From the NCBI GenBank assembly GCA_049589355.1, contig JBAWAP010000280.1, positions 32 to 64,031 of the forward strand: a stretch of DNA of 64,000 bases. Direction: 5' to 3'. The translations under genes were made by a program, and so were the position numbers. Each line of letters begins with the position of its first letter. Within the stretch, counting starts at the first letter, position 1. Positions 1 through 64,000 of the stretch are shown here, in pieces. Origin of the DNA: Anaerolineae bacterium. GTDB taxonomy: Bacteria > Chloroflexota > Anaerolineae > VGOG01. A model generated the notes under the pieces. That model searched no databases. It was not told the origin of the DNA and saw nothing but the letters and a program-made list of their open reading frames with translations.

Positions 1-957
1 AGGCGGAGATACAGCGGAGGCTGGGCCGACGTTGCAGCCCATTCGATCCGACACAGGATACTGAAAGGGCATTGCGGCTGCCGACCGGGGCTCAAGAGAG
101 GAAGTTGCAGCCCATTCGATCCGACACAGGATACTGAAAGAGCACATCGGCGAAGGCGTCGTTACATCGCTTCAAGTTGCAGCCCATTCGATCCGACACA
201 GGATACTGAAAGTTATGTGCAAATCTATTTCATCCAAGTCCACCGTGGTTGCAGCCCATTCGATCCGACACAGGATACTGAAAGGCCGAGTGCGAGCCTC
301 CTTAATGCGTGAAATTATTTGTTGCAGCCCATTCGATCCGACACAGGATACTGAAAGCAACAGGGAGGTATTGGGATTCTTGTAGAGTTAGGGCTGTTGC
401 AGCCCATTCGATCCGACACAGGATACTGAAAGTACATCGGCATCTGGTGGTAGCACACCCAGTTTTTCAAGTTGCAGCCCATTCGATCCGACACAGGATA
501 CTGAAAGGCTCATCGCGTGCGACTGAGAGCAGGCGGGAGCGGTGCAAGTTGCAGCCCATTCGATCCGACACAGGATACTGAAAGCCTGGGACAAGGCGGA
601 GATACAGCGGAGGCTGGGCCGACGTTGCAGCCCATTCGATCCGACACAGGATACTGAAAGGACGTCCGGCCGTTCTATCAGTCATCCAGTACGCCGTCGT
701 TGCAGCCCATTCGATCCGACACAGGATACTGAAAGAGCAGCGCGGCCGCCTTCTTGATCGCGTCCGTGATCGGTTGCAGCCCATTCGATCCGACACAGGA
801 TACTGAAAGTCTCCACCTGTTCCTGGTGACGTTGCGTCTCCTCAGGTTGCAGCCCATTCGATCCGACACAGGATACTGAAAGCGGCAACGCTTAGGCGAC
901 CGGACACCCGACTCGCTGACGTTGCAGCCCATTCGATCCGATATAAGAATCCGACTG
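1..957 (+). CRISPR. CRISPR array, distal end: 12 intact 37-bp repeats (first at 31-67, then every ~72-77 bp) plus a degenerate terminal repeat at 921-957; spacers 35-40 bp; array continues beyond the left window edge
   Basis: Direct reading: exact repeat GTTGCAGCCCATTCGATCCGACACAGGATACTGAAAG at 31,104,176,248,321,396,471,548,624,699,773,846. Copy at 921 has a diverged 3' half (..GATCCGATATAAGAATCCGACTG). Spacers are unique except one duplicate. Degenerate repeat at the right end implies the leader and cas genes lie upstream, off-window. Confidence 0.95.
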
Positions 958-1022
958 AGGGATTGAAATTCAATCGGGTGCGGTGATCACTACACAGGTA
1001 GTACAAAAGCCACCTACGTCAA

Positions 1023-1042
1023 CCGCACAGGCGGCTTTTTTG
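1023..1042 (+). terminator. Hairpin (CCGCACAGGCGG) plus T-run immediately after the CRISPR array; candidate rho-independent terminator
   Basis: Sequence ccgcacaggcggcttttttgtg seen directly. Confidence 0.5.
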
Positions 1043-1126
1043 TGTCACCACATCTTGCGCCCAAGACAAGTTCTGGCGCAAGGCGTGGAATCGTGGTATA
1101 CTTGAGGCGCAATTATAGGAGGGGCT

Positions 1127-1382
1127 ATGGTGGGAAAGTTGATCATTGGCGTAGACCTGGGCGGTACTCAGATCCGAGCAGCCCTGGCCGATGGGGAGGG
1201 GAGGATTCTCCTTAGACCCTATCCTAAAATCCCTCTGGGCTTCCATTTTCACGCTTGTTTTTGAGCGCGCGGGGTAATTTTAGGATAGGCTCTTAGTACC
1301 CGCTACCCTCGGCGACGACGTGGGCCTCTTGGGTGCTGTCGCCCTGGTGCTCTTGCGAAATACTACAGCGAATTGGGAATAA
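1127..1382 (+). pseudogene. ROK-family sugar kinase (glucokinase-like) remnant: N-terminal 46 codons (MVGKLIIGVDLGGTQIRAALADGEG..) and a C-terminal tail (..LGDDVGLLGAVALVLLR) in different frames; the middle of the gene is missing
   Basis: Translation from ATG 1127 gives the ROK N-terminal GVDLGGT motif and then a stop. Frame 3 from ~1308 gives a typical ROK C-terminus (LGDDxGLLGAA). A 13-bp inverted repeat (cctatcctaaaat / attttaggatagg) at 1217-1290 sits at the junction. Confidence 0.6.
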
Positions 1383-1472
1383 AACGAATCAAGGGCGAGG
1401 AAATTCGTTTACTTCGACAGGCTCAGTACAGGCCTTTCTCAATTCGATGTAGTTCTATAGGGGGACGCAAAG

Positions 1473-1871
1473 ATGATTGCTCAGTTGGAGATAAACACCA
1501 AGTCGGCTGCAGAGTTGGTGGATATCACGGGAGTAGTGCAGCAAACCGTGAAGGAGAAGGGGATGCAGAGTGGCGTCTGCCACGTCTTCGTGCCGCACAC
1601 TACGGCTGGCCTGACCCTCAATGAAAACTGGGATCCTAGCGTGCGCGGAGATATGTTGATGGAGCTCGATAAGATCGTGCCCTGGCGCGACAACTACCGT
1701 CATGCGGAGGGCAACTCTGCTGCGCACATCAAAGCCAGCCTGATGGGATTTTCCCAAACCCTCCTGGTGGAGGATGGCCGCCTGGTGCTAGGCACCTGGC
1801 AGGGGATCTATCTGGCCGAGTTCGATGGGCCGCGCCGCCGCCGCGTCCTGGCTAAATTGGTGAGTGATTAG
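1473..1871 (+). CDS. yjbQ: YjbQ/UPF0047 family protein (secondary thiamine-phosphate synthase-like)
   Basis: 132-aa ORF; strong family resemblance (..HTTAGLTLNENWDPSVRGDM.., GTWQGIYLAEFDGPR). Confidence 0.8.
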   Translation: MIAQLEINTKSAAELVDITGVVQQTVKEKGMQSGVCHVFVPHTTAGLTLNENWDPSVRGDMLMELDKIVPWRDNYRHAEGNSAAHIKASLMGFSQTLLVEDGRLVLGTWQGIYLAEFDGPRRRRVLAKLVSD

Positions 1872-1872
1872 A

Positions 1873-3726
1873 ATGGACATAACCCAGCGAGTTTTGGATG
1901 GCATTCTACCAAAAGTAGCCAAGCCTGCCCGCTACACCGGCCACGAGTGGAACAGCGTGATCAAGGATTGGGACGAGGTTGATGTCAAGGTGGCCCTGGC
2001 CTATCCGGACATCTACGAAGTGGGCATGTCCAACCTGGGCCTGATGGTCCTCTACGACATCCTGAACAGGGAAGAGGGCGTCCTGGCCGAGCGAGTCTAT
2101 GCACCCTGGATAGACATGGAAGAGGCCATGCGGCGCGCTGGCATCCCCCTCTACAGCCTGGAGTCGCGACGATCCCTGGGCGAATTTGACATAATTGGCT
2201 TCTCGCTGCAGTATGAGCTGAACTACACCAACGTGCTGAACATGCTGGATCTGGCCGGCCTCTCGCCCCTGGCGGCGGAGCGAGGCGACGCGGATCCACT
2301 GATCATTGGAGGGGGTAGTTGTACTTACAACGCCGAGCCTCTGGCCGACTTCTTTGACCTCTTCGCGATCGGGGAGGGGGAAGAAGTACTGTTAGAGTTG
2401 GTACGAGCTTATCGCCGATTGCGGATTGCGGATTGCGGATTGCGGATTGCGAAGGCGGATTTTCTGCGGGAGGCGGCGAAGATAGAGGGCATCTATGTGC
2501 CTAGTCTGTACGATGTTCGCTATCACGACGACGGCACGGTGGCTGCCGTGGAGCCCTTGGTCCCTGAAGCCAAGGTTCGGGTCCGAAAGCGCATCGTGGG
2601 GACTCTGCCCCCTGCGCCAACCAGGCTGGTCGTGCCCTACGTTGGGGTGATACACGACCGTGGCATGATCGAGATCCAGCGGGGCTGTACCCAGGGCTGC
2701 CGCTTCTGCCAGGCGGGCTTCATCTATCGGCCTTTGCGGGAGCGCCCTCTGGAGGAGGTGCTGGAAACGGTGGGTGACATCGTGCAAGAGACGGGCTACG
2801 AGGAGGTGGCCCTGGTTTCCCTGAGCTCCAGCGACCACAGCCAGATCGAGCCCCTGGTGCGACAACTGACCACGCACTATCAGCACCCGCCCTTGGCTGT
2901 TTCCTTGCCCTCCTTGCGCATTGATTCTTTCTCCGTTGAGTTGGCGGAGATGTTCCAGGGGCAGCGCAAGACCGGCCTGACCTTCGCCCCAGAGGCAGGC
3001 AGCCAGCGCCTGCGCGCCGTAATCAACAAGAACGTTACTGAAGAGGACCTGTTGCGCACGGCTGAGGCGGCCTATTCCAGTGGCTGGCGGCGGATCAAGC
3101 TTTACTTCATGGTGGGCCTGCCCACGGAGACTCTGGAGGACGTGGCGGCCATCGTGGATTTGGTGAAGAAGGCGCGGGCTATTGGTCGGCGGCACCAGGG
3201 CAAGAAGGCTCAGGTCAATGTCAGCCTCGGCACCTTTGTGCCCAAGGCTTTCACCCCTTTCCAGTGGCTGCCCCTGGCCGCTGAGGGGAGCCTGGAAGAG
3301 AAACAGGAGCTATTGCGGCGGGGGCTCAGGATGCCCGGCATCAGCTTCAGTTGGCAGGACCCTCGCACCACCTTGCTGGAGGCAGCCCTCTCCCGCGGCG
3401 ACCGGCGGCTGGGCCGGGTCATCCACCGCGCCTGGCAACTAGGGGCCAAATTCGATGCCTGGGACGAGCTTTTCGACGAGGGCCTTTGGTGGCGAGCCTT
3501 CACCGAGGCTGGCCTCGACCCCAACTTCTATGCTCGGAGGGAACGCTCCCTCGACGAGGTGCTCCCCTGGGATCACATTGACGTGGGGGTCAAGAAGGAA
3601 TTCCTGGTCGGAGAGTACCAGCGCAGCCTGTGCGCGGAGGTGAGTCCCGACTGCCGCCAGCATTGCCTCAACTGCGGGATCCTCGATGCCTTCCATTGTT
3701 GCCAGATGAGTAATCAGTTGGGGTAA
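1873..3726 (+). CDS. Radical SAM protein with B12-binding-like N-terminal domain (TIGR03960 family)
   Basis: ORF 1864-3726; ATG at 1873 is the preferred start. Motif CTQGCRFCQAG (CxxxCxxC) and overall TIGR03960-like architecture. Partner TIGR03936 gene at 4824. Confidence 0.8.
   Translation: MDITQRVLDGILPKVAKPARYTGHEWNSVIKDWDEVDVKVALAYPDIYEVGMSNLGLMVLYDILNREEGVLAERVYAPWIDMEEAMRRAGIPLYSLESRRSLGEFDIIGFSLQYELNYTNVLNMLDLAGLSPLAAERGDADPLIIGGGSCTYNAEPLADFFDLFAIGEGEEVLLELVRAYRRLRIADCGLRIAKADFLREAAKIEGIYVPSLYDVRYHDDGTVAAVEPLVPEAKVRVRKRIVGTLPPAPTRLVVPYVGVIHDRGMIEIQRGCTQGCRFCQAGFIYRPLRERPLEEVLETVGDIVQETGYEEVALVSLSSSDHSQIEPLVRQLTTHYQHPPLAVSLPSLRIDSFSVELAEMFQGQRKTGLTFAPEAGSQRLRAVINKNVTEEDLLRTAEAAYSSGWRRIKLYFMVGLPTETLEDVAAIVDLVKKARAIGRRHQGKKAQVNVSLGTFVPKAFTPFQWLPLAAEGSLEEKQELLRRGLRMPGISFSWQDPRTTLLEAALSRGDRRLGRVIHRAWQLGAKFDAWDELFDEGLWWRAFTEAGLDPNFYARRERSLDEVLPWDHIDVGVKKEFLVGEYQRSLCAEVSPDCRQHCLNCGILDAFHCCQMSNQLG
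2417..2451. repeat. Perfect 7-bp tandem repeat (GATTGCG)x5 inside the radical SAM CDS (encodes ..RIADCGLRIAK..)
   Basis: Direct reading; unit length is not a multiple of 3. Confidence 0.9.
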
Positions 3727-3742
3727 CTGCTCAGCCATAAGG

Positions 3743-3832
3743 TGCAACGCACTTGTTCACACGATTTCAATGGCTCGCTTGACCAGATTGCACTTCGAAT
3801 CAGCTTGATTCTGTGGCAAAAGTGCGTTGCAC
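3743..3832. promoter_or_regulatory. 12-bp inverted repeat (GTGCAACGCACT .. AGTGCGTTGCAC) with a nested palindrome GAATCAGCTTGATTC; candidate operator/terminator between the radical SAM and EamA genes
   Basis: Seen directly in the intergenic region 3727-3869. Confidence 0.4.
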
Positions 3833-3869
3833 CTGAGCAGATACCAGTTGGGAATGTAAGAGATCACCT

Positions 3870-4790
3870 ATGCGTAACAGAAAGCTACCTGAGCGCTGGT
3901 TGGGGATCGCTGCCGTGGCCACGGTGATGGTTGTCTTCGGCATCACCTTCGTGGCCATCAAAATAGCCCTGGTGGAAATAGAGCCCCTCACCTTGGCCTT
4001 CGGCCGTTTCCTCATCGCTCTAATCCTCTTTGCTCCTTTCCTGGGGCGGAGGCGAGAAGGGGTGCAGGCCTGGCAACTGGCTGCCATGGGTTTCTTCGGG
4101 GTAACTCTCTTCTTTGCCCTGCAGAACTGGGGATTGGTCTACACTACCGCCGCTGACGCGGCCATCGTTCTGTCGGCCATCCCGGCCCTGACGGCCATCA
4201 TCGGCCGCGTGGCCTTGGGAGAGACCTTAGGGTTTATGCGGGGATCGGGGATTCTCCTCTCCATGGCGGGGGTGGCCGTGGTGGTGACCGGCGGCTTGCC
4301 AGGGGGATCCCACCACGCAGCCGCCGGAGAGTTGGGCTGGAGCAGCACCCTGCTCGGCGATCTGCTGGTGCTGGGAGCTGCCCTCTGCTGGGCGCTGTAC
4401 ACGGTGCTGGGCCGCCGTGTGGTGGCCCGGCTGCCTCATGCTGTAGTCACTGCCCACACCATTGCCTGGGGAACACTGTTCCTGGCACCGTTGGCTTTGT
4501 GGGAGATTTCTTTGCAGGGGGTGTCGTGGCCCTCAGCCAGGGGCTGGGCGGCGCTGCTTTTCCTGGCAGTGGCAGCCTCAGGACTTGCCTTTTTCCTATA
4601 CCTTTTCGCCCTGACCAGGCTGAAAGCTGGAGAGGCATCGGTGTACGTAAATTTGTCGCCGGTGGTAACCCTGGTCGCCGCCCGCTTCGTCCTGGCTGAG
4701 CCAATCGCCTTACTTCAGCTCGTAGGAGCCGCTCTGGTTCTTTCGGGGGTATACTTATCAGAGCGTGGAGCCAGGTCATCAGTCTCCTGA
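3870..4790 (+). CDS. EamA/DMT-superfamily transporter
   Basis: 306 aa, ~10 TM-like hydrophobic segments, duplicated EamA-like halves. Confidence 0.8.
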   Translation: MRNRKLPERWLGIAAVATVMVVFGITFVAIKIALVEIEPLTLAFGRFLIALILFAPFLGRRREGVQAWQLAAMGFFGVTLFFALQNWGLVYTTAADAAIVLSAIPALTAIIGRVALGETLGFMRGSGILLSMAGVAVVVTGGLPGGSHHAAAGELGWSSTLLGDLLVLGAALCWALYTVLGRRVVARLPHAVVTAHTIAWGTLFLAPLALWEISLQGVSWPSARGWAALLFLAVAASGLAFFLYLFALTRLKAGEASVYVNLSPVVTLVAARFVLAEPIALLQLVGAALVLSGVYLSERGARSSVS

Positions 4791-4823
4791 TTCCCCAATC
4801 CCGGAGGTGAGGTAGAGAAAGCA

Positions 4824-5495
4824 ATGGGATCAACGATCCAGCAACGCCTTCGTATCACCTTCGCCAAGGGCGAGGAAATAAAATACATCTCTCACCTGGA
4901 TCTGATACGGCTGTGGGAGAGGGCTTTGCGCCGGGCGCGGGTGCCGCTGGCTTACTCCCGTGGCTTCAACCCCCGGCCCCAAATAGCCTTCGCCGCTCCC
5001 CTGCCGGTGGGCTTCACCAGTCGGGGCGAGGTGATGGACGTCGTCCTGGAGCGCCGCATCTCTCCCTACAACTTCGCCAAGTCCTTGGTGCCCCACCTGC
5101 CGCCGGGCCTGGAGGTGCTGTCCGTGGAGGAGGCTTATCCAAAGTTGCCCTCCCTGCAGTCCCAGGTGCGCTCCGCGGAGTATCGGGTGACGGTGTCCTG
5201 GGATGGGTCACAGGAGGAGATGGAGGGGAAGCTGCAGGAGTTGCTTTCGGCCGAGGGACTGCTGCGCCAGCGCCGGGGTAAAGATTACGATCTGCGTCCG
5301 TTGATCGAGGATCTGTGGGTTGAGGGGGAAGAGGCTGATGGTTGGGTTTTAGGGATGCGCCTTCGGGCCGGGGACGAAGGCGCCGGCCGGCCCGACGAGG
5401 TGTTGGACGCCCTGGGCCTGGCCGAAGAGCCTCATGCTGTGCGAAGGGAGCGGCTCCTATTCGGCCCGGTGGCAAGTCAGGGGGCTAATACATAG
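4824..5495 (+). CDS. Radical SAM-linked protein (TIGR03936 / DUF2344)
   Basis: 223 aa; characteristic N-terminus (RLRITFAKGEEIKYISHLDLIRLWERALRRA..PLAYSRGFNPRP); usual partner of TIGR03960. Confidence 0.75.
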   Translation: MGSTIQQRLRITFAKGEEIKYISHLDLIRLWERALRRARVPLAYSRGFNPRPQIAFAAPLPVGFTSRGEVMDVVLERRISPYNFAKSLVPHLPPGLEVLSVEEAYPKLPSLQSQVRSAEYRVTVSWDGSQEEMEGKLQELLSAEGLLRQRRGKDYDLRPLIEDLWVEGEEADGWVLGMRLRAGDEGAGRPDEVLDALGLAEEPHAVRRERLLFGPVASQGANT

Positions 5496-5520
5496 GGCAA
5501 TCGCAAACTGCGCTAACGTG

Positions 5521-5705
5521 GTCATTGCGAGTCTTCCATGGCGCATCGCGCCATCCGTAGGGGGCAGAAACTGGCGGGCAGACTTCCGAAGTCTCCGAGA
5601 CTTCGGAAGTCTGGTCGCCCCCCGAGTTTCTGAGTAGCCGAAGGCGAAGCAATCTCCAACCTGGTGGGGGATTGCTTCGGCGCAAAAAGCGCGCCTCGCA
5701 ATGAC
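5521..5705. repeat. MITE-like palindromic element with termini GTCATTGCGAG..CTCGCAATGAC and internal GAAGCAATC/GATTGCTTC palindrome; carries an AGACTTCCGAAGTCT palindrome; flanked by outer IR AGGGCAATCGCAAA/TTTGCGATTGCCCT (5494-5752)
   Basis: Seen directly; related copies at 13181-13260, 22612-22843, 31641-31852. Confidence 0.8.
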
Positions 5706-5845
5706 GGAACGTTGGCTGATCTCACCTGCCGAGCGACTTTGCGATTGCCCTACACTTCGCTCATTCGGCCTTGACAAATAAGGGAAAGGCTAGTATAATC
5801 ACATTTGCGAAATTACTGAGATCGTGCAACCGGGAGGCTAGAGCA

Positions 5846-6157
5846 GTGTACGCTGTTGTTGAGGCGGGCGGGAAGCAATACAAAGTTAGCGCGGGCGATA
5901 TCATAGATGTAGAGAAGGTCCTCTGTGAGGTTGGAGAGAGGATAGAGCTGGGCAGGGTGCTCCTGGTGGCCGATGGTGATGAGGTACGTGTGGGGCAGCC
6001 CACCGTCGAAGGGGCCAAGGTATTGGCCACTGTGGTAGGGCACGGGAAGGACAAGAAAGTCATCATCTTCAAGTACATGCCCAAGGAGCGCTATCGTCGC
6101 AAGAAAGGGCATCGGCAGTCCCATACGCAGTTGAAGATCGAGCAGATCATTGTCTAG
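5846..6157 (+). CDS. rplU: 50S ribosomal protein L21
   Basis: VYAVVEAGGKQYKVSAGDIIDVEK..; GTG start at 5846 with GGGAGG RBS. Confidence 0.9.
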   Translation: MYAVVEAGGKQYKVSAGDIIDVEKVLCEVGERIELGRVLLVADGDEVRVGQPTVEGAKVLATVVGHGKDKKVIIFKYMPKERYRRKKGHRQSHTQLKIEQIIV

Positions 6158-6222
6158 CCCAGGAAACCTGACATAAGTAACTCCTGAAAAGTGGCATTTT
6201 TGGTTACAAACCCAGACCCGAT

Positions 6223-6515
6223 GAATAGGGGATTAGACGATTGACGATTACCGATTGTCGAATGCCGATTGGAAACCAGGAATTGGGAATCGGCAATTGA
6301 AAATCGTCAATCGCCAATTGAATAGGGGATTAGACGATTGGTGATTACCGATTGTCGAATGCCGATTGGAGACCGAGAATTGGGAATCGGCAATTGAAAA
6401 TCGTCAATCGCCAATCGAATAGGGGATTAGACGATTGACGATTACCGATTGTCGAATGCCGATTGGAAACCGAGAATTGGGAATCGGCAATCGAAGATCG
6501 GCAATCGAAGATCGG
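6223..6515. repeat. Three tandem ~97-bp repeats (units start 6223, 6320, 6417) filling the rplU-rpmA intergenic region; rich in CGATTG/CAATCG sub-palindromes; 3' end degenerates into GCAATCGAAGATCG x2 and GAAATGG x2 just before the rpmA RBS
   Basis: Direct alignment of the three units (nearly identical). Confidence 0.9.
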
Positions 6516-6541
6516 AAATGGGAAATGGAGGTGTATTATTT

Positions 6542-6802
6542 ATGGCACACAAAAAGGGGGGCGGGAAGACCCACAACAGTCGAGATAGCCAGTCTAAGCG
6601 CCTGGGCGTGAAGAAGTTTGGCGGCCAGAAGGTGCGACCAGGAAACATCATCGTGCGCCAAAGAGGAACCAAATTCAAGCCCGGCAGCAACGTTGGTTTG
6701 GGCAAGGACTATACTATCTTCGCTATCATTGATGGCTTCGTGAAGTTCGAGCACGGACCACGGGGCAAGAAGATGGTTAGCGTGTATCCAGAAACTTCAT
6801 AG
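6542..6802 (+). CDS. rpmA: 50S ribosomal protein L27
   Basis: [31 protein letters not shown].. classic L27; ATG 6542 preferred over the longer ORF. Confidence 0.95.
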
Positions 6803-6814
6803 AGAGGACAACTG

Positions 6815-7246
6815 ATGAAAAAGGATATTCACCCTGAGTACTATCCTGATGCTAAGGTGATATGCAGTTGTGGCAACACTTTTACTGTCGGCTCAACTAA
6901 GAAGATGATCCGCACGGACGTCTGTTCAGCCTGTCATCCCTTCTTCACTGGCGAGCAGCGCCTGGTGGACGCAGGCGGTCAGGTGGAGCGGTTCATCAGG
7001 CGTTTGGAGAAAGGGCAGGAGATCAGGGCCGAGGAGCAGCCTCGCTCGGAGGCTGAGGGGGAAGAGGCGGAGGCTAAGGAGGTCGAACCGAAAGCAGCCA
7101 GGAAAAAAGTCAAGAAACCAGCAGCAGAGAAGAAGGCGGCTGGTAAAGCCTCCGGGGAGAAATCGGCGAAGAAGGCCTCCAAGGAATCATCGGCCGAAAA
7201 ACCCAAGAAGGCCTCCCAAAAGGCATCTCCTGAGTCAGCCGAGTGA
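6815..7246 (+). CDS. rpmE: 50S ribosomal protein L31 (type A, CxxC..CxxC) with ~70-aa Lys/Ala/Glu-rich C-terminal extension
   Basis: [33 protein letters not shown] then low-complexity tail (..[21 protein letters not shown]..). Confidence 0.9.
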
Positions 7247-7364
7247 ACGATCACTTCGACTGGGCTCAGTACAAGGCTTTTTGCTCTGATGGCTCTTGCA
7301 AATTAGTTGATGGTCGGGGGCAGGTCTCTGTATCTGCCCTTCGGTTTTTTGGAGGAGGTAGACT

Positions 7365-7973
7365 ATGTACCAGAGGCAAGGCGGTCCTTCGACAGGCTCA
7401 GGACGCGGTGGCTGGATCGAAGTGATCTGTGGTGGCATGTTCAGCGGCAAGACGGAGGAGTTGATTCGTCGTGTCAGGCGGGCCCAGATAGCCGGGCAGA
7501 AGGTGCAAGTTTTTAAGCCTCGCCTGGACGATCGCTATCTGGTCGAGAAGGTGGCTTCTCACGGTGGCATGCATCTGGATGCTGTCGTCGTGGGGGAGGC
7601 CAGGGATATCCCTCAGTTAGTGGACTCTGACACCACCGTGGTCGCCATAGACGAGGGGCAGTTCTTCGATTGGACTATCGCCGACGTTTGCAGCTTCCTG
7701 GCCGACAATGGTCGGCGAGTGATCATCGCTGGGCTGGATATGGACTTTCGCGGCGAGCCCTTTGGCCCTATGCCTCTGCTGATGGCCCAGGCCGAGATGG
7801 TGGACAAATTACAGGCCATCTGCGTCGTCTGCGGGATGCCGGCCAGCCGCAGCCAACGTCTGATCAACGGCCAGCCCGCTTCCTACGACGACCCCGTGAT
7901 AAGGGTAGGTGCTAGCGAAGTCTACGAAGCTCGCTGCCGCCATTGCCACCAAGTGCCGAAAAAAGATCAATGA
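7365..7973 (+). CDS. tdk: Thymidine kinase
   Basis: ..[19 protein letters not shown].. P-loop, C-terminal Zn-ribbon CxxC; strong RBS GGAGGAGG before ATG 7365. Confidence 0.9.
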
Positions 7974-8005
7974 CCAAATCCCAATGACCAATTGGGTGTT
8001 GTTCA

Positions 8006-8563
8006 TTGGAGGTTGGGATGTTAAACGATGACGTGGGTGAGATCCTCATCACTGAGGAGGAACTGCAGGCCAAGATTGCCGAGTTGGGTAAAGCCATCTC
8101 GGCTGACTATCAAGGCAAGGACCTTCTTGCGCTCTGCATCCTCAGGGGGGGGGTCGTTTTTTTGTCGGATCTTATCAGGCAGCTCACCGTCCCTCATGAG
8201 ATTGATTTTATGGCCGTCTCCAGCTACGGGGGCACCAGCACTGAGTCCAGTGGTGTCGTTCGCATTCTCATGGACCTCAGAACGAACATCGAAAGGCGCG
8301 ATGTGCTCATCGTGGAGGACATCGTAGACACCGGTTTGACTCTGAACTACATCATTGACAACCTCAAGACACGCCGGCCCGCCAGCCTGCGGGCCTGTGT
8401 CCTGTTGAATAAACACGAGCGCCGCAAGGTGCCCGTTCCCCTGGACTACGTAGGCTTCGATATCCCCGACAAGTTCGTAGTTGGCTACGGCCTGGACTAC
8501 GACGAGAAATACCGCAATCTCCCCTTCATCGGCGTGCTGAAGCCGGAGCTTTACAGCGAGTAA
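8006..8563 (+). CDS. hpt: Hypoxanthine-guanine phosphoribosyltransferase
   Basis: ..VLIVEDIVDTGLTL.. PRPP-binding motif; full-length HPRT similarity. Confidence 0.9.
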   Translation: MEVGMLNDDVGEILITEEELQAKIAELGKAISADYQGKDLLALCILRGGVVFLSDLIRQLTVPHEIDFMAVSSYGGTSTESSGVVRILMDLRTNIERRDVLIVEDIVDTGLTLNYIIDNLKTRRPASLRACVLLNKHERRKVPVPLDYVGFDIPDKFVVGYGLDYDEKYRNLPFIGVLKPELYSE

Positions 8564-8763
8564 AAAGTCAACGAGTGATGAGGCATTGCGGTAAAAGTGA
8601 CACGTCGTCGGTTGGTGGTCTAGGATATGTCATTCTGAGCGACCGAAGGGAGCGAAGAATCTCGTTTTGGGAGAACGAGAGTCCTTCGGTGGGCTCAAGG
8701 CAGGCTCTTCGTTTTTCTCATGGCTAGTCCCGAGCCTGACTAAGGAGTGGTAGGGGGAGAGCC

Positions 8764-9051
8764 ATGAAACAGTACTACGTCTACATTATGACCAATCACT
8801 CAGGGACACTCTATGTTGGCGTGACAAATGACCTCCGACGCCACGCCTGGGAGCACAAGCAGAAGTTGATTGAGGGATTCACCAAACGTTGCAACATCAC
8901 GAGGCTAGTCTACTACGAAGAAACTTCTGACGCAGCCGCTGCTATTGCTCGAGAGAAACAAATCAAGGGTTGGCTTCGCAAGAAGAAGATTGCGTTGATT
9001 GAGTCGCTTAACCCTGGTTGGAAAGACCTCAGTGAGGGTTGGTACGGCTAA
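8764..9051 (+). CDS. GIY-YIG nuclease superfamily protein (YhbQ-like)
   Basis: MKQYYVYIMTNHSGTLYVGVTNDLRRHAWEHK.. canonical GIY-YIG. Confidence 0.85.
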   Translation: MKQYYVYIMTNHSGTLYVGVTNDLRRHAWEHKQKLIEGFTKRCNITRLVYYEETSDAAAAIAREKQIKGWLRKKKIALIESLNPGWKDLSEGWYG

Positions 9052-9222
9052 GGAATTCTAGAGGTGAAGCGACGAGAAATCCCGTTCTTGGCAGACGGGT
9101 GATCTGTATGTGAGGAACGAGACCCTTCGCTTCCCCTTCGCTTTGCTCAGGGCAAGGCTCAGGGTGACAAATACAAGTGCGACTTTTTCCTCAATGCGTG
9201 ATGAGGCAACGAGGAAATAGAA

Positions 9223-9265
9223 ACGCCGACTCTGTGGGCTTGTCATGCCTGAGAGTCGGCGTTTT
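9223..9265. terminator. Hairpin ACGCCGACTCT..AGAGTCGGCGT followed by T-run; bidirectional terminator candidate between convergent genes
   Basis: Seen directly. Confidence 0.5.
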
Positions 9266-9449
9266 GTCTAGAGGGAGAGGGTTCTCTGAACTCCCATAAA
9301 CCCTTTGCTCCCCGGATTTTGTGAACCCGCAAAGACGAATGTCTGGGGTCTCTCAGTAGAAACTTGAGTTTCTCGTCCACCCTGCGCTGAATCTTCTCGG
9401 GGAGTGTGTGGTAGTCTTTCTTGGAGCGATCGGTGCGTCGTATCTTCAT
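9243..9449 (-). pseudogene. RelE/ParE-family toxin-like ORF, apparently C-terminally degenerate (68 aa)
   Basis: ..LPEKIQRRVDEKLKFLLRDPRHSSLRVHKIRGAKGLWEFR.. matches the RelE/ParE N-terminal two thirds; the conserved C-terminal (..YRIIY..) segment is absent. Confidence 0.45.
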
Positions 9450-9494
9450 GGCTTTGATGGCCTGGGCTCTTTTAGGCTAGGGAAGCCAAGCGAA

Positions 9495-9737
9495 TTAGCT
9501 CTTTAGCTCCCGAATCAGGTCTTCGACATCCTCGAATTCTTTGTACCTCCCTTGCGCCAGATCCTCTTTTGCCTCGCGGTAGCGCTCTTGCCACCCCTCT
9601 GTCCAGAACCACGACGGGTCTTCCACATCCTTGCTGCGCCACTGCAAGTAACCGATGAAGTCGAGCACTTCTACCATCTGGTCTTCGGATAGCTCATCCA
9701 AAGCTTTGACAACAATGTCTCTGCTGACTACTGCCAT
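9495..9737 (-). CDS. Putative antitoxin / addiction-module component (80 aa, acidic)
   Basis: Small acidic protein directly upstream of the RelE-like ORF (45-bp gap); family assignment uncertain. Confidence 0.4.
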   Translation of the reverse strand: MAVVSRDIVVKALDELSEDQMVEVLDFIGYLQWRSKDVEDPSWFWTEGWQERYREAKEDLAQGRYKEFEDVEDLIRELKS

Positions 9738-9827
9738 CTATACCACCTCCTGTAAGAAGTTCTTCTCGTTATTTTATCACCTGTGCGCTTTCTGGTCAAA
9801 TGAGAGGCTGTGAATCCCTTGCTCTTG

Positions 9828-11303
9828 TCAAGGGAACACCTGTCGCGTCCATTGGAGGGGGTCTACGTAGACGCCACCGACCCTGATCTCCCAGTGCAGG
9901 TGTGATCCGGTTGATAGCCCAGTGCTTCCGACCTTGCCAATAAGATCGCCTCTTTCCACCCTCTGCCCCGCTTTGACCGCGATTTCCGAGAGGTGGTAGT
10001 AGCCACTGTAGACGCCCAGGCCGTGGTCAATGATCACTGCTTTGCCTCGCACGGTCAGGTCCTCAGCCAGGGCTACGCGGCCGGCACCGGCAGCTAGCAC
10101 CGACGTTCCTGTCGCTGCCCCGTAGTCCTGGCCCTCGTGATAGCTTGTAGGTGGCCCGCCGCTGTAGGAACGCCGGGTTCCGAAAGCTGAGGTGACTCGC
10201 ACGTGGTCTCGGAGGGGGACTACAAACAGCCCTTCCCACAATGGTTGGCGACTGGATATCCCCACGATCTGGCTTAGGCGCTCGTTTTCAGCTTTGATCA
10301 GGGCTGGATCGAGCAGCTTGCTCGCCTCTGGCGGGAGGGCTATCTGCTCCGTGACGAAGTCGCCTGCTACTACTTGTACGAGTTCGCTCGCCCTGGTCGT
10401 TTTACCCGTGCCATCGGTGGCTGTGAGTTCCAGTAGGTATGGGCCGACCTGCGCGGTGGCCCGAATGCCCACTAAGGTCCAGTATTGGCCGCCTTCTCCC
10501 ACAAAGACAAGGGGCCTGTTGTCACTTGTACTGAGCCCTGTCGAAGTGAAGGAGCCAGCCAGGTTCAAAGGCACTGTGTCCTGAGCCTGTCGAAGGGCGT
10601 CGGTCTGCACTTTAATAACCAAAGTTTGCCCTTGAATCACCGGGAGGGGCTTTAGCTCCACGGCGATGAAAGGCGAAGGCAGGGGGGTGCTCGGAGTGGA
10701 GCCAGGGATGGCCAGGCGCTGCCCCACGAAGATCAGGGAGGGATTAGCGAGGTCACTAGCCGCGACGATGGCCGAGATGGTCGTCCCATAGCGCAAAGCT
10801 ATTCGAGTCAGCGTCTCCCCTGGCTGCACGACGTGGATTTGAGTCGGCGCAGTGTCCTGAGCTACGTCGCTTGTACTGAGCCCAGTCGAGGTGAAGGGCT
10901 GTCGAAGGGATGGCGCAGAGTCACCAGCGCTGGGGATGATCAATCGCTGGCCCACGTGAATGAGATTGGGGTTGAGGATGCTATTGAGTTCTGCTATGGC
11001 TCGGACCGTGGTGTTGTAACGACGGGCGATGAGGGACAGAGTCTCGCCTAACCGGACGACGTGAACGACAGTGGACTCTGGTGGTGGGGCGGCTTGAACA
11101 GGGGCCACACATAGCGCCACTTGAGCAGCTATCAATATCGCCGCCAGAAGTTGAGTTAGACGAGACTTCGGAAGTCTCAAAAGTGTTCTACCCAGCGGCT
11201 TTTTAGGCGATTTCAAGTCGCTCTTGCCTTCAAAATCCTCGGCTGAAGACTTCCGAAGTCTAACCTCAACCGAAATGAAACGCACCCGATTCAATAGTCC
11301 CAA
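9828..11303 (-). CDS. LysM-repeat (x2) M23 family metallopeptidase, secreted
   Basis: Two LysM motifs (VVHVVRLGETLSLIARRYNTT..; IHVVQPGETLTRIALRYGTT..). C-terminal M23 motifs (HEGQDY.., GSTGLSTGSHLHWEI). The annotated N-terminus overlaps an AGACTTCCGAAGTCT palindromic repeat, so the true start is probably internal (~11.2 kb). Confidence 0.8.
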   Translation of the reverse strand: MGLLNRVRFISVEVRLRKSSAEDFEGKSDLKSPKKPLGRTLLRLPKSRLTQLLAAILIAAQVALCVAPVQAAPPPESTVVHVVRLGETLSLIARRYNTTVRAIAELNSILNPNLIHVGQRLIIPSAGDSAPSLRQPFTSTGLSTSDVAQDTAPTQIHVVQPGETLTRIALRYGTTISAIVAASDLANPSLIFVGQRLAIPGSTPSTPLPSPFIAVELKPLPVIQGQTLVIKVQTDALRQAQDTVPLNLAGSFTSTGLSTSDNRPLVFVGEGGQYWTLVGIRATAQVGPYLLELTATDGTGKTTRASELVQVVAGDFVTEQIALPPEASKLLDPALIKAENERLSQIVGISSRQPLWEGLFVVPLRDHVRVTSAFGTRRSYSGGPPTSYHEGQDYGAATGTSVLAAGAGRVALAEDLTVRGKAVIIDHGLGVYSGYYHLSEIAVKAGQRVERGDLIGKVGSTGLSTGSHLHWEIRVGGVYVDPLQWTRQVFP

Positions 11304-12127
11304 AGCGTGAATGTGCCTCCTTCCTCTGTGAGATAGGTCAGGATACTCTGGTAAGCTGGGTCAGGGCCTATTTCGTTCATGGTCTTTCTCACAGCCTGCT
11401 CCAGGGTCAGTTTTTCCGTAGTTAAGCCGCGCAAAAGGTGTAGGATTGCCTTATCGTTGTGAGATAGGTCCACCCACCCGTTCCAGCCGATGACGGCTGA
11501 GGCTCCCCGTTCGATGAATGCCTGCGCCAGGTCCGGTGTGCCCAGGCTTTGGCATCCACCGATGATGATCAGGGTATCATCGAAACGGCCCACCATGTCC
11601 TGCCTAACGAATCCTGCGACGATGGCGAAGTAGAGAGGAGCGTTGTCGTCGAAGAGAACCCTGGCGCGCCCAATGCGGTTTGCCAGTTGCTCCTTAACGT
11701 ACTTGCCCTTTTCGTAGAGCTCTGAAGTGAAGAGGAACACGGGGCCGCCTGGGAGGGTTTCGTTGAGGATATTCGTGGAGTGAGTGCGAATAAGGATCAG
11801 CTTGTAGCCTTTCGTAGGCAGGGTTCTATAGAACTCAACCGTAATCTCTTCCCCTTCGTAGACATCAACACTGAATCCGGCCTCCTCCAGATAAGCCAGA
11901 GCTTGGTCGGTAAACTCTGGATCTGGATTGGTTAAAGCTATTTGATCCACCAGGGCTGCTTTTCTGACCTCAGGCTCTGGGGTAGGAGTGACCTGCTGCG
12001 GAGAAGAGCAGGTAGTAGCAAAGATGAGCGCGAGAAGGGCCAGGAGCACGGCTATGGGTCCTATCCCAGGGAGGTATGCCCTTCGAGGTTCGGTTTCGTA
12101 GTCTTCTCCTACGCGAGTGTTTCCCAT
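11291..12127 (-). CDS. Hypothetical membrane-anchored protein (N-terminal TM); candidate His/Cys dyad (..IRTHSTN.., ..IIIGGCQSLG..) suggestive of a caspase-fold peptidase; translationally coupled to mvk
   Basis: ATG immediately follows the mvk stop (TAGATG); domain call is inference only. Confidence 0.3.
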   Translation of the reverse strand: MGNTRVGEDYETEPRRAYLPGIGPIAVLLALLALIFATTCSSPQQVTPTPEPEVRKAALVDQIALTNPDPEFTDQALAYLEEAGFSVDVYEGEEITVEFYRTLPTKGYKLILIRTHSTNILNETLPGGPVFLFTSELYEKGKYVKEQLANRIGRARVLFDDNAPLYFAIVAGFVRQDMVGRFDDTLIIIGGCQSLGTPDLAQAFIERGASAVIGWNGWVDLSHNDKAILHLLRGLTTEKLTLEQAVRKTMNEIGPDPAYQSILTYLTEEGGTFTLWDY

Positions 12128-13057
12128 CTAGCTCACCTCGGTGACAATAATGTTCCTAGCCCCGGCCAATCGCAACATCATGTCCACTCGGCTGCGCGTT
12201 TCCGGAGTGACCAGGGCGATGATGTTGCCCCCGCGCCCAGCCCCGGAGAGCTTGGCCCCCAGTGCCCCCCCCCGGCGAGCGGCCTCCACCAGGCCCTCCA
12301 CCTCCGGCGAGGAGACACCAATGAGCCGGAGCAAGCGCTGATTTTCATTCATGAGTTGCCCCACTGTCTCGATCTCTCCCCGTTCAATAGCCTGGCGTCC
12401 CATCTCAGCGATGGTCCCGATCTCATCGAATATCTCCTCGTACTTTTCTCGCTCCCTTTCCCAGGCCCGGCGCACTTGGCCCACGGCTATCTTGGTGGGG
12501 CTGGCTATCCCAGTGTCGGCGATAGCCAGCAGAAAGGGGCTCTTGACCGAAAAGATTTCTATCTTTTGACCCTTGGCGAAATACACTGGCTTCTCGAAAG
12601 CGATGACGGTGTTGTCAATGCCACTGGGCGTGCCGTGGTGGATCTTCTCGGTTTCGTATACCAGATTGGAGATCATCTGGGGGGGCACCAAGCTCTCGAA
12701 GTGCTTGCTGAGGGCGCGGACGATGGCCGTGGAAACCGCCGCCCCGCTGCCCAACCCTCGCGCGATGGGGATGGTGGAGCTGACGGTGATGGTCAGGTCC
12801 GGTTGCGTCCCCACTCCAATGTGCTCCAGGGTGCTGATCACGATGGCTCGCAAAGCATCGTTGGGCGGTGCCTGGTCAAGGGAGTAGTTTTGCTCTAGGT
12901 CTTCGGCGATAATGGTGATGCCTTGGCCTTCAGGACCCGTTTCGACTGTAGCCTTGGCCTTCACCTGAGTTACAGGCACAGCGATGGCGGGCTGGCCGTA
13001 GACTACCGCGTGCTCGCCGAAAAGGATGACCTTTCCTGGGGCGTAGGCGACAGTCAT
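12128..13057 (-). CDS. mvk: Mevalonate kinase (GHMP kinase family)
   Basis: GKVILFGEHAVVYG.., ..GLGSGAAVSTAIV.. GHMP motifs. Confidence 0.8.
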   Translation of the reverse strand: MTVAYAPGKVILFGEHAVVYGQPAIAVPVTQVKAKATVETGPEGQGITIIAEDLEQNYSLDQAPPNDALRAIVISTLEHIGVGTQPDLTITVSSTIPIARGLGSGAAVSTAIVRALSKHFESLVPPQMISNLVYETEKIHHGTPSGIDNTVIAFEKPVYFAKGQKIEIFSVKSPFLLAIADTGIASPTKIAVGQVRRAWEREREKYEEIFDEIGTIAEMGRQAIERGEIETVGQLMNENQRLLRLIGVSSPEVEGLVEAARRGGALGAKLSGAGRGGNIIALVTPETRSRVDMMLRLAGARNIIVTEVS

Positions 13058-13180
13058 CTTTTGCTCCCAGCGGCGTTTTAGTCATCCGCAAATCCAGTAT
13101 ATCACAGGAATGGATTCTACACAAAAAGGCAACCATTCGACGGTCGCCTTTGTTAGGAGCTTCGTAACTGCTCAGCCCGT

Positions 13181-13260
13181 GTCATTGCGAGGAGCGTTTT
13201 TTGCGACGAAGCAATCTCCTCCTTGCGGCTTGGGGATTGCTTCGCTTCGCTCGCAATGAC
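13181..13260. repeat. Short MITE copy (GTCATTGCGAG..GAAGCAATC..GATTGCTTC..CTCGCAATGAC); near-identical (reverse-complement) copy incl. flanks at 22760-22865
   Basis: Direct comparison. Confidence 0.85.
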
Positions 13261-13321
13261 AGCCTGAGTAGTCACGGAACTTCGATCTTTTGGTTGGACA
13301 GGAAGTCACCCAGAAAACGCA

Positions 13322-14746
13322 TTATCCCGACTTGTGGCCGCTATACGCTTTCAGGATGAGTGGCAGGTAGAGTCTGTATGGTGTAGCCGTCGGCGTGGGG
13401 GTGGGCGTGTGAGTGACGGTCGGCGTGGGGGTGGGTGTGTGGGTAGCCGTCGGCTTTGGCGTATCGGTTGGTGTCGGTGTGTTGGTAGGCGTGGGTGTGG
13501 GCGTGGGGGTGACCGTCGGTGTGGGTGTATAAGTTGGCGTTGCTGTTGCAGTGGGCGTGGGTGTAGGGATAGGCAAGCCGTACTTGCTTACCCCACTATA
13601 GGTACCGAACCAAATGTTCCACTCGTTGTCTGTGGCGATGGCACGGACGTCATCATCTGCCAAACCTGAGTTTAAAGTATCATAGGTCGTCCAGGTGACC
13701 CCATCGAACTCGCTCACCCCGTACCCCTGAGTGCCAAACCACTTGTTCCCTCGCCAGTCTATGGCGATAGCGTTGATATCCTTGTCTCCAGGGTTCCAGA
13801 TTGCCCAGCCGCCATCGAATCGGCTCACCACGGCATTGGCGCAGCCTAGGAAGTCACACCACTCATCATATACGCCCTTACACCCTCCAAACCACTTCAC
13901 ATTGGTGCCCTCTATGGCGATGGCCCGGACATGATCACTCTTCAACTCTGGGTCTGGTATATAATAGGTGGTCCATATCTCTCTTGCCACGTCGAATTTG
14001 CTCACCCCGCATCGTTTTTCTGTAACACCTGCACAACAGGCAGAGGTGCCAATCCACACATTGCCGGAGTTGTCTGCAGCGATGGCATTGACAGCGTCAC
14101 ACACTAGCTGTGAGTTCGAGGTATTATAGGTCCTCCAGTTCCCGCTCCCTCTGTCGAACTTGCTCACTCCGTATCCAAATCCATCGCTCACCTTAGTGCC
14201 GACCCACACATTGCCGAAACTGTCTATGGCGATGGCAGAGATACGAGGAGAGGCTAGCCCTGGGGTCGAGGCATCATAGGTGGTCCAGGTGTCATCGCTC
14301 TTGTTATGGGGGGTGCCGTTGTCATCGAGCACACTCACCCCGCCTTGAGTACCAAACCACTTATTACCTTCCTCATCTATGGCTATGGCAGTGACACGTC
14401 CATTCACCAATCCACCGGGGGTCTTCTCATAGGTCGTCCATCTCTCTCCGTCGAATACACTAACCCCTCTATTAGTACCGAACCATTTGTTTCCCCCTTC
14501 TATAGCGATGGACAGGACGACATTAGTCGCCAATCCCGAGTTGGAGGTGTTGTACGTCGTCCAGGTGCCCTCGTCAGTGCGGTGAGAGTTAGCCGCTTGT
14601 GACGAGGAAGCCAGCCTGCTAGGGAGAGCGGAAGGGAGCCCATGCCCAAGGGTGGTCAAAAGGGCTACCAGAAGAGCAGAGGCTGCCATTAAATACAGCA
14701 GTCTGGTGAGTATGGCGGTTATCCACTTGATATTTAGCCTGGTCAT
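13322..14746 (-). CDS. Secreted beta-propeller repeat protein (two-component-regulator-propeller-like W-x-G-T..G-V-S-x-F-D..WTTY repeats) with C-terminal Pro/Thr-rich low-complexity tail
   Basis: ~9 repeats of ..NKWFGTxxGVSxFDGxxWTTY..; signal/TM at N-terminus; PTPTPT.. tail. Confidence 0.7.
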
Positions 14747-14954
14747 AGAAGTTCTCCTTTTGGAACTCTCTCGTTTGGCACGAAGTGTACTAGAGCGAGG
14801 GTTGCTTTTTCAGGCAATGCTTTCCCTGCGATCTATGTTATCATATATTGGGGAACTTGTCAAGGTTCTCGGGGAATTCTTAAGGTTCGTCTTGGGTGCG
14901 ATGGCCACCCCCTCTTTCCCCCCCAACGTTGGGGGGGAGGAAGGGGGGAGGAGG

Positions 14955-15821
14955 TTAGAGGAAGTACAAGACTGCTATCACAGCCAGCCCCCAAAGGCCA
15001 AGAGCTATCATCATGGGCAGATCACTTAGGAATATCTCCTCGGGAGTCCCGCCTTTGTTCTCGATGTGGATCAAGTAGAGATAGCGGAAGAGGCCGTAGA
15101 GGACAAAGGGGATGGTCAGCATCATGGCGTGGTTGGGCGGCAGGTTCGGTGCGGAGAAGGTGTAGAGAGAATAGGCGATAATCGTGGCCGAGGTAACGAC
15201 GGCGGTCATTTGATCCAGTAGAGGGAGGCTATACTCGTTCAGGCTGGCGCGGTGCTCGTTGGCGTTCTCCGCAAGGAGGATCAGCTCGTGGCGTCGCCTG
15301 CTGAACCCGATGAATAGCGCTACTAACGTGGTGCAGACGTAGAGCCAGGGGGAGATGGGGACGGAGATGACCACCGCCCCGGCTACCGCCCTCAAGACAA
15401 AGCCAGCGGCTACCGTCAGCACGTCAAGGATGACGATGTTCTTGAAGACAAAAGAGTAGACGGTCATGGTCAGGAAGTAGGCCAGGGCAACGAAGCCAAA
15501 GTAGAGGTTTAACAAGAAGGAGAGGGGCAGGGTGACGAGAGGGATCAGCACCCCGGCGGCAATAGCTACCGAAGGCTTCAGTTGCCCTGAGGGCAGGGGG
15601 CGCAGGCGCTTGGTCGGGTGCTGGCGGTCCTTTTCGATATCCACCACGTCATTGATGAGATAAACAGCGCTGGACATAAGGCAGAAGAGGACGAAGGCGG
15701 CAATGGTCTTAAGCAGGGGGACCGGCGTGAACAGCTCTTCGACGAACACCAAAGCCGTGAAGATGAACACGTTCTTGGGCCACTGTTTGGGCCGCATGGT
15801 TTTGAGGAGGCTAATTAACAT
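14955..15821 (-). CDS. UbiA-family prenyltransferase (decaprenyl-phosphate phosphoribosyltransferase-like)
   Basis: MLISLLKTMRPKQWPKNVF.., ..YLINDVVDIEKDRQHPTKRLRPLPSG..; preferred start is the internal ATG at 15821, not 16085. Confidence 0.8.
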   Translation of the reverse strand: MLISLLKTMRPKQWPKNVFIFTALVFVEELFTPVPLLKTIAAFVLFCLMSSAVYLINDVVDIEKDRQHPTKRLRPLPSGQLKPSVAIAAGVLIPLVTLPLSFLLNLYFGFVALAYFLTMTVYSFVFKNIVILDVLTVAAGFVLRAVAGAVVISVPISPWLYVCTTLVALFIGFSRRRHELILLAENANEHRASLNEYSLPLLDQMTAVVTSATIIAYSLYTFSAPNLPPNHAMMLTIPFVLYGLFRYLYLIHIENKGGTPEEIFLSDLPMMIALGLWGLAVIAVLYFL

Positions 15822-15825
15822 TTGT

Positions 15826-15859
15826 CCAGTATCCAATATCCAGTATCCAATATCCAGTG
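15826..15859. repeat. 14-bp tandem repeat CCAGTATCCAATAT x2.4 in the divergent ubiA/tlyA promoter region
   Basis: Seen directly. Confidence 0.8.
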
Positions 15860-15953
15860 CACTAGATGATACCAGATTATGGCGATTTGAGCAAATCGGC
15901 CTGTAGCTCGGTCGCAGCTTGACTTTTCGGTAAGTTACGGCTATCCTATAGCC

Positions 15954-16745
15954 GTGAGGAAAAAGCGTTTGGATGTGCTGCTGGTTGAGAGGGGTCTGGT
16001 CGAGAGCCGGGAGCAAGGCAAACGGCTGATCATGGCCGGCCAGGTCCTGGTAAACGGTCAGGTGGTGGACAAGCCGGGGATGCAAGTAGCCAGCGGCGCG
16101 GACATCTGCCTGCGGGCAAAGCTGCCCTACGTCAGCCGGGGTGGGTTAAAGCTGGAGGCGGCGTTAGACAGTTTCGCCGTTCCGGTGGCTGGGGTGGTGG
16201 CCGCTGATGTGGGGGCTTCCACAGGAGGATTCACCGATTGCCTGTTGCAGCGGGGCGCGAGAAAGGTCTATGCCATTGACGTAGGCTACGGCCAACTGGC
16301 CTGGCGTCTGCGCCAGGACCCGCGGGTGGTGGTCATGGAGCGCATGAACGTGCGCTACCTGGAGAGCCTACCAGAGCCCATTGACCTGGCTACCGTTGAC
16401 GTTTCCTTCATCTCTCTGGAGCTGGTGCTGCCCAGCGTCATAGGCTGGCTCAAGCCAGCGGGTGACATCATCGTCCTTATCAAGCCCCAGTTCGAGGCCG
16501 GGCGAGCAGAAGTAGGCAAGGGGGGAGTGGTGAAGGATCCCGAAGTCCACCGTGCTGTCCTGCGCAGAATCCTCGGTTGGGCCCTGGATCATGGCCTAGC
16601 GGTGCGAGGCCTGATCGCATCGCCACTCAAGGGACCGGCTGGCAATGTGGAATGTCTGGCTCACCTGAGCAAGGGCCGCGAGGAGACGAGCATCGAGATC
16701 GAGGAGGCCATAGCTAAGTGCCTTTTAGGTGCCCGGCACTTTTGA
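15954..16745 (+). CDS. tlyA: TlyA-family rRNA 2'-O-methyltransferase (hemolysin A-like)
   Basis: S4 domain N-terminus + FtsJ-like MTase (..[34 protein letters not shown]..); GTG start. Confidence 0.9.
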
Positions 16746-16832
16746 CCGAAACTTCAAAGGCAATGAGGGCTGGAAAGCATCTGAGTGGCTTGCTCCAGGC
16801 GACATCGGCAAGTGCCGGGCACCTCAGCCGCG

Positions 16833-16905
16833 TTTTGACTAACACCTTGGTTGTGGTGTATACTATGTGAAACGTGAAACGCCCAATCACGCTTCACGCA
16901 TCATG
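16833..16905 (+). promoter_or_regulatory. Candidate sigma70 promoter (TTGACT-18-TATACT) followed by GTGAAACGTGAAACG..CGCTTCACG direct/inverted motif, upstream of the C-N hydrolase gene
   Basis: Seen directly; the GTGAAAC repeat motif also recurs at 53575-53600. Confidence 0.4.
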
Positions 16906-16925
16906 TCAAAAGGAGTCAAGTTGCC

Positions 16926-17738
16926 ATGAAAGAGATCAGGGTGGCTGTGGTTCAGATGAACCCTCGTTTGGCCGAGGTCAGTGAGAACCTCGTGCAGATG
17001 TCCAATTTCGTGGAGAAGATTTGCAGCGAGCAAAAGGTGGACCTGGTTGTGTTTCCCGAGCTGGTCACCACCGGCTACGAGTGCGGGATGCGTTTTACCG
17101 AGCTGGCTGAGCGAGTGCCTGGGCCGACGGTTAACTTGTTGGCCCAGCGGGCTGCCGAGTTCAACACCCATATCGCCTTCGGGATGGCGGCCAAGGAAAG
17201 AGTGGAGAGCATCCTCTACAACGTCGCCATCCTGATCGGCCCCGATGGTGATTTGATCGGCCAATACCACAAGGTGCACCTGCGGGGGGAGGAGCGTTTG
17301 GCCTTCCGCCCCGGCTATCGGTATCCTGTCTTGGAGGCAGAGTTTGGCCAGGTAGGATTTCTAATCAGTTGGGACCTGGCCTTTCCCGAGGTGGCGCGCA
17401 GCTTGGCTTTGGATGGGGCAGGGCTATTGATCGTCTGCGCTAACTGGGCCCAGCCGGATGTGGAGGAGTGGCGCACTTATGTGCTAGCCAGGGCGTACGA
17501 GAACTCGCTCTTCGTGGCGGCAGCTAATCGAGTGGGGGAGGAGTACACCTACTCCTTCTTCGGCGAGAGCATGATCGTGGGCCCTCGGGGTGAGCGGTAC
17601 GCCTCCGTTGAGCAGGAGATCGAGGGCTATGGCGTGGCTCGCATTGACCTGGACAACGTCCGGAAATATCGCGAGGAGCTTCAGCTCTTGCAATACCGCC
17701 AACCGCAGACCTACAGGGCTATCGCCAGGAGGTACTAG
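16926..17738 (+). CDS. Carbon-nitrogen hydrolase family protein (nitrilase/amidase superfamily)
   Basis: ..VFPEL.. Glu, ..HKVHL.. Lys, ..CANWA.. Cys catalytic triad context. Confidence 0.85.
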   Translation: MKEIRVAVVQMNPRLAEVSENLVQMSNFVEKICSEQKVDLVVFPELVTTGYECGMRFTELAERVPGPTVNLLAQRAAEFNTHIAFGMAAKERVESILYNVAILIGPDGDLIGQYHKVHLRGEERLAFRPGYRYPVLEAEFGQVGFLISWDLAFPEVARSLALDGAGLLIVCANWAQPDVEEWRTYVLARAYENSLFVAAANRVGEEYTYSFFGESMIVGPRGERYASVEQEIEGYGVARIDLDNVRKYREELQLLQYRQPQTYRAIARRY

Positions 17739-17919
17739 TGGCAGGTACCGAAATCTCGCTATCAGACACTTTCATGAACGGGGCCCAGAAACCAGGTTTT
17801 TGGCTAGAGAAAGCAACTTCTCACAGCGCAGAGAGCCCCAAAAGCAATGGTCTGTCCACTCAAGTAGGGGAAAAACCTGGTTTCTCATTAACACACTTAT
17901 ATCAACACAGGAGGGAAGC

Positions 17920-18960
17920 TTGAAAACCATAGACCTGCGAAGCGACACTGTGACCTTGCCCACACCTGCCATGCGCGAGGCCATGTACCGGGCCGAGGTG
18001 GGCGACGATGTTTTCGGGGAGGACCCGACGGTTAATCAGCTGGAGGAGATGGCGGCCAAGCGCATGGGCAAGGAGGCGGCCCTTTACGTGGCCAGTGGCA
18101 CGATGGGGAACCTCGTCGCCCTGTTGACTCACTGCGGCCGGGGCGACGAGTTCATTGTAGGCCACCTGGCTCATACCTTTCTCTACGAAGCCGGCGGCTC
18201 GGCGGCGCTGGGTGGCATTCACCATCGCACTGTGCTGAACCAGCCCGATGGCACCCTGGACCTGGCCGACGTCGAAGCTGCTATCCGCGCCGAGAACGTC
18301 CATTTTCCCCGCAGCAGGCTGATCTGTCTGGAGAACACCCACAACCGCTGTGGTGGGGCGGTCCTCACGCCTGAGTACACCAAAGCAGTTTGCCAACTGG
18401 CGCAACGTCACGGCTTGGCCGTCCATCTCGATGGAGCCCGTGTCTTCAATGCGGCAGTGGCCTTAGGAGTTGACGTCAAGGAGCTGGTGGAGGACGTGGA
18501 CTCGGTGCAGTTCTGCCTGTCCAAGGGCCTGTCAGCACCTGTGGGCTCGGTCATCTGCGGAGACGAGGAGTTCATCTACGAGGCCCGGCGCAACCGCAAG
18601 ATCGTTGGCGGTGGCATGCGTCAGGCGGGCATCATTGCCGCCGCCGGCATCGTCGCCCTGGAGCAGATGGTAGACCGCTTGGCGGAAGACCACGCCAACG
18701 CTCGCCGCCTGGCCGAGGGCCTGGCCGAGATACCGGGGCTGGCCGTCAATTTGGACCGGGTGCAGACCAACATCGTCATCTTCGAGCTGGCCAGCGAGCG
18801 CCTGACACCGGTGGAGTTCGAGGCCAAGCTGGGCGAGAGGGGGGTGAAACTGCTGGCCATCGGCGGCCGTGGCTTGCGGGCCGTGACCCACTATGGCATT
18901 GAGGCCGACGATATCGAGGTGGCCTTGGCCGTGATGCGAGAGGTGATGGAGCCATTGTGA
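17920..18960 (+). CDS. ltaE: Low-specificity L-threonine aldolase
   Basis: ..[19 protein letters not shown].. PLP fold; TTG start at 17920 after AGGAGGGA RBS preferred over the long upstream ORF. Confidence 0.8.
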
Positions 18961-19595
18961 AGCCCAAGCGCGATGGCGGTGGAAAACTGGACGTCCTGAC
19001 GAACTTCGATCCCTATTTGACCTTCTTGATCTTCGCTGTCATTGGTCTGGGGACCTTGCGGCTAGGGATGGAAGCTCGCTTGCTCATACTTTGGCTGGTG
19101 TTGCTGGGGATCTGCTTGATCTATGCCGAGGGGCAGGCCATAGCCATGCAATACGGGCTGGTCAACCTGGGGCGTGGAGCAGTAGTTGGTCTGGTCATCT
19201 CTTTGCCGCTGCTGTTGTTGGCCAGGGATGCCCTGAAGACTACCTCGGCCAGGCTTTTCCCTTTGACCAGCCAAGCAGCTCTTTTCCAGAGTTTGGTTCT
19301 CCTGGCTGCGCCCATCGAGGAACTGTATTTTCGAGGGTTCCTGCAGCGGGAGCGAGGGCTGGTCAGTGCGGCATTGCTTTACGGCCTGGGCCAGGGTGTC
19401 CTTTTCTTGCCTGGCCTCAGTGGCTTTCCCGCGGTATTGGTTGCCGTGGTAGTGGGTACGGCGCTGTTGGGATTCGTCTACGGTTACGTGTGCCAGCGCT
19501 ATGGCTTGAGCGCCAGCATGAGCTGCCACGCTACGATCAACCTGGTCTTGCTGTTCTTGCCGCTGGCGGTGGGCCAGTGGCTGAGAGCAATTTGA
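18957..19595 (+). CDS. CPBP-family intramembrane metalloprotease (CAAX protease/Abi-like)
   Basis: ..EELYFRGFLQ.. motif, multiple TM segments. Confidence 0.75.
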   Translation: MKPKRDGGGKLDVLTNFDPYLTFLIFAVIGLGTLRLGMEARLLILWLVLLGICLIYAEGQAIAMQYGLVNLGRGAVVGLVISLPLLLLARDALKTTSARLFPLTSQAALFQSLVLLAAPIEELYFRGFLQRERGLVSAALLYGLGQGVLFLPGLSGFPAVLVAVVVGTALLGFVYGYVCQRYGLSASMSCHATINLVLLFLPLAVGQWLRAI

Positions 19596-19630
19596 CGAAA
19601 ACTGATTTCTGTGTTATCATCTATTTGAGT

Positions 19631-19707
19631 GGGGGCGTAGTGTAGTGGCCTAACATATCGGCCTGTCAAGCCGAAGATCGCGGGTCCGAATCCCGTCGCT
19701 CCCGCCA
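19631..19707 (+). tRNA. tRNA-Asp (anticodon GTC)
   Basis: Cloverleaf readable: acceptor GGGGGCG/CGCTCCC, anticodon loop CTGTCAA, T-arm GCGGGTCCGAATCCCGT, 3' GCCA; close to E. coli tRNA-Asp. Confidence 0.9.
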
Positions 19708-19711
19708 GAGG

Positions 19712-19745
19712 ACCGACCTGATCCAAGCAGGTCGGTCTTTGTTGT
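19712..19745 (+). terminator. Hairpin GACCGACCTG..CAGGTCGGTC plus T-run after tRNA-Asp
   Basis: Seen directly; homologous copies at ~21680-21712 and ~28350-28382. Confidence 0.6.
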
Positions 19746-19750
19746 TGGTA

Positions 19751-19779
19751 TTGCAAACCGTGCTCAGGAGTGGTATAAT
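19751..19779 (+). promoter_or_regulatory. Consensus sigma70 promoter TTGCAA-17-TATAAT (copy 1 of 3 of a conserved ~45-bp module)
   Basis: ttgcaaaccgtgctcaggagtggtataat; near-identical at 21719-21747 and 28392-28420. Confidence 0.7.
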
Positions 19780-19799
19780 AGTCGTCAGGGGGAGAGCTA

Positions 19800-20297
19800 A
19801 TGGAGTGGGAGGTGGTCAAACCGTGGGTCAACCGCGTGGGCATAGTGCTCGAATTCCTGTCGTTCTGGCTCGCGGCTCCGGAGATATTGGGAGAGGAGCG
19901 GCTGAGGAAGCTGGAGTGGTGGGCTGAGCAAGGCATAAGAGCGGTGGGGTGTGTGGCACCTTTGGTGATGGCTTTGGGAACGGTGATGTTGCTATCGATG
20001 AAGGACTTGTGGATACGGGGAGCGCAGACAGTGACTCACTTTGTGGAGGCGATAGTTCAGCGTGTAGGGGTGGCGCTGTCGGCAGGCACATTGAGGATAC
20101 TGGCAACAGTGTTGATGCTGGCCTCGTGGGTTCTTCTGCTGTGGATACTGGGGAAGTTGCTGGAGAAGTTCTATGATGCAGTGTCGTTCTTGCTACGGAT
20201 ACTGGCTGACGACGCCCGTGTCCGCCAGCGCTCTCTTGCGGTAGGTGCTGTGCTGTTCGTGGTTGGCTTCTTGTTGCAGTTCATCGCCACGTTCTAG
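19800..20297 (+). CDS. Hypothetical integral membrane protein (165 aa)
   Basis: ORF with 4-5 hydrophobic segments directly downstream of promoter copy 1. Confidence 0.5.
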   Translation: MEWEVVKPWVNRVGIVLEFLSFWLAAPEILGEERLRKLEWWAEQGIRAVGCVAPLVMALGTVMLLSMKDLWIRGAQTVTHFVEAIVQRVGVALSAGTLRILATVLMLASWVLLLWILGKLLEKFYDAVSFLLRILADDARVRQRSLAVGAVLFVVGFLLQFIATF

Positions 20298-20541
20298 GGA
20301 GTGGTGATAGAGGACTGACAATGAGCGAGTACATCAGGGAAGAGATACTGAGGCTAATCGAGGAGAACGGCGGGCCTGAGGGTTTTGCCTTCGTGGCGGG
20401 CAATCGAATTAGGCGGTCGTAGTTTACGGAAGCGAAGTTGTCGGAAGTTCGTTTCGGGGGGTAGCGTAGACGCTGCCATTACCCTGAAAAGCAAACACGC
20501 ACAATGTAAACAGCCTTACTCTAGCAGGGAATTCATCGTTT

Positions 20542-21021
20542 CTACCTTACGCCAATGTTTGATACGATGACAACGATAGCCATTGACGTAGCCAGCACGA
20601 AGACTGTGAAGCCTGCTTTTATGAGCCTGCTTCTGCGCCGAATGACTTTGTTTCTTTCCTGTTCTATTTCATCAACTAGGTCAAGAGAAAAGTGCTTCGT
20701 GACGGGCAGGTAGCCAACGGTGAAAATCACTGAGGCTATGAGGAAAGCAATTGCTGGAAGAGCGACAGTTGCGCCAGCAGCTATTCCGAGAGCATAATTC
20801 TCGGGGAGAATGAAAGCAAGAATACCCAAATAGACAGGTATTGCTCCAGTACTCGTCTTAATCATGAACTGACAGAACTCTCGACCTGTGCTTATCGAGT
20901 CTACAAGCATTGTCTTGCCTGCTTCATAGACTGCTTTGTTATGCGGCGATACTTCTCCGACCTCTACGACCTCGACTTCAGGGGGCTTGTCTAGATTGTC
21001 ATTATGCATTCTCTTGCTCAT
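20542..21021 (-). CDS. Hypothetical membrane protein (159 aa)
   Basis: ORF; AT-richer than surroundings; overlaps upstream Zn-ribbon ORF by 20 bp (operon). Confidence 0.45.
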   Translation of the reverse strand: MSKRMHNDNLDKPPEVEVVEVGEVSPHNKAVYEAGKTMLVDSISTGREFCQFMIKTSTGAIPVYLGILAFILPENYALGIAAGATVALPAIAFLIASVIFTVGYLPVTKHFSLDLVDEIEQERNKVIRRRSRLIKAGFTVFVLATSMAIVVIVSNIGVR

Positions 21022-21307
21022 CGGTTGACTCCGTAACTAGCCCGCTTACTTCTACAGACTCGATTTCTGCGGGGAATCTCTCAGCTATCCAGAAGCGACC
21101 TTGAAAGTCTTCGCCCGTGACAGGACAAGTAAATAGCCTTGTGAAGTATCTTTTGGTCCAACTAGGCTTTTGTGTGCGTTCAGAGTACAGCCCAGACGAA
21201 AGTGTGTTGTAAAGGAAAGCGGAGCGAGTTACCTCTAGCTGATACTCATGAGATTTACCGCATTCAGGACATTCGGTTATTGTCAAGGTGTGACTTCTCG
21301 ATGGCAT
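21002..21307 (-). CDS. Hypothetical zinc-ribbon protein (CPECG..CPVTG)
   Basis: ORF 101 aa with two CxxC/CPxTG pairs. Confidence 0.45.
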   Translation of the reverse strand: MPSRSHTLTITECPECGKSHEYQLEVTRSAFLYNTLSSGLYSERTQKPSWTKRYFTRLFTCPVTGEDFQGRFWIAERFPAEIESVEVSGLVTESTDEQENA

Positions 21308-21646
21308 TTTGGCACACTCCTCCTTGGCACATGGTAAGGGTTTGGAAGCAAGTGCCTACCTATTGAGTCTACGACACGAACTAAGACGCCCGTCTGCCTT
21401 GCGACAGGCCGGCTTCCGTGCTATACCACCCTTTGTCAGGCTGTCGCCACGGTCTGGCCGTGCCTCGATGGTTCCCATCAAACCAGTCGGGGCTTTTCGT
21501 TATTCACCTATTCCTATTGTACTACAGTCCGCGGGTCTGCGCAAGTCCCTCTAGACCCTGGCCTGTCTTTGACTTGTCTGGCGCCCTCCACGCGAAGGAG
21601 CCCTACAGAGGGAATAAGCGCTATCTTGCCTTCATGCGCTTGTCGC

Positions 21647-21686
21647 CGCGGGTTCAAATCCCGTCGCTCCCGCCAGAAGACCGACC
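21647..21686 (+). repeat. Partial duplicate of tRNA-Asp 3' end plus following sequence (direct repeat of 19683-19720, 35/38 identical); att-like site
   Basis: gcgggttcaaatcccgtcgctcccgccagaagaccgacct vs gcgggtccgaatcccgtcgctcccgccagaggaccgacct. Confidence 0.8.
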
Positions 21687-21718
21687 TACTTGAACCAGGC
21701 CGGTTTTTCTTTCTGGGC

Positions 21719-21747
21719 ATTGCAAACTGCGCTCAGGAGTGGTATAA
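21719..21747 (+). promoter_or_regulatory. Consensus sigma70 promoter TTGCAA-17-TATAAT (copy 2)
   Basis: ttgcaaactgcgctcaggagtggtataat. Confidence 0.7.
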
Positions 21748-21914
21748 TAGTCGTGAAATCTTGGTTTTGCAGTTCGGTGAGGGGATTGGGATGGGGGGTG
21801 GGAGAACGCGATTGTCTTTCTCTGGACAAGAGCCGAGTTTTGCAGTATACTAAGCCTCAAATCACTCCCTCCAGCGCACGTTAGCATGGGGGAAAACACG
21901 CGAAGGAGTCAACA

Positions 21915-22565
21915 ATGAAGAAAGCCACATTGCTCGTAGTTCTCATGACACTACTGACTGCTTGTCAGCAGCTTCGGCCGACGCCGGAAATCGTCAGGGT
22001 CACAGTGCTGGTAACCCAACCGCCTCCAAAGCCGATTGAGGTCACGGTGCTTGTGACCCAGCCGCCCCTGCCTACGTATACTCCTTATCCTACTTATACC
22101 CCTTATCCAACTTGCCCACCACCCGCATCCACGCTTCAAGCTACTGAGACGCCAATTCTATCCACGCCCACTTCCCCGCCCACGGGGACACCAGTAGCTA
22201 CTTCCGCTCTTACTTCCACCCTTACTTCCACTCTTACACCCGAATCTCTTGCTGTGCCCATCTGCCCCAATCCTCTAGCCAGGCTCACTTATCCTATGGC
22301 GAACTCCGTTCTGAAGGGGGTTGTGGAAATCAGGGGCTCAGCGCACATTGACAATTTCGACTACTACAAGTTCGAGTTTCGCAGCAAGGGGGCGCTCGAC
22401 TGGGCTTTCGTGCAGAGCTTCAAGGACACGGTGGCTGATGGGCTCCTGGGTGTGTGGGACACTTCGTCTCTTCCCGCCGGCGCTTACAAGTTCCGCCTGG
22501 TCGTGGTGGACAAAATAGGCAATTACCCGAAGCCCTGTGAAGTGGACGTGACCATCGAGCACTGA
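21915..22565 (+). CDS. Hypothetical lipoprotein with Pro/Thr-rich repeats
   Basis: Signal peptide with lipobox LLTAC; internal repeats VTVLVTQPP, PYPTYTPYP. Confidence 0.6.
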   Translation: MKKATLLVVLMTLLTACQQLRPTPEIVRVTVLVTQPPPKPIEVTVLVTQPPLPTYTPYPTYTPYPTCPPPASTLQATETPILSTPTSPPTGTPVATSALTSTLTSTLTPESLAVPICPNPLARLTYPMANSVLKGVVEIRGSAHIDNFDYYKFEFRSKGALDWAFVQSFKDTVADGLLGVWDTSSLPAGAYKFRLVVVDKIGNYPKPCEVDVTIEH

Positions 22566-22611
22566 CCAGCCTCAGTGCCGTCTATTTGATTCTCCAGAAA
22601 GGCTACTCAGG

Positions 22612-22843
22612 CTGTCATTGCGAGTCGGCCATGGCGCGCCCCGCCATTCTAAAGGACAGAAACTTCATCATGTCATTGCGAGGCGACGGTTTTCCGCCGA
22701 AGCAATCCCCAATTAGCTACGTGGAGATTGCTTCGCTCCTGCGGGGCTCGCAATGACAGGTAAGTTTCTGAGTAGCGAAGCGAAGCAATCCCCAAGCCGC
22801 AAGGAGGAGATTGCTTCGTCGCAAAAAACGCTCCTCGCAATGA
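22612..22843. repeat. Composite of three nested/tandem GTCATTGCGAG-type MITE copies
   Basis: GTCATTGCGAG at 22613 and 22670; CTCGCAATGACA at 22747-22758 and 22832-22843. Confidence 0.8.
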
Positions 22844-22881
22844 CACGGGCTGAGCAGTTACCCGGAAAGGAGTGAAAGTAT

Positions 22882-23937
22882 ATGACCCTGGTAGAACGAG
22901 CCGAGGTCGAAGACGCTGTCTTGAAGATGCTCCGCGTTAATATGGGTCTCAAGACCGGTGAGCGGCTGCTCGTCGTCACCGACGTGCCCACCCTGGAACA
23001 ATGGACAACCGGCCCTCAACCCTTCCTGACACTGATGACCCAACGTGCCATGTTGGCCAAAACAGTGGCCGAGGTTGCCCAGGAGCTAATGGCAGGGGTG
23101 GAAGTGGGATTCTTGCCTTTCCCCTCCACGGGGCGCAACGCGGTGGAGCCACCAGCGGAGGTGGCCGAGCGCATGAAGGCTGCCGACGTGGTGATCATCA
23201 TCACCTCGTTCTCCCTCTCGCACACGGATGCTCGGGAAGAGGCGTGTCGCGCCGGGGCGCGCATTGCTTCTATGCCACGCTTTATCCCAGAGATGTTTTA
23301 TCCCGATGGGCCTATGGATGCCGACTACGGCGAGGTCAAACGACTCACCGGGCGCATCGCTGCGGCTCTGACGCCAGCGCGCCAGGTGCATGTCACCTGC
23401 CCGGCCGGGACGGACATCACGTTCAGCATCGAGGGCCGGCCAGGGCAGGTTGACGCCGGGATATACACCCAGCCGGGGATGTGGGGCAATCTGCCCGCGG
23501 GCGAGGCATACTGCGTGCCGCTGGAAGGCACTGGTCAGGGCGTGATCCAGGTCACCCCGGGCTGGCACGCCGATCTCACCGAGCCCATGGCCTTGGTCTT
23601 TGCCAGGGGTGGACTGGTCGAGCTACGGGGTGGCGGGACGGTGGGCGATCAGTTGCGCGACATTCTGCGGCCCGGGAATGATGCCGAGCCTTACAAATCG
23701 CGCCGTAACCTCGGCGAGTTTGGCATCGGCACCAACCCCAATGCCCGGCGGGTGGCCATCACCCTGGAGGCCGAAAAGATCAAGGGCACGGTCCACCTGG
23801 CCACGGGTGACAATGCCCACATGGGCGGCCTAGTCAATGCCGACTATCACCAGGATTTCGTCATCCCCAGGGCGAGTTTCACCCTGGATGGCCAGTTGGC
23901 CATGCAGGATGGGGAGATCGTGCTACGCGATACATGA
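22882..23937 (+). CDS. M29 (aminopeptidase T/S)-like protein, paralog 1
   Basis: ..CPAGTDITFSIEG.., ..LATGDNAHMGG.. resemble M29 family motifs. Confidence 0.5.
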   Translation: MTLVERAEVEDAVLKMLRVNMGLKTGERLLVVTDVPTLEQWTTGPQPFLTLMTQRAMLAKTVAEVAQELMAGVEVGFLPFPSTGRNAVEPPAEVAERMKAADVVIIITSFSLSHTDAREEACRAGARIASMPRFIPEMFYPDGPMDADYGEVKRLTGRIAAALTPARQVHVTCPAGTDITFSIEGRPGQVDAGIYTQPGMWGNLPAGEAYCVPLEGTGQGVIQVTPGWHADLTEPMALVFARGGLVELRGGGTVGDQLRDILRPGNDAEPYKSRRNLGEFGIGTNPNARRVAITLEAEKIKGTVHLATGDNAHMGGLVNADYHQDFVIPRASFTLDGQLAMQDGEIVLRDT

Positions 23938-23988
23938 TGCGTGGTGCATCATGGTACGCAGTGTATGACATTAGAGGGAGGTTATATC

Positions 23989-25053
23989 ATGGAACTGGCA
24001 TTGGGAACCGAACCGACCCGTACCTACCTGGCCTTTGAACTGGCCCGGGGAGCACGCACGTTGATCGAAGACGTTATGCTAACCAAACCCGGCGAGCAGG
24101 TGGTGATTACTGCCGACACGTCCACTGACTGGCGAGTGGTAGAGGCCACGGCTCAAGCGGCCTACGCTGCCAAGGCCACGCCGACCGTGGTGTGGTACGA
24201 GAGCCGGCCTGGACCGGTCATCGAGCCGCCGGGGCCCGTAGCGGGAGCGGTTCGCCAGGCCGACGTGTGGATCGAATACGCTGTGGCCTACTTGCTCCAT
24301 ACCGAGGCCTACAAGCGGGCGCTGGAGCAGGGTTGTCGCTACATCTGTCTGACCGGTATGGATGTAGGAATGATAGTGCGCACTGTTGCCCAGGTGGATT
24401 ATCCGAAGATGATCGAGTTGAGCCATGTGCTGGGAGGCCTGATCGCTCAGGCGGATCACGTCCGGGTCACCAGCCCAGCGGGAACTGACCTGGTGGCCAA
24501 AATGGGCGGACGCAAGATCCGCTACTCCGGCAAGCTGGCCGATACGCCCGGCGAGCCCATCATGCTCGGTGGGCAGATATCGTGGTGTCCACTGGAGGAG
24601 ACCATTGAGGGCACGCTCGTCTTCGATGGGGCGGTCTGGCCGCCCAAGGAACTGGGCCTGCTGCGTTCACCCATCCGGTTGACCCTGGAGAGTGGGCGGG
24701 TGACCAGGGTCGAAGGCAGCAGTGAGGCCAAGGTGCTGGAGCGCTGGCTCGCTTCGATTGGCAATCCCAACATCTGCCGGCTGGCGCACTATTCGCTGGG
24801 CTTTAATCCGGGCGTGACCCGGTGCACCGGTCGCATCGTGGAGGACGAGCGCGTTTTCGGCTGCATCGAGTTCGGCATTGGCAGCCAGGGTGCGCAGATC
24901 GGTGGGTTGACCTGGGACGCGGGCGGGCACACGGATGGCATCGTCCTCAACCCGACGATCTACCTCGATGGCCAGGCTATGGAGGAGGAAGGCCGTTACG
25001 TGCATCCGGGTGTGGTGGCAGCCTGCCGGGAGTTAGGAGTGTCGGGGTATTGA
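23989..25053 (+). CDS. M29 (aminopeptidase T/S)-like protein, paralog 2
   Basis: Parallel motifs (..SPAGTDLVAKMGG.., ..IEFGIGSQG..); ATG 23989 with RBS preferred. Confidence 0.5.
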   Translation: MELALGTEPTRTYLAFELARGARTLIEDVMLTKPGEQVVITADTSTDWRVVEATAQAAYAAKATPTVVWYESRPGPVIEPPGPVAGAVRQADVWIEYAVAYLLHTEAYKRALEQGCRYICLTGMDVGMIVRTVAQVDYPKMIELSHVLGGLIAQADHVRVTSPAGTDLVAKMGGRKIRYSGKLADTPGEPIMLGGQISWCPLEETIEGTLVFDGAVWPPKELGLLRSPIRLTLESGRVTRVEGSSEAKVLERWLASIGNPNICRLAHYSLGFNPGVTRCTGRIVEDERVFGCIEFGIGSQGAQIGGLTWDAGGHTDGIVLNPTIYLDGQAMEEEGRYVHPGVVAACRELGVSGY

Positions 25054-25229
25054 TAAGAGACCGTCGAATGGAATTCGACGTCTGAAGGTGAGAAGGCCCC
25101 TCAGGGCCTGCCCGCCGGCAAGCAGGGCCTGATTTCAGCGCCTGAGGGCGCTTTTCAACTTCAGACGGGGATTTCTAATCCTCGGCTCTGGACGAGATGG
25201 ATGACCGATACATGTTTCCAGCCTGAGGT

Positions 25230-26174
25230 GTGGAGATGGCCTTGAAACAAACCATTGAGGCGTATGAATTGCTGGACAGCGCCACAGTCAGCGGTGAGAC
25301 TGTGGCCGCTGTGCTTCGAGAGCGCGGATTGCGGGTGGAAGTGATCCCCGTCCAGGGTGAGGAGGGAAGCACTGACTTTGTCCGCGCCCTGGTGCCCGGC
25401 ACTTTGGGCAAGCAAGCCAATGGCCAGTCTCCCACGCTGGGCATCATCGGCCAACTGGGAGGCATTGGCGCCAGGCCGGCGGCTATCGGCCTGGTGTCCG
25501 ACGCCGACGGAGCTATCGCGACCATCGCCTGCGCCCTCAAGCTGGCGGACATGGCCAACGCCGGCGACCGGCTGTCCGGAGACGTCATCGTTGCCACTCA
25601 CGTCTGCCCTGATGCCCCCACCATTCCCCACGCCCCCGTGCCCTTCATGGGGTCGCCGGTGGATATAGCCACCATGAACCGGTACGAGGTCCATCCTGAG
25701 ATGGACGCCATCCTGTCGGTGGATACCACCCGAGGCAACTGGGTGATCAACCGGCGGGGCTTCGCCATCTCGCCCACGGTGAAAGAGGGCTACATCCTTA
25801 AAGCCAGTCCTGACCTGCTGCGCATCATGTCCGTGGTGACCGGCCAGGCGCCGGCGGTGTTACCCATCACCACCCAGGACATCACTCCCTACGGCAATGG
25901 CATCCACCACCTCAACAGCATCATGCAGCCGGCCACGGCCACGGATGTCCCGGTGGTGGGCGTGGCCTTGACGGCCGAGACGGCGGTGCCCGGCTGCGCT
26001 TCGGGGGCCAGCCAGGTCATGGACATCGAGATGGCAGTGCGCTTCTGCCTGGAGGTGGCCAAGGCTCTCGGCCGGGGTGAGTGCGCCTTCTACGATGCTG
26101 AGGAATTCGGCCAACTGGTGGCTCTATATGGCTCGATGAAACACCTGCAGACTTTGGGGAAAGGGGAGGAATGA
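25230..26174 (+). CDS. DUF1177-family protein
   Basis: Family resemblance; typical neighbour of AroM. Confidence 0.5.
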   Translation: MEMALKQTIEAYELLDSATVSGETVAAVLRERGLRVEVIPVQGEEGSTDFVRALVPGTLGKQANGQSPTLGIIGQLGGIGARPAAIGLVSDADGAIATIACALKLADMANAGDRLSGDVIVATHVCPDAPTIPHAPVPFMGSPVDIATMNRYEVHPEMDAILSVDTTRGNWVINRRGFAISPTVKEGYILKASPDLLRIMSVVTGQAPAVLPITTQDITPYGNGIHHLNSIMQPATATDVPVVGVALTAETAVPGCASGASQVMDIEMAVRFCLEVAKALGRGECAFYDAEEFGQLVALYGSMKHLQTLGKGEE

Positions 26175-26878
26175 TGCCTGGCTCCCCAATCCTTCGACCA
26201 AGCTCAGGACAAGAGCGTGTGTTGGGCCTGGTGACCATTGGTCAATCGCCCCGGGATGACGTCGTGTCCCAGATGTTACCGCTTTTGCCGGCCGTCCTGG
26301 ATATCCGGCAGGTGGGTGCGCTGGATGGTCTGACCCCCGAGCAGATTGCTGAGCTGGCCCCTGGCCCGCAGGACTACGTCCTCCACACCCGACTGCAGGA
26401 TGGCTCGGCGGCCACCGTAGGCCGCGAACGGATCACGGCGCTTCTGCAGGATTGCCTGAAGCAACTGCAGGGCGAAGGAGCCAACCCCATCGTGCTGTTG
26501 TGCACCGGGGAGTTCCCCGGGTTGCGGAGCGATGCGTTGCTGATCGAGCCGGATCGGCTGCTGGTCAACGTGGTCCGTGGGCTGAGACCACGTCGAGCGG
26601 GCGTGCTGGTGCCGTTGCCCTCGCAGATCGAATCTGCGGCCGCGAAATGGAGGGTGCTGGAAGCCGAGGTGGTGTTCGTGGCCGCATCGCCCTATGGGGA
26701 ACAGATCGAGCTCACCCGGGCGGCGGAGGAGTTGGAGGGGCACCCTCTGGATCTGGTGGTTATGGATTGCATGGGCTACACGTTGGCTCACAGACGGGTG
26801 GTCACGCAGGCGACCGGCAGGCCGGTTATCCTGGCTTCCAGGGTGGTGGCACGTATAGTCGGGGAGTTGGTGGAGTAG
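26171..26878 (+). CDS. AroM-family protein
   Basis: ..VTIGQSPRDDV.. conserved AroM motif; overlaps upstream gene by 4 bp. Confidence 0.6.
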   Translation: MMPGSPILRPSSGQERVLGLVTIGQSPRDDVVSQMLPLLPAVLDIRQVGALDGLTPEQIAELAPGPQDYVLHTRLQDGSAATVGRERITALLQDCLKQLQGEGANPIVLLCTGEFPGLRSDALLIEPDRLLVNVVRGLRPRRAGVLVPLPSQIESAAAKWRVLEAEVVFVAASPYGEQIELTRAAEELEGHPLDLVVMDCMGYTLAHRRVVTQATGRPVILASRVVARIVGELVE

Positions 26879-26958
26879 AAAGGCGCGCATAGCAGGTTTG
26901 CCAAACCCGTCAGGTCTCCAAAATGGAAGAAGGGCCAACGCAGGAGGCGTAGACGCAA

Positions 26959-27879
26959 ATGAAGGGAGCATTCTCGATGACCAAGCCTACCATCGGTTTC
27001 ATCGGTCTAGGGGTCATGGGCAAGCCCATGGCCAGGAACTTGCTCAAAGCGGGCTATCCGCTGGTGGTCCACAATCGCAGCCGTGATCCAGTGGAGGAGC
27101 TGGCCGCCGAGGGAGCCAAGCCGGCGTTTTCCCCTGCAGAGGTGGCGTCCAGGACCGAGTTGATCATCACCATGCTCCCTGATTCGCCCGACGTGGAGCT
27201 GGTCGCCCTGGGCGAGGGTGGCCTCATAGAGGGGGTAAGCGAGGGCGATGTCTATGTGGATATGAGCACCATTGTGCCAACTGTGGCGGTGAAGGTGGCT
27301 GAGGCGATGGCCGAAAAAGGGGTGCGCTGCCTTGATGCGCCGGTCAGCGGCGGTGATGTGGGCGCCCGGGAGGGTACCCTGTCTATCATGGTCGGCGGTG
27401 ACGAGGAGGTCTTCAACGAGGTGCTGCCCATTTTCGAGGTGATGGGTAAGACCATCGTGCGTTGTGGCCCGAATGGTGCCGGGCAGACGGTTAAAGCCTG
27501 TAACCAGATCCAGGTCGCTTTGACCCTGATCGGCATGGCCGAGGCGCTGGTTCTGGGGGCCAAGGCTGGAGTGGACCCAGCAATCGTGGTCAAGGTCCTC
27601 AGTGGTGGTTTTGCTCAGTCACGAGTCATGGATGTGCGCGGGCCGAGGGTTATCAGGCGCATCTTCGAGCCGGGGTTCAGAAGTAAGCTGCATTACAAAG
27701 ATCTCAACATCGTCCGTGAGACGGCGCGGGCCTATGGCATCTCGTTGCCAGCATCGGCCCTGGCTCATGAGCTATTCGGCGCCATGCAGGCCCAGGGGTG
27801 GGGAGACCTCGATCACTCTGCGGTGATGCGGGTCATTGAGCTGCTCTCTGATGTCGAGGTTCGCACGGCGGAAGGATAA
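26959..27879 (+). CDS. NAD(P)-dependent 3-hydroxyisobutyrate / tartronate-semialdehyde reductase family dehydrogenase
   Basis: ..IGFIGLGVMGKPMARNL.. Rossmann, 6PGDH-like C-terminal domain. Confidence 0.85.
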   Translation: MKGAFSMTKPTIGFIGLGVMGKPMARNLLKAGYPLVVHNRSRDPVEELAAEGAKPAFSPAEVASRTELIITMLPDSPDVELVALGEGGLIEGVSEGDVYVDMSTIVPTVAVKVAEAMAEKGVRCLDAPVSGGDVGAREGTLSIMVGGDEEVFNEVLPIFEVMGKTIVRCGPNGAGQTVKACNQIQVALTLIGMAEALVLGAKAGVDPAIVVKVLSGGFAQSRVMDVRGPRVIRRIFEPGFRSKLHYKDLNIVRETARAYGISLPASALAHELFGAMQAQGWGDLDHSAVMRVIELLSDVEVRTAEG

Positions 27880-27923
27880 TGGTATAATATACACATGATG
27901 CGTGAACGGCAAGGAGGTGACTG

Positions 27924-28160
27924 ATGACACACGACCGCATTGAGGTAAATCCAGCAATCATGTTCGGCAAGCCGGTGATCAAAGGCACGCGCATCACCGT
28001 GGAGCATATCTTGCGCAAACTGGCCGGAGGGATGATGATTGACGAGATTCTGGCCGACCATCCGCACCTTACACCAGATGACATATATGCTGCCGCTGCC
28101 TTCGCGGCCGATTATCTGGCTCAGGAAGAGATCGTCTTCGCCGGTGGAGAGCGACTGTGA
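27924..28160 (+). CDS. DUF433-family protein (antitoxin-like partner of DUF5615)
   Basis: ..MFGKPVIKGTRITVEHIL.. typical DUF433. Confidence 0.7.
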   Translation: MTHDRIEVNPAIMFGKPVIKGTRITVEHILRKLAGGMMIDEILADHPHLTPDDIYAAAAFAADYLAQEEIVFAGGERL

Positions 28161-28300
28161 GATTCTTGGCCGACGAATGTTGCGATGCTGCTCTAGTGTA
28201 TGCCCTTCGCAGTGATGGTCACGACGTCTATGCTATCGAATCGCTGCGTGGCGCAACCGATGACGAACTCCTGGCTCGATCCTTATTTAGATTGAAATCA
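28157..28300 (+). pseudogene. DUF5615 (PIN-like) gene truncated after ~47 codons
   Basis: VRFLADECCDAALVYALRSDGHDVYAIESL.. matches the DUF5615 N-terminus, then a premature stop where the downstream terminator/promoter module begins. Confidence 0.6.
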
Positions 28301-28339
28301 TAAAAAAGCTAGAAATCATGAGAAATGCATGATCTTTCC

Positions 28340-28420
28340 ACCTATCAGAAGACCGACTTGGTTGAACCAGGTCGGTCTTTTGGTGTGGGTATTGCAAATC
28401 GCGCTCAGGCGTGGTATAAT
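28340..28420 (+). promoter_or_regulatory. Third copy of terminator-like hairpin + consensus promoter TTGCAA-17-TATAAT module, upstream of the DUF499 gene
   Basis: cagaagaccgacttggttgaaccaggtcggtctttt..ttgcaaatcgcgctcaggcgtggtataat. Confidence 0.7.
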
Positions 28421-28537
28421 ATGCATATAAGACAACCTGCCCGGTAGAGAGATGGGAAGCCAGCGGTAGGGATAGTCATAGGAAGTTGCCAAGGTAGAAC
28501 CCTGGGTGGGCTTTTGGGCTGAGAAGGGAGGGGTTCC

Positions 28538-31500
28538 ATGAGGACAATCTTCGACAGTTGTGAACCGCGATCCGAGGTTCTGAAAGGCGAGCTGCGAGAC
28601 GAAATCTTCGCGGCCCGGTTGAGAGATGTGATCATCGGCAAGGCCGATCCTGTCTATCAGGACCCTGTTATCTTCTTTGACAACACTTATCCCACCGAGG
28701 GCCTCAAGCTGCTGCTGGACGAAGGGCTGGGACGGCTGACTGGCCTCAAACCGGCCAGTAACGCCATCATCCGCCTAGAGACGGCCTTTGGCGGCGGCAA
28801 GACCCACAATCTAATCGCTCTCTACCATGCAACGATGGGCTATCGGCCCAGCGCCTCGCTGGTGGACACGGCACTCATTCCAATGCCGGGCTCCATCCAG
28901 GTGGTGGGCGTTGTTGGCTCGGACCTGCAGCCCTCGACGGGACTGGCTCACAACGGGTTCAGAACCTACACCCTCTGGGGTGAGATCGTTGCTCAGTTGA
29001 CCGATGACCAGGACCCCGCTCTGGTAGAACAAAGTGAGCGGGACAAGGTCGCCCCGGGCACCGGGCTGTGGGAGGAGTTGATCGGCGACGAACCCATGCT
29101 GATCATGCTGGACGAGATAGCCCGCCACCTGCGGGCAGCCAAGGCAGTGCCTACCACTACTGGCAAGTCGGACCTGGCTGAGCAGACGGTGGCCTTCCTC
29201 ATGTCCCTCTTCGAGTTCGCGGCCAGCAAGGAGCGAGTGGTGGTAGTCTACACCCTGGCCGATCCTCAAGATGCCTTCGGCAAGGAGACCGAGGAGCTGC
29301 GCCAGGAGCTGGCCGAAGCCAGGCGCGTCTCGGCGCGTCAGGAGCGTGTCATCACTCCTACAGGCGAGACCGAGATCTCGGCCATTGTCACCCACCGCCT
29401 GTTCCGACGCATAGATCACGCTGCTGGCCAGGCCACGGCTGCCGCCTACGCTGCCTACCTCAAGATGGCCCTGGATCAGAGCGCCGATCTACCCTCTCGG
29501 GCCGCCAGGGCCGAGTACGCCCAGGAGATGGTCAACGACTATCCCTTCCACCCCGAGCTACTGACTACCCTCAACCGCAAGACCTCGACCATTCCCAACT
29601 TTCAGAAGACCCGTGGCGCGCTGCGGCTGCTGGCCAGGGTGATCCGCCGCCTGTGGGAGAGGCGCCCGCCGGACGCTTACCTGATTCATCCCTATCACCT
29701 CGATCTGGCGGTGGAGGATATCGCTGGTGACTTGACCAGTCGCCTGGAGCGGCCGGCCTTTAAACAGGTGATCGAAGCGGACATCGTCAGTCCCAAGGCT
29801 GGCTCGCCAGCCCATGCCCAGTTGATTGACGTCTCCTGGCTGGAGGCCGGCAAACCGCCTTATGCTCGCCGCATCGCCACCACCGCCTTCTTGCACAGCC
29901 TGACCCAGGGCATCGCCACCGGAGTGGACCCGGCCGACCTGGCTCTGGCCGTGCTCCAGCCTGACGACGACCCCACCATGGTGGCCAAGGCTGCCGAGCG
30001 ACTGTACGACATCGGCTGGTTCTTCGAGTGGGATGGGCGCCGCTACCGCTTCAAGACCGAGCCGTCACTCAACAAGATTGTGACCGATGAGATGGGGTTG
30101 GTGGGACGTACCAAGGCCAAGGCTGAACTGGATGGGCGTATCCGTCAGGTGTGGAAAACGGGTTATTTCAAGCCGGCCTATTTCCCCAGCGAAGCCGGTG
30201 ACGTGGACGACGACGCCGACAAGCCCAAGTTGGTGGTCATCCACTACGACGCCGCCACCAGCAACGCTGGGGCAGCGGCTCCACCCGACCTGGTGCGCAA
30301 GATCTTCGACCACGCCGGGGCACTGCAGGGTTACCGTATCTATAAGAACAACGTCTTGTTCCTGGTGGCCGACGAAGACCAGGTGGAGAACATGGTGCAG
30401 GTAGCGCAGCGGTATCTGGCTATCGGGCGCATCACTGGCGACGCCGAGCGGATGGGGGAGTTCCACGAGGAGCAGCGCAAGAAGCTGAAGAAGATGGGCG
30501 AGGCCGCCGAGTTGGACGTGCGAGTGGCTATCACCAAAGCCTGTAAGTACCTCTACTATCCCAGTGCCGACGCCCCGCAGAAACACAGCAACCTGGCTCG
30601 CGAGACGCTACCCGCCCAGGATCAGGGTGAAGTCAACCAGGACCAGAGCAACGTGGTGCTGCGGGTGCTGAAGCAGTTGCAGAAGGTCCTGACAGCCGAC
30701 GATTCAACCCTGCCAGCCGCCTTTGTCAAGGCCAAAGCCTGGGATACGGGTCAGGCGAGCATGTCCACCGAGGATATGCGCCGTGCCTTCGCCCGCCGCA
30801 TGGGACTGCGCATCCTATTGGACCTGAACCAGCTCAAGAAGACCGTCCGCAACGGCATCAGCCAGGGCATCTGGGTCTACTACGACACGCCCGAACAGAT
30901 TGGCTACGGGCCGGAATCCCCAAGTCCCATGGTGCAGATCAGCGAGGATGTTCTCCTGTACACGCTGGAGGAAGCCAGACGGCTGGGGCTACGTATCAAA
31001 GGGGAGCGGGAAGAGGGCATTGGCCTTGAGGAGACTTGCCCTATCTGCCACCGGCCCGTCAGCCAGTGCATCTGTGGCCAGGCCTGTCCGGTGTGCGGGC
31101 AGGACCCGTGTGTCTGCGGAGTGAGGATCCGACTCCACGCCGATGGCGCGCCAGCCCAGGCTTTCCAGGGACTTCTCGATCAGTGTCACGACCAGGGTGT
31201 GACCAGCTTGGGCCGCCTCTTCGTGCGCATTGAGGGGAGGGACAGAGAGGGAGCGATGGAGGCCCGGGCCATGGGGCTGGCCATCCCCCAGTTGGGCAAG
31301 GGGCAATTCCGTGTAGAGCAGTCCTTCAACGCCGAGTTCGGCGAGGCCGAGTCACTGAGCCTGGTCTTTAACGGTGCTTGGGACCGCTACAAGCGGGTCA
31401 AGCAATTGACTGACGCCTTCGGCCACGAGGCCAGCAAGCTGTTGGCCAGGACCACTCTGCGGGCCGATTTCCCCGATGGCCTGGCCGTGGACTCAGACCA

Positions 31501-31588
31501 GTTCCAGACCATCCACGAGGTGTTCATCACGCTTGGCTTCGGGCACATGGTACTGGATGCGGAGCCGTGGATAGAAGAACACTCGTAG
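28538..31588 (+). CDS. DUF499-family P-loop ATPase (1016 aa), defence-island type
   Basis: N-terminus MRTIFDSCEPRSEVLKGELRDEIFAA.. and ..ETAFGGGKTHNL.. Walker A typical of DUF499; Cys-rich insert CPICHRPVSQCICGQACPVCGQDPCVCG near C-terminus. Confidence 0.7.
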   Translation: MRTIFDSCEPRSEVLKGELRDEIFAARLRDVIIGKADPVYQDPVIFFDNTYPTEGLKLLLDEGLGRLTGLKPASNAIIRLETAFGGGKTHNLIALYHATMGYRPSASLVDTALIPMPGSIQVVGVVGSDLQPSTGLAHNGFRTYTLWGEIVAQLTDDQDPALVEQSERDKVAPGTGLWEELIGDEPMLIMLDEIARHLRAAKAVPTTTGKSDLAEQTVAFLMSLFEFAASKERVVVVYTLADPQDAFGKETEELRQELAEARRVSARQERVITPTGETEISAIVTHRLFRRIDHAAGQATAAAYAAYLKMALDQSADLPSRAARAEYAQEMVNDYPFHPELLTTLNRKTSTIPNFQKTRGALRLLARVIRRLWERRPPDAYLIHPYHLDLAVEDIAGDLTSRLERPAFKQVIEADIVSPKAGSPAHAQLIDVSWLEAGKPPYARRIATTAFLHSLTQGIATGVDPADLALAVLQPDDDPTMVAKAAERLYDIGWFFEWDGRRYRFKTEPSLNKIVTDEMGLVGRTKAKAELDGRIRQVWKTGYFKPAYFPSEAGDVDDDADKPKLVVIHYDAATSNAGAAAPPDLVRKIFDHAGALQGYRIYKNNVLFLVADEDQVENMVQVAQRYLAIGRITGDAERMGEFHEEQRKKLKKMGEAAELDVRVAITKACKYLYYPSADAPQKHSNLARETLPAQDQGEVNQDQSNVVLRVLKQLQKVLTADDSTLPAAFVKAKAWDTGQASMSTEDMRRAFARRMGLRILLDLNQLKKTVRNGISQGIWVYYDTPEQIGYGPESPSPMVQISEDVLLYTLEEARRLGLRIKGEREEGIGLEETCPICHRPVSQCICGQACPVCGQDPCVCGVRIRLHADGAPAQAFQGLLDQCHDQGVTSLGRLFVRIEGRDREGAMEARAMGLAIPQLGKGQFRVEQSFNAEFGEAESLSLVFNGAWDRYKRVKQLTDAFGHEASKLLARTTLRADFPDGLAVDSDQFQTIHEVFITLGFGHMVLDAEPWIEEHS

Positions 31589-31640
31589 TAACGACTTTAG
31601 CTCGACATTGTTAAATTCGCTGTCGTAGCCAACAAAGGAT

Positions 31641-31852
31641 GTCATTGCGAGTCTTCCATGGCGCGGTGCGCCATCCGTAGGGGGCAGAAACTTGGGCGAG
31701 GTTCGTAGTAACAGCTTTAGCTGTCGTTTGGCAGCAAAGGCGACTAAAGTCGTCTACGAACCAAGTTTCTGAGTAGCGCAGCGAAGCAATCTCCCGCCTT
31801 CAAATGCAAGCAACGGTGGAGATTGCTTCGTCGCTGCGCTCCTCGCAATGAC
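31641..31852. repeat. GTCATTGCGAG-type MITE copy carrying an internal GTTCGTAGTAACAGCTTTAGC/GACTAAAGTCGTCTACGAAC palindrome; surrounded by further GTAGTAACGACTTTAGTC-type repeats (31592, 31893, 31935)
   Basis: Seen directly. Confidence 0.8.
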
Positions 31853-31968
31853 ACTTGGCCTGGAATCTAACAATGTCAAGTTAGTCGTTAATTGTGAACG
31901 ACTGAAGTCGTTACTACGGCGTTGCTACAACTTGTAGTAATGACTTTAGTCGTTCAAGGAGACCAAAT

Positions 31969-32898
31969 GTGAAGGCGCTTTCCATCCGCCAACCCTGGGC
32001 TGAGTTGATCCTCCAGGGACGCAAGACTATCGAACTGCGCACCTGGCCGACGAGCTACCGCGGCCGCATCGCCATCCATGCCAGCCAGACAGTTCGAGAG
32101 GAGGCTTGCATTGCCTATGGTCTGGATCCGGCCAGAATGGTGCGCGGCGCGCTGGTGGGCACGGTGGAACTGGTGGACGTTTTGCCGCTGGACGAGGCGG
32201 CATGGGAGGCTCTGCGCGATCAGCACCTGTCGTTGAGTGACTTCCCCGGCCCGATGTTCGGCTGGCGGCTGGAGGCCCCCCAACGCCTGCCCCAGCCGAT
32301 CCCCATGCGCGGCCGCATGAGCCTGTTTAATGTGGCCGATGAGGTGATAGCGGGAAAAGCACCACATTCCCCCCTCTCCCAGGGTTGGGAGAGGGGGCTA
32401 GGGGGTGAGGGCTTTGCGCCGCCCAAGGTGACCTATAACACGCGGGCCGATGCGCCGGCCTACGACCCTGAAAAACCCTTCGAGCTGTGGGTGGTTCCCT
32501 GCGATGGCGGCGACTATGGCCTGGCGTTGTATCAGTGGCCCGTGGCGGCCAATCGTGAGATCCCAAAGCCCCAGCGACTGGTGGAGCTGGCTGGCGATTC
32601 GCTGCGGGCTGTGGCCGACCACGTGCTGGAAGCGTTGCGCAAGAGTGACTATAAGGTGACCGACCTGTCTCACAACCGCCAAAAGCCCTTCCGCCTGGAC
32701 GAAGAGACGGGCTTGCGCCTGGGCCTGCTCTTTCTGGCTGTCAAACCATTGACCCGCATGGATCGCGTCGAGGCCATCTCTAGCGGCTTACGCACCATGC
32801 CGTCCGAGGAAGCCTACTATTGGTTCAGCAAGTGCACCGCTGAGGCGAGCGCTGTCAATGCCCAGCGGGCGCTGCGAATTTTGTTGGCTGGAGAGTGA
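31969..32898 (+). CDS. ASCH (PUA-like) domain protein with ~190-aa uncharacterized C-terminal region
   Basis: ..LSIRQPWAELILQGRKTIELRTW.. ASCH signature; GTG start with AAGGAGA RBS. Confidence 0.7.
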   Translation: MKALSIRQPWAELILQGRKTIELRTWPTSYRGRIAIHASQTVREEACIAYGLDPARMVRGALVGTVELVDVLPLDEAAWEALRDQHLSLSDFPGPMFGWRLEAPQRLPQPIPMRGRMSLFNVADEVIAGKAPHSPLSQGWERGLGGEGFAPPKVTYNTRADAPAYDPEKPFELWVVPCDGGDYGLALYQWPVAANREIPKPQRLVELAGDSLRAVADHVLEALRKSDYKVTDLSHNRQKPFRLDEETGLRLGLLFLAVKPLTRMDRVEAISSGLRTMPSEEAYYWFSKCTAEASAVNAQRALRILLAGE

Positions 32899-32969
32899 AG
32901 TGAAGGGAATGACCTGTCCGCTCCCCTGGAGTGTGAGTAGTGAAGTGTTGTTAAATTAAGGAGGATGAT

Positions 32970-33221
32970 ATGTCTGAGCTTTATTCTGTAACCGGCACCC
33001 TGTCGGATGAGCAAACAGTCATACTGGACAGACCTATTCCTCTGCCCATTGGTCGCGTGCGCTTGACCGTTGAAACGTTGCCCGCTGCCAAGCCTGATAG
33101 AACATTCCTCAGCAAGCTGCAGGCAATTCGCCAGGCTCTGCGCGCTAGCGGCTATCGCCCCTGCACCAGAGAAGAAATTGATGCGCAGACTACGCGCCCG
33201 CTATCGCTTCAGAACCCCTGA
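32970..33221 (+). CDS. Hypothetical small protein (83 aa)
   Basis: ORF with RBS GGAGGA; no family recognised. Confidence 0.4.
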   Translation: MSELYSVTGTLSDEQTVILDRPIPLPIGRVRLTVETLPAAKPDRTFLSKLQAIRQALRASGYRPCTREEIDAQTTRPLSLQNP

Positions 33222-33235
33222 CGCAGGAGGCGCAG

Positions 33236-36200
33236 ATGAACCCACCCCCCACCCTCATCGAATCCTGGCTGCCCTTCGAAGCCATTGGCGCGGAGAGCCA
33301 GCGCGAGCGGGGCGCCAGCAGCGCCTTGCCGCCGCTGTACTTCTTGCACGTCTGGTGGGCGCGCCGCCCGCTGACGGTGAGCCGTGCCGCAGTGCTGGCT
33401 GGCCTCTTGCCAGACTTCCGAAGTCTTGGAGACTTCGGAAGTCTCGACCTGCGCCAGAAGTTCCCTACCGAAGAGGCGTACCGCGCCTGGTTCACCCGCC
33501 TGCTGGGCATCCTGGGTGACCCGGTGACTGGCCGCAAGCTGCTTGCGCGTGCCCGTCAGGTCGGAAAGAAGATCCCCAACCCCTACGAGCACGGCCGGGC
33601 GTTCACGTACAATCCCCCGGCTGAGGAACTGGAAACAATGCTCGACCTGCTGGAGCAGGCATGGGGCACCCGCGAGATCACGGTCATGGATCCCATGGCC
33701 GGCGGAGGCTCCATCCCCTTCGAAGCCCTACGCTATGGCTTCACCGTGCTGGCTGGCGAATTGAACCCGGTCGCCGCGGTTATCCTCAAAGCCACCCTGG
33801 ACTACCCGGCTCGCTTCGGCCCGGCCCTGGCCGACGACATCCGCAGGTGGGGCAAGCGTTGGTACGAGTTGGTCAAACCCAGGCTGGAACCCTACTTCAC
33901 GCCGTTGCCACCAGGGGCTGAAGGCGCTGCCTACCTATGGGCGCGCACCGTCGCCTGCCCGACGACCGGCAAGCTGGTGCCTCTTTCCCCCAACTGGTGG
34001 CTGAGCAAGGGCAGCGACCTCGTGGCTGTGCGCCTGCTCACCAACCCCGCCTGGGACGAGCCACGCTTCGAGATCGTGCGCGGCTCTCCCCTCTCCCTGC
34101 CAGGGAGAGGGGCCGGGGGTGAGGGTTGGACCTTCGACCCCGACGAGGGCACAGTTAGCCGAGGGGTGGGACGCTCTCCCTGGACGGGCGAAGCCATTGA
34201 CGGCGACTACATCAAACGAGAGGCTCAGGCCGGCCGCATGGGGCAGATGCTGTACGCCGTGGCGGTGAAGAAGCCTGGTGGTTTCGACTTCCGCCCACAC
34301 ACAGAGGAGGACCTGGCCGCCGTCCGTCGCGCCGAGGCCGCCTTGGCCGAGAACCTGCCCCGCTGGGAGGCGGCCGGGTTGGTGCCGCGAGAGCCGTTCC
34401 CCGGCGGCAACGACCCCCGCCCACTGCTCTACGGCATGCCCACCTGGGCCGACTTCTTCTCTCCCCGCCAACTCCTCTCCCTGGTCACCTTCCTGGGGGC
34501 GCTGCGGGAGGTGGGTGCGGAGATGCGGCGGGAGATGGATGAGGAGCGGGCCGAGGCGGTGGAGACGTATTTGGCCTTTGCGCTGAACAAATGCCCAAAC
34601 TATAGCTCACGAATGTCGGTATGGCATCCGCTGCGTACCTCAATGGCAAATACCTTCAACCGCCATGACTTTAGCTTTGCTTGGAGTCATGGCGAGTTTG
34701 ATGCTGCTCACAACTTGCTACCCTGGGCTGTCAGCCAGATAGAGGATGCCTACAAAGGCCTGGCCATACTGACTGTTTCTGCCCAGATCCCTCTGTGGGG
34801 CAGTGATGGCGGCTCGCCCGTCGAGCGACTGCAAATCTGGCAGGGCTCAGCCACTGACCTCAGCCAAGTTGAGAGCTGCTCCGTCCACCACATCTGCGTG
34901 GACCCGCCCTACTATGACAACGTCATGTACGCTGAGCTCAGCGACTTCTTCTACGTCTGGCTCAAACGCAGTGTGGGCCACCTGTACCCCGAATTCTTCC
35001 GCGATACTTTGACCAATAAGGACGACGAAGCAGTGGCCAACCCCGCCCGCTTCAAGGCCCTCGCTTCCCCCTCTCCCGCTTCCCCCCTAAGGTTGGGGGG
35101 GACCGTGGGGGGGCGGAGAGGGGGGCAGGGGGTGAGGGACCTGGCCAAACGGGACTACGAACGCAAGATGGCCGCTTGCTTCCGCGAGATGCACCGCACC
35201 TTGCGCGACGACGGCGTGTTGACCGTCATGTTCACCCACAAGCAGGTGGAGGCCTGGGATACCCTGGCCACCGCGCTCATCGGCGCCGGCTTCACCATCA
35301 AAGCCTCCTGGCCTGTCCACACCGAGTCCGAGCACTCCCTGCACCAGGCCCAGAAGAACGCCGCTGCCAGTACCATCCTGCTGGTCTGCCGCAAACGAGC
35401 AGACAAGGAGACAAGGGGACAAGGAGACAGAGAGACAATCTCCGTGTCTCCCCCTCACCTTGTCTCCCCCTCTCAAGTGTGGTGGGATGACATCAAGGGC
35501 CGGGTGCGGCAGGTGGCACGGGAGAAGGCGGCTGAGTTCGCTGAACAGGGTGTCAGCGGGGTGGACCTGTACATCAGCACCTTCGGCCCTGTCCTGTCTG
35601 TCATCTCCGAGCGCTGGCCGGTGCTGACCAGCGAGGTGGATGAAAAGACAGGCCAGCCTAAGCCCCTACGCCCCGAAACCGCCCTTGACCTGGCCCGCGA
35701 GGAGGTCATCGCCCTGCGCAAGCGAGGACTGCTGCTGGGACGGGATATCCAGTTCGACCCCGTCACCGACTGGTACCTGATGGCCTGGGATGCCTTCAAA
35801 GCCGAGGAGTTCCCCGCCGACGAGGCGCGCAAGCTGGCCATCGCCCTGGGGTTGGACATCGAGGAGGACCTGGTGCGGCGCAAGCGGGTCATCGGCAAGA
35901 AGGGCAGCTTTGTGGTGCTGCAACAGCCCAAACACCGCCGCCGCAAGCACCTGGCCGACCCTGAGGCTGTGGTCTTCGACACCCTCCTGGACGCCGCCCA
36001 CGCCGCCATGCTCATCTACCACGAAGATGGGCCACTGGCCTGTGAAAGCTTCCTCAAGCGCACTGGCCTGCTGACCGACAGCACCTTCAAGGCCTGCCTC
36101 CAGGCCCTGCTCAACGCCATCCCCCGCACCCAGATCAAGGGCAGATTCGTCCGCCCCGAAGCCGACCTCCTGGAGCGTCTGCGAATGGCCTTCTTTGAGG

Positions 36201-36265
36201 ATTTGGAGGTGCCGGTGGAGGAGGAGGCGGGGGCGGTCATACAACAGCTAGGGTTGGACATCTAG
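33236..36265 (+). CDS. DUF1156-family adenine-specific DNA methyltransferase-like protein (1009 aa)
   Basis: N-terminus ..LIESWLPFEAIGAESQRER..LHVWWARRPL.. (DUF1156 hallmark); DPPY motif (..HHICVDPPYYDNVMY..) at ~34901. Confidence 0.75.
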   Translation: MNPPPTLIESWLPFEAIGAESQRERGASSALPPLYFLHVWWARRPLTVSRAAVLAGLLPDFRSLGDFGSLDLRQKFPTEEAYRAWFTRLLGILGDPVTGRKLLARARQVGKKIPNPYEHGRAFTYNPPAEELETMLDLLEQAWGTREITVMDPMAGGGSIPFEALRYGFTVLAGELNPVAAVILKATLDYPARFGPALADDIRRWGKRWYELVKPRLEPYFTPLPPGAEGAAYLWARTVACPTTGKLVPLSPNWWLSKGSDLVAVRLLTNPAWDEPRFEIVRGSPLSLPGRGAGGEGWTFDPDEGTVSRGVGRSPWTGEAIDGDYIKREAQAGRMGQMLYAVAVKKPGGFDFRPHTEEDLAAVRRAEAALAENLPRWEAAGLVPREPFPGGNDPRPLLYGMPTWADFFSPRQLLSLVTFLGALREVGAEMRREMDEERAEAVETYLAFALNKCPNYSSRMSVWHPLRTSMANTFNRHDFSFAWSHGEFDAAHNLLPWAVSQIEDAYKGLAILTVSAQIPLWGSDGGSPVERLQIWQGSATDLSQVESCSVHHICVDPPYYDNVMYAELSDFFYVWLKRSVGHLYPEFFRDTLTNKDDEAVANPARFKALASPSPASPLRLGGTVGGRRGGQGVRDLAKRDYERKMAACFREMHRTLRDDGVLTVMFTHKQVEAWDTLATALIGAGFTIKASWPVHTESEHSLHQAQKNAAASTILLVCRKRADKETRGQGDRETISVSPPHLVSPSQVWWDDIKGRVRQVAREKAAEFAEQGVSGVDLYISTFGPVLSVISERWPVLTSEVDEKTGQPKPLRPETALDLAREEVIALRKRGLLLGRDIQFDPVTDWYLMAWDAFKAEEFPADEARKLAIALGLDIEEDLVRRKRVIGKKGSFVVLQQPKHRRRKHLADPEAVVFDTLLDAAHAAMLIYHEDGPLACESFLKRTGLLTDSTFKACLQALLNAIPRTQIKGRFVRPEADLLERLRMAFFEDLEVPVEEEAGAVIQQLGLDI

Positions 36266-36292
36266 ATCGAACCGAGAAAGGAGTTCACACTG

Positions 36293-36667
36293 ATGACAGA
36301 GCATAAGGTGTTGATACCGGACCAGATGTTTGCTGAATTGATGCCGATATCGGAGCAGGAAGACAAAGAAATCAGCGATCTGGTTATAGAAGCATTGCAG
36401 CGGTATCTTTGGGAGGCCAAAGAACGCAAGATTGACCGGGAAATGGAGGCGTACCGTATGATGCACGCCGAACTGAAAGGACGTTTCCTAGGCGAGTACG
36501 TAGCTATTCACAATGGCGAGTTGGTGGATCACGACACTGATCGCCGTGCCCTGTCTCGACGGGTGCGACGAGAATACGGGAACACGGTAGTGCTCATCAC
36601 CCCCGTCGAGGATGAGCCAGAACGGGAGTTCTTGATGCTGAGTCCTCGATTTGAACGAGGTGTATGA
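36293..36667 (+). CDS. Small protein, DUF5678-like C-terminal domain (124 aa)
   Basis: ..YVAIHNGELVDHDTDRRALSRRVRREYGNTVVLI..; overlaps next gene by 4 bp. Confidence 0.45.
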   Translation: MTEHKVLIPDQMFAELMPISEQEDKEISDLVIEALQRYLWEAKERKIDREMEAYRMMHAELKGRFLGEYVAIHNGELVDHDTDRRALSRRVRREYGNTVVLITPVEDEPEREFLMLSPRFERGV

Positions 36668-37050
36668 TGCGATATCCTTACGACAGTCGTTACCATCCTC
36701 CGATGCCGGTTGTTGAGGTTGCTTTAGGCGTATCAGAGGGCGATTTCCCGTTGGAGCCGCTTCCTAGCATCATAGATACCGGCGCAGACATCACGATCGT
36801 GCCCAGGGAATACCTAATGCGCCTGGATGCACCGGTTGTTGCCAGTGGGTATCTGCGCAGCCCGTGGGGAGGCCGATCCAGTGTCAAGATATACGAAGTC
36901 AACGTGCGTGTCGGGGAACATGACCTGTATGGTGTTGAAGTTGCGGGTGAACCAGGCGGGCGCGAAGTGTTGTTGGGACGTAACTTGTTGAACCAGTTGG
37001 ATCTACGACTGGATGGGCCGAATGAGACCGTGGTTGTATTGTCAGGTTAG
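36664..37050 (+). CDS. Retropepsin-like (clan AA) aspartic protease, 128 aa
   Basis: ..SIIDTGADITIVP.. D-T/S-G-A active-site motif. Confidence 0.65.
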   Translation: MMRYPYDSRYHPPMPVVEVALGVSEGDFPLEPLPSIIDTGADITIVPREYLMRLDAPVVASGYLRSPWGGRSSVKIYEVNVRVGEHDLYGVEVAGEPGGREVLLGRNLLNQLDLRLDGPNETVVVLSG

Positions 37051-37078
37051 CTAGAGTATCTGTCCAAGAAGACCAACG

Positions 37079-40000
37079 ATGAGACTTCGCGATCATGACT
37101 TCCAGATTTCTTATGGCCCGGCCGATGACCGGCTCCACGACTTCTACATTCCGGCCCTGTCGTGCAGTCTGCGCTACGACCGCACGGCTGGCTTCTTTAG
37201 TAGCAGTGCCTTGGCCGTGGCGGCCGCTGGCGTGGCCCGGCTCATCGCCCAGGGCGGTACCATGCGCCTGCTGGTCGGTGCCCAACTGAGCGAAGCCGAC
37301 GTCCGTGCCATCGAGCGAGGACAGGCGTTGGACGAGGTCGTGGCCGAGCGACTGATCGCAGCCCTCAGCGAGCCCGAGGAAGAAGTCATGCAGCGCCGCC
37401 TGGAGGTGCTGGCCTGGATGGTCGCCGCAGGCAGGCTCCAAATCCGCGTCGTGCTCCCAAAAGGACCCGATGGTCACCCCCTTCCTGCATCCGAGGCCCA
37501 GGACTACTATCACCCCAAAGAGGGCCTCTTCACCGACCACTACGGCGACCAAATTGCCTTCAGCGGCAGCATTAACGAATCGGCCATTGGTTGGCAGCGC
37601 AATTATGAGCAGTTCTCCGTCTACTTCTCGTGGAACGCCACGGCTCCATACCTGGCCCAGGTGCGCTATCGGTTCGAGCATCTGTGGAATGGGCAGGAGC
37701 CGGACTGGATTGCGATGGACGTTCCCGAAGCGGCGCGGCAGCAGTTGCTTCGCTATCGCCCGGCCACGGCTCCTACCTGCGACCCGCTGGAGCGCGAACC
37801 GAAACCCAAGGTGGTCGAGCGTCCGGGCGTTTTCGTGCCTGAATTGCAGCATGAGCGTGTCCTCTTCCAGTTCCTGCGCGATGCTCCCCGTCTCCTCAAC
37901 GCCCGATGGCTGGGCGCGGCAACCAGCGCTGTCACTCCGTGGCCCCACCAGGCGCGCATTGCCGATACCATCGTCACCCGTTTCCCGGAGCGCTTCCTGC
38001 TTTGCGACGAGGTCGGCCTCGGAAAAACCATCGAGGCTGGCCTGGTGCTGCGTCAGCTCCTCTTGTCGGGCTACGTTCGCCGTTGCCTGATCCTGGCCCC
38101 TAAATCCGTCTGCCGCCAATGGCAGGAGGAACTCTACGAGAAGTTCGCCCTCAACGTCCCCTTCTTCGATGGCCACACCTTCCGTGACGTGTTCGGCCAG
38201 GAGCATACGCCGGACGTTCCTAACCCCTGGGACGCCGAGGACGTATTCATCGCCTCCAGCCAACTGGCTAAACGGCGCGAGCGCCAGCCGGATCTGTTGG
38301 CAGCTCGCCCGTGGGATCTGATCATCGTGGACGAGGCGCACCACGCCCGTCGCAAGGACTTTCTGGTTCCCCGCTACCGGCCCAACCGTCTGCTGGAGTT
38401 GCTGATGGGACAGGATGAACAGCCCGGGCTGAAAGATCGCACACTGAGCTTGCTCTTGATGACTGCTACTCCCATGCAGATCCATCCGGTGGAAGTGTGG
38501 GACCTGTTGCGGGTCCTCGGCCTGGGCGGTCGTTGGGGTGCTGACGATAGCAACTTCCTGCGCTTCTTCCAGGAGCTGCGTCGGCCTTTCGACGACGCGG
38601 ATTGGGATTTCGTCTTCGGCATGGTGCGCGATTTCCTGGATACGGGCGGGGAACTCGATCCGACATTTGCCAGTCAGGCCGAGGCCAAACTTGGCCTGGT
38701 GGATTGGCAGCGGTTCAAGATGCTGATATCACCTCAGGAACACGAAGCCAGACCCAAGCAGTTGTTGGCTAAGAATCGTGCCCTGGTGATAGAAATGACC
38801 CGCCGGCATACTCCACTGCGCCGGTATCTCTTTCGCAGCACCCGCCGCCTGCTCCGGGAGTACGTGCAGCGGGGCATTCTCAAGGCCAACGTGCCCCATC
38901 GGGACCCTGAGCCAGTCTGGATTGCGATGCGTGCTGACGAGCAGGATCTCTACCACCGGATCGAGGAGTACATCACCCATTTCTACCGAAAGTATGAGGC
39001 GGAGCGCAAGGGGTTGGGCTTCATTATGACCGTTTACCGGCGCCGGTTGACCAGCAGCTTCTATGCGGTGCGCCGCAGCCTGGAGCGGCGATTGGACTTC
39101 TTACGTGGCCAGACTGCCCCTGGCACGATAGCAGGCTTTGATGAAGACGACCTGGAGCAGGAAGACCTGACCCAGGACATCAGCGAGGAACTGGAAGCAG
39201 AGGAAAGGTCCCGCTTCCGTGGCGAGATCGAATACGTTGAGGATTTCCTGGCCGCGCTGCGCAGCTTGAGTGGCAACGATTCCAAGGTCGAGCAGTTGTT
39301 GGCTGACCTGGAGGAAATCTTCAAACGGCGCGAGACGGTCCTCATTTTCACCCACTACACCGACACGATGGACTTCCTACGCGAACAACTGCGGCAGGCA
39401 TACGGCAGCCAGGTGGCTTGCTATAGCGGACGGGGGGGCGAGGTGTGGAACGGCATCGCCTGGGTGCCGACGACCAAGGAGGAAATCAAGAACGCTTTTC
39501 GCCAAGGCGAGGCGATCAAGATTCTCCTTGGCACCGAGGCGGCCAGCGAGGGGTTGAACCTGCAAACCTGTGGTGTGTTGATCAACTACGACATGCCCTG
39601 GAACCCCATGCGGGTCGAGCAACGGATCGGCCGCATTGACCGCATCGGCCAGATGCACAAAAGGGTCTGGATTCGCCACTATTTCTACGAGGACACGGTG
39701 GAGGCCAGGGTCTACCGAGCGTTGGAGGATCGGATCGGTTGGTTTGAAGAAGTCGTCGGTGAGTTGCAGCCGATCCTTGCTCGAATAGGACAAGCCATCC
39801 AGAGCGCGGCCATGACGCCAGTGGCCGAGCGGGAGCAGGTGTTGACGCGAGAGTTGGAACAGCTACGGGAAGGGGCAGACACCCGACAGGCCGAGGGCCT
39901 TGACTTGGAGCAGTACCTGATCGCTGATGAGCCGTTGCTGGAGTCCACTTCTCCCGTCACCCTGAGCGACCTGGAGCGGGTGCTCACGCGGACATCGTCC

Positions 40001-40819
40001 CTGGTGGATCGTTTCCAACCGCATCCAAAATTCAAGCGGGCCTACTGGCTACGAACCGATGAGGGTGGCGCGGCTGTGACCTTCGACGTGGCCTTGTTTG
40101 ATGCCCACCCCAACACCTTGCGGTTGCTCACGTACGGAAGTGAGCTGCTGACGGCCCTGCTGAAGGCTGTGTCGGAGCCGGCTTCTGGCCCTGAGGGGCG
40201 TGTGCTACGCTGTTGGACGGAAGGCCCCCTGCCTCTTTGCGGCTACTACACCCTTGGCGCCAAGGGTCGCCCGCAGCGGATTGAGCGCCTGGCGGACCTC
40301 GAAGTACTCTATGCTGCGGACCCACATGCGCATTGGTCGGAAGAAGCCATAGCAACAGCGCGCGCCGACTTTCGGCGAGAGGTGGAGACACTGGTGCAGC
40401 GACGGGCGCAGGTGATCGCAGGCCGGCGGCGAGCAGAGCGTCTGGCGCTGGAGGAGCAAGCGCGCCAGACGCTGCTCCAGGCAGCGCTGGTAGAGCTGGC
40501 CATGGGGCAGCAACTCCAACTGTTCGCGGAAGAAGCACTGCCTGTGGCCTTCACCGAGGAAGCGATCACCGGCCTCAAGCGCCATGGTTATCCCTTTGCA
40601 CCATTGCTCAGGCTAGTCAATGTGGATGGCTTGCGGCCCAGCCCCACCGACCCGTTTTACACCGCGGTGCAGGGTAAATCACGAGAAGCCCTCAGGGGCC
40701 ACTTCAACGCGCTGCGGGACGAAGCAGTCCGGCTCTTGGGCCTGCTGGCAAGTGCTCCGGATCAGGAGGAGTCCTCCCAGGACATACAGGATGTCGTTGT
40801 GCAGACATTAGTAGTTTGA
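37079..40819 (+). CDS. PLD-like nuclease domain fused to SNF2-family helicase (1246 aa) with ~370-aa uncharacterized C-terminal region
   Basis: N-terminal HxK(x4)D (..HPKEGLFTD..), ATPase motif I ..LCDEVGLGKTIEAG.., motif II ..IIVDEAHHARR.., helicase-C ..LNLQTCGVLINYDMPWNP..QRIGRIDRIGQ.. Confidence 0.8.
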   Translation: MRLRDHDFQISYGPADDRLHDFYIPALSCSLRYDRTAGFFSSSALAVAAAGVARLIAQGGTMRLLVGAQLSEADVRAIERGQALDEVVAERLIAALSEPEEEVMQRRLEVLAWMVAAGRLQIRVVLPKGPDGHPLPASEAQDYYHPKEGLFTDHYGDQIAFSGSINESAIGWQRNYEQFSVYFSWNATAPYLAQVRYRFEHLWNGQEPDWIAMDVPEAARQQLLRYRPATAPTCDPLEREPKPKVVERPGVFVPELQHERVLFQFLRDAPRLLNARWLGAATSAVTPWPHQARIADTIVTRFPERFLLCDEVGLGKTIEAGLVLRQLLLSGYVRRCLILAPKSVCRQWQEELYEKFALNVPFFDGHTFRDVFGQEHTPDVPNPWDAEDVFIASSQLAKRRERQPDLLAARPWDLIIVDEAHHARRKDFLVPRYRPNRLLELLMGQDEQPGLKDRTLSLLLMTATPMQIHPVEVWDLLRVLGLGGRWGADDSNFLRFFQELRRPFDDADWDFVFGMVRDFLDTGGELDPTFASQAEAKLGLVDWQRFKMLISPQEHEARPKQLLAKNRALVIEMTRRHTPLRRYLFRSTRRLLREYVQRGILKANVPHRDPEPVWIAMRADEQDLYHRIEEYITHFYRKYEAERKGLGFIMTVYRRRLTSSFYAVRRSLERRLDFLRGQTAPGTIAGFDEDDLEQEDLTQDISEELEAEERSRFRGEIEYVEDFLAALRSLSGNDSKVEQLLADLEEIFKRRETVLIFTHYTDTMDFLREQLRQAYGSQVACYSGRGGEVWNGIAWVPTTKEEIKNAFRQGEAIKILLGTEAASEGLNLQTCGVLINYDMPWNPMRVEQRIGRIDRIGQMHKRVWIRHYFYEDTVEARVYRALEDRIGWFEEVVGELQPILARIGQAIQSAAMTPVAEREQVLTRELEQLREGADTRQAEGLDLEQYLIADEPLLESTSPVTLSDLERVLTRTSSLVDRFQPHPKFKRAYWLRTDEGGAAVTFDVALFDAHPNTLRLLTYGSELLTALLKAVSEPASGPEGRVLRCWTEGPLPLCGYYTLGAKGRPQRIERLADLEVLYAADPHAHWSEEAIATARADFRREVETLVQRRAQVIAGRRRAERLALEEQARQTLLQAALVELAMGQQLQLFAEEALPVAFTEEAITGLKRHGYPFAPLLRLVNVDGLRPSPTDPFYTAVQGKSREALRGHFNALRDEAVRLLGLLASAPDQEESSQDIQDVVVQTLVV

Positions 40820-40902
40820 CAGCGATAAATCAGTAGAAACGAGTAGAATTCAACTGAAATAGTCAGAATCAAGCAGAAACATGAGGGACAAAGAGAGGGG
40901 AG

Positions 40903-42165
40903 ATGAAGCAGGAGGTCAAGATGATCAGCGTGGATGAGGCCCTGGAGTATGTTTTGAAGCACTTCGAGCCACTGGAGCCGGAGGAGGTGGAGATCCTCGA
41001 CACTCTGGATCGGGTTTTGGCTGAGGACGTTTACTCCGATATGGACATCCCGCCTTTTGATAATTCGGCGATGGACGGGTATGCTGTACGGGCGGCGGAT
41101 ACGGTTGGGGCTGGCCCTGAAGCTTCTATCACGCTGCGAGTGATCGCCGACCTCGCCGCAGGCTACACCACAGACCTGGTCGTGGAGGCAGGCACAGCCA
41201 TCCGTATCATGACTGGAGCACCGCTTCCCGCCGGCGCTGATGCGGTGGTACGGTTCGAGGAAACTAGCGAGGGATTGTCAGCGGGCGAGAGAAGGGGGGA
41301 TCGGATTGAGGTTTTTAGACAGGTTGTCGTCGGGGAGAATGTCCGGCCAGAGGGGGAGGACATTCGTAAAGGGGAGCTGGTTCTGGCTGAAGGCACAGTT
41401 CTGCGTCCTCAAGAGATCGGCGTGCTGGCTTCGCTGGGGAGGGCCAGGGTTCGGGTGATCCGCCGGCCACGGGTGGCTATTTTGGCCACCGGCGACGAGC
41501 TCATCGCCATTGACGAGCCGCTGGCTCCAGGCAAGATTCGTAACTCCAATGAGTACTCCAACGCCGCGCTTGTCCAGCGCTATGGTGGTATCCCTATTCG
41601 CTTGGGGATAGCGCGCGATGACGTGGAGGAACTGACAGCCAAGATCCGTGAAGGTTTGACCCAAAAGGTTGATCTCTTCATCACTTCGGCTGGTGTATCG
41701 GTGGGAGACTACGATGTGGTCAAGGACGTCCTTGGTACCGAGGGAGAGATGCACTTTTGGCAGGTGCGTATGAAACCCGGCAAACCTTTAGCCTTCGGCG
41801 AGATCCAAGGTGTGCCGCTCCTGGGCTTGCCCGGTAACCCCGTGTCGGCCATGGTTTCTTTTGAACAGTTCGCCCGGCCGGCTATCCTCAAGATGCTGGG
41901 CAAAAGGCGCCTGCGCAAGCCCACGGTAGAGGCCATTCTGGAGGAGGATGTCAAGAGCAGCGGGCGACGCAATTTCAAGCGGGCGGTGATAACAGAACGC
42001 GATGGCGAGTACTATGCCTCGGTCACCGGCCCGCAGGGCTCTGGCATCCTCACTTCCATGGTGAAAGCTAATGGCCTGGCCATAATCCCTGAGGGCATCA
42101 GGCAGATGAAGGCGGGCGAGCGGGTCACAGTCCAGATGCTGGATTGGCCAGAAGACGTTGAGTGA
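40903..42165 (+). CDS. moeA: Molybdopterin molybdenumtransferase MoeA
   Basis: Full-length MoeA similarity (..PFDNSAMDGYAV.., ..GGVSVGDYD..). Confidence 0.9.
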   Translation: MKQEVKMISVDEALEYVLKHFEPLEPEEVEILDTLDRVLAEDVYSDMDIPPFDNSAMDGYAVRAADTVGAGPEASITLRVIADLAAGYTTDLVVEAGTAIRIMTGAPLPAGADAVVRFEETSEGLSAGERRGDRIEVFRQVVVGENVRPEGEDIRKGELVLAEGTVLRPQEIGVLASLGRARVRVIRRPRVAILATGDELIAIDEPLAPGKIRNSNEYSNAALVQRYGGIPIRLGIARDDVEELTAKIREGLTQKVDLFITSAGVSVGDYDVVKDVLGTEGEMHFWQVRMKPGKPLAFGEIQGVPLLGLPGNPVSAMVSFEQFARPAILKMLGKRRLRKPTVEAILEEDVKSSGRRNFKRAVITERDGEYYASVTGPQGSGILTSMVKANGLAIIPEGIRQMKAGERVTVQMLDWPEDVE

Positions 42166-42685
42166 GGCCCTGTTGGTGATACCCATAATCTCTGTGGTCG
42201 GCAAGTCCGGGGTTGGCAAAACGACTTTGTTGGAGAAGTTGATCGCTGAGCTGAAGCAGCGGGGTTATCGTGTGGCTACTGTCAAGCACGATATTTACGG
42301 CTTCGAAATAGACCAACCTGGCAAGGACAGTTGGCGTCTCGCCCAGGCGGGCAGTGACAGCGTGGTTATCGCCTCGCCTAAAAGGTTGGCTCTTATCAAG
42401 CGCCTCGATAGGGAGATGGCCCTGAGCGAGATTGCTGCCTTTCTAACCGATATTGACATAATCCTCACCGAGGGATATAAGCGAGGAAATGCACCCAAAA
42501 TTGAGGTCTCGCGTCGGGAGAAGGGGAGGGAGCTTCTGTGCACCCCAGATGAGCTGGTAGCCATTATCTCTGACCAGCCGTTTGATCTGGACGTCCCTCA
42601 GTTTGGCCTTGATGATACGATGGGAATCGTTGGTTGGCTGGAGAGGAGATTCCTCTCAGGTAGGGGACAGGTGCTTGCTGGGTGA
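42158..42685 (+). CDS. mobB: Molybdopterin-guanine dinucleotide biosynthesis protein MobB
   Basis: ..ISVVGKSGVGKTTLLEKLI.. P-loop, MobB length. Confidence 0.85.
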   Translation: MSEALLVIPIISVVGKSGVGKTTLLEKLIAELKQRGYRVATVKHDIYGFEIDQPGKDSWRLAQAGSDSVVIASPKRLALIKRLDREMALSEIAAFLTDIDIILTEGYKRGNAPKIEVSRREKGRELLCTPDELVAIISDQPFDLDVPQFGLDDTMGIVGWLERRFLSGRGQVLAG

Positions 42686-42725
42686 GGCCAGGGCGGCTCA
42701 TTAAGCTAACCGAGGAGGGTGGACC

Positions 42726-42920
42726 ATGACACGAGTACGGTGTCTGTTGGACGAGTGTGTCTTTTGGTATGAGGGCTTCTGTCGTGCTGAGGAGATTGAA
42801 ATAGATCCTGAGCTGGGTTGTTTAGCCCTTATGGGGAGCGACGATCAGATGAGGAAGAGGGATGGAGCGATGAGGAGCTCTTCGGCCCGGATGAGTGGGA
42901 GGAGGATTTCTAATTCATGA
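42726..42920 (+). CDS. Small Cys-containing hypothetical protein (DUF1540-like?)
   Basis: ORF 64 aa, overlaps start of next gene. Confidence 0.3.
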   Translation: MTRVRCLLDECVFWYEGFCRAEEIEIDPELGCLALMGSDDQMRKRDGAMRSSSARMSGRRISNS

Positions 42921-43729
42921 CCAGCGAGAGAGGAAGTACTGCCTCTATCCGCGGATACGTTCGCTCCGAGGTCTTCCCTACGCCCTTTTGTGCGGGTTGT
43001 GGGCATGGCATCCTGTTAGGAGCCATCCTTCGGGCCATTGATGAGCTTGGCTGGAACATGGAGGAGGTGCTGTTCGTTTCAGGGATAGGCTGTGGGGGTT
43101 GGATACCTAGTCCCCATTTCGTCGCCGATACCCTGCATACCACCCATGGCCGGCCGGTGGCTTTTGCCACGGGTGCCAAGCTCTTTAACTCCAAGCTCCG
43201 GGTAGTGGTCATTGGAGGCGATGGGGATATAGCCTCCATCGGGGGCAACCATCTCATTCACGCTGCCCGGCGGGATATTGATCTCACGGTCATCTGCGCC
43301 AACAATGGGGTCTATGGCATGACCGGTGGCCAGGTAACGCCTACTACGCCTTTGGGGGCCAGCACGGCGACCACGCCAGCAGGCAATCCTGATAGACCCT
43401 TCGACCTTTGTCGCTTGGTGGAGGCAGCCGGAGCTACCTACGTGGCCCGCTATTCGGTCTACCAGGTGCGCCTGCTGATCCGAGCTCTAAAGCGGGCCTT
43501 GGAGCATCGGGGTTTCGCCTTTGTGGAGGTTCTCAGCACCTGTCCGACGCAATATGGGCGGCGCAACGATCTGGCTGATCCGGTGGCGATGTTGCGCGAT
43601 TTGAAAGAGCGTTGCTTGACCTTGAGCCAGGCTGCAAAGATCAGCCCTGAAGAGCTGAAGGACAAGATAATAGTTGGTGAGTTTGTCGGGGGGGATAAGG
43701 AAACGAGATTAATTTCTGTGACTACGTAG
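42917..43729 (+). CDS. 2-oxoacid:ferredoxin oxidoreductase beta (TPP-binding) subunit-like protein; no alpha subunit adjacent
   Basis: ..FCAGCGHGILLGA.., ..GIGCGGW.., ..GGDGD.. TPP motifs. Confidence 0.75.
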   Translation: MTSERGSTASIRGYVRSEVFPTPFCAGCGHGILLGAILRAIDELGWNMEEVLFVSGIGCGGWIPSPHFVADTLHTTHGRPVAFATGAKLFNSKLRVVVIGGDGDIASIGGNHLIHAARRDIDLTVICANNGVYGMTGGQVTPTTPLGASTATTPAGNPDRPFDLCRLVEAAGATYVARYSVYQVRLLIRALKRALEHRGFAFVEVLSTCPTQYGRRNDLADPVAMLRDLKERCLTLSQAAKISPEELKDKIIVGEFVGGDKETRLISVTT

Positions 43730-44455
43730 CGTCCTGGTGATGATGTCGTTTTGTTCGCTCCGGGGAGGTCTCTTCTCGCCCCTCTTTGCCTTCTTCCCTC
43801 TGTTGTTTCTTTGCTGATCGAAGGCTTCTTGGATCGCCAATTCCATGATTGTGGGGAGGGGCTCCTCTCCTTCGATTTCTTCTAGGGGGATTTCTTTCAT
43901 ACTCAACTCGATCTGGCGCTTTCCGCGGTTGACGTTTAGCACTTTTACTTCCACCTCTTCGCCCACTGATACTATTTCAGATGGATCCTCAACGTAGCCC
44001 GGGGCCAACTCACTAACGTGTACTAATCCGTCGCGGCCAATACCAATATCTACGAAGGCGCCGAACGGAGCCAGGCGCGTCACTTTGCCTTCGATAATCA
44101 TGCCTGGCTTCAAGTCATGGAGGGTTCTCTTGGGTGGTTCTATCATGGTTAGGCTGATGCGTCCCCTCCTGCGATCCACTTTCCTTACCCAGACTGTTAC
44201 CTCACTGCCTTCCTTTACGACCTCTGTGACCTTGTTGATTGGATCCTGGCTCAGTTGGGAGATGTGGACCCACCCATCTTGGCTCAAGCCGATGTCCACG
44301 AAAGCCCCCGAGAGCCCTACCTTGGTTACCTTGCCTCTCAGCCTCATACGCGGCTTTAGATCTTTGATGCTAGTTGGCTGCTTTTCATGAGCATCCTCAG
44401 CCTGATTGTGTTGCTCTGTCGTCGCTAACCTTTCTGTGTTGTCAGGCATAGTCAT
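43709..44455 (-). CDS. S1 RNA-binding domain protein (two S1 repeats)
   Basis: ..GKVTKVGLSGAFVDIG..; ..GKVTRLAPFGAFVDIG..; start at ATG 44455 (MTMPDN) 1 nt after the upstream ORF stop preferred over the 44599 start. Confidence 0.75.
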   Translation of the reverse strand: MTMPDNTERLATTEQHNQAEDAHEKQPTSIKDLKPRMRLRGKVTKVGLSGAFVDIGLSQDGWVHISQLSQDPINKVTEVVKEGSEVTVWVRKVDRRRGRISLTMIEPPKRTLHDLKPGMIIEGKVTRLAPFGAFVDIGIGRDGLVHVSELAPGYVEDPSEIVSVGEEVEVKVLNVNRGKRQIELSMKEIPLEEIEGEEPLPTIMELAIQEAFDQQRNNRGKKAKRGEKRPPRSEQNDIITRTLRSHRN

Positions 44456-44456
44456 C

Positions 44457-44756
44457 TTAATCCCATTCTTCCTCAAGGTCTTCTTCGTCGAGATAATCGA
44501 GGTCGTAGGTTTCCTCCGTTTTCTCTTCGTAGGCTTCGATGATTTCCTCGTATGTTTCCTCGCTACAAGGGTTGTATTTATCGAAGCTAGCCGGTTCACC
44601 GCAGATAGGGCAGGGGATGTCCCTGGCTGTGCTGTCGTCCATTTCTTCCTGAGTTACGGCATAGTCGAAAGTGAGATTACATTCTGGGCATTGAGCCGTG
44701 GTTTTGAAGTAGTTCACGTCTTGTTCCTCCTTAACTAGCCAGATAGCGCGATACAT
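44457..44756 (-). CDS. Small acidic zinc-ribbon protein (99 aa)
   Basis: CPECN..CPICG; highly acidic C-terminus. Confidence 0.5.
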   Translation of the reverse strand: MYRAIWLVKEEQDVNYFKTTAQCPECNLTFDYAVTQEEMDDSTARDIPCPICGEPASFDKYNPCSEETYEEIIEAYEEKTEETYDLDYLDEEDLEEEWD

Positions 44757-44995
44757 TATACCACTAATGTAGATTTTTCACAAGGTCAGCCTTGACGTTT
44801 GCTAAAGTTCGTGGTAGTATTAAAGGAGTATGGCTCGCTGCCTCCTTCGCGTAGCCAGACATCCTGGATTTCCAAAAACGTTTATGGTCTGATACAGAGC
44901 TAAACTACGCGAAGTTGAGGAGCATGGGAAGAGAAACTTATGCATCTGACCGGGCCAGACAGGGAAAGGGGTGGGAGGGTCATCGGTAGGGGAGT

Positions 44996-45646
44996 ATGGC
45001 TAGAGAAGCGAATGGGGCAGTGATTTTTGATATGGATGGGGTAATGGTATATACTGCACTACAGCATTTCGCTGCCTGGAGGCAGGTTTTCGCTGAGATG
45101 GGGCGGGAGCTCAGTGAAGAGGAATTTCGAGCCACCTTTGGCTGGCGCAATCAGGAGGTATTGCAGCATATGCTGGGAGACAGGGTCTCAGAAGTCCAGG
45201 TAGAGGAGTTGGGGCGCAGGAAGGAGGAATACTATCGTGCTTTACTACGGGGAGGGGTGGAGGCTACGCCGGGCTTCATGCGTTTGCTTACAGCACTCAG
45301 GGATAATGGTTTCAAGATAGCTGTTGGTACCTCGGCGCCTCGACAGAATGTAGGGTTGATACTAGATGTGTTGAGTATTAGGGAACAGCTAGATGCTGTG
45401 GTTACCGGGGAAGACGTGGATAGAGGCAAGCCTGATCCCAAAACCTTCCTGCTTGCAGCTCAGCGATGCAATGTAGAGCCGAGGAGGTGCTTGGTCTTTG
45501 AGGACGCGGCGGCTGGCATCCAGGCGGCCAAAGCAGCGGGCATGAGGTGCATTGGAGTCGGAAGAATGGATATGGCCCAGGCAGATCTCACGGTGGATAG
45601 TCTGACGAAGGTAACAATTCAAGTCATAAGATCGTTATTAGATTAA
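44996..45646 (+). CDS. HAD-IA hydrolase (beta-phosphoglucomutase-like)
   Basis: ..VIFDMDGVM.., ..GKPDP.., ..FEDAAAGIQAAKAAGM.. Confidence 0.85.
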   Translation: MAREANGAVIFDMDGVMVYTALQHFAAWRQVFAEMGRELSEEEFRATFGWRNQEVLQHMLGDRVSEVQVEELGRRKEEYYRALLRGGVEATPGFMRLLTALRDNGFKIAVGTSAPRQNVGLILDVLSIREQLDAVVTGEDVDRGKPDPKTFLLAAQRCNVEPRRCLVFEDAAAGIQAAKAAGMRCIGVGRMDMAQADLTVDSLTKVTIQVIRSLLD

Positions 45647-45709
45647 GGAGGGATAGCTATCGCTAAGGAAGCAGTATTTACTAACTCGGGTCTCGAGCGA
45701 GGGCTCCTC

Positions 45710-46963
45710 GTGGGGGCGAAGCTAAAAAACGAGCGTGACGGCTGGTCGGTTGAGGACTCGCTGGCGGAGTTGGCTCAGTTGGCCCGTACGGCCGGCGTGG
45801 AGGTGGGCGGCCAGACCTTCCAGAAACTGGATGCCATCAACCCGGCTACCTATATTGGTAAAGGCAAAGTAGAGGAAATTGGGACGCTCAAAGAGGAGCT
45901 AGACTGTGATCTAGTCATCTTCGATGACGAGCTGGCGCCACGCCAGCAACGCGAGTTGGAGGAAGCCTGGGGTGTGAAAGTCTTGGATCGCACGTCTTTG
46001 ATCCTGGACATCTTTGCCCAGCATGCGCATACCAAGGAGGGCCAGCTACAGGTAGAACTTGCTCAATATGAGTACCGCCTGCCGCGGCTGACGCGCATGT
46101 GGACACACTTGGCCCGTCAGGCAGGGGGTGGAGTAGCTCGGGGTGGTGCAGGGGGGGTGGGTCTGCGGGGTCCGGGCGAAAGGCAGCTTGAGATTGACCG
46201 TCGCCGCATTAGAGAGCGCATCTCGCAGCTCAAACAAGAGCTGGAGCAGGTGCGTGTTCACCGGCGCCTTTATCGCCGACGGCGCCATCAAGCAGCCATA
46301 CCCGTGATAGCGATTGTGGGTTATACGAATGCGGGTAAATCAACTTTGCTTAACGCAATTTCTGGAGCTGAGGTGTTGGTAGAGGATAAGCTTTTTGCCA
46401 CCCTGGATCCTATAACAAGGCGGGTGCTGCTGCCACAGGGACAGGTGGCCCTTTTCACCGACACTGTGGGCTTCATCCAAAAGCTGCCCACTCAACTGAT
46501 AGCTGCCTTTCGCGCTACCTTGGAGGAGATTAATGATGCAGCCCTTCTCCTGCATGTAATTGACATAACACATCCCAGCGTGTTGCTGCAAAGTCGGGTA
46601 GTGGAGGACACACTGAAGGACTTAGGCGCTACAGATGTGCCTGTAGTGGTAGCCCTCAACAAAGTTGACCAGTTAGACAGCCCAGATGGGGTTCAACGCA
46701 TGATGCGGGAGTTTCCCAACAGCTTAGCTATTTCGGCCAAAGAAAGAATTGGTTTGGACGAGCTGTTGGCTCACAGTGAAGCTGTTCTCAATGGGAGCTT
46801 GGTGCGTATCAAGGCTTGCATCCCTTACCGGGAAGGCGAGCTGGTCTCGCTTTTCCATCGGCAGGGCTTGGTGGAACGAGAGGAGTACGATCCCGAAGGA
46901 ACCATTTTGGAGGGCCGCCTGCCAGCTCGGTTTCTGAAGGCTTTCCGGCATTGCTTGATCTGA
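45710..46963 (+). CDS. hflX: GTPase HflX
   Basis: ..[13 protein letters not shown].. G1, ..DTVGF.. G3, HflX N-domain. Upstream in-frame codons (..ERGLLVG..) still look HflX-like, so the N-terminus may extend from a non-canonical start near 45656. Confidence 0.85.
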
Positions 46964-47349
46964 TGCCTACCTGACTTTATGAGGTCATCTGAAGTTCAGA
47001 CTATATATGTTATGTACATAAACGGCGCATCAGAGGCTCAATCTTGATTGATAATTCAACGCATCTGGACGTTTGCTGAGATACTCCCCTGAAAGGCTCT
47101 CTAAAAGCCCTTGGAATTGGACCTCAATGATCTTCCTTTTTCTAATTGGTGCTGAGTCCTAAATGGATCTCCGCTAATGGTGGCTCCTTGGGTGTCCTAT
47201 TCATGTTTCCCAATTGTTGAACTTGCCTACACCCATGATATGTGCTAGAATAATCTTAAGTTTGGGCTAATTGCTTGTGGGAGAGCCTGTCCCTTGCAAT
47301 TCCCCAGTATATAGTTATGTCAAATCAAACAGAGGGGGAGTGAGTTTAC

Positions 47350-48570
47350 ATGTCGAAGCTGTTGCACGGTTGTCTCAGATTGACTGTTGTGGCTTTGCTG
47401 GTGGCTTTGATTACCAGTGTGGCTTTTCTAGCGGGCTTTGTAGCAAGGGCTTCCCTACCACCCACCCTTACTGCTGTAGCTGTGGGGCCTGATAGCAGCG
47501 AGGAAGAAGCCTTTCGCATCTTTTGGGAGGCCTGGGATATTCTGGAGCGCGATTTCTACGGTGACTTGCCGGATGCCCAGGAGATGGCCTATAGCGCTAT
47601 CCGTGGAGTGATAGATGGCCTCGATGATAAATACACCGCTTTCCTAGATCCCAAGATAGCTTCCATCATCAGAGAGGATATGTCAGGCGCGTTCGATGGC
47701 ATCGGCGCTGTGATTGACATGAATGACGAGGGCAAGCTGGTGATCGTCCAGACCTTCGATGGCAAGCCAGCAGCACGGGCTGGCCTTAAGCCCGGTGACA
47801 TAGTCCTTGCTGTAGATGATACGATCATTGAAAAAATGAGTATCTTCGAAGCCGTGGGTCTAATCCGAGGACCGGCAGGCAGCGTAGCTCGCCTGACGAT
47901 AAAACGGCAGGGCCTCGAAGATCCCTTCGTTGTCGAAGTAGTCCGGCAGAGAATCGAGGTTCCCGTCGTGGAATCGAGGATGCTGGATGGTGACATCGCC
48001 TATCTCAAGCTTTCCGAGTTCAATAGTCAGGCTACGAGTGAGCTCAAAGCGGGCTTGCGGTCTCTGCTGGCTGAAGAACCGAGGGCCCTGGTCCTCGATC
48101 TGCGCAACAATCCAGGGGGCTTCTTGGATGTGGCCGTAGAGGTGGGCAGTCAATTCGTTAGCGAGGGATCTATCCTCGTGGAGACATTCAAGGATGGCCA
48201 AAGTAGGGATTATCCTGTCCAAGGGGGCGGGCTCGCTACCAATATACCTTTAGCAGTGTTGGTTAATGGTGGTACTGCCAGCGCCTCGGAGATTGTGGCT
48301 GGCGCCATTCAAGACACTAGCCGGGGTCTACTGATTGGTGAGGAGACCTTTGGCAAGGGATCAGTCCAGCTCTCCCATCAGCTTAGTGATAACTCCGAGT
48401 TGCGGGTTACCTATGCATATTGGCTTACGCCCAGCGGACGTGCCATTCACGATAAGGGTCTTGTTCCCGACATCCAGGTGGACATGACCGAGGAGGACAT
48501 TGAGGCTGGCCGTGATCCACAATTGCAACGCGCGGTTGAGTATTTGCGAGGATTAACAAGTGAAGGGTAA
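47350..48570 (+). CDS. ctpA: Carboxyl-terminal processing protease (S41) with PDZ domain
   Basis: PDZ (..[13 protein letters not shown]..), S41 (..[12 protein letters not shown]..). Confidence 0.9.
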
Positions 48571-49030
48571 ACAGAAATTAGTTGCTACCAACCGCAAGGC
48601 ACGCCACGATTACTTTATCGACGAGACCTATGAGGCTGGGATTGTTCTCACCGGCACGGAGATCAAGTCAGCGCGAGTTGGTCGTGTCAATTTGCGAGAT
48701 AGTTATGTCCAGGTGAAAAACGGCGAGCTTTGGCTAATAGATACCCACATCGCTCCCTACGAACAGGCCGGGCACAGCAGCCATGAGCCCAAGCGCCCCC
48801 GCAAGCTGCTGATGCGTCGCCGCGAGATCAACTGGCTAGAGGGCAAAGTGCAAGAGAAGGGCTACACTCTCGTTCCTCTACGTCTTTACCTTAAAGACAA
48901 CAAATGGGCCAAGGTAGAGATCGCCTTGGCCCGGGGCAAGAAGCTCTACGACAAGCGCCAAGCCATCCGTGAGCGCGATGCCCAGCGGGAGATGGAGCGT
49001 GGGCTAGTTAGACGGAGTAAGAGATTATGA
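48560..49030 (+). CDS. smpB: SsrA-binding protein
   Basis: ..[23 protein letters not shown].. canonical SmpB. Confidence 0.95.
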
Positions 49031-49060
49031 CAATACAGGCTGAGGTCTTGGGAGTCCCAG

Positions 49061-49089
49061 TTGCCGAGAATCCAGAAGTGTGCTATAAT
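49061..49089 (+). promoter_or_regulatory. Candidate promoter TTGCCG-17-TATAAT (extended -10 TGtGcTATAAT) for ssrA
   Basis: Seen directly ~14 nt upstream of tmRNA 5' end. Confidence 0.55.
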
Positions 49090-49102
49090 CTAATTGTAAT
49101 TT

Positions 49103-49468
49103 GGGGATGAAAGGTTTCGACAGGGAAGGCTGGCCAGGGATTGCAAGCCGAGGTGCCCTACCCTCGCGAAACAAGGGCAACTAAAAATAACTGGCGAACC
49201 TCAACTCGCTCTGGCTGCCTAAGAGTGGCCACGTCTGTCCAGGTCTTCCCCGATAGACCTGGATCAGATGTCACAGAAAATCAGGGTGCGATGCTCTGGA
49301 TGGCGATAAGGAGCACCAAAGCCAAGCTAACAAGCTTGAATCGCCTAGTTTGAGCCAGACCCTGTCGGTCGGGGCTGACTTGAGCGAAAAGCAAAAGACT
49401 GACTAAGCTTGTAGTACATCCCAGGTCGAGCTCTCTGGACGCGGGTTCGATTCCCGCCATCTCCACCA
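49103..49468 (+). ncRNA. ssrA: tmRNA (SsrA); tag reading frame ends ..ALAA-stop (..gaacctcaactcgctctggctgcctaa)
   Basis: 5' GGGGATGAAAGGTTTCGACAGGG.., 3' tRNA-like end GGACGCGGGTTCGATTCCCGCCATCTCCACCA; located immediately after smpB. Confidence 0.9.
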
Positions 49469-49482
49469 AATACTCCACGAAA

Positions 49483-49540
49483 TAGAATGTCTGTAGGGAT
49501 CCCCTACCCCTACAGACATTCTATTTTCCCCCCTTCTTCC
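49483..49540 (+). terminator. Long hairpin AATAGAATGTCTGTAGGG..CCCTACAGACATTCTATT after ssrA
   Basis: Seen directly. Confidence 0.6.
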
Positions 49541-49657
49541 CTTACTACTATCCTGCCGACCAACCGCTCGTTTCGCATAGTATAATTTACCCCTTTCAGA
49601 ACTTTCAGCGAAGTGAATTTCGTAAAGACCTTGACTACGCGAACCACGCTGCTTCAA

Positions 49658-51625
49658 CTAAGCGCCCACATAGTCCCGCTTCAGAAGGCTACCGCGATCA
49701 ACGCCAAATACACCCAATAACTCCCCTATCAGCAATGCTTTCTGCTCAGCATCTCTTTTGGACCAGGTACGGCTCTTGATCTCTAAAAAGATTCCTTCGT
49801 AAGCTGGCTTAGTTAACCTATCAAGATTAACAGCAAAATGCACCCCCTTGTACCTGATGTGCCAGCGTTGCCGATGCTTATGAATTTCCTTCACAGTGTC
49901 CGGCTCAAAATACTCACAATAGAAGCGCAAAGTCCGATCGGCTTGGGAAGTGAAACGCGAGCGGGAGAGAAGGACTGAATTGTCAAATTCTCGCTCACTA
50001 CCTGACTCAACTAAGGTCAGAGTGTGTATGGACTCAGGCATCTCCTCCTCTTCCCTTACCACGTTATCCTCACGATGGCGGATGTACCCCTGGCTCTTGT
50101 CGGCGAAAAGCAAATAGGTATCATATTGATCCCGAACCGAGGGCCTCCACACCGCAGTAATATCTGGATGAGCCAGCCCTTCCCTGACGGCGGCTTCGCT
50201 TTCCACACGTCCTTTGACTTGCACTTCAAACGTTTCCTTCCACTCCAAACCACCAATAGCCACTAGTTTGTCCAGAAGGCTCTCCTCCCTTCGCATCATG
50301 AAAACGTTTACCCTATCAGCAATGCGTTGGACCTCGGCCATGATCATCTCTACGTCCATAGTAACAAGCTCTCTATCCTTCATCAATAACCGCCCATTCA
50401 CCAGGACATGACGCACATCAGCGCTCTTACCAGCATAAACCAATTGAGAATAGATATTGTCGGCCGATAGATTAAATTTCGGCGTGACGTGAAGGACATT
50501 CAGATCTACGACAGCCAAATCTGCCTGTTTGCCCACCTCAATCGAACCTGTGATATGATCCAGGTACAGGGCCCGCGCTCCCCCGATGGTAGCCATGTTC
50601 AAAGCAATTCGCGCTGGGACAGCCTTAGGGTCACGCGCCAGGCCCTTAGCTAAGAGGGCAGCCAAGCGCGTCTCCTCGAACATATCTTGGTCATTATTGC
50701 TAGCAGCGCCATCAGTGCCAATACCTACGTTCACGCCGAGATCCAACATGCGAGCCACCTTCGCCACACCACTTGCAAGCTTCAAATTGCTCGTCGGGGC
50801 ATGAGCTACGCTGATGCCTCTCTGTCCCAATAGCTTCATCTCTTCCTCAGTCAGGTACACACCATGAATAGCCAAAGCCTTGCTATCCAAGATACCGAAG
50901 CTGTCAAGACAAAATACCGGCGCGCAGCCGTAGAGCTGTTGTGTGCCCTCCACGTCCCCCTCCGTCTCCGAGATATGGATGAGTAGAGGTACATCGTATT
51001 CCTGGGCTAGTCGCGCCGTCTCCCTCAAGATCTCCGGTGTGCATGTATACGGTGAGTGCGGACCGACAGCAGGCACGATCAGGTCATGTCCCTTCCACCC
51101 GGCAACGAATCGCCGACAGTATTCCAAGCTCTCGTCGTAACTAGCCGCATCAGGGGTGGGCAACTTCATGACCGTTTCAGCACAGACCGCCCGCATGCCC
51201 GCTTCCTGTGCCGCCCTAGCCACCTCGTCCTCGAAATAATACATATCGGCAAAGCAAGTCACGCCTGAACGGATCATCTCTGCACAAGACAACAAGGTAC
51301 CGTAATAACAGGACTCCTCGTTGACGAATTCCCTCTCCACTGGCAGCATATAGCCATAAAGCCAGACATCGAGGCGCAAATCGTCCGCCAGACCCCTGAG
51401 CAGGCTCATGGGCGCGTGAGTGTGAGCGTTGATCAAGCCAGGCATAACCACCTGCCCAGCGCAATCTAACATCTGCTCAGTCTCGTACCTTCCAGCTAAA
51501 TCGGCCACTGGCCCTACAGCGACTATCTTGCCATCCCTTATGGCCACTACCCCCTGAGGAAAAACCTCCATGCCCTCATTCATAGTAACCACGGTGCCAT
51601 TTACCAAGATCATATCCGCTTTCAT
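49658..51625 (-). CDS. mtaD: 5-methylthioadenosine/S-adenosylhomocysteine deaminase (amidohydrolase, MtaD-like) fused to a ~215-aa C-terminal domain of unknown function
   Basis: N-terminal 440 aa: ..MPGLINAHTHAPMSLLRG.. metal-dependent amidohydrolase; the C-terminal third (..WKETFEVQVKG..FLEIKSRTW..) has no deaminase counterpart. Confidence 0.7.
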   Translation of the reverse strand: MKADMILVNGTVVTMNEGMEVFPQGVVAIRDGKIVAVGPVADLAGRYETEQMLDCAGQVVMPGLINAHTHAPMSLLRGLADDLRLDVWLYGYMLPVEREFVNEESCYYGTLLSCAEMIRSGVTCFADMYYFEDEVARAAQEAGMRAVCAETVMKLPTPDAASYDESLEYCRRFVAGWKGHDLIVPAVGPHSPYTCTPEILRETARLAQEYDVPLLIHISETEGDVEGTQQLYGCAPVFCLDSFGILDSKALAIHGVYLTEEEMKLLGQRGISVAHAPTSNLKLASGVAKVARMLDLGVNVGIGTDGAASNNDQDMFEETRLAALLAKGLARDPKAVPARIALNMATIGGARALYLDHITGSIEVGKQADLAVVDLNVLHVTPKFNLSADNIYSQLVYAGKSADVRHVLVNGRLLMKDRELVTMDVEMIMAEVQRIADRVNVFMMRREESLLDKLVAIGGLEWKETFEVQVKGRVESEAAVREGLAHPDITAVWRPSVRDQYDTYLLFADKSQGYIRHREDNVVREEEEMPESIHTLTLVESGSEREFDNSVLLSRSRFTSQADRTLRFYCEYFEPDTVKEIHKHRQRWHIRYKGVHFAVNLDRLTKPAYEGIFLEIKSRTWSKRDAEQKALLIGELLGVFGVDRGSLLKRDYVGA

Positions 51626-51781
51626 GTCGCCACCCTTTGTCAGCTATTGCCTTTCATTATAAATGCTTTCGCCAGAATTGACAAGCTTTGACAAGTTTCT
51701 CATAAATACGCAGGTGTGCTATAATATTGGATGTTTTTCAACCAACTATCATCGCCGATGCCAGATCAAGGAGATCCCTAG

Positions 51782-53131
51782 ATGCGCGCTATTGACATCA
51801 TCGCCAAAAAAAGAGACGGCCATCACCTTACCGCCGAAGAGATTGACTTCTTCGTCCAGGGTTTCTCTCGTGGAGAGATACCCGATTACCAGGCAGCATC
51901 TCTGCTGATGGCCATTTATCTAAAAGGTATGGACGTGCAGGAAACCGCACACCTTACTATGTCCATAGCTCACTCAGGTCGGATGTTGGATCTCTCACCA
52001 ATAGCACCCCTCGTGGTAGATAAACATTCCAGCGGCGGTGTGGGCGACAAGACCACTTTGGTAGTCGCCCCTCTGGTAGCAGCCACCGGATTACCAGTAG
52101 GAAAGATATCGGGGCGTGGCCTAGGCTTTACTGGCGGGACGCTGGATAAGTTGGAGTCCATTCCTGGCTTCAAAGCTGACCTCTCTGCCGACGAATTCAT
52201 AGCCACGCTACGCGATTGTGGTATCGTCGTCGTCGGGCAAACGGCCGACATGGTCCCGGCCGATGGCAAGTTTTACGCCCTGCGCGATGTGACGGCCACA
52301 GTAAGCAACATCTCCCTCATCGCTAGCTCCATTATGAGCAAAAAGATAGCCAGCGGTGCTAACGCCATCGTCCTAGACGTCAAAGTGGGCCTCGGAGCTT
52401 TCATACACACCAGGAAAGAAGCGATGGCGCTGGCTCACACGATGGTAAACATCGGCCAGGCGCTGGGCCGCCGTGTGACGGCCGTCATATCCGATATGGA
52501 CCAACCCCTCGGTCGGGCTGTGGGCAACGCCCTGGAGCTTAAGGAGGCCATAGACACCTTACACGGCCATGGTCCCGCCGATTTTCTCGAACACTGCCTG
52601 GTCATCGCCAGCCAGATGCTAATCTTGGCCGAGCGAGTGCGAGGCACCCAGGAGGCCCGCAAGCTGCTGCTGCACGAACTGGACAGCGGCCATGCTTGGC
52701 GTAAATTCCACGATTGGATAGCAGGCCAGGGAGGCGACGAGGCTTTCATTACCGACCCCACCCTACTACCACAGGCCACATTTATTGAGCATCTGTCATC
52801 CCCCCGCTCCGGCTACATAGTTGGGCTCAATGCCATGGAAGTTGGCCTGGCGACGGTCCTTATCGGCGGTGGTCGAACCCGCAAGGGAGATCGAATTGAC
52901 CACGCCGTGGGCGTAGTTCTCGCTAACAAGATCGGCGATTATGTCAAAAAGGGCGAGCCGCTGCTAACTATCCACGCCAACGATGAACAAAAGCTAACCG
53001 AGGCCAAACGAAGACTCCTAGACGCTTACTCCTGGAGCGATGAACCTGTCGAGCGTCCACTCCTCATACACGAGATCATAAGCGACGAAAGTCAAAGCTC
53101 AAAATCCAAAATTCAAAGTTCAATGCGGTAA
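51782..53131 (+). CDS. pdp: Pyrimidine-nucleoside (thymidine) phosphorylase
   Basis: ..IIAKKRDGHHLT.., ..DKHSSGGVGDKT.. canonical. Confidence 0.9.
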   Translation: MRAIDIIAKKRDGHHLTAEEIDFFVQGFSRGEIPDYQAASLLMAIYLKGMDVQETAHLTMSIAHSGRMLDLSPIAPLVVDKHSSGGVGDKTTLVVAPLVAATGLPVGKISGRGLGFTGGTLDKLESIPGFKADLSADEFIATLRDCGIVVVGQTADMVPADGKFYALRDVTATVSNISLIASSIMSKKIASGANAIVLDVKVGLGAFIHTRKEAMALAHTMVNIGQALGRRVTAVISDMDQPLGRAVGNALELKEAIDTLHGHGPADFLEHCLVIASQMLILAERVRGTQEARKLLLHELDSGHAWRKFHDWIAGQGGDEAFITDPTLLPQATFIEHLSSPRSGYIVGLNAMEVGLATVLIGGGRTRKGDRIDHAVGVVLANKIGDYVKKGEPLLTIHANDEQKLTEAKRRLLDAYSWSDEPVERPLLIHEIISDESQSSKSKIQSSMR

Positions 53132-54222
53132 ACGTACGTCTCTGGCTCCACCAAGTCGCCTTTGTCATTAAAAGTGATGGCACCGATCAGGCCTGGATAG
53201 TCTTGGAGAGCGCTCAACTCAGCGACAACACCATCCCTAGTAGGTCTTCCCTGGCACCCGATGGCCCTAGCTAAAGCCTCCAGGAGAACGCGAGTGGCAT
53301 CGTAGGCCATAATCGCCTGGGGGCCAGGCAAGCGCCCAGCTAAGGCCTGGTAGTCAGTCACAAAATCCCCAGAATTGACCAGCTCTTCAATTCTCGGCGC
53401 AGCAGTAATATAGAGGGTTCCTCTAACAGCCTCCCCTCCGATCTGTGCCACGTAGGGGCTGTCCAACCCACTACCTCCCATGAATATCGCCTCAATACCA
53501 GCCTCTCGCGCCTGGGTTATCAACTCCGCTCCCTCAACCGCTCCCCCGCTAAAGAAGACCAGCTCAGCAGACGTGAAACGCGAAACGTGAAACGTGAAAT
53601 CCACGTCAGTGTCTAGCATGATCGTAGCTCCCAACTGCTCAGCCATCAGAGCAAAGGCATCGGCCAGGTCATCGCGGCCGCGCAGGACAGCGAGGCGGCG
53701 CATTCCCAACTCCTTCACAACATGGCGAGCAGCCTCCATTCCCAGAAGCTCGTTGCGAGCATAGAGGCGAAAGACCTCAGGGTAGCCCCGCTCCGTCACG
53801 GCGTCCGCTGCAACTTGAGTAATCAGCGCCAGGCCAACCCGATGATATTCGTCCAGGGCAGCCAGAGCTGCCTCGTCGGAGAAATGGCCGATGACGCCCA
53901 TGACGTCAGGGTCAACGATCATCTTCTTGGCCTGCAATGGCGCCTGGGCCGGATCGTTGCCGTCGTCCAGGGCCACCAACTCAACCTTATGGCCACTTAC
54001 GCCGCCGGCTGCGTTGCGCTCTCGAACCGCCAGCTTCACCGCGTAGAGCACATCGTAGCCCAGGTGCCGATAGAGGCCCTCGAAAGGGGCCACCAGGCCG
54101 ATCTTGACCACAGGTTTGGTGCTGCCAAGCCCGGCGCAACTACAAATCAGCCACCCCAAAATGAAAAGCACGCCAAGCGACAACGCCTGCGTGCACTTCC
54201 CTTTGCTCATACGCCCCATCAC
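53113..54222 (-). CDS. ABC transporter substrate-binding protein (LivJ/branched-chain amino acid type, PBP family)
   Basis: Type-1 periplasmic-binding fold similarity; signal/TM at N-terminus; contains a GTGAAAC tandem repeat in the CDS. Confidence 0.75.
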   Translation of the reverse strand: MMGRMSKGKCTQALSLGVLFILGWLICSCAGLGSTKPVVKIGLVAPFEGLYRHLGYDVLYAVKLAVRERNAAGGVSGHKVELVALDDGNDPAQAPLQAKKMIVDPDVMGVIGHFSDEAALAALDEYHRVGLALITQVAADAVTERGYPEVFRLYARNELLGMEAARHVVKELGMRRLAVLRGRDDLADAFALMAEQLGATIMLDTDVDFTFHVSRFTSAELVFFSGGAVEGAELITQAREAGIEAIFMGGSGLDSPYVAQIGGEAVRGTLYITAAPRIEELVNSGDFVTDYQALAGRLPGPQAIMAYDATRVLLEALARAIGCQGRPTRDGVVAELSALQDYPGLIGAITFNDKGDLVEPETYVYRIEL

Positions 54223-54237
54223 CTTTGGATTTCGGAC

Positions 54238-55335
54238 CTACCGTTGATACTTCTGCTGGTTTTGAAGGTGTTCCTCGAAGGTTCTAGCGAAGGCATGAGA
54301 ACCATCGCCCTTAGCCATGAAGTACAGATAATCGCTCTCCACAGGCTCCAGGACAGCCCGAATCGAAGCCAGCCCTGGATTGCAAATAGGCCCAGGGGGC
54401 AGCCCTCGGTGGAGGTAAGTATTGTAGGGAGAGTTAACGCGGGCGACCTCTTCCAGCGCCAACGGCGTTTTCCACCATTGGCCCGTATCCTCCTGATAGC
54501 CCAAAGCGTACTGCACCGTGGGGCAAGCGTCCAAGGTCATGCCCGCCGTCAGCCGATTCAAGAAGACGCCAGCTATAACAGGGCGCTCCTCTGCCACCAC
54601 CGCTTCTCGCTCCACGATGGAGGCCAGAGTCACCACTTGATGGATAGTCATCTCTCGCTCCAAGGCTACCTGACGCAACTCGGATGTGAAGCGTTGATCG
54701 AAATTGGCCAACATGCGCTCAATTATGTCGAAAGCTGTGGGTTGGACTGGAAGGTAATAGGTATCAGGAAAGAGAAAGCCCTCCACAGTAGCCCCCGGTG
54801 GCCGCCCCTGTAGGAACCCGTAATCGAAATCCCCGCCTTGCACAAGAGCCAAAAACTCCTGGCTGTCCATGCCCATTTCTTCTGTCAACATCTCGGCGAT
54901 CTGCTCGGCTCGCCAGCCCTCGGGGACAGTCACCGCGATCTCCTCGAGGCGCCCGTGCTGCAGAGACTCAATGATCTCCTCCATAGTCATGTCTGGTCGC
55001 AGCTCATACCTGCCAGCCTCCAGCTTGCTATCGGCTTTATGGTAACGAGCTAACTGGCGGAAGAGCTCAGCGTCATTGATTAAGCCCAACTGCTTCAGCC
55101 GCAGAGCAATGTCACCCGCCGTCTCGCCCGGCTCTACGACAAAGACAATCGAAGTGGGATCATCGCTGGCTGGTTTGGAGATATCGCCCTGGTGAAAGGC
55201 CAGGTAGACCCTCAAGAGGAAGTCGTCCAGCGCCTCAGCAGCCGTGCCCCCTCCCTGGCTCAGACCACAACACCCCACCCCTACCAGCATGAGCATCGTG
55301 AGGCCAAGAACCAGCATCGAGGTCCTCTTTTTCAT
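54238..55335 (-). CDS. mltG: Endolytic murein transglycosylase MltG (YceG family)
   Basis: ..[13 protein letters not shown].., ..FPDTYY.., ..LASIVEREA.. YceG motifs. Confidence 0.85.
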
Positions 55336-55350
55336 AACAGGCTTCCCTCT

Positions 55351-55773
55351 CTATTGATTACTATAGTGTGAATCCAGGTAATCTTGCAGGATCACCGCCG
55401 CAGCTACGGCGTCAACTCTCTCCTGTTTCTTCTCGCCTCTCAGGCCCGCTTCCTTCATCAGCCTTTCAGCACTGACCGTGGAAAAGCGCTCATCCCATAA
55501 TAGCACCGGTACAGTAAGAGCCTTAGCCAAATCTGCGGCATAGCGCTCTACCCTCTCGGCCTGCGCCCCAGCCATCCCGTCCAGACTCCTAGGGTAGCCA
55601 ACTACAACCTTCTCTACCTCGTACTCCTCTATCAATCGAGCCACGATAGCAAAACCTTCCTGACGAGAGCCCCCCTGGATAACTTTTAAGCTACGAGCAA
55701 GAGTCTGACTCAAATCGCTGATGGCCACGCCAATGCGCTTCTCCCCAACATCCAAGGCCAAAACACGCATCAT
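55351..55773 (-). CDS. ruvX: Putative pre-16S rRNA nuclease / Holliday junction resolvase-like YqgF
   Basis: MRVLALDVGEKRIGVAISD.., ..LWDERFSTVSAERL..; the start at MMRV (55773) abuts the upstream gene end. Confidence 0.85.
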   Translation of the reverse strand: MMRVLALDVGEKRIGVAISDLSQTLARSLKVIQGGSRQEGFAIVARLIEEYEVEKVVVGYPRSLDGMAGAQAERVERYAADLAKALTVPVLLWDERFSTVSAERLMKEAGLRGEKKQERVDAVAAAVILQDYLDSHYSNQ

Positions 55774-57215
55774 TCCTCCTGGACCAAGACACTGATACGG
55801 AAGCCAAGCCACGGCATCCGTCCTGGCCAAGTGGGTGTGACCTCAATGATAGGGGCTTCCTCCAGGCGCAAGTTCTGACTCAGATAGTCCTCGGCCCAGT
55901 CCAAAGGTCGGCCCCGGATGGACTCTTTGACGGCACTCACATCAATCTGGGCCACTGTTGAGCCAGATCCTCTTACAACGAAGGATACTTTCCCATCCTC
56001 AATGCTGGTGATCTCGCCTCTCTGATATTCCAAGCCTTGGCTCGCCAATGCGAAACCATCTCGCATCTCAGCTTTGAGGGCTGCCTCGATCAGGGCATTA
56101 GCATCCTCCTCCTCAATGGCTATCCCGCCAAACATCACTTCCATCTCCAGGGTGAGAATGTCGGCCTGCTCCTCGACGAACTTGTCATACATTTCAGTCA
56201 CAATATGATCCACAGCCACGGACTCGGAGGACAAAAACTCCCCTTCCCCGAGCTGCTCGCTCAGCCGAGTCTGGACTCCCTGCTGTAATTGCTGCAAGAG
56301 TACGGCTTTGAGACGCTCCTGATCGGCAGTAGTGACCATCCCCACCTGCTTGACGCTGCCTCCCCGCATTTGCTCGGGATTGGTGACCTTAACTTGCAGG
56401 GAGAGAGGCCCCTCAACACTATTAATCAAGTTGGCCCCGACGTTGCCGCTGGGGCCCGGATCAATAGCGACCACCTCCCCCTCAACTGTGCCCCCTACTG
56501 TCTCTGGCAAAGTAACGTCCTCAACGGTAGTAAACCTGATAGTAGATCCGGTTGAGGTAGCGACCACAGTCCCTTTGGGAACGGTAACTGGCTGGTTTAT
56601 CTTGTTCACGAAAAGGACTTTCCCTCCAGCCGGCTCATCAGGGGCATCTTTTGTTCCAGTAGTAGGAATCTGAGCGGTTCCCTCGATCTGAGCTTTTACC
56701 ACCCGGGCTGGGATCTGGCCTGTCTCATAGTTGATCCTTTCCAACTCAGGGTCGGCTTGAACCTGCAGTGTTGCATTAACCGCCTCACCAGCCGGGACCA
56801 GAATGACCTCAGCGCTAGGCACGATCAAAAGAGCACTCGCCAATAGAGCCGAGAGGGCTACGACAAAGACAAAAGCAGCAAATATGCGCTCCCCCCAGCT
56901 CAAGCGCCTCCCCTCCCTCGGAATTGCCTTCGGTCTGCGCCACTTGGCTTTCTGGCCCCGCGTCGCCGAAATGAAGACCGAGAAGCCCAACTGACGAGCC
57001 AGAACCCGTGTCTTGCTGGCCTTGGTGACAAGAGCTACCTCCAAGGCCAGAGACTCCGCGTAACGTTGAAGCAGCTTCAAATCGAGCAAGCTGTCGAAGG
57101 CTTGACATCCTGGCGGCACGACCAGAAGCACCCGTGGGGCCTCGGCCTTTTCTAGACGGGCGCGCAGGGTAGTGATATCGTCGTCAACTTCCAGGTGAAT
57201 AACCTGTGTCATCAA
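55770..57215 (-). CDS. Hypothetical membrane-anchored protein (481 aa) between alaS and ruvX
   Basis: ORF with a single TM (~aa 115-140); no family recognised. Confidence 0.4.
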   Translation of the reverse strand: MMTQVIHLEVDDDITTLRARLEKAEAPRVLLVVPPGCQAFDSLLDLKLLQRYAESLALEVALVTKASKTRVLARQLGFSVFISATRGQKAKWRRPKAIPREGRRLSWGERIFAAFVFVVALSALLASALLIVPSAEVILVPAGEAVNATLQVQADPELERINYETGQIPARVVKAQIEGTAQIPTTGTKDAPDEPAGGKVLFVNKINQPVTVPKGTVVATSTGSTIRFTTVEDVTLPETVGGTVEGEVVAIDPGPSGNVGANLINSVEGPLSLQVKVTNPEQMRGGSVKQVGMVTTADQERLKAVLLQQLQQGVQTRLSEQLGEGEFLSSESVAVDHIVTEMYDKFVEEQADILTLEMEVMFGGIAIEEEDANALIEAALKAEMRDGFALASQGLEYQRGEITSIEDGKVSFVVRGSGSTVAQIDVSAVKESIRGRPLDWAEDYLSQNLRLEEAPIIEVTPTWPGRMPWLGFRISVLVQEE

Positions 57216-59956
57216 CTGAGACCCTCCGCAACCAGATCGGGCACCAGGCGCAGGGCCTCCCCGATGCGACCCGTGTCCCGGCCGCCAGCCTGGGCCAAAG
57301 TGGGCTTGCCTCCCCCACTGCCACCAACTACCTGAGCAACCTGCTTTACGAGCTGACCGGCATGGAGGCCCCGCTCCACCAAATCGGAGGTGATAGCAGC
57401 CACAAAACTGGGCTTAGAAGCCATCACCGCCCCCAAGACAATAACTCCAGACCCCATACGGTTGCGGAACCAGTCACTCATCTCCCGCAAGGTATCCATG
57501 TCGGCCACTTCAACCTGAGCAGCTAAGACCTTTACACCACCCACATCCTGCACCCGAGAGAGCAGTCCCTCAAAATCCCGGTGGGCGATCTCCCGACGTA
57601 GGCTGGCAACCTCCTTGCTCCGTTCCTGAAGTTCATCCAGAAGCGCCAACAGCTTTCGATCAACCTCATCGGGAGAACAGCTAAGGAATGCCGCGCTGGA
57701 TTCCAAGACCCTCATCCGTTCCTGTACCAACTTTTGGGCAGCCCGGCCCGTAAACGCTTCGATTCGACGAAGGCCCGCTCCGATACTCGATTCTGATGCA
57801 ATATGGAAGGACCCAATCTCGCTGGTCCGCTTAACATGGGTGCCACCGCAGAGCTCCTGGCTGAAAGGCTCACTGGGATCACCGATTTTGAGCACCCGCA
57901 CCCGCTCACTGTACTTCTCGCCAAACAGAGCGATGGCCCCTTCGGCGATGGCCTCCTTGTAGCCACTATGGATTACCTCCACGGGGTAGTTGGCCAGGAT
58001 AGCCTCGTTGACCAACCGCTCGACTTCGCTCAGTTCGTCCTGGGTGAGCATGGCCGAATGGGTGAAGTCAAAGCGCAGGCCACCTGGACCCACCAGGGAG
58101 CCAGCCTGCTGGACGTGCTCGCCCAGGACACAGCGCAGAGCATTGTGCAAGAGGTGGGTGGCAGTGTGGTTGCGGGCAATGTCCATGCGCCGTTCGGAGT
58201 CCACCACGGCCTGGGCGCTGTCGCCCACCTGGGGCGTGCCCAACCGCACCTCCCCGATGTGGACGATGAGTCCTGGGAGCGGCTGTCGGACATCGCTGAC
58301 TGCAACCTCCCACCCAGGCTCTCCTTCCCCATCCTGAACGATCCGGCCGGTATCACTAACCTGACCGCCACTCTCCACGTAGAAGGGAGTCGCAGTCAAC
58401 ACCAACTCGACTTCATCGCCCTCCCGCGCCGAGGCAACTACCTGCCCAGCCCGTACTATGGCCGCTACCTTCGCCTTGGCCCCTGTCCTCTCCCCGTAGA
58501 CATGCTCCACCCCAGCCTCAGGCAGCCTTCCTGCCCGCTTCAATTCATCCAGAAGATCGCTGTAGACTTCTAGCTCCTTTCCCTCTTCAAAGGCAAATTG
58601 CTGAGCTGCCCGAGCCAGTTCCCGCTGTTTCTCTAGTGCCGCCGCGAAGCCCGCTTCGTCCACGGTGAGTCCGCGCTCTTTGGCTACATCCCTCGTCAAG
58701 TCCAACGGGAAGCCATAGGTATCGTAGAGCCTAAAAGCCTGGTCACCCGGAATCACGGCCTCCCCCTGCTGGCTCAGCTCAGCAACCAGCTCATCTAGCA
58801 AAGTAAGCCCCACATCCAGCGTGCGCTGAAAGCGTTCTTCCTCCTGGGTGATAGTCTGCAGGATGAACTCCCGCCTGGCCTCTAGCTCGGTGAAGTAGGG
58901 TCCCATAGTTTCGATAACCACCTTGGCGATCTCGCCCAAGAACGGGCCTGTGAAACCGATCTTCCGGCCGAAACGGGCAGCGCGACGCAGGATCATCCGT
59001 AGCACGTAGTTGCGCCCCTCGTTGCCTGGCAGCACCCCATCGCCCACCAAAAAGGTCACTGCCCGCCCATGGTCCGCGATGACCCGATAGCCAACGATGT
59101 CCGCCTCGCGCTCAGCGTCACTGTGACCAAGCATTTCCTGAATACGAGCCATGACGGGAGCAAACAAATCAGTGTCGTAATTGGAAACGACGCCCTGCAA
59201 AACGGACACCAGTCGCTCAAAGCCCATGCCCGTATCAACGTGCTTGGCAGGCAGTTCGTACAGGGTCCCCCTATTATCCTTGTTGTACTGGATGAAGACC
59301 AGGTTCCACAGCTCAAAAAAGCGCCTACAGTCGCCGTTCACACCGCAAACGTGATTGGGATCATCTCGGCAATCACATGCCTCCTCTCCCCTGTCGAGGT
59401 GGATTTCACTGCAGGGCCCGCAGGGGCCGGTATCACCCATTTCCCAGAAATTATCCTTGCGTCCGAAGTAGAGGATGTGCTCAGGGATTATGTCTGTCAC
59501 CTGGGCCCAATAGCGAGCCGCCTCCTCATCGGTTTCCAACTCGCCTTTTTCGTCCTTGAACACCGTGGCCCAGAGCCGGTCCTTGGGCAACCCCCACACC
59601 TCGGTGAGCAGCTCCCAAGCCCAGGCGATGGCCTCCTTCTTGTAATAATCACCGAAGGACCAATTGCCAAGCATCTCAAAGAAGGTGTGGTGATAAGTAT
59701 CGTATCCTACATCCTCCAGGTCATTATGTTTACCGGAAACCCGCAAGCATTTCTGACTGTCTGCCGCCCGCCTGTACTCTCGCTTCTCTAAGCCCAGGAA
59801 GATATTCTTAAATTGATTCATTCCAGCGTTTGTGAACAGCAGCGTAGGATCATCGCCGGGCACCAGCGAGGCGCTGGGCACTATAGCGTGCCCCTTGCTG
59901 GCGAAAAAATCCAAAAAGCATTGCCTGATCTCCGTGCCGGTCATAGACATAGCCAA
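57212..59956 (-). CDS. alaS: Alanine--tRNA ligase
   Basis: ..FTNAGMNQFK.., ..HHTFFEMLGNWSFGDYYK.. class II AlaRS; 914 aa. Confidence 0.95.
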   Translation of the reverse strand: MAMSMTGTEIRQCFLDFFASKGHAIVPSASLVPGDDPTLLFTNAGMNQFKNIFLGLEKREYRRAADSQKCLRVSGKHNDLEDVGYDTYHHTFFEMLGNWSFGDYYKKEAIAWAWELLTEVWGLPKDRLWATVFKDEKGELETDEEAARYWAQVTDIIPEHILYFGRKDNFWEMGDTGPCGPCSEIHLDRGEEACDCRDDPNHVCGVNGDCRRFFELWNLVFIQYNKDNRGTLYELPAKHVDTGMGFERLVSVLQGVVSNYDTDLFAPVMARIQEMLGHSDAEREADIVGYRVIADHGRAVTFLVGDGVLPGNEGRNYVLRMILRRAARFGRKIGFTGPFLGEIAKVVIETMGPYFTELEARREFILQTITQEEERFQRTLDVGLTLLDELVAELSQQGEAVIPGDQAFRLYDTYGFPLDLTRDVAKERGLTVDEAGFAAALEKQRELARAAQQFAFEEGKELEVYSDLLDELKRAGRLPEAGVEHVYGERTGAKAKVAAIVRAGQVVASAREGDEVELVLTATPFYVESGGQVSDTGRIVQDGEGEPGWEVAVSDVRQPLPGLIVHIGEVRLGTPQVGDSAQAVVDSERRMDIARNHTATHLLHNALRCVLGEHVQQAGSLVGPGGLRFDFTHSAMLTQDELSEVERLVNEAILANYPVEVIHSGYKEAIAEGAIALFGEKYSERVRVLKIGDPSEPFSQELCGGTHVKRTSEIGSFHIASESSIGAGLRRIEAFTGRAAQKLVQERMRVLESSAAFLSCSPDEVDRKLLALLDELQERSKEVASLRREIAHRDFEGLLSRVQDVGGVKVLAAQVEVADMDTLREMSDWFRNRMGSGVIVLGAVMASKPSFVAAITSDLVERGLHAGQLVKQVAQVVGGSGGGKPTLAQAGGRDTGRIGEALRLVPDLVAEGLS

Positions 59957-60427
59957 TTCCCCCCTGCAAACTTCAATTACGCTAATACCGTCATTTTAGC
60001 CCAAGTTAGCCATAATGTCAAACCAATTCGCTCTCTACTTCCCGCTAAGCTGAGCTTCTGAGCCATTTTGAACTGCTTTGTGGCGCATACTATACTACAT
60101 ATAGTAGCTTAAATGACGATTGAGCCACTACATACTGTAGTACATGAGCAGACTAGCAGAGACCAGAGTTTGCTCGATTCTCTGTAAAATTGGCTCTTGT
60201 CATTTTAGCTATTTTATGGTATAATTATGTTGATTTGTACGACCTCAATGAGATTGTGCCGGTTTGCTTGCACTCCTGAGAAATTTAGAGAATGGCTGCA
60301 AAACATGGCCGTGCCATTGCGTTTAGGATGAGTAACGAGCAACAAGTGACGAGTGACAAGTATGCCCCGTTCCTCGTTGCAACGTTGACTCGTTAACCCA
60401 TCACTTCCTACTTGAGGTTTTGCTGAG

Positions 60428-63400
60428 ATGAGATACGATGACTTCGAACTGCTAGTAACGAAGGACGGCGCCGACCAGTATTCCACGCGAGTGATATCGG
60501 CGAGCGCAGGTGAGGCGAAGGGGACCCTCGCCTTCAACTCCACCTACGACGACATTCAGCGTGCTCTGGCAAGGATCAAGGCCGAGGAGACCGATGAGGA
60601 ACTCTTCGTTAACCTTGGCCGTACGCTCTTCCAGCACCTATTTAGTGACGAGATAGAGAGCATCTACAGAGCTAGTCTGGGACACGCTAGAGCTCAAGGA
60701 AAAGGTCTGCGTATCAGGCTCAGAATTGAACCGCCCGAACTTAGCGCCATCCCCTGGGAATATCTCTACGATGAACTGAACGATCTCTTCTTGGGTGTCT
60801 CACCGGAAACGCCCGTCACTAGGTACATCCAAGTGGCTGAGCCTCCCCGCTCTATCACCATCCATCCTATACTTAAAGTGCTAGTGGTCATTTCTAACCC
60901 TGTCAACCTGGCTGAATATGGTCTGCGGGAGCTGAATGCCGAGAAAGAGAAACAAGTCCTGAGTCAGGCCTTGGAGGAATGGCAAGAGGAGGGCCTGGTG
61001 GAGTTGGAATTCCTCGATCATGCCATCGCCAGCGAAATCCGGGAGAAACTGCGTCGGTATCAACCGCACATTTTCCACTTTATCGGGCACGGTGCCTTCA
61101 GGGACGATACAGGGTACCTGGTTATTGAGGACGATGATCGCCGATGTCGCTTGATCAACGACAGAACCTTCCGCAAGTTCTTCCTTGGCAGCGACTTCAC
61201 CAAGCTCGTAGTTCTCAACGCTTGCCAGAGTGCGACCACGTCATCAACACAACCCATGGTTGGGCTAGCCCACAATCTAGTGCGCCGAGGGCTGCCTGCC
61301 GTGGTAGCTATGCAATACAGCATCTATGATGACACAGCCATCAAGTTCTCCAGGGAGTTCTATCGTGCCCTGGCCCTGGGTTTTCCCGTGGATACCGCCA
61401 TATCTGAGGCTCGCAGGGGAATCTACATCGACTGTGGGGCGGAAAGACGAGACTGGGGCATCCCTGTGCTCTTCATGAGATCGCCAGATGGGGTTATCTT
61501 GAAGCTACCCAAACCCATCTCCAGGCCCTTGCGATTGGAATCCATCCCCAGGAGTGGCAAGTTCATTGGGAGGAAGAGAGAACTCGATGAGTGCCAAGCG
61601 AAGCTTGATTCTCAGAACATACTTGTCATTGGGGGTACGGCGGGTGTCGGCAAAACCATGCTGGGCGCTCAGATAGCGATTCAGCACCCCCAAAGGAGAG
61701 TCTTCTGGCATACCTTCCATAGAAGCTTGAACGATAACTTGGAGTCGGTCATCTGGGCTCTAGGAGGATTCCTAACGACAGGCGGGGATGACACGCTGCA
61801 GAGATTTCTCGATCTCAATATCGAACAACTGAAGGAGGAGGGATATCAGCTAAGTGAGGCCCTCAACCTCCTCATCTACAGCCTAGAACAGGGCCTTTAC
61901 CTGCTGTGCTTCGATGACTTTCAGGTAGCTGATGAGGACGAGAAGATCAATTCCTTGTTTGAGATATTCAATGACCGACTGCAAAATACCAAAGTCATAG
62001 TGATGAGCCGCCAGGCACCTCGCTTCGCCGATGCACTCGGCCTAGACTATGAACCTCTAACAGGTCTCAATGAAGAGGACGCCAAAGCATTGCTCAACAG
62101 AGATGGTATCCATCTGAATCCAGAGCTTTTCGCCAAACTCTACGCTCAGACCCTAGGAAACCCTAAGCTCCTAGAGTTATTCATCACCTGGATGCAGAAT
62201 AGAGAATGGAAGAGCGATGAGATCAGCGAGTTTATAGACCGAACACTTGGGGAAAGGGTGGAAGAGCATCTGATCAGGAACGTTTACGAAGCCCTGTCAG
62301 CAGAAGAACAGAAACTACTAAAAGCAATCTCTATCTTCAGAGCCCCCGTGGACAAAGAGGCAATTGGGGAAATATTGATTGAGGAAGACATGGAGAACAT
62401 TGATGATCTCCTGGACGCTCTTGTACACAAGTATGTGGTACAAGAATCTGACTACGGGGAGAAATTCCTCCATTCCCTTCTGGTAGAGTTCTGCTATGAC
62501 AGGCTCAGGGCAGATGCGCCCTTTAGAACAAGATTACACAGGAATGCAGGACGATATTACCATGGCCAAGAAGACTATCTTGAGGCAGCACACCACTATT
62601 TCGAAGCAAGGGAATACCAGAAATCGGCCGAAGTCATCATTGATAACTCAGAGCAACTGATCTACGCTGGTCAATCCAGTGCGATAATGGGACAACTGGG
62701 AAAACTCGACTCCGAACTGCTAGATGCAGAAACCTGGGCATCAGTCTGCATAGCTATGGGTGATGCTTGTATGATAGCAGGTGAATACGATGACGCTGTA
62801 GAAAGCTACCAGGCCATTCTGGAAATCGAGCCGCGTCTGCTGGGTCCCCGAAAAGCAGCAGATGTCCGACGAAAGATTGGCGAAGGCTATGACAGAAAAG
62901 GACAATATGATCAAGCCCTAAAGCACTACAATGAAGGAATCCAAATATTGGGTGAGAATGTGTCAGTCGAGTTGGCAAGAATCTATGGGCGACTCAGCCG
63001 GATTTATGCCCATCAAGGAGAATACGAAAAAGCGATCGAAAGTGCCCGGCAGGGCCTCAAAATAGTCAAAGGAACGGGGTATGAAAAGGAGATCTCAGAT
63101 TGCTACGATGCTATCGGGCTGGTCTATTTGCGAAAGGGTGACTACGATAAAGCTATTCAGCATTATAGGAAAGCCCTCAAGGCAAGGGAAAGGATTGGAG
63201 ACAAGCTTGGGCTGGCGCGATCTTACATTCAACTTGGAATCGCGTGCAAATTCAAGGGTCAATATGATAAGGCACTCAAGTACTACACGGACAGCCTGAC
63301 AACCTCTGAAGAAATCGGCGATCTAATGCGCATTGCTGTCTCCCACGGCGAACTAGGCTTTATCCAAGATATCAAGAGCACCTATGACGAAGCAATCTGG

Positions 63401-63970
63401 CACTACAATAAGGGTCTTACATTGTTCAATAGGCTAGGGAACAAACCTCTGGCCGCAATTACACATAACAACTTAGGAGAGGCTTACAGAGGCAAAGGTG
63501 AATATGACAAGGCAATTGAACATCTTAAGATGGCGTTGAAAATGTACACTGATTTCGAGGATAAAGAGGGTTTGTCTGATGTGTATAGAATCCTCAGCGA
63601 AATCAATCTACGCCAAGGCGATATACACCAAGCACAAGAATATGCCCAAGAAGCGCTCCAATTGGCGGCTGAGATCGACTCCAAACCCTACAAGGGTTGT
63701 GCCTACAGAGCACTTGGAAAAATCCAGGCAGCGACGAAGAATACCGACGAGGCTAGAAGGTATCTGGATCTATCTCTAGACATGTTCAGGCAACTTGGTG
63801 ACAAAGCGGAGATAGCGTACACGCTAAACGACATAGCGAACTTTGAGTACGATGCGGGAGACACCAAAACGGCAAGGGAGGTATGCACTGAGGCCCTCAA
63901 GACGGCCGAGGCGTTAGGGATAAGTAAGATCATTGAGCAGATGACCGAACTGAAGCAAAAGTTGGCTTAG
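60428..63970 (+). CDS. CHAT (caspase-like) domain - STAND/NB-ARC-like P-loop NTPase - TPR repeat protein (1180 aa)
   Basis: CHAT His/Cys (..HFIGHG.., ..VVLNACQSA..), P-loop ..LVIGGTAGVGKTML.., >10 TPR-like repeats in the C-terminal 500 aa; locus is markedly AT-richer than neighbours. Confidence 0.7.
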   Translation: MRYDDFELLVTKDGADQYSTRVISASAGEAKGTLAFNSTYDDIQRALARIKAEETDEELFVNLGRTLFQHLFSDEIESIYRASLGHARAQGKGLRIRLRIEPPELSAIPWEYLYDELNDLFLGVSPETPVTRYIQVAEPPRSITIHPILKVLVVISNPVNLAEYGLRELNAEKEKQVLSQALEEWQEEGLVELEFLDHAIASEIREKLRRYQPHIFHFIGHGAFRDDTGYLVIEDDDRRCRLINDRTFRKFFLGSDFTKLVVLNACQSATTSSTQPMVGLAHNLVRRGLPAVVAMQYSIYDDTAIKFSREFYRALALGFPVDTAISEARRGIYIDCGAERRDWGIPVLFMRSPDGVILKLPKPISRPLRLESIPRSGKFIGRKRELDECQAKLDSQNILVIGGTAGVGKTMLGAQIAIQHPQRRVFWHTFHRSLNDNLESVIWALGGFLTTGGDDTLQRFLDLNIEQLKEEGYQLSEALNLLIYSLEQGLYLLCFDDFQVADEDEKINSLFEIFNDRLQNTKVIVMSRQAPRFADALGLDYEPLTGLNEEDAKALLNRDGIHLNPELFAKLYAQTLGNPKLLELFITWMQNREWKSDEISEFIDRTLGERVEEHLIRNVYEALSAEEQKLLKAISIFRAPVDKEAIGEILIEEDMENIDDLLDALVHKYVVQESDYGEKFLHSLLVEFCYDRLRADAPFRTRLHRNAGRYYHGQEDYLEAAHHYFEAREYQKSAEVIIDNSEQLIYAGQSSAIMGQLGKLDSELLDAETWASVCIAMGDACMIAGEYDDAVESYQAILEIEPRLLGPRKAADVRRKIGEGYDRKGQYDQALKHYNEGIQILGENVSVELARIYGRLSRIYAHQGEYEKAIESARQGLKIVKGTGYEKEISDCYDAIGLVYLRKGDYDKAIQHYRKALKARERIGDKLGLARSYIQLGIACKFKGQYDKALKYYTDSLTTSEEIGDLMRIAVSHGELGFIQDIKSTYDEAIWHYNKGLTLFNRLGNKPLAAITHNNLGEAYRGKGEYDKAIEHLKMALKMYTDFEDKEGLSDVYRILSEINLRQGDIHQAQEYAQEALQLAAEIDSKPYKGCAYRALGKIQAATKNTDEARRYLDLSLDMFRQLGDKAEIAYTLNDIANFEYDAGDTKTAREVCTEALKTAEALGISKIIEQMTELKQKLA

Positions 63971-63990
63971 AAACAGCCTGCTGTTTCTAA
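63966..63990 (+). terminator. Perfect 10-bp palindrome TTAGAAACAG-CCTG-CTGTTTCTAA overlapping the stop of the CHAT gene
   Basis: Seen directly. Confidence 0.5.
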
Positions 63991-64000
63991 GCCAGCACAT

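Follow-up and report, generated by a model that had tools for sequence, protein, structure and literature searches.

We found that the gene at positions 31969 to 32898 of the window, the 64,000-nt stretch of Anaerolineae DNA analysed here, is genuine and conserved and belongs to the core of a known four-gene system, made up of an ATPase, a small subunit, a DNA methylase, and a nuclease-helicase, of which the window carries the Chloroflexota form. The likeness of this system to the Type-2 BREX-related (BR) system and to Hma predicts an anti-phage role. We lean slightly towards a reading in which the product of the gene is the small fourth subunit of an RM-like, BREX-related anti-phage system centred on DUF499, with an ASCH domain that reports modification status. 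The system type and ASCH fusions to its small subunit are already known (PMC12839542). The features of the operon are as follows.

28392..28420, + strand: sigma-70-like promoter candidate upstream of the operon (TTGCAA-17-TATAAT, extended TG; consensus match only)
28538..31588, + strand: DUF499/HmaC-like ORC-Cdc6-type AAA+ ATPase, 1016 aa (Pfam DUF499, E 2.6e-35; Walker A GGGKT)
31589..31968, no strand: repeat- and hairpin-rich spacer of 380 nt between the ATPase gene and the ASCH-DUF7680 gene, holding copies of GTAGTAAYGACTTYAGTCGT
31969..32898, + strand: ASCH-linker-DUF7680 gene, the small subunit of the system, 309 aa
31969..32349, + strand: ASCH (PUA-like beta-barrel) domain, aa 1-127 (Pfam, AF2, Foldseek, PDB profile search)
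32350..32472, + strand: disordered inter-domain linker, aa 128-168 (AF2 pLDDT <50 at aa 135-160)
32366..32416, + strand: GC-rich palindromic mini-insertion of 51 nt (17 codons), in frame, which with flanking residues reads HSPLSQGWERGLGGEGFA
32479..32895, + strand: DUF7680 domain, aa 171-309, four beta-strands and helices (motifs PFxLxEExGxRLGLLFL and EEAYYWFSKC)
32970..33221, + strand: 83-aa ORF that matches no family but has a strong ribosome-binding site; cargo specific to the window, with no counterpart in 80 loci
33236..36265, + strand: DUF1156/HmaB-like amino-methyltransferase, 1009 aa (motif I DPMAGGG, motif IV DPPY)
34084..34132, + strand: second in-frame copy of the palindromic element family, in the methylase gene (SPLSLPGRGAGGEGW)
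35063..35140, + strand: third, longer in-frame copy of the palindromic element family, in the methylase gene
36293..37050, + strand: two small cargo genes between methylase and helicase, DUF5678 (36293-36667) and a retropepsin-like aspartic protease (36664-37050)
37079..40819, + strand: N-terminal PLD/HKD nuclease joined in one protein to a Swi2/Snf2 helicase, 1246 aa, the predicted effector (Pfam SNF2/Helicase_C)

The open reading frame at 31969-32898 exists as proposed: it starts with a GTG codon, an AAGGAG ribosome-binding site lies 7 nt before it, and homologs of the product open with the same MKALSIRQPW. The product comprises the ASCH domain, a linker whose length varies from 12 to 59 aa among aligned homologs, and the C-terminal DUF7680. 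The sequence-only reading had described the C-terminal half as ~190 aa of unknown sequence. Its function is indeed uncharacterised, but the sequence already has a name and consists of a linker of ~40 aa followed by a catalogued 140-aa Pfam domain, because DUF7680 (PF24728) matches aa 171-308 with 135 bits against a cut-off of 24 (E 2.6e-39, profile positions 1-141 of 141). Scans with PADLOC, NCBIfam, and lax Pfam thresholds found no further domain in the 309-aa protein.

Pfam, PADLOC, and NCBIfam agree that the gene sits between a DUF499 and a DUF1156 gene, as had been read from the sequence. The ATPase matches PADLOC HmaC (E 3.3e-96) and NCBIfam DUF499_antiphage (E 1.2e-78, under the equivalog cut-off), and the methylase matches Pfam DUF1156 (E 3.6e-16) and PADLOC HmaB (E 2.8e-74). 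The helicase is matched by NCBIfam phospholipD_antiphage (NF042964, E 3.1e-113) and PADLOC PLD_Helicase (E 1.5e-66) and bears the motif H145-x-K147 ... GSIN; its Pfam PLDc_2 match is weak (E 0.0056). PADLOC HmaA also matches the helicase (E 1.2e-61), with the PLD_Helicase, BrxH, and DrmD models scoring equally well or better. Judged by its motifs (Walker A, DPPY, and HKD are all present), the operon looks intact. The DUF5678 and retropepsin-like pair was not found at that position in the other loci of the 80 examined. The GC content of the island is 59-64%, not clearly apart from that of its flanks, and an Rfam scan of 28-41 kb returned only sub-threshold matches of miRNA models to hairpins, which we judged to be chance.

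Synteny was compared across 80 genome loci that encode a DUF7680 relative, with gap statistics from 78 of them. In all 80, the DUF499 gene lies directly upstream on the same strand, and the DUF1156 methylase and the PLD-Snf2 helicase follow downstream wherever the contig reaches. Most often, the DUF7680 gene and the ATPase gene before it are translationally coupled: the median distance from the DUF499 stop to the small-gene start is 0 nt, the gap is 60 nt or less in 60/78 loci, and the two genes overlap in 39/78. The 380-nt spacer of the window contrasts with the abutting or overlapping genes of most homologous loci. The sequence-only reading had allowed that the gene might be an unrelated passenger absent from homologous islands; it is present in every island examined and, given its constant place directly after DUF499 and the frequent overlap, it is not a passenger. 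Its presence in all islands, together with the ASCH fold described below, gives good support to the view that it belongs integrally to the DUF499/DUF1156 system.

The two domains of the protein differ in their distribution. ASCH-DUF7680 fusions occur in 64 of the 80 loci, all 64 of them from Chloroflexota, and DUF7680 occurs without ASCH in 16 (Planctomycetota, Desulfobacterota, Dehalococcoidia, and others) as well as on 47 plasmids of cyanobacteria, haloarchaea, and actinobacteria. DUF7680 is thus the constant module and ASCH an N-terminal addition seen only in Chloroflexota. This division into a conserved core module and a lineage-specific addition was not part of the earlier reading. We found no separately encoded ASCH or EVE gene in the DUF7680-only loci except in Leptolyngbya (L082), where an EVE gene adjoins DUF499. 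A whole-library profile search gave 546 matches, the best 150 of which were listed. Apparent fusions of DUF7680 to anything other than ASCH (P0266, P0375, P0307, and others) seem to stem from mis-calling, read-through, or fragmentation of ORFs rather than from a recurrent architecture.

In position, DUF7680 corresponds to the DUF3780 of the canonical system: its gene lies between DUF499 and DUF1156 and is coupled to DUF499. Canonical plasmid-borne systems (L083-L087) encode a 195-aa DUF3780 in the identical slot, with the same 4-nt overlaps. DUF3780 (PF12635) has no match in the 309-aa protein even at E up to 10 (Pfam, NCBIfam). Profile comparison suggests a marginally significant homology between the two families: hhalign gave a weak alignment of 68 columns (P 0.0077, probability 5%) whose score was reached by 2 of 200 column shuffles, and reciprocal hmmsearch gave E 0.006-0.02 on a shared EE-x-[YW][YW]-x-[FY]-S-K helix. 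The published fold of DUF3780 is a four-stranded antiparallel sheet backed by about five helices (PMC12839542), and the AF2 topology of DUF7680 (four strands and helices) is in line with it by description. The model of the isolated DUF7680 domain (pLDDT 91.9, pTM 0.87) has no structural neighbour in the PDB or the viral BFVD (Foldseek; none at E <0.01, TM <=0.3), and its conserved surface is acidic and aromatic.

The N-terminus folds as an ASCH domain, as the sequence-only reading had supposed, according to the AF2 model (pLDDT 87-98 for aa 1-127), the Foldseek match to human TRIP4 ASCH (E 1.5e-9 against the PDB), and a PDB profile search (E 6e-11). The best 20 Foldseek matches in the PDB are all ASCH proteins, among them TRIP4, EOLA1, TTHA0113, and ZmASCH, and Pfam ASCH (PF04266) scores 37.2 bits over aa 4-86, above its cut-off of 21.2 (E 5.1e-9). 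The octapeptide GxKxxExR is present as G17-R-K19-T-I-E22-L-R24. Among 118 homologs, the Gly is kept in 114, the Lys in 106 (Arg in 10), the Glu in 99 (Asp in another 17), and the Arg in all 118, a degree of conservation that indicates a pocket under selection; W26, H37, H86, and W99 are further residues, all invariant. The domain falls in the "GKER" subgroup, and its N-terminal motif QPWAELILQGRKTIELRTW is close to QPWASLLVRGIKRVEGRSW of TRIP4. In the GKER proteins TthASCH, EOLA1, and TRIP4, the Lys and Glu of the motif are needed for N4-acetylcytidine deacetylation (bioRxiv 10.64898/2026.02.27.708502). The documented activities of ASCH proteins are N4-acetylcytidine amidohydrolase and general DNA/RNA binding (bioRxiv 10.64898/2026.02.27.708502; PDB 8yfi/8yfj/9kyl), and proven reading of methylated DNA is not among them. 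Because GxKxxExR is catalytic in the deacetylating enzymes, the motif would suit a "reader" as well as an "eraser". With a pI of 6.7 the domain is close to neutral, so strong non-specific binding of nucleic acid is not obvious.

The palindromic mini-insertion noticed in the gene from the sequence alone is real and in frame, but it starts at 32366 and not at 32369. Its 51 nt were delimited by DNA alignment with four close homologs (L001/L002/L059/L004), and it is missing from the closest homolog (P0002, 292 aa) and from others. The insertion folds into a perfect hairpin of 12 bp (-40 kcal/mol, z -2.7). It rides in the disordered linker as a passenger that the protein tolerates and plays no functional part. 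Across the 80 loci, GGGGTGAGGG-type elements gave 9 matches in operon genes versus 4 elsewhere, numbers too small to show enrichment in those genes. Rickettsia palindromic elements (RPE) and similar elements are small palindromic repeats that are inserted in frame into ORFs. The window element resembles RPE as a short GC-rich hairpin repeat that occurs in several copies, in frame and in surface or disordered regions, and leaves the gene unbroken; it differs in sequence family and host phylum, with three copies seen in 64 kb.

By analogy, the ASCH-DUF7680 protein is plausible as a reader of DNA marks. DUF7680 would dock the protein onto an ATPase-centred scanning complex; its docking partner is a guess, because the domain has no structural neighbour and presents an acidic and aromatic conserved surface. 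The ASCH barrel, tethered by the floppy linker, could contact nucleic acid and sample a base in the conserved GxKxxExR pocket. Base sampling would then report modification status: the host genome, marked by the methylase, would be spared, and DNA with no mark or a foreign one would be passed to the HKD-nuclease/Snf2 helicase. PUA-like readers recur around DUF499 systems, as EVE in Leptolyngbya and elsewhere (PMC7641849) and as ASCH and RAMA fusions (PMC12839542), and the modification-reader hypothesis for the Type-2 BR system type is already in print (PMC12839542).

The operon gathers inserts, and it could be argued that the gene itself is an unrelated insert or a regulator (antitoxin-like or a transcription factor) between the ATPase and methylase genes. 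Across loci, a median of 1.7 kb separates the small gene from the methylase, and this stretch holds AAA_21/DUF4276 pairs, GmrSD, Schlafen-AlbA_2, TA-like genes, and others, and the window has three small inserted ORFs of its own. Yet such inserts differ from locus to locus, and those of the window have no counterparts in other loci, whereas the small gene is in 80/80, always first after DUF499 and usually overlapping it. Neither a lax Pfam scan nor Foldseek detected an HTH or other DNA-binding regulator fold in DUF7680. Synteny largely refutes an origin as cargo, and we regard it as extremely improbable. It is unlikely, in our estimate, that the ASCH domain is a modification-independent DNA/RNA clamp whose sole effect is to let the ATPase/helicase complex bind nucleic acid more tightly or more processively, with self/non-self discrimination lying entirely in the target recognition of the methylase and the sensor domains of the ATPase. 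Among relatives of known structure, the nearest is TRIP4 ASCH, solved in complex with ordinary dsDNA (8yfi, 8yfj, 9kyl); EMSA shows several ASCH proteins binding unmodified ssDNA or dsDNA oligonucleotides; and most DUF7680 and DUF3780 systems have no ASCH domain, which the core mechanism can therefore do without. However, the strictly conserved catalytic-type pocket residues would not be needed by a simple electrostatic clamp, which also sits poorly with the near-neutral pI, and the same systems in other lineages have taken up genuine readers of modified bases (EVE, RAMA).

The conserved pocket also bears on whether the ASCH domain is an enzyme that hydrolyses an N4-acyl or similar exocyclic-amine modification of cytosine on phage DNA, RNA, or nucleotides. 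Hydrolysis would strip a protective mark or make a signal, and DUF7680 would tether the activity to the defence complex. Membership of the GKER subgroup, the TRIP4-like N-terminal motif, and retention of the catalytic Lys and Glu of TthASCH, EOLA1, and TRIP4 as K19 and E22 speak for this reading; the Asp found in some homologs is a replacement for Glu that EOLA1 tolerates, and the invariant Trp and His residues suggest a specific pocket. The same conservation is equally expected of a base-flipping reader, and the Arg that some homologs have at K19 argues against catalysis. We know of no N4-acylated DNA base that serves as a phage anti-restriction mark. The activity in the preprint, which is not peer-reviewed, concerns tRNA and nucleosides (bioRxiv 10.64898/2026.02.27.708502), and we consider an eraser distinctly unlikely. 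Very unlikely is that the ASCH domain is catalytically active within the defence complex, removing an N4-acyl-type modification from the invader, or senses a modified mononucleotide released in infection, much like a recently described PUA-Cal-HAD sensor of m6-dAMP (bioRxiv 10.64898/2026.01.15.699771). The Chloroflexota fusion raises ASCH deacylation chemistry as a possibility in phage defence. If the domain were an eraser or a nucleotide sensor, DUF7680 would serve as the adaptor that links a hydrolase or sensor of base modifications to an ATPase-nuclease machine in an RM-like system.

The Chloroflexota fusion ties an orphan small subunit (DUF3780 or DUF7680) to a domain with assayable biochemistry, and it is a concrete handle on the question of whether the small subunit brings to the ATPase complex a module that senses nucleic acid or bases. 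For annotation, an "ASCH domain-containing protein" or "hypothetical protein" beside DUF499 is best labelled a core defence subunit.

Among ASCH proteins, the window domain is most like the ASC-1/TRIP4-type ("GKER") members (human TRIP4, EOLA1, and Thermus TTHA0113), which give the best PDB matches in sequence and structure and share its fold and octapeptide. Those proteins work in transcription, ribosome quality control, or ac4C turnover, and none is fused to DUF7680 or lies in a defence operon, whereas the window domain is both fused and so placed. It shares the PUA-like barrel superfamily and the type of genomic context with the EVE, YTH, SRA, and RAMA reader modules of restriction and RM-like systems. 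Stand-alone EVE occurs beside operons of COG1743 methylase, DUF499, and Swi2/Snf2-nuclease (Bell et al. 2020, PMC7641849); the window domain is instead an ASCH fused to the small subunit.

Hma (HmaA helicase, HmaB methylase, and HmaC ATPase) was tested in Halomonas meridiana in the only experimental study of such a system; there, the Type-1/Hma helicase-nuclease alone protects and the methylase had no effect on T4 (PMC11232893), which counts against the reader model. HmaC and HmaB are the best PADLOC matches of the window ATPase and methylase, and both operons are hot spots for inserted defence genes. Hma has three genes, with a C-terminal PD-(D/E)XK nuclease on the helicase and no small subunit described (PMC11232893), whereas the window system has an N-terminal PLD/HKD nuclease on the helicase and an obligatory fourth gene.

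The closest counterpart is the Type-2 BR system described in a NAR 2026 paper, which places DUF499-centred systems in about 3,600 prokaryotic taxa and reports that in some of them ASCH/PUA or RAMA "reader" modules are fused to the small subunit (PMC12839542). This system corresponds to the NCBIfam anti-phage-associated set of DUF499 (NF042962), DUF3780, DUF1156 (NF042963), and a phospholipase-D-like helicase (NF042964). The window has its DUF499 ORC/Cdc6-type AAA+ ATPase, its DUF1156/COG1743 amino-methyltransferase (N6-type by motifs), and its helicase with an N-terminal HKD nuclease instead of TUDOR; the gene order (ATPase, small protein, amino-methyltransferase, and HKD nuclease-Swi2/Snf2 helicase) is the same, and the small gene is coupled to DUF499 in both. 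The small subunit of the window, in contrast, matches DUF7680 and has no recognisable DUF3780, and the window proteins miss the equivalog cut-offs of NF042962, NF042963, and NF042964 (265/1200, 219/1000, and 380/1100 bits). With DUF7680 in place of DUF3780, marginal similarity between the two, and scores far under these cut-offs, the window system therefore appears to be a divergent sister lineage of the Type-2 BR system and not a member of the canonical family.

The gene for the ASCH-DUF7680 protein lies between a DUF499 ATPase gene and a DUF1156 methylase gene, and the ORF call, Pfam, and the neighbouring genes confirmed both this arrangement and the ASCH domain, as the sequence-only reading had described them. 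The gene starts with GTG, 7 nt downstream of a ribosome-binding site (AAGGAG), and this start is confirmed because homologs all begin with MKALSIRQPW. The identical protein is already in the databases (record P0001, 'MAG: ASCH domain-containing protein [Anaerolineae bacterium]'). The operon is flanked by housekeeping genes (3-hydroxyisobutyrate-dehydrogenase-like on the left, MoeA/MobB on the right), and a good sigma-70-like match upstream of the ATPase gene is a candidate promoter.

Features of the operon, the ASCH-DUF7680 protein, and the additional palindromic elements
28538-31588, + strand: DUF499/HmaC-like AAA+ ATPase
31969-32898, + strand: ASCH-DUF7680 gene, 309 aa
aa 4-86 of this protein: ASCH domain (Pfam, 37.2 bits; gathering score 21.2)
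aa 171-308 of this protein: DUF7680 (PF24728; Pfam, 135 bits, E 2.6e-39, full-length match)
32970-33221, + strand: orphan ORF, 83 aa, shortly before the methylase gene; strong ribosome-binding site AAGGAGG
33236-36265, + strand: DUF1156/HmaB-like amino-methyltransferase with DPMAGGG and DPPY motifs
about 34084-34132, + strand: second copy of the palindromic element, in frame in the methylase gene
about 35063-35140, + strand: third copy of the palindromic element, in frame in the methylase gene
36293-37050, + strand: DUF5678 and retropepsin-like (clan AA) aspartic protease, overlapping genes between methylase and helicase
37079-40819, + strand: N-terminal HKD (PLD) nuclease followed by a Swi2/Snf2 helicase, 1246 aa (H145-x-K147...GSIN)

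Scanning GTDB (one genome per species) with conserved DUF7680 peptides yielded 80 loci, onto which the window proteins were mapped by tblastn. DUF499 is directly upstream on the same strand in all of them wherever the contig extends (78 scorable), and the DUF1156 methylase and PLD-Snf2 helicase are encoded downstream at every locus for which that part is sequenced. The median gap between the DUF499 stop and the start of the small-subunit gene (DUF7680, with or without ASCH) is 0 nt; of the 78 loci, 60 have a gap of ≤60 nt, and in 39 the two genes overlap, mostly by a 4-nt ATGA, which points to translational coupling of the small subunit to DUF499. The small-subunit gene thus stands beside DUF499 across the 80 loci and is integral to these islands; an unrelated passenger between the ATPase and methylase genes, which the sequence-only reading had named as a refutation, is very unlikely given this synteny. 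Across the same loci (L001-L080), the DUF499-to-DUF7680 junction is almost never interrupted, unlike the DUF7680-to-DUF1156 junction. The window is atypical in its 380-nt spacer between the ATPase and ASCH genes (31589-31968), which is crowded with hairpin repeats. GTAGTAAYGACTTYAGTCGT recurs there several times, in either orientation, and a long hairpin (gcgaagcaatctcc...ggagattgcttcg) lies at about 31775-31840; nothing in the spacer matched Rfam.

The stretch between small subunit and methylase is a cargo hot spot (median 1.7 kb; >1 kb in 39 of 65 loci) that carries AAA_21/AAA_15 ATPases with DUF4276 or DUF2813, GmrSD, Schlafen-AlbA_2, TPR/NB-ARC proteins, DUF433, and TA-like genes; Hma operons are likewise insertion-prone (PMC11232893). 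Neither Pfam nor NCBIfam matches the 83-aa ORF of the window, which is not conserved across the 80 related loci, and tblastn found no counterparts of this ORF, DUF5678, or the aspartic protease in the other loci, as cargo predicts, so these small ORFs are cargo-like. DUF5678 recurs in cargo ORFs of four other loci. On a Leptolyngbya sp. BL0902 plasmid, DUF7680 and DUF1156 are separated by about 4.7 kb of cargo (12270-17774), which encodes PIN proteins, a macro domain, DUF4433, a MazF/RHH pair, and a four-helix-bundle (23S rRNA IVP) protein.

The C-terminal half had been called uncharacterized, which holds for its function but not for its classification, as the region after the linker is catalogued as DUF7680. 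The ASCH-DUF7680 fusion occurs in 64 of the 80 loci, all from Chloroflexota (Anaerolineae, Thermoflexales, Ardenticatenales, and Caldilineaceae), whereas the other 16 (Planctomycetota, Desulfobacterota, Dehalococcoidia, and others) encode DUF7680 alone (about 145 aa), with no separate ASCH gene nearby. Stand-alone DUF7680 also follows DUF499 genes on 47 plasmids from cyanobacteria, haloarchaea, Rhodococcus, and rhizobia, always annotated as 'hypothetical'. A DUF7680 profile search of 1.84 billion representatives returned 546 clusters, and ASCH is the sole recurrent fusion partner among the matches listed. DUF7680 is thus the constant subunit and ASCH a lineage-specific accretion. In the archaeal relatives from haloarchaeal plasmids (H104-H120), the alignment starts only at about residue 37-46 of the domain; the first two beta-strands may be missing or divergent in these proteins.

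AlphaFold2 modeling of the 309-aa protein with 66 homologs as input (mean pLDDT 87.8) predicted a confident beta-barrel (aa 1-127), a disordered linker (pLDDT <50 at aa 135-160), and a confident C-terminal alpha+beta domain. The top Foldseek matches in the PDB are exclusively ASCH proteins, led by human TRIP4/ASC-1 (E 1.5e-9; including the dsDNA complexes 8yfi, 8yfj, and 9kyl) and followed by EOLA1, Thermus TTHA0113, and Zymomonas ASCH; a PDB sequence profile search agrees (ASC-1, E 6e-11), which bears out the ASCH assignment of the N-terminal domain. The ASCH octapeptide GxKxxExR is present as G17-R-K19-T-I-E22-L-R24 and is conserved among 118 full-length homologs (G in 114, K in 106 plus 10 R, E in 99 plus 17 D, R in 118). 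All 118 fused homologs keep W26, H37, H86, and W99 (window about 32044-32267), which lie outside the generic octapeptide and may form a family-specific pocket or metal site. The retention of putative catalytic-type residues in the ASCH pocket adds something new. Modeled alone, DUF7680 forms four strands and six helices (pLDDT 91.9, pTM 0.87); structural comparison gave no significant match in the PDB (best E 0.31) or with predicted viral proteins.

The operon is intact, the small subunit is tightly coupled to the ATPase gene, and a flexible tether joins DUF7680 to an ASCH domain with a conserved pocket. DUF7680 would dock onto an ATPase-centred complex, and the ASCH barrel would sample nucleic acid. 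Analogy favours sensing of base-modification status, because PUA-like readers (EVE, ASCH, and RAMA) have repeatedly been recruited to these systems: a stand-alone EVE adjoins DUF499 in archaea (PMC7641849), the Leptolyngbya plasmid has a stand-alone EVE-domain gene directly upstream of DUF499 (8495-8923), and ASCH and RAMA fusions have been reported (PMC12839542). The proposal of the sequence-only reading that the ASCH protein reads modified nucleic acid for the island is reasonable and already in print (PMC12839542), where DNA scanning for modification marks is suggested as a possible role.

The window ASCH belongs to the 'GKER' subgroup, in which the Lys and Glu of the motif catalyse N4-acetylcytidine deacetylation (bioRxiv 10.64898/2026.02.27.708502, a 2026 preprint) and several members also bind unmodified DNA, so that two further roles stay in play. 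Enzymatic removal of a base modification, for which the catalytic motif speaks, seems to us quite improbable, and a plain nucleic-acid clamp, consistent with binding of unmodified DNA, is unlikely. Around the favoured sensing role, the RM-like logic of the system is putative, since in the sole wet-lab study of a related Hma/Type-1 system the helicase-nuclease alone defends and the methylase has no effect on T4 (PMC11232893).

The in-frame palindromic mini-insertion first noticed in the ASCH gene at 32369-32416 is real. DNA alignment with four close homologs delimits a clean 51-nt, 17-codon insertion at 32366-32416 (ATTCCCCCCTCTCCCAGGGTTGGGAGAGGGGGCTAGGGGGTGAGGGCTTTG), which forms a 12-bp perfect stem and lies wholly inside the disordered linker. 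Linker length ranges from 12 to 59 aa among homologs, and some of them (e.g., L003, one of the 80 loci) carry separate, independent insertions in the same place. Most homologs lack the two copies in the methylase gene, and at the loop positions concerned other homologs carry small insertions of their own. In the 64 kb, GGGGTGAGGG is confined to these three copies (expected 0.29), which share the + strand and fall within 2.8 kb of this operon. Rickettsia RPEs are in-frame palindromic elements, which the mini-insertion resembles. Its alignment, hairpin, linker position, and sister copies gave no sign of a contribution to function.

The canonical four-gene system (NCBI 'anti-phage-associated' set, PADLOC) comprises DUF499, DUF3780, DUF1156, and a PLD-helicase, and such DUF499-centred loci were named 'Type-2 BREX-related systems' in a 2026 NAR study, which found DUF3780 in 98% of them and described it as lacking detectable homologs, with five helices backing a four-stranded sheet (PMC12839542). 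DUF3780 (195-205 aa) occupies exactly the small-subunit slot on five plasmids (Acinetobacter, Bacillus, Halomonas, Thiodictyon, and Methylocystis), with the same kind of overlap with DUF499 where the genes abut (Acinetobacter, Bacillus, and Methylocystis). With E values of up to 10 allowed, the window protein still did not match the DUF3780 HMM. Profile-profile comparison of 174 DUF7680 with 125 DUF3780 sequences aligned the last three helices over 68 columns (hhalign P 0.0077; 2 of 200 column-shuffled controls score at least as high), pairing L-x-E-E-x-G-x-R-L-G-L-L with V-D-R-L-L-G-R-E-L-C-V-L, EEAYYWFSK with EERWWL[FY]S, and AQRALRILL with GWRKALRxAL, and reciprocal HMM searches hit the same helix (E 0.006-0.02). 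A new point is that DUF7680 seems to correspond to DUF3780.

The gene is a predicted core subunit of a known, computationally described type of defence system, and novelty is low to moderate as the system type is already known. The three large window proteins score well under the NCBIfam equivalog cut-offs of the canonical Type-2 system and, in PADLOC, slightly better against the Hma models (HmaA helicase, HmaB methylase, HmaC ATPase) than against the DUF499/DUF1156 models. The locus thus represents a divergent lineage, sister to the canonical Type-2 system, and its N-terminal HKD nuclease marks it as Type-2-like.

Follow-up and report, generated by a model that had tools for sequence, protein, structure and literature searches.

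The 64-kb stretch of Anaerolineae DNA that was analysed here as a whole (the window) contains an Hma-type defence operon, in which HmaC is followed by an ASCH gene, an 83-aa ORF, HmaB, DUF5678 and aspartyl-protease-like ORFs, and HmaA. The three genes by which Hma is recognised, namely an HmaA SNF2/DEAD helicase, an HmaB DUF1156 protein and an HmaC DUF499 AAA+ ATPase, were found co-located, with Pfam domains DUF499, DUF1156 and SNF2/Helicase_C and with PADLOC matches to HmaC (3.3e-96), HmaB (2.8e-74) and HmaA (1.2e-61). Three short repeat units (copies 1 to 3) lie in-frame within two genes of this operon, and the genes and units are located as follows:

28538-40819, + strand: Hma-type defence operon (Pfam and PADLOC)
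28538-31588, + strand: HmaC/DUF499 ATPase
31969-32898, + strand: host gene 1, ASCH + DUF7680 protein of 309 aa (Pfam)
33236-36265, + strand: host gene 2, DUF1156/HmaB DNA adenine methyltransferase of 1009 aa (Pfam, PADLOC, translation and alignment)
37079-40819, + strand: HmaA SNF2 helicase
32366-32416, + strand: TM/BoxC-type copy 1, a 51-nt (17-codon) clean insertion in the ASCH-DUF7680 inter-domain linker
32372-32411, + strand: TM core of copy 1, with pyrimidine (Y) arm CCCTCTCCC at 32372-32380, loop AGGGTT, purine (R) arm GGGAGAGGG at 32387-32395 and reverse-Hoogsteen (H) arm GGGTGAGGG at 32403-32411
34085-34132, + strand: TM/BoxC-type copy 2, a 48-nt block at site B of DUF1156/HmaB
34089-34125, + strand: TM core of copy 2
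35058-35138, + strand: TM/BoxC-type copy 3, composite, at site C of DUF1156/HmaB, beginning with a degenerate left outer arm CCCTCGCTTCC
35069-35138, + strand: TM core of copy 3, with Y arm at 35069-35077, R arm GGAGAGGGG from 35115 and H arm GGGGGTGAGGG at 35128-35138
35080-35113, + strand: second element C6-TAAGGTT-G7-ACCGT-G7, nested inside the loop of copy 3

A preliminary description of this DNA had recognised the three elements, all of which are indeed on the plus strand, but had ended the third at 35128 and so omitted its last arm, GGGGGTGAGGG (35128-35138). The peptides it had given were confirmed by the translations, in which both ORFs are open: copy 1 encodes HSPLSQGWERGLGGEGF in the ASCH-DUF7680 frame, copy 2 encodes SPLSLPGRGAGGEGWT in the DUF1156 frame, and copy 3 encodes PSPASPLRLGGTVGGRRGGQGVRD in a reading frame that differs from that of copies 1 and 2. 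The 64-kb window has three exact matches to the 11-mer GGGGGTGAGGG (0.07 expected, three being reached in 0/100 shuffles), each of them preceded by a CCCTCTCCC/GGGAGAGGG hairpin, and the string CCCTCTCCC-N-GGGAGAGGG occurs twice (0.00 expected). The arm order CCCTCTCCC, GG(G)AGAGGG, GGGTGAGGG is the same in all three copies, and on the 9-nt consensus arms every copy has 9/9 Watson-Crick and 9/9 reverse-Hoogsteen triads, the single mismatch in the scan being a C in place of the first G of GGGAGAGGG in the R arm of copy 3. The first loop of copy 3 reaches 37 nt because of the nested element, and the copy holds G runs of two G7, one G6 and one G5. The hairpin predicted for copy 1 (-15.2 kcal/mol, z = -3.1) leaves the third arm free, and of the unit's six reading frames five lack stop codons.

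Since the 1990s the BoxC/TM "triplex" repeats have had the status of orphan elements; the BoxC/PIT elements were reportedly treated by Bachellier in that decade and by Hoyne and Maher in 2000. On their sequences, the three copies are members of this BoxC/PIT/TM_ECO intrastrand-triplex repeat family, which had already been described. The diagnostic feature of the family is the third arm and not the palindrome. TM_ECO is laid out as CCCTCNCCC, GGGNGAGGG, GGGNGAGGG, that is, pyrimidine, purine and reverse-Hoogsteen arms on one strand, with triads of the class II purine motif (C-G*G, T-A*A or T-A*T, at most one mismatch) and with loops of 3-6 nt plus N3 in the TM_ECO regex or 1-6 nt under the ITxF rules (PMC4666352). 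The window copies are like the E. coli elements in arms, arm order, triad scheme and, broadly, short variable loops, as well as in the many dispersed copies and occasional inverted pairs. With full-length arms the loops are 6/3 nt in copy 1 and 5/2 nt in copy 2, within the ITxF rules; the window arms are one to two G:C pairs longer, so that the strict regex, with N3 between 9-nt arms, finds no literal match (arms kept at 9 nt leave a second spacer of 7 nt in copy 1 and of 5 nt in copy 2). All 23 copies of E. coli K-12 are intergenic (PMC4666352), whereas 3/3 window copies are in-frame inside genes, and one of them, unlike the E. coli units, is split by a nested element. Intergenic location is, however, a habit of the E. 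coli copies and not a structural criterion, and it is the main difference. TM_ECO was reported from 262 proteobacterial genomes, in addition to earlier reports from Synechocystis and H. influenzae (PMC4666352), whereas the present host is an Anaerolineae MAG and the motif was found in many more phyla. Of the earlier label, a REP/MITE-like element, the dispersed, structured and in-frame repeat is retained, but it is neither private nor new.

The unit of 35-45 nt consists of the pyrimidine arm CCCTCTCCC, a loop, the purine arm GGGAGAGGG, a short spacer and the purine arm GGGTGAGGG; when single-stranded it would form a hairpin, onto which the third arm could fold in antiparallel orientation, with reverse-Hoogsteen pairing of the types G*G, A*A and T*A, the predicted outcome being a class II purine-motif intrastrand triplex. 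The E. coli consensus, as isolated single-stranded DNA, forms an intrastrand triplex in vitro by CD and NMR, and Holder et al. observed no stable triplex either in double-stranded DNA or in vivo (PMC4666352).

Alignment with orthologues bore out the earlier expectation that the segments are insertions, since the nearest ones lack them. The 17-residue segment of copy 1 was present in 0/119 ASCH/DUF7680 homologues, the nearest of which (81-87% identity) have GKAP-PPPRVTY at this position, and the linker between the two domains varies in length between homologues. Against the empty site the DNA boundaries are clean (GCACCAC, 51 nt, CGCCGCCC), and a target-site duplication, if any, is at most 1 nt long. 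Judged by these alignments, copy 1 is an insertion found only in the source lineage. Most of the 29 homologues in the alignment, as well as L001 and L003, have nothing at sites B and C of DUF1156, and copies 2 and 3 are common to a few close homologues. At site B, 12 nt of the empty homologues (GATGCCATTGAC, DAID) are exchanged for the 48-nt block (net +36 nt), which L002 matches throughout except in its final six nucleotides (GGAGCC there, TGGACC in the window), and at site C 27 nt are exchanged for 60 nt, so that both sites resemble substitutions and not clean insertions. The copy at site C is un-nested in L002 (CCCTCACCCCC-GG-CCCCTCTCCC-AGGGTT-GGGAGAGGGG-GGCA-GGGGGTGAGGG), with the same loop as the ASCH copy, and TM copies are also found at site C in L130 and L131, with three in tandem in L131. 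By sequence comparison copies 1 to 3 are all true insertions, and the presence of the same inserts in independent assemblies rules out an assembly artefact.

Palindromes of other families share this neighbourhood:

33410-33446, + strand: site A of DUF1156, palindrome of another family, AGACTTCCGAAGTCT-TGG-AGACTTCGGAAGTCT
about 35400-35475, + strand: site D of DUF1156, imperfect palindrome of a third family, GACAAGGAGACAAGG...CCTTGTCTCC
14908-14947, no strand assigned: intergenic palindrome CCCCCTCTTTCCCCCCC-AACGTT-GGGGGGGAGGAAGGGGG

The in-frame palindromes at sites A and D had been missed in the preliminary description. The one at site A (peptide DFRSLGDFGSL; -16 kcal/mol, z = -6.3) stands where other homologues have QWSxDWPxxL, and its family recurs in the window at intergenic positions 5579-5613 and at site D of the L001 homologue. 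The one at site D encodes DKETRGQGDRETISVSPPHLVSPS (-19.7 kcal/mol, z = -4.3); at exactly this position three mutually unrelated palindromes are found, one in the window and L003, one in L001 and one in L002, and none was seen there in the more distant homologues P0028, P0035, P0039, P0040 and P0116. The intergenic C7-AACGTT-G7 palindrome noted earlier does exist (14908-14947). It is not a TM_ECO unit, however, but similar to the poly-C/poly-G element inside the loop of copy 3; in addition, a typical extragenic palindrome family occupies five intergenic sites in the window. HmaB has therewith received four structured repeats, and its DPPY motif is intact. In the AlphaFold model of DUF1156, residues 285-299 (copy 2), 610-631 (copy 3) and 724-745 (the site D palindrome) are coil segments, all with pLDDT <50, and the model thus places the DUF1156 inserts in disordered loops.

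The motif is repeated far beyond this window, in line with the repeat-element reading of the preliminary description. A strict 29-nt pattern was found in at least 120 stretches of species-representative genomes from many phyla, far beyond chance, and the exact 26-mer hairpin plus loop of the ASCH copy recurs in 57 metagenome stretches, whose flanks are of about 40 kinds. TM copies are depleted in genes relative to random positions and genic copies are a minority: an open frame spans 36% of the cross-phylum copies, compared with about 75% of random positions, and roughly 5-8% of the cross-phylum copies, judged by eye, lie in real genes. For the ASCH-type variant in Chloroflexota-like metagenome contigs, about one quarter of distinct loci are in-frame in real genes, the separation of real genes from shadow ORFs being made partly by eye. 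In-frame copies with Pfam domains on both sides occur in kinase-FGE, CHAT, Mfd, UbiD and xanthine-dehydrogenase subunit proteins, and further in Fer4-ParA, Lhr, LeuRS and MetRS. The units have dispersed into many contexts and reside in-frame in many real genes. The earlier statement that they are concentrated in the defence island therefore describes the window, where 3/3 copies are in Hma genes, but does not hold generally (Mfd, UbiD, the xanthine-dehydrogenase subunit, kinases and CHAT).

We consider it probable that the copies are selfish dispersed repeats of the BoxC/PIT/TM_ECO family, resident in-frame in permissive sites; most likely their survival is limited to disordered loops and open frames. 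Their entry sites, the linker of the ASCH-DUF7680 protein and two HmaB methyltransferase loops, are regarded as permissive because the former is a length-variable inter-domain linker and the latter are modelled as disordered. The copies would persist because the net insertions are multiples of three, the frame used is stop-free and the sites are permissive, and their translation products would therefore be harmless peptides rich in Gly/Pro/Ser/Arg. Palindromes of other families have also accumulated at these permissive sites, and one TM copy has the second element nested in its loop. The in-frame position had been put down to an element that tolerates or selects it; with genic copies a minority, 5/6 frames stop-free and coils of pLDDT <50, survivorship is a better reading than selection.

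REP-type elements moved by RAYT, an IS200/IS605-like Y1 transposase whose substrates are single-stranded hairpins and whose insertions lack a target-site duplication, are an unlikely source of the copies. The short G/C-rich hairpin, the absence of target-site duplication and the extragenic palindrome family at five intergenic sites of the window agree with such a source. However, the RAYT model assigns no function to the conserved third arm, and TM arms are the same across phyla, unlike REP families, which are as a rule lineage-specific. Neither GTAG nor CGTC, the tetranucleotide tags that define the two large REP superfamilies (PMC3733652), was seen by eye in the sequences of the three units. 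TM units share with REP/REPIN the short G/C-rich hairpins, high copy number, some inverted doublets and lack of target-site duplication, whereas REP is essentially extragenic, lineage-specific and tagged (PMC3733652), and TM is without tags, has a third arm and is associated here with DUF559 rather than Y1.

Equally doubtful is co-option by the defence operon, in which the G5-G7 runs of copy 3 would be hypermutable tracts acting as an on/off switch of HmaB, or DNA structure would modulate transcription or recombination of the operon. The location of 3/3 window copies in Hma genes, the G runs themselves (two G7, G6, G5), the tandem or nested variants at site C in other homologues, the unusual variability of TM loci in E. 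coli (PMC4666352) and the R-M gene bias of DUF559 cassettes described below would all accord with it. Yet no frameshifted alleles were seen among the aligned homologues, the same sub-variant occurs in housekeeping genes, the peptides lie in disordered loops and vary between lineages as neutral passengers would, and E. coli PIT elements showed neither promoter nor terminator activity (PMC4666352).

That the units are a classical MITE, mobilised by a DDE transposase through recognition of terminal inverted repeats, is very improbable: they are small, palindromic and dispersed, intragenic in-frame MITE fusions are known and a DDE_Tnp_1 gene adjoins the operon in L002, but the clean ASCH insertion has no target-site duplication (1 nt at most), 35-51 nt is far under typical MITE size, and the unit is asymmetric (Y-R-H) and not built on terminal inverted repeats. 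Native low-complexity linkers, or immobile products of local slippage or template switching that are palindromic by chance, can hardly be credited, for although the segments lie in linkers or loops of variable length in every lineage, they are absent from the nearest orthologues and shared by independent assemblies, the identical 26-nt hairpin and loop stands in about 40 unrelated contexts, and the 29-nt pattern across phyla is far beyond chance.

Rickettsia palindromic elements (RPEs; Ogata et al. 2000, 2002), which are about 100-150 bp and confined to Rickettsia (PMC10969869), are the closest known analogue in behaviour, being selfish palindromic repeats that are in-frame in unrelated genes, translated, and tolerated at structurally compatible positions. 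Membership of the RPEs was considered and rejected: unlike these, TM units are 35-51 nt, occur across phyla and in an Anaerolineae MAG host, are unrelated in sequence and have a Hoogsteen third arm. We know of no enzyme that moves either RPEs or TM units.

As to how the selfish repeats spread, a clue came from L006, L016 and L113, where a DUF559 ORF is enclosed by inverted TMs or adjoins them. When a DUF559 query without TM was run against 1.84 billion representatives and the best 150 matches were analysed with a hand-made regex, TM-type peptides were scored on the N side of 69, the C side of 64 and both sides of 41, compared with a rate of 2.6% in control windows. DUF559 was embedded in a host protein in 40 of these 150 best matches, with both TMs in 26/40; the 40 hosts were HsdS (18), Eco57I (6), MmeI_Mtase (6), and further other methyltransferases, type ISP and, once, DUF1156 (Pfam), so that R-M or methyltransferase proteins form the majority. 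By BLAST, the distant DUF1156 homologues P0493 and P0399 carry the cassette. There is a real defence-gene bias, but it belongs to the DUF559-carrying form of the element. Relative to Holder 2015, what is new is the motif in many phyla, the in-frame genic copies in Chloroflexota-like metagenome contigs, and the inverted TM pairs around DUF559 (Vsr-like) endonuclease ORFs, mostly in-frame in R-M genes.

We tentatively suggest that TM repeats are the ends and non-autonomous derivatives of an unrecognised selfish cassette, [Y-R-H]-DUF559-[H'-Y-R], inserted in-frame without splicing, of which the solo TMs in the Hma operon would be footprints or miniatures. Such a cassette may prefer R-M and defence genes (HsdS, type IIG/ISP and other methyltransferases, DUF1156) as well as tRNA synthetase linkers. 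That copies spread by cutting and repair, or in a homing-like manner, with no target-site duplication and with the DUF559 (Vsr-like PD-(D/E)xK) endonuclease as the enzyme, is conceivable but falls short of an even chance; solo units and pairs would then derive from a DUF559 element whose ORF is bracketed by two inverted TMs in fixed geometry. Against this route, the exchanges of 12 for 48 nt and 27 for 60 nt at sites B and C are not what simple cut-and-paste predicts, and no transposon link was found for E. coli TM (PMC4666352). Alternatively, the association could come from TMs that target DUF559 genes or flank them. The 64-kb window, from the only contig of the source genome that was analysed, yielded no DUF559 gene, and neither did L001-L003 or the Chloroflexota loci that were retrieved.

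The proposed cassette resembles Vsr-like/EDxHD homing endonucleases such as I-Bth0305I, in that the putative DUF559 nuclease is of the same PD-(D/E)xK clan (a group I intron homing endonuclease belongs to the Vsr/DUF559 clan), and resembles homing genes and inteins in that DUF559 is in-frame in conserved hosts, including aminoacyl-tRNA synthetases and R-M genes. Unlike in these, TM repeats enclose its ORF in place of the splicing modules of an intron or intein, and the whole cassette is apparently translated within the host protein. In E. coli, 4/5 TM pairs share the arm orientation of the DUF559 cassette (Table 1, PMC4666352), and ycjD, itself a DUF559 gene, terminates in a TM arm and has TM #9 168 nt further downstream.

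All three elements named in the preliminary description were found on the + strand of the window, the third ending at 35138 rather than 35128, and their peptides and intact frames were as first given, both the ASCH and the DUF1156 ORFs being open on translation and uninterrupted by the inserts. The 11-mer GGGGGTGAGGG occurs exactly 3 times in the window (0.07 expected) and the strict hairpin CCCTCTCCC-loop-GGGAGAGGG twice (0.00 expected), the hairpin of copy 3 being interrupted by additional sequence. A loose scan with up to 2 mismatches added no copy to these three in the window and gave none in L001 or L003, two close DUF1156 homologues, and no known RNA family was recognized by Rfam, which at a permissive threshold returned sub-threshold miRNA-like hairpins (21-30 bits against gathering thresholds of 55-100). 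The three copies lie in the following operon.

Genes of the Hma-type defence operon and position of the copies in the window
28.5-40.8 kb, Hma-type defence operon
28538-31588, HmaC/DUF499 ATPase
31969-32898, ASCH + DUF7680 protein (copy 1)
between the ASCH + DUF7680 gene and HmaB, 83-aa ORF
33236-36265, HmaB/DUF1156 adenine methyltransferase (copy 2 at site B, copy 3 at site C)
between HmaB and HmaA, two small ORFs
37079-40819, HmaA SNF2 helicase

The small genes of this operon vary among close homologues (window 36293-37050; L001:3172-3783; L002:7650-8486; L003:5948-7805): the window has a DUF5678 gene and an aspartyl-protease-like ORF, L001 and L002 have unrelated ORFs, and L003 has an AAA_15/AAA_21 ATPase + DUF4276 pair between ASCH and DUF1156. 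The Hma operon is one that takes up gene-sized cargo besides mini-repeats.

Alignment of orthologs confirmed that the segments are insertions. The 17-residue ASCH segment was absent from 119 of 119 ASCH/DUF7680 homologues, the nearest of which (81-87% identity, 292 aa) have GKAP-PPPRVTY spanning this point, the linker joining the two domains. At the DNA level the insert is a clean 51 nt with GCACCAC on one side and CGCCGCCC on the other, and no target-site duplication was seen beyond one ambiguous base. In other lineages this linker holds another triplex-type insert (L002:3349-4272 and about 15 ASCH homologues, P0129-P0161), which reads PSPSEGEG... and derives from CCCTCCCCC-TCAGA-GGGGGAGGG-AGGAA-GGGAGAGGG, with one triad mismatch.

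For DUF1156, 29 homologues were aligned as protein (66-86% identity) and three close ones as DNA (82-84% nucleotide identity), which revealed four variable sites, A to D; sites B and C are empty in most homologues. Among the aligned homologues, site B (copy 2) is filled only in the window and in P0003/L002, where the element is identical while the whole gene is 82% identical; the others have DAID, so that 48 nt stand in place of 12. Site C (copy 3) holds an element in L002, P0012, P0013 and two metagenome contigs, one of which carries three tandem copies. At site C, L002 has a complete two-faced palindrome, CCCTCACCCCC-GG-CCCCTCTCCC-AGGGTT-GGGAGAGGGG-GGCA-GGGGGTGAGGG, which is identical to the window ASCH copy in hairpin and loop, and the window site C is the L002 element with a second one, C6-TAAGGTT-G7-ACCGT-G7, nested within the loop. 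Palindromes from two further families lie at sites A and D, which were overlooked in the preliminary description; at site D, three orthologues have mutually unrelated palindromes at exactly one position, and the more distant P0028, P0035, P0039, P0040 and P0116 have none there. In an AlphaFold model built on the DUF1156 alignment (mean pLDDT 69), inserts B, C and D are predicted as coil segments with pLDDT below 50 (residues 285-299, 610-631 and 724-745).

The metagenome DUF1156 homologue L131 (693-4052) has the unit three times in tandem at site C, with SPSPRVGRGGQGARALL repeated three times, and further palindrome-derived inserts away from that site; evidently, local amplification of such units within a gene can occur.

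A strict 29-nt pattern, scanned in one genome per species, matched at least 120 stretches, against a chance expectation of about 0.03 hits (our own estimate). Among the matches listed were Chloroflexota, Alpha-, Beta- and Gammaproteobacteria, Acidobacteriota, Planctomycetota, Verrucomicrobiota, Cyanobacteria, Gemmatimonadota, Myxococcota and others, with three constant arms, variable loops and unrelated flanks. Since one purine arm is nearly the mirror image of the other, we suspected a fold-back triplex made of a pyrimidine (Y), a purine (R) and a reverse-Hoogsteen (H) arm. A G-quadruplex is another conceivable reading, R and H together containing four G runs. Each of copies 1-3 has 9 of 9 Watson-Crick and 9 of 9 reverse-Hoogsteen triads; in the predicted DNA fold, the hairpin would form and the third arm would stay free.

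Such an element has already been described as BoxC (1990s), the PIT element (Hoyne and Maher 2000) and TM_ECO (Holder et al. 2015, PMC4666352), with the consensus CCCTCNCCC N3-6 GGGNGAGGG N3 GGGNGAGGG. When isolated, the TM_ECO strand folds in vitro into a stable class II purine-motif triplex, which was undetected in duplex DNA and in vivo (PMC4666352). That study counted 3610 copies across 262 proteobacterial genomes, with 23 of 23 copies intergenic in E. coli K-12, and reported no promoter or terminator activity, no transposon link and higher genomic variability near the copies (PMC4666352). The published regex fails literally on the window copies because their arms are 1-2 G:C pairs longer than those of E. 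coli. The window element is a member of the BoxC/TM_ECO family (TM unit hereafter), which is itself already known; the term REP/MITE-like was apt for a dispersed structured repeat inserted in-frame, and what has to be amended is that the family had been described before.

How often TM units sit in-frame was estimated from the matches listed. Open frames of ±180 nt spanned 14 of 38 in Chloroflexota and 26 of 73 in the other non-cyanobacterial phyla, about 75% of random positions being spanned. The cross-phylum 36% is an upper bound, as GC-rich DNA contributed many Arg/Pro/Ala-rich shadow ORFs, which were discounted by eye; by inspection and Pfam, real in-frame cases made up roughly 5-8% of the cross-phylum sample, among the matches listed. 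The hosts were LeuRS, MetRS and an Lhr helicase and, judged by eye, a HypF-like protein, a membrane protein and a radical-SAM enzyme with two copies. The motif strand has a stop codon in one of three frames (G GGG TGA GGG), leaving five frames open when both strands are counted; copies 1 and 2 use GGEG and copy 3 uses GVR.

The motif also recurs outside the window in exact form: the 26-mer of the ASCH copy (hairpin + loop) was present in 57 metagenome stretches with about 40 distinct flanks, and one arbitrary loop in many contexts argues for copying rather than convergence. Some one in four of these loci lie in-frame within real genes, namely DUF1156 site C, Ser/Thr kinase-FGE, CHAT and CHAT-STAND, Mfd, UbiD, a xanthine-dehydrogenase subunit and a Fer4-ParA ATPase. 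Given such varied hosts, in-frame residence is a general habit of the sub-family in these organisms and is not defence-specific. The proposed concentration in the defence island stands within the window, where all copies are in Hma genes and where 3 genic copies out of 3 would be unlikely by chance at a 5-8% genic rate, and does not hold generally. Literature searches on in-frame palindromes in Chloroflexi gave nothing relevant, which does not prove absence of reports.

In LeuRS (L113) and MetRS (L006), TM units stand on both sides of an in-frame DUF559 domain (Vsr-like PD-(D/E)xK), and a third locus, L016, is likewise arranged TM-DUF559-TM.

DUF559 ORFs bracketed by two inverted TM/BoxC units in fixed geometry (further members, proteins P0361-P0503)
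L006, 2111-2649, in MetRS
L113, 1827-2218, in LeuRS
L016, 5594-6026, third locus

We searched 1.84 billion cluster representatives with a 125-aa DUF559 protein without the TM peptide, which avoids circularity, and 25,684 matched at E ≤ 0.001. Among the best 150 of these 25,684, a TM-type peptide lay within 45 residues on the N side in 69 (typically PSPSGRGAGGEG), on the C side in 64 (typically PSPPAPLPEGEG) and on both sides in 41, and control windows of the same proteins had one in 13 of 491 (2.6%). The domain was embedded, with ≥100 host residues on each side, in 40 of the best 150, and 26 of these 40 had both TMs. By Pfam, the embedded hosts were HsdS (18), Eco57I-type (6), MmeI-type (6), N6_N4 and N6 methyltransferases, TaqI_C, type ISP, HSDR_N and DUF1156 (one), and the remainder included tRNA synthetases, CobT and EPSP synthase. 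Taking in the three loci listed above, the cassettes had mostly HsdS and DNA methyltransferases as hosts, besides MetRS, LeuRS, Maf and CobT. By BLAST, P0493 and P0399, one of them from an NC10 bacterium, are distant DUF1156 homologues with the cassette about 10 residues off the window's site B; we do not claim site B as a cassette footprint.

The cassette geometry, [Y-R-H]-DUF559-[H'-Y-R], is the orientation of 4 of the 5 inverted TM pairs of E. coli K-12 (published Table 1). Further, the end of E. coli ycjD (DUF559), ...RRSPSP*, falls on a TM arm, CCCTCNCCC (L124, NC_000913.3 1349500-1352500), TM_ECO copy #9 lies 168 nt downstream of ycjD, and the Vsr/DUF559 clan contains a group I intron homing endonuclease. 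The connection of TM units with DUF559 is a correlation, and because tblastn for DUF559 was negative in the window, L001-L003 and all Chloroflexota loci fetched, the proposed mobilising enzyme is not tied to the window's organism. The literature searched held no link of DUF559, COG2852 or YcjD to BoxC, which does not prove absence of reports.

In the most economical model, TM units would be selfish DNA filtered by selection, an insertion persisting only if it adds a length divisible by three, is read in an open frame and falls in a disordered loop or linker. A functional role of the inserts, for example phase variation via the G7 runs, is a minor alternative, since copies 1-3 go back to no more than three events, of which two were inherited with a mosaic, recombining gene. 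The family being known, the novelty is in behaviour and context: translated intragenic copies, nesting, tandem duplication, several repeat families returning to the same permissive loops, the distribution over many phyla and the DUF559 coupling. One unit is common to many bacterial phyla and, unlike the strictly intergenic BoxC of E. coli, can reside in proteins as translated loops, as the Rickettsia palindromic element does, outside Rickettsia. It is also physically linked to DUF559 endonuclease ORFs, with which it forms cassettes mostly within restriction-modification genes, and the most interesting by-product is the hypothesis of a TM-DUF559 cassette, directly testable in E. coli. To our knowledge, the family has been known for about 30 years with neither its function nor its mode of spread assigned; if the coupling were causal, it would offer an orphan repeat family a mechanism that can be tested, DUF559 (of which E. 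coli YcjD is a member) a function, and selfish DNA a route to the remodelling of defence-system proteins. In practice, the inserts inflate and distort the protein annotations and alignments of Chloroflexota MAGs.

Other repeats were also present in the window. An extragenic palindrome family, CGAAGCAATCNCC-loop-GGNGATTGCTTCG, has five copies, all between long ORFs, and recurs in the TM-bearing metagenome loci L144, L150, L151, L166 and L172.

Window copies of CGAAGCAATCNCC-loop-GGNGATTGCTTCG
5645-5679
13207-13244
22698-22735
22781-22818
31782-31830

The AGACTTCSGAAGTCT family of DUF1156 site A has more copies at 5579-5613, 11163-11177 and 11247-11261, comprising one intergenic hairpin and two half-sites about 70 nt apart, the latter where a LysM/M23 peptidase gene (ORF 9828-11303, minus strand) has its 5' end or leader. 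Positions 6240-6514 contain dense overlapping inverted and direct repeats of AATCGGCAATTGAAAATCGTCAATCG and similar units, whose arms reach 80 nt at 71% complementarity, and a perfect 19-bp inverted repeat (AAATAGAATGTCTGTAGGG / CCCTACAGACATTCTATTT, 9-nt spacer) at 49480-49526 lies directly downstream of ORF 49658-51625 (minus strand).

What the first reader, a model, noticed from the sequence alone, without database searches (positions are those of the whole stretch)
36293..37050. Overlapping small-gene / retropepsin-like aspartic protease pair nested inside the defence island
A 124-aa protein (RHH-like N-terminus plus DUF5678-like C-terminus) overlaps by ATGA the start of a 128-aa clan-AA aspartic protease (IIDTGADITIVP). 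Free-standing retropepsin-like proteases are rare in bacteria. The tight coupling looks like a toxin-antitoxin or regulator-effector module. Its position between the methylase and the nuclease-helicase suggests it is an accessory or abortive-infection component.
Basis: partly seen in the sequence, partly recalled or inferred. Interest (0 to 1): 0.65.

Follow-up and report, generated by a model that had tools for sequence, protein, structure and literature searches.

The report
Mobile antitoxin-like / retropepsin protease gene pair
Two small overlapping genes, a DNA-binding "antitoxin-like" protein and an HIV-protease-like enzyme, form a conserved mobile cassette in Chloroflexota that has landed in a known insertion hotspot of a phage-defence operon; it looks like an undescribed toxin-antitoxin family but is not a dedicated part of that defence system.

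Summary
ORF-A (36293-36667, 124 aa) has an RHH-like N-terminus, a DUF5678 domain and a conserved tail. ORF-B (36664-37050, 128 aa) is a retropepsin-fold aspartic protease with DTGAD and LLGRN motifs. The two overlap by ATGA.

The pair is a real, co-inherited two-gene module:
- An A-type gene lies directly upstream of B in all 26 assessable Chloroflexota genome loci, with B identity down to 30%.
- A and B distances co-vary (Mantel r = 0.86).
- Both genes are under purifying selection (dN/dS about 0.1-0.16).
- A relatives are numerous: 1,454 clusters at 50% identity with E <= 1e-10.

The pair is not an accessory of the DUF499/DUF1156/SNF2 (Hma, BREX-related) system. None of the 80 closest Hma-type loci carries it. 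Their methylase-helicase junction is either empty or holds unrelated cargo. The pair itself occurs in more than 10 unrelated contexts, often beside classical toxin-antitoxin (TA) genes.

TA-like signatures are present:
- B is never found without A, whereas A survives with B truncated or lost.
- Relatives of A swap in VapB or Phd-type DNA-binding heads.
- The tail is predicted disordered yet is conserved.

Best reading, at about 0.55: a new type II-like TA module with a retropepsin toxin. Toxicity, binding and substrates are untested.

The parts
36277..36283 (+). Shine-Dalgarno AAAGGAG, 9 nt upstream of the ORF-A start. Only 27 nt separate the methylase stop (36263-36265) from the A start.
   Evidence: Read directly from the sequence. 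No sigma-70-like promoter was found on the + strand in 35900-37300.
36293..36667 (+). ORF-A, 124 aa: antitoxin-like protein (RHH-like head, long helix, DUF5678 domain, conserved tail).
   Evidence: dN/dS is 0.08-0.15 against homologues.
36293..36427 (+). A residues 1-45: RHH-like DNA-binding head (extended N-terminal segment, helix 10-23, start of helix 27-65).
   Evidence: The family profile hits CopG RHH 9kkd (E = 0.015), EndoAI antitoxin 4me7 (E = 0.075) and CopG 7by2 (E = 0.088). Secondary structure comes from AF2. Relatives carry RHH_1 above the gathering score, or VapB, Phd or RelB-type heads instead.
36470..36604 (+). A residues 60-104: DUF5678 domain (beta-beta-alpha-beta).
   Evidence: Pfam PF18929 scores 24.7 bits against a cut-off of 23.2. 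AF2 pLDDT is 87-93 across this stretch. Near-invariant residues are A71, G75, D79, D81, D83, L87 and R90.
36605..36664 (+). A residues 105-124: C-terminal tail VEDEPEREFLMLSPRFERGV. It is predicted disordered but conserved, with family motif V-x3-P-x3-h-x-h-R-S-P-R-[LF]. It is the proposed protease-binding element.
   Evidence: pLDDT is below 50 at residues 117-124. Conservation over 253 family members: V105 98%, P109 83%, S117 70%, P118 87%, R119 73%, L/F120 70%. The binding role is inferred, not shown.
36664..36667 (+). ATGA stop/start overlap, implying translational coupling of A and B.
   Evidence: The same 4-nt or 1-nt overlap occurs in most related loci.
36664..37050 (+). ORF-B, 128 aa (127 aa from the second ATG at 36667): retropepsin-fold aspartic protease, the proposed toxin or effector.
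   Evidence: Pfam RVP, gag-asp_proteas and Asp_protease_2 matches. AF2 pLDDT 89, pTM 0.82. Foldseek against the PDB finds XMRV PR, APRc 5c9f (TM 0.74), HIV-1 PR (rmsd 2.1 A over 99 residues) and Ddi1. dN/dS is 0.11-0.16.
36775..36789 (+). Catalytic motif D38-T39-G40-A41-D42.
   Evidence: T39, G40 and D42 are invariant in alignment A1; the catalytic D38 and A41 are nearly invariant (>=90%), and P0020 has G in place of D38. D[TS]G[AS] is present in all 27 diverse locus-derived B proteins.
36970..36984 (+). L103-L-G-R-N107, equivalent to the G-R-D/N motif of retroviral proteases.
   Evidence: The motif is present in 27/27 B proteins, with near-constant spacing from DTG (64-66 residues, 65 in 24 of 27).
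33236..36265 (+). Left flank (context only, not part of the module): DUF1156 N6-methyltransferase, HmaB-like.
   Evidence: Pfam DUF1156. PADLOC HmaB at 2.8e-74. GC3 is 0.81, against 0.57 for the pair.
37079..40819 (+). Right flank (context only): SNF2 helicase with a PADLOC PbeA/PLD_Helicase-like N-terminus (HmaA, BrxH or DrmD-like).
   Evidence: GC3 is 0.74.

Best explanation
The two genes form a self-contained, horizontally mobile, type II toxin-antitoxin-like module.

B is a cytosolic retropepsin-type aspartic protease, presumably a homodimer with one D-T-G per subunit. It is the effector or toxin.

A is the cognate antitoxin-like protein. Its N-terminal RHH-like head would dimerise and bind DNA to autoregulate the operon. 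Its DUF5678 domain plus the conserved, intrinsically disordered C-terminal tail (...h-x-h-R-S-P-R-[LF]) would bind B and keep it inactive. It could do this by occupying the substrate cleft as a pseudo-substrate or slow substrate, or by blocking the terminal beta-strand dimer interface.

Stop/start overlap couples the translation of A and B. When A is depleted, for example through shut-off of host expression by phage or stress, or turnover of the disordered tail, free B would cleave cellular or phage proteins and arrest growth.

In this window the cassette sits passively in the cargo hotspot between the methylase and helicase genes of a DUF499/DUF1156/SNF2 (Hma, BREX-related) defence operon. 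It is probably read through from that operon.

Shown here: the domain and fold identities, the conserved pairing, co-divergence, purifying selection, mobility, independence from Hma, and the asymmetry of decay.

Inferred only: A-B binding, inhibition by the tail, toxicity of B, autoregulation, and any role in phage defence.
For: 1. Anatomy typical of type II TA modules. Two genes of about 125 aa are co-directional, with the DNA-binding partner first and an ATGA overlap.
2. B has the retropepsin fold and intact catalytic motifs in all 27 diverse copies.
3. A has an RHH-like head. Its best PDB sequence matches are CopG regulators and the EndoAI/MazE antitoxin. It also has a conserved but disordered C-terminal tail, the usual architecture of type II antitoxins.
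4. Domain shuffling on the A side. Relatives carry VapB_antitoxin (above the gathering score), RHH_1, and sub-threshold PhdYeFM or RelB-like heads in front of DUF5678.
5. Strict pairing. An A gene sits directly upstream of B in 29 of 31 genome loci. The other 2 are cut by contig ends. All 26 full-length assessable B genes have an A.
6. Co-inheritance: Mantel r = 0.86, with 0 of 2000 permutations reaching it.
7. Asymmetric decay. A is intact with B truncated or absent in L042-44, L134, L133 and L036. No intact B lacks A. Fisher p = 0.013 for B-anchored 26/0 against A-anchored 6/3.
8. Mobility and patchy contexts:
   - beside a type III restriction-modification system;
   - inside an Hdr/FlpD metabolic operon that also holds HicAB;
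   - next to ParE;
   - in a BREX/AbiE island;
   - near PIN and TIR genes;
   - in an nSTAND/SIR2 island;
   - among plain housekeeping genes.
   Two copies occur in one MAG (L010 and L023).
9. Composition differs from the flanking genes: GC3 0.57 against 0.74-0.81.
10. Purifying selection acts on both genes.
11. From established knowledge, not tested here: retroviral proteases such as HIV-1 PR are toxic when expressed in E. coli, so a free retropepsin is a plausible toxin.
Against: - No experiment or complex model shows that A binds or inhibits B, or that B is toxic.
- Neither protein matches any PADLOC defence or TA model. No paper describing such a TA family was found.
- The RHH assignment for the window protein itself is sub-threshold.
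- The window copy has no recognisable promoter or operator of its own, so autoregulation cannot be argued here.
- The pair was not found on plasmids, phages or viral contigs, where many TA families are common.
- The decay-asymmetry statistic rests on small, non-randomly chosen samples.
- Some long architectures could be fused gene calls.
Confidence: 0.55

Rival explanations
1. Proteolytic regulatory switch, analogous to ImmR/ImmA or Xre/COG2856. A is a transcriptional repressor. B is its dedicated anti-repressor protease, which cleaves A, perhaps at the conserved tail, in response to a signal. The output is de-repression of genes rather than toxicity.
For: - The gene order is DNA-binding protein followed by a protease with overlap, as in Xre-COG2856 pairs.
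- The conserved, disordered tail with alternating hydrophobic residues and a Pro could be a cleavage site.
- A genes persist without B, as a repressor might.
Against: - The cassette travels alone as about 760 bp, with no conserved cargo or regulon next to it. Neighbours differ in every lineage.
- It is not found in phages or other mobile elements, where such switches normally live.
- An intact B never occurs without A. A toxin needing neutralisation predicts this; an anti-repressor does not require it.
Confidence: 0.2
2. Dedicated accessory, sensor or abortive-infection arm of the DUF499/DUF1156/SNF2 (Hma, BREX-related) defence system.
For: - The pair sits between the methylase and helicase with spacers of only 27-28 nt. 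It has no promoter of its own, so it is probably co-transcribed with them.
- One other genome (L007) has the pair at the same junction.
- Copies in L001 and L008 carry a relic of the methylase 3' end, showing past linkage to such a system.
Against: - None of the 80 closest homologous helicase loci (58-91% identity) contains A or B.
- About 30 of those loci have the methylase and helicase directly adjacent. About 29 carry unrelated inserts: HicA, NYN, KAP/nSTAND, an SMC-like ATPase, NERD plus UvrD, an IS200-like gene, and a C39 peptidase.
- Almost all other pair loci lack Hma genes.
- The pair differs in composition from the Hma genes.
- In L007 the Hma genes are decayed while the pair is intact.
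- The junction is a published insertion hotspot (PMC11232893).
Confidence: 0.05
3. Non-toxic, dedicated processing or quality-control pair. B matures or degrades a specific client protein, possibly A itself. A acts as adaptor, chaperone or substrate. There is no addiction or defence role.
For: - Other bacterial retropepsin-like enzymes have physiological rather than toxin roles: RimB (PMC11957791), secreted P. aeruginosa retropepsin-like enzymes (PMC12239564) and APRc (PMC4140852).
- Some lineages keep the pair at one chromosomal site among housekeeping genes (L045 and L131).
Against: - Patchy, multi-context distribution, and co-location with TA and defence genes.
- Antitoxin-type domain swapping on the A side.
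- Decay asymmetry, which is not expected for a housekeeping function.
Confidence: 0.15

Closest known systems
Type II toxin-antitoxin modules with RHH-type antitoxins (ParD/ParE, RelB/RelE, RHH-type VapB/VapC, EndoAI(MazE)/EndoA)
   Same: - Two small overlapping genes with the antitoxin first.
- An RHH-like DNA-binding head plus a disordered C-terminal partner-binding region.
- Mobility, patchy distribution and residence in defence islands.
- The toxin is never alone, while orphan antitoxins exist.
- DNA-binding heads are swapped between relatives.
   Different: - The putative toxin is an aspartic protease of the retropepsin fold. It is not an RNase, gyrase poison, kinase or acetyltransferase.
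- The antitoxin's partner-binding part is DUF5678, which has no known function.
- There is no match to any PADLOC model.
- Toxicity and neutralisation are untested.
Characterised bacterial retropepsin-like proteases: Rickettsia APRc (PMC4140852; PDB 5c9f), Pseudomonas RimB (PMC11957791), secreted P. aeruginosa retropepsin-like enzymes (PMC12239564)
   Same: - A single-domain retropepsin fold of about 100-130 aa, with D-T/S-G and G-R-D/N motifs.
- APRc is the best overall structural match, at TM 0.74.
   Different: - By their titles and descriptions, those enzymes are membrane-associated or secreted, or belong to the rimABK ribosome-modification operon.
- None is paired with an RHH-DUF5678 gene.
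- B shows no sign of a signal peptide or transmembrane segment. This is my reading of the sequence; no predictor was run.
- B travels as a two-gene cassette.
- Sequence identity to the PDB hits is only 13-24%.
Xre/ImmR - COG2856/ImmA/IrrE repressor-protease pairs
   Same: A small DNA-binding protein is encoded immediately upstream of a small protease. These pairs have been proposed as TA-like or switch modules.
   Different: - The protease there is a zinc metalloprotease (HEXXH) and the DNA binder is HTH. Here they are an aspartic protease and an RHH-like protein.
- ImmA/ImmR pairs control mobile elements, whereas this pair is free-standing.
- This is an analogy only, not homology.
Small retropepsin-domain proteins (about 100 aa, e.g. 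Saci_1895) associated with type III CRISPR-Cas loci in Sulfolobales (PMC3973734)
   Same: A free-standing mini-retropepsin lodged in a prokaryotic defence locus.
   Different: - Those proteins are archaeal and are reported as associated with specific CRISPR subtypes.
- No DUF5678 partner is reported.
- Their relationship to B was not tested here.
Cargo insertions in the hma operon hotspot (PMC11232893), within the Hma system, also called the DUF499-centred BREX-related system (PMC12839542)
   Same: The pair occupies the junction between the helicase and methylase genes. Other genomes carry Septu, AAA_21 ATPases and similar cargo there. The related loci examined here show the same variability.
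   Different: The published hotspot cargo does not, as far as I could read, include a DUF5678/retropepsin pair.

Membership tests
Retropepsin-like (clan AA) aspartic protease | Catalytic D-T/S-G-A motif | tested here: met
   D38-T39-G40-A41 is present. The motif is invariant or nearly invariant in A1 and present in 27/27 diverse homologues.
Retropepsin-like (clan AA) aspartic protease | Second conserved motif G-R-D/N, downstream of the catalytic motif | tested here: met
   LLGRN at aa 103-107 aligns to IIGRNLL of HIV-1 PR. The motif is present in 27/27 homologues.
Retropepsin-like (clan AA) aspartic protease | Retropepsin half-barrel fold | tested here: met
   AF2 gives pLDDT 89 and pTM 0.82. 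Foldseek against the PDB gives probability 1.00 to XMRV, HIV-1, FIV and EIAV proteases, APRc and Ddi1.
Retropepsin-like (clan AA) aspartic protease | Pfam or NCBIfam model score above the curated cut-off | tested here: inconclusive
   RVP scores 23.6 against 20.7 (met). gag-asp_proteas scores 27.9 against 28.2 and Asp_protease_2 scores 21.1 against 24.3 (both just below). TIGR03698 clan_AA_DTGF scores 24.4 against 57.35, so B is not a member of that subfamily.
Retropepsin-like (clan AA) aspartic protease | Homodimer with proteolytic activity that pepstatin-type compounds inhibit | not testable with these tools
   Needs biochemistry.
DUF5678 (PF18929) | Pfam score above the gathering threshold | tested here: met
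   24.7 bits against 23.2, over aa 60-104. Most homologues are precomputed as PF18929.
Ribbon-helix-helix (CopG/MetJ/Arc) DNA-binding domain | N-terminal beta-alpha-alpha unit recognisable by a profile | tested here: inconclusive
   The window protein gives only NCBIfam ORF56 at E = 0.03, below the cut-off, and no Pfam RHH hit. The family profile hits CopG 9kkd at E = 0.015 and EndoAI at E = 0.075. Relatives P0173 and P0193 score above the gathering threshold for RHH_1. The AF2 monomer shows two helices after an extended N-terminus.
Type II toxin-antitoxin system | Two small adjacent co-directional genes, translationally coupled, conserved as a pair | tested here: met
Type II toxin-antitoxin system | Antitoxin with a DNA-binding domain plus a flexible toxin-binding region | tested here: inconclusive
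   The architecture fits, but binding to B and to DNA has not been shown.
Type II toxin-antitoxin system | Horizontal mobility with varied genomic contexts; toxin not found without antitoxin | tested here: met
   More than 10 distinct contexts were seen. No intact B out of 26 lacks an A. A without intact B occurs in at least 4 lineages.
Type II toxin-antitoxin system | Toxin arrests growth, and the antitoxin protein neutralises it by direct binding | not testable with these tools
   No experiment was possible.
Type II toxin-antitoxin system | Match to a known TA or defence profile | tested here: not met
   PADLOC gives 0 families for both proteins. Pfam and NCBIfam give no TA family for the window proteins.
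Hma / DUF499-centred BREX-related system (as an accessory gene) | Conserved co-occurrence with the DUF499 ATPase, DUF1156 methylase and SNF2 helicase | tested here: not met
   None of the 80 closest helicase loci holds A or B. Among the first 50 loci fetched around the pair (L001-L050, several redundant), only L007 has Hma remnants; the loci fetched later (L131-L135) were not screened for Hma genes.
Xre/ImmR-COG2856/ImmA module | HEXXH metalloprotease with an HTH repressor | tested here: not met
   B is an aspartic protease. A is RHH-like, not HTH.

The most novel reading that the evidence does not exclude
This is the founding example of a large, undescribed toxin-antitoxin or abortive-infection family in which the toxin is a retropepsin-type aspartic protease, an HIV-protease-like enzyme used by bacteria against themselves or their phages. 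The protease would be held in check by the conserved pseudo-substrate-like tail of an RHH-DUF5678 antitoxin. That would assign a function to DUF5678 and add aspartic proteases to the repertoire of TA and defence effectors.
Probability: 0.4. Interest if true: 0.7.

Novelty: new variant of a known kind. Interest (0 to 1): 0.55.

Why it matters
If the TA reading is right, it would add a new effector chemistry, aspartic proteolysis by a retropepsin fold, to bacterial toxin-antitoxin and abortive-infection systems.

It would also give a first functional assignment to DUF5678. Relatives of that family form 1,454 clusters at 50% identity with E <= 1e-10, and none has been studied.

It would provide a minimal natural protein inhibitor or regulator of a retropepsin. 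That is of interest for understanding how these dimeric proteases can be controlled.

It also bears on the evolutionary pool of prokaryotic retropepsins, from which the proteases of retroelements are thought to derive.

The negative result matters too. Position inside a defence operon is not evidence of membership, because the methylase-helicase junction of Hma/BR systems is a generic cargo slot.

Tried and rejected
- Hma accessory hypothesis: rejected on distribution.
- Plasmid, phage and viral origin: tblastn of A and B against PLSDB plasmids, tblastn of B against INPHARED phages, and a pattern scan of IMG/VR with the B alignment all found nothing.
- Flanking target-site duplication or inverted repeats in the window: nothing beyond chance-level short repeats. 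A CTAGA-like hexamer at both borders was judged to be chance.
- Own promoter, operator or terminator in the window copy: none found on the + strand.
- Fold of the DUF5678 domain: Foldseek of the A model against the PDB gave no significant hit. The best was a 37-residue match to the RHH part of VapB 5x3t_E at probability 0.57.
- Taxonomy of distant A relatives: the listing of cluster members returned no organism names.
- Natural A-B fusion proteins: none appeared among the best 150 representatives. The long members are tandem DUF5678 duplications or carry extra antitoxin-type heads.
- Literature searches: DUF5678, retropepsin plus toxin-antitoxin, aspartic or aspartyl protease plus antitoxin, and PF13975/PF13650/PF18929/TIGR03698 found no description of this pair. 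Papers outside the held library cannot be excluded.
- A-B complex prediction: not possible.
Full report
OBSERVATION

Both ORFs exist exactly as described. ORF-A is 36293..36667 (+, 124 aa) and ORF-B is 36664..37050 (+, 128 aa). They are joined by GTATGATGCG, so the first ATG of B overlaps the TGA stop of A (ATGA). Most homologues are 127 aa and use the second ATG, giving a 1-nt overlap. AAAGGAG lies 9 nt before the A start and GAGG lies before the B start.

A is only 27 nt downstream of the stop of a 1009-aa DUF1156 methyltransferase. B ends 28 nt before a 1246-aa SNF2 helicase.

WHAT THE TWO PROTEINS ARE

B, the protease:
- It matches Pfam RVP above threshold, and gag-asp_proteas and Asp_protease_2 just below. 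It is well below the cut-off of NCBIfam TIGR03698.
- In an alignment of 22 homologues, T39, G40 and D42 of the DTGAD motif are invariant and the catalytic D38 and A41 are nearly invariant (one homologue, P0020, has G at 38). L103-L-G-R-N, the counterpart of the retroviral G-R-N/D motif, is nearly invariant.
- Both motifs are present, with near-constant spacing (64-66 residues, 65 in 24 of 27), in all 27 diverse copies recovered from genomes.
- The AlphaFold2 model is confident (pLDDT 89, pTM 0.82). Its best PDB matches are XMRV protease, Rickettsia APRc (TM 0.74), HIV-1 protease (rmsd 2.1 A over 99 residues), FIV and EIAV proteases, and Ddi1.
B is a bona fide retropepsin-fold protein with an intact active site.

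A, the partner:
- It matches DUF5678 above threshold at aa 60-104.
- Its N-terminus is RHH-like. This is weak for the single sequence. A 38-sequence family profile hits CopG-family RHH proteins and the EndoAI (MazE) antitoxin as its best PDB matches (E = 0.015-0.09). Relatives score above threshold for RHH_1.
- The AF2 model (pLDDT 82) shows helix 10-23, a long helix 27-65, a beta-beta-alpha-beta DUF5678 unit (69-104) and a disordered tail (105-124).
- Although disordered, the tail is conserved across 253 family members: V105 98%, P109 83%, alternating hydrophobic residues at 113 and 115, R116 64%, S117 70%, P118 87%, R119 73%, L/F120 70%.
- Foldseek found no solved structure resembling the DUF5678 part.

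IS THE PAIR REAL?

A scan of one genome per species (GTDB collection) with the B alignment returned 31 loci. All are from Chloroflexota: Anaerolineae, Caldilineae and Promineifilaceae.

- In 29 of the 31 loci an A-family ORF lies immediately upstream of B, usually with an ATGA-type overlap. The other two are cut by contig ends. This holds down to 30% B identity.
- Look-ups anchored on A proteins find B downstream in 6 of 9 distinct places.
- Pairwise identities of A and B across 23 loci correlate strongly (r = 0.86; Mantel 0/2000), so the two genes diverge together as a unit.
- dN/dS against five homologues is 0.08-0.16 for both genes.
- The A family is large. A profile search of 1.84 billion representatives gives 3,637 hits at E <= 1e-3 and 1,454 at E <= 1e-10, mostly full-length proteins of 120-125 aa.

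RELATION TO THE SURROUNDING DEFENCE SYSTEM

The neighbours are a DUF499 ATPase (28538-31588), an ASCH+DUF7680 protein (31969-32898), the DUF1156 methylase (PADLOC HmaB) and the SNF2 helicase (PADLOC BrxH, PbeA, DrmD, PLD_Helicase and HmaA). This is the Hma system, recently renamed the DUF499-centred BREX-related system (PMC12839542).

I fetched the 80 closest homologues of the helicase N-terminus from metagenomes (58-91% identity).
- None contains A or B.
- In about 30 of them the methylase stop and the helicase start are 19-165 nt apart, an empty site.
- In about 29 the gap is 250-3,900 nt and holds unrelated genes:
  - a HicA toxin;
  - an NYN-domain protein with a small partner;
  - a 1,237-aa KAP/nSTAND NTPase;
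  - an SMC/AAA_15/AAA_21 ATPase;
  - NERD plus a UvrD-like helicase;
  - IS200-like genes;
  - a C39-like peptidase;
  - several unknowns.
- A defence-gene insertion hotspot between hmaA and hmaBC has been described in Halomonas (PMC11232893).

Conversely, the pair occurs in many other contexts:
- next to a type III restriction-modification system;
- inside an Hdr/FlpD operon that also carries HicAB;
- beside a ParE module among aconitase and isopropylmalate-dehydrogenase genes;
- in a BREX/AbiE island;
- between thiamine-pyrophosphokinase and DinG-like genes;
- near TIR and PIN genes;
- in an nSTAND/SIR2 island.

Only L007 shares the Hma context. There the Hma genes are fragments while the pair is intact. 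A relic copy of the methylase 3' end lies directly after B, showing that the pair was inserted at this junction secondarily.

Copies in L001 and L008, in the type III RM context, still carry about 50 nt of the methylase 3' coding sequence upstream of A. That lineage therefore moved out of an Hma locus, dragging flanking DNA with it.

GC3 of the pair is 0.57, against 0.74-0.81 for the Hma genes.

The pair is thus a passenger in a cargo slot, not an Hma component.

MECHANISM

The comparative signatures are those of type II toxin-antitoxin modules:
- The DNA-binding partner comes first.
- The genes overlap.
- The genes are small.
- The module is mobile.
- The module neighbours other TA and defence genes.
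- The A tail is conserved but disordered.
- DNA-binding heads are exchanged among A relatives: VapB_antitoxin and RHH_1 above threshold, PhdYeFM and RelB-like below threshold.
- Decay is asymmetric.

On the last point, A is intact while B is truncated to 66-68 aa (L042-44, L134), frameshifted (L036), or replaced (L133). No full-length B lacks an upstream A. Fisher p = 0.013 on small samples. In L017 the RHH head has degenerated, but the DUF5678 domain, the tail and B are all intact. This suggests that the C-terminal half of A is the part B requires.

I therefore favour a model in which the B dimer is a proteolytic toxin or effector, and A neutralises it through DUF5678 plus the R-S-P-R-[LF] tail. 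The tail could sit in the substrate cleft or at the dimer interface. The RHH head would provide autoregulation.

HIV-type proteases are known to be toxic in E. coli. This is my own knowledge, not tested here.

Binding, inhibition, toxicity, substrates and any anti-phage role are inferred, not shown. The window copy lacks a recognisable promoter of its own and is probably transcribed with the Hma operon.

The main rival is an ImmR/ImmA-like switch in which B cleaves A. That reading shares most features but does not explain why B never occurs alone, or the absence of any associated regulon.

COMPARISON WITH KNOWN SYSTEMS AND NOVELTY

B is a member of the retropepsin-like clan by motif, profile and fold. 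It is not a member of TIGR03698.

A is a member of DUF5678.

The pair works like a type II TA module. It cannot be filed under any described TA or defence family: PADLOC gives no hit, and five literature searches found no description.

Characterised bacterial retropepsin-like enzymes (APRc, RimB, secreted Pseudomonas enzymes) have different contexts and no DUF5678 partner.

I rate the finding as a new variant of a known kind. The interest is moderate to good. It is a large, unstudied family with a new candidate toxin chemistry, but the function is still entirely inferential.

Noticed in passing
L007:5378-5652 and L007:6459-6592 (Anaerolineae MAG JBGVTF010000412.1): About 110-130 nt of the DUF1156 methylase 3' end is present twice, directly before A and directly after B. 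The rest of the Hma locus there is decayed: a frameshifted methylase fragment, and only aa 2-265 of the helicase at 8422-9219. It looks like the footprint of how the cassette was inserted.
   Followed up: partly
L001:~5540-5585 and L008:~205-255: Copies of the pair that sit next to a type III restriction-modification system still carry about 50 nt homologous to the DUF1156 methylase 3' coding region (window ~36085-36135) upstream of A. That copy therefore came from an Hma-linked ancestor and moved with flanking DNA.
   Followed up: partly
window 36265-37079 junction; loci L051-L130: The methylase-helicase junction of this Hma/BR-type system is a variable cargo slot. About 30 loci are empty (19-165 nt). 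About 29 hold HicA, an NYN protein with a small ORF, a KAP/nSTAND NTPase, an SMC-like ATPase, NERD plus UvrD, IS200-like genes, a C39-like peptidase, a DUF1294 protein, or unknown ORF pairs (L104/L114 with 160+147 aa, L106 with two paralogous ORFs of about 160 aa, L116 with 414+249 aa). The unknowns may be new defence or TA candidates.
   Followed up: partly
L133:5445-6247: In one lineage B is replaced, downstream of an intact A, by an unrelated helical 127-aa protein overlapping a 140-aa HNH nuclease gene. This may be another TA-like pair occupying the same spot.
   Followed up: no
P0041 (149 aa) and P0048: These are chimeric proteins in which the N-terminal 80 residues of the protease, including DTGAD, are fused to a DUF433 (PF04255) C-terminus. 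They indicate recombination between small TA-like genes.
   Followed up: no
window 31969-32898: An ASCH + DUF7680 protein (309 aa) is encoded between the DUF499 ATPase and the DUF1156 methylase. It may be a subtype-specific fourth component of this Hma/BR system. GC dips flank it at about 31600-32000 and 32800-33200.
   Followed up: no
L025:~7530-7560; L033:~7520-7560: Upstream of A in loci that have their own intergenic region there are TATAAT-like -10 boxes followed by short palindromes. Examples are AGATCTgAGATCT in L025 and a 12-nt inverted repeat, AAGGCCAGTGCG/CGCGCTGGCCTT, in L033. These are candidate operators for the RHH head.
   Followed up: no
P0173, P0234, P0267: Some A-family members carry two tandem DUF5678 + tail repeats in one polypeptide. 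This would fit one antitoxin chain engaging both subunits of a protease dimer.
   Followed up: no
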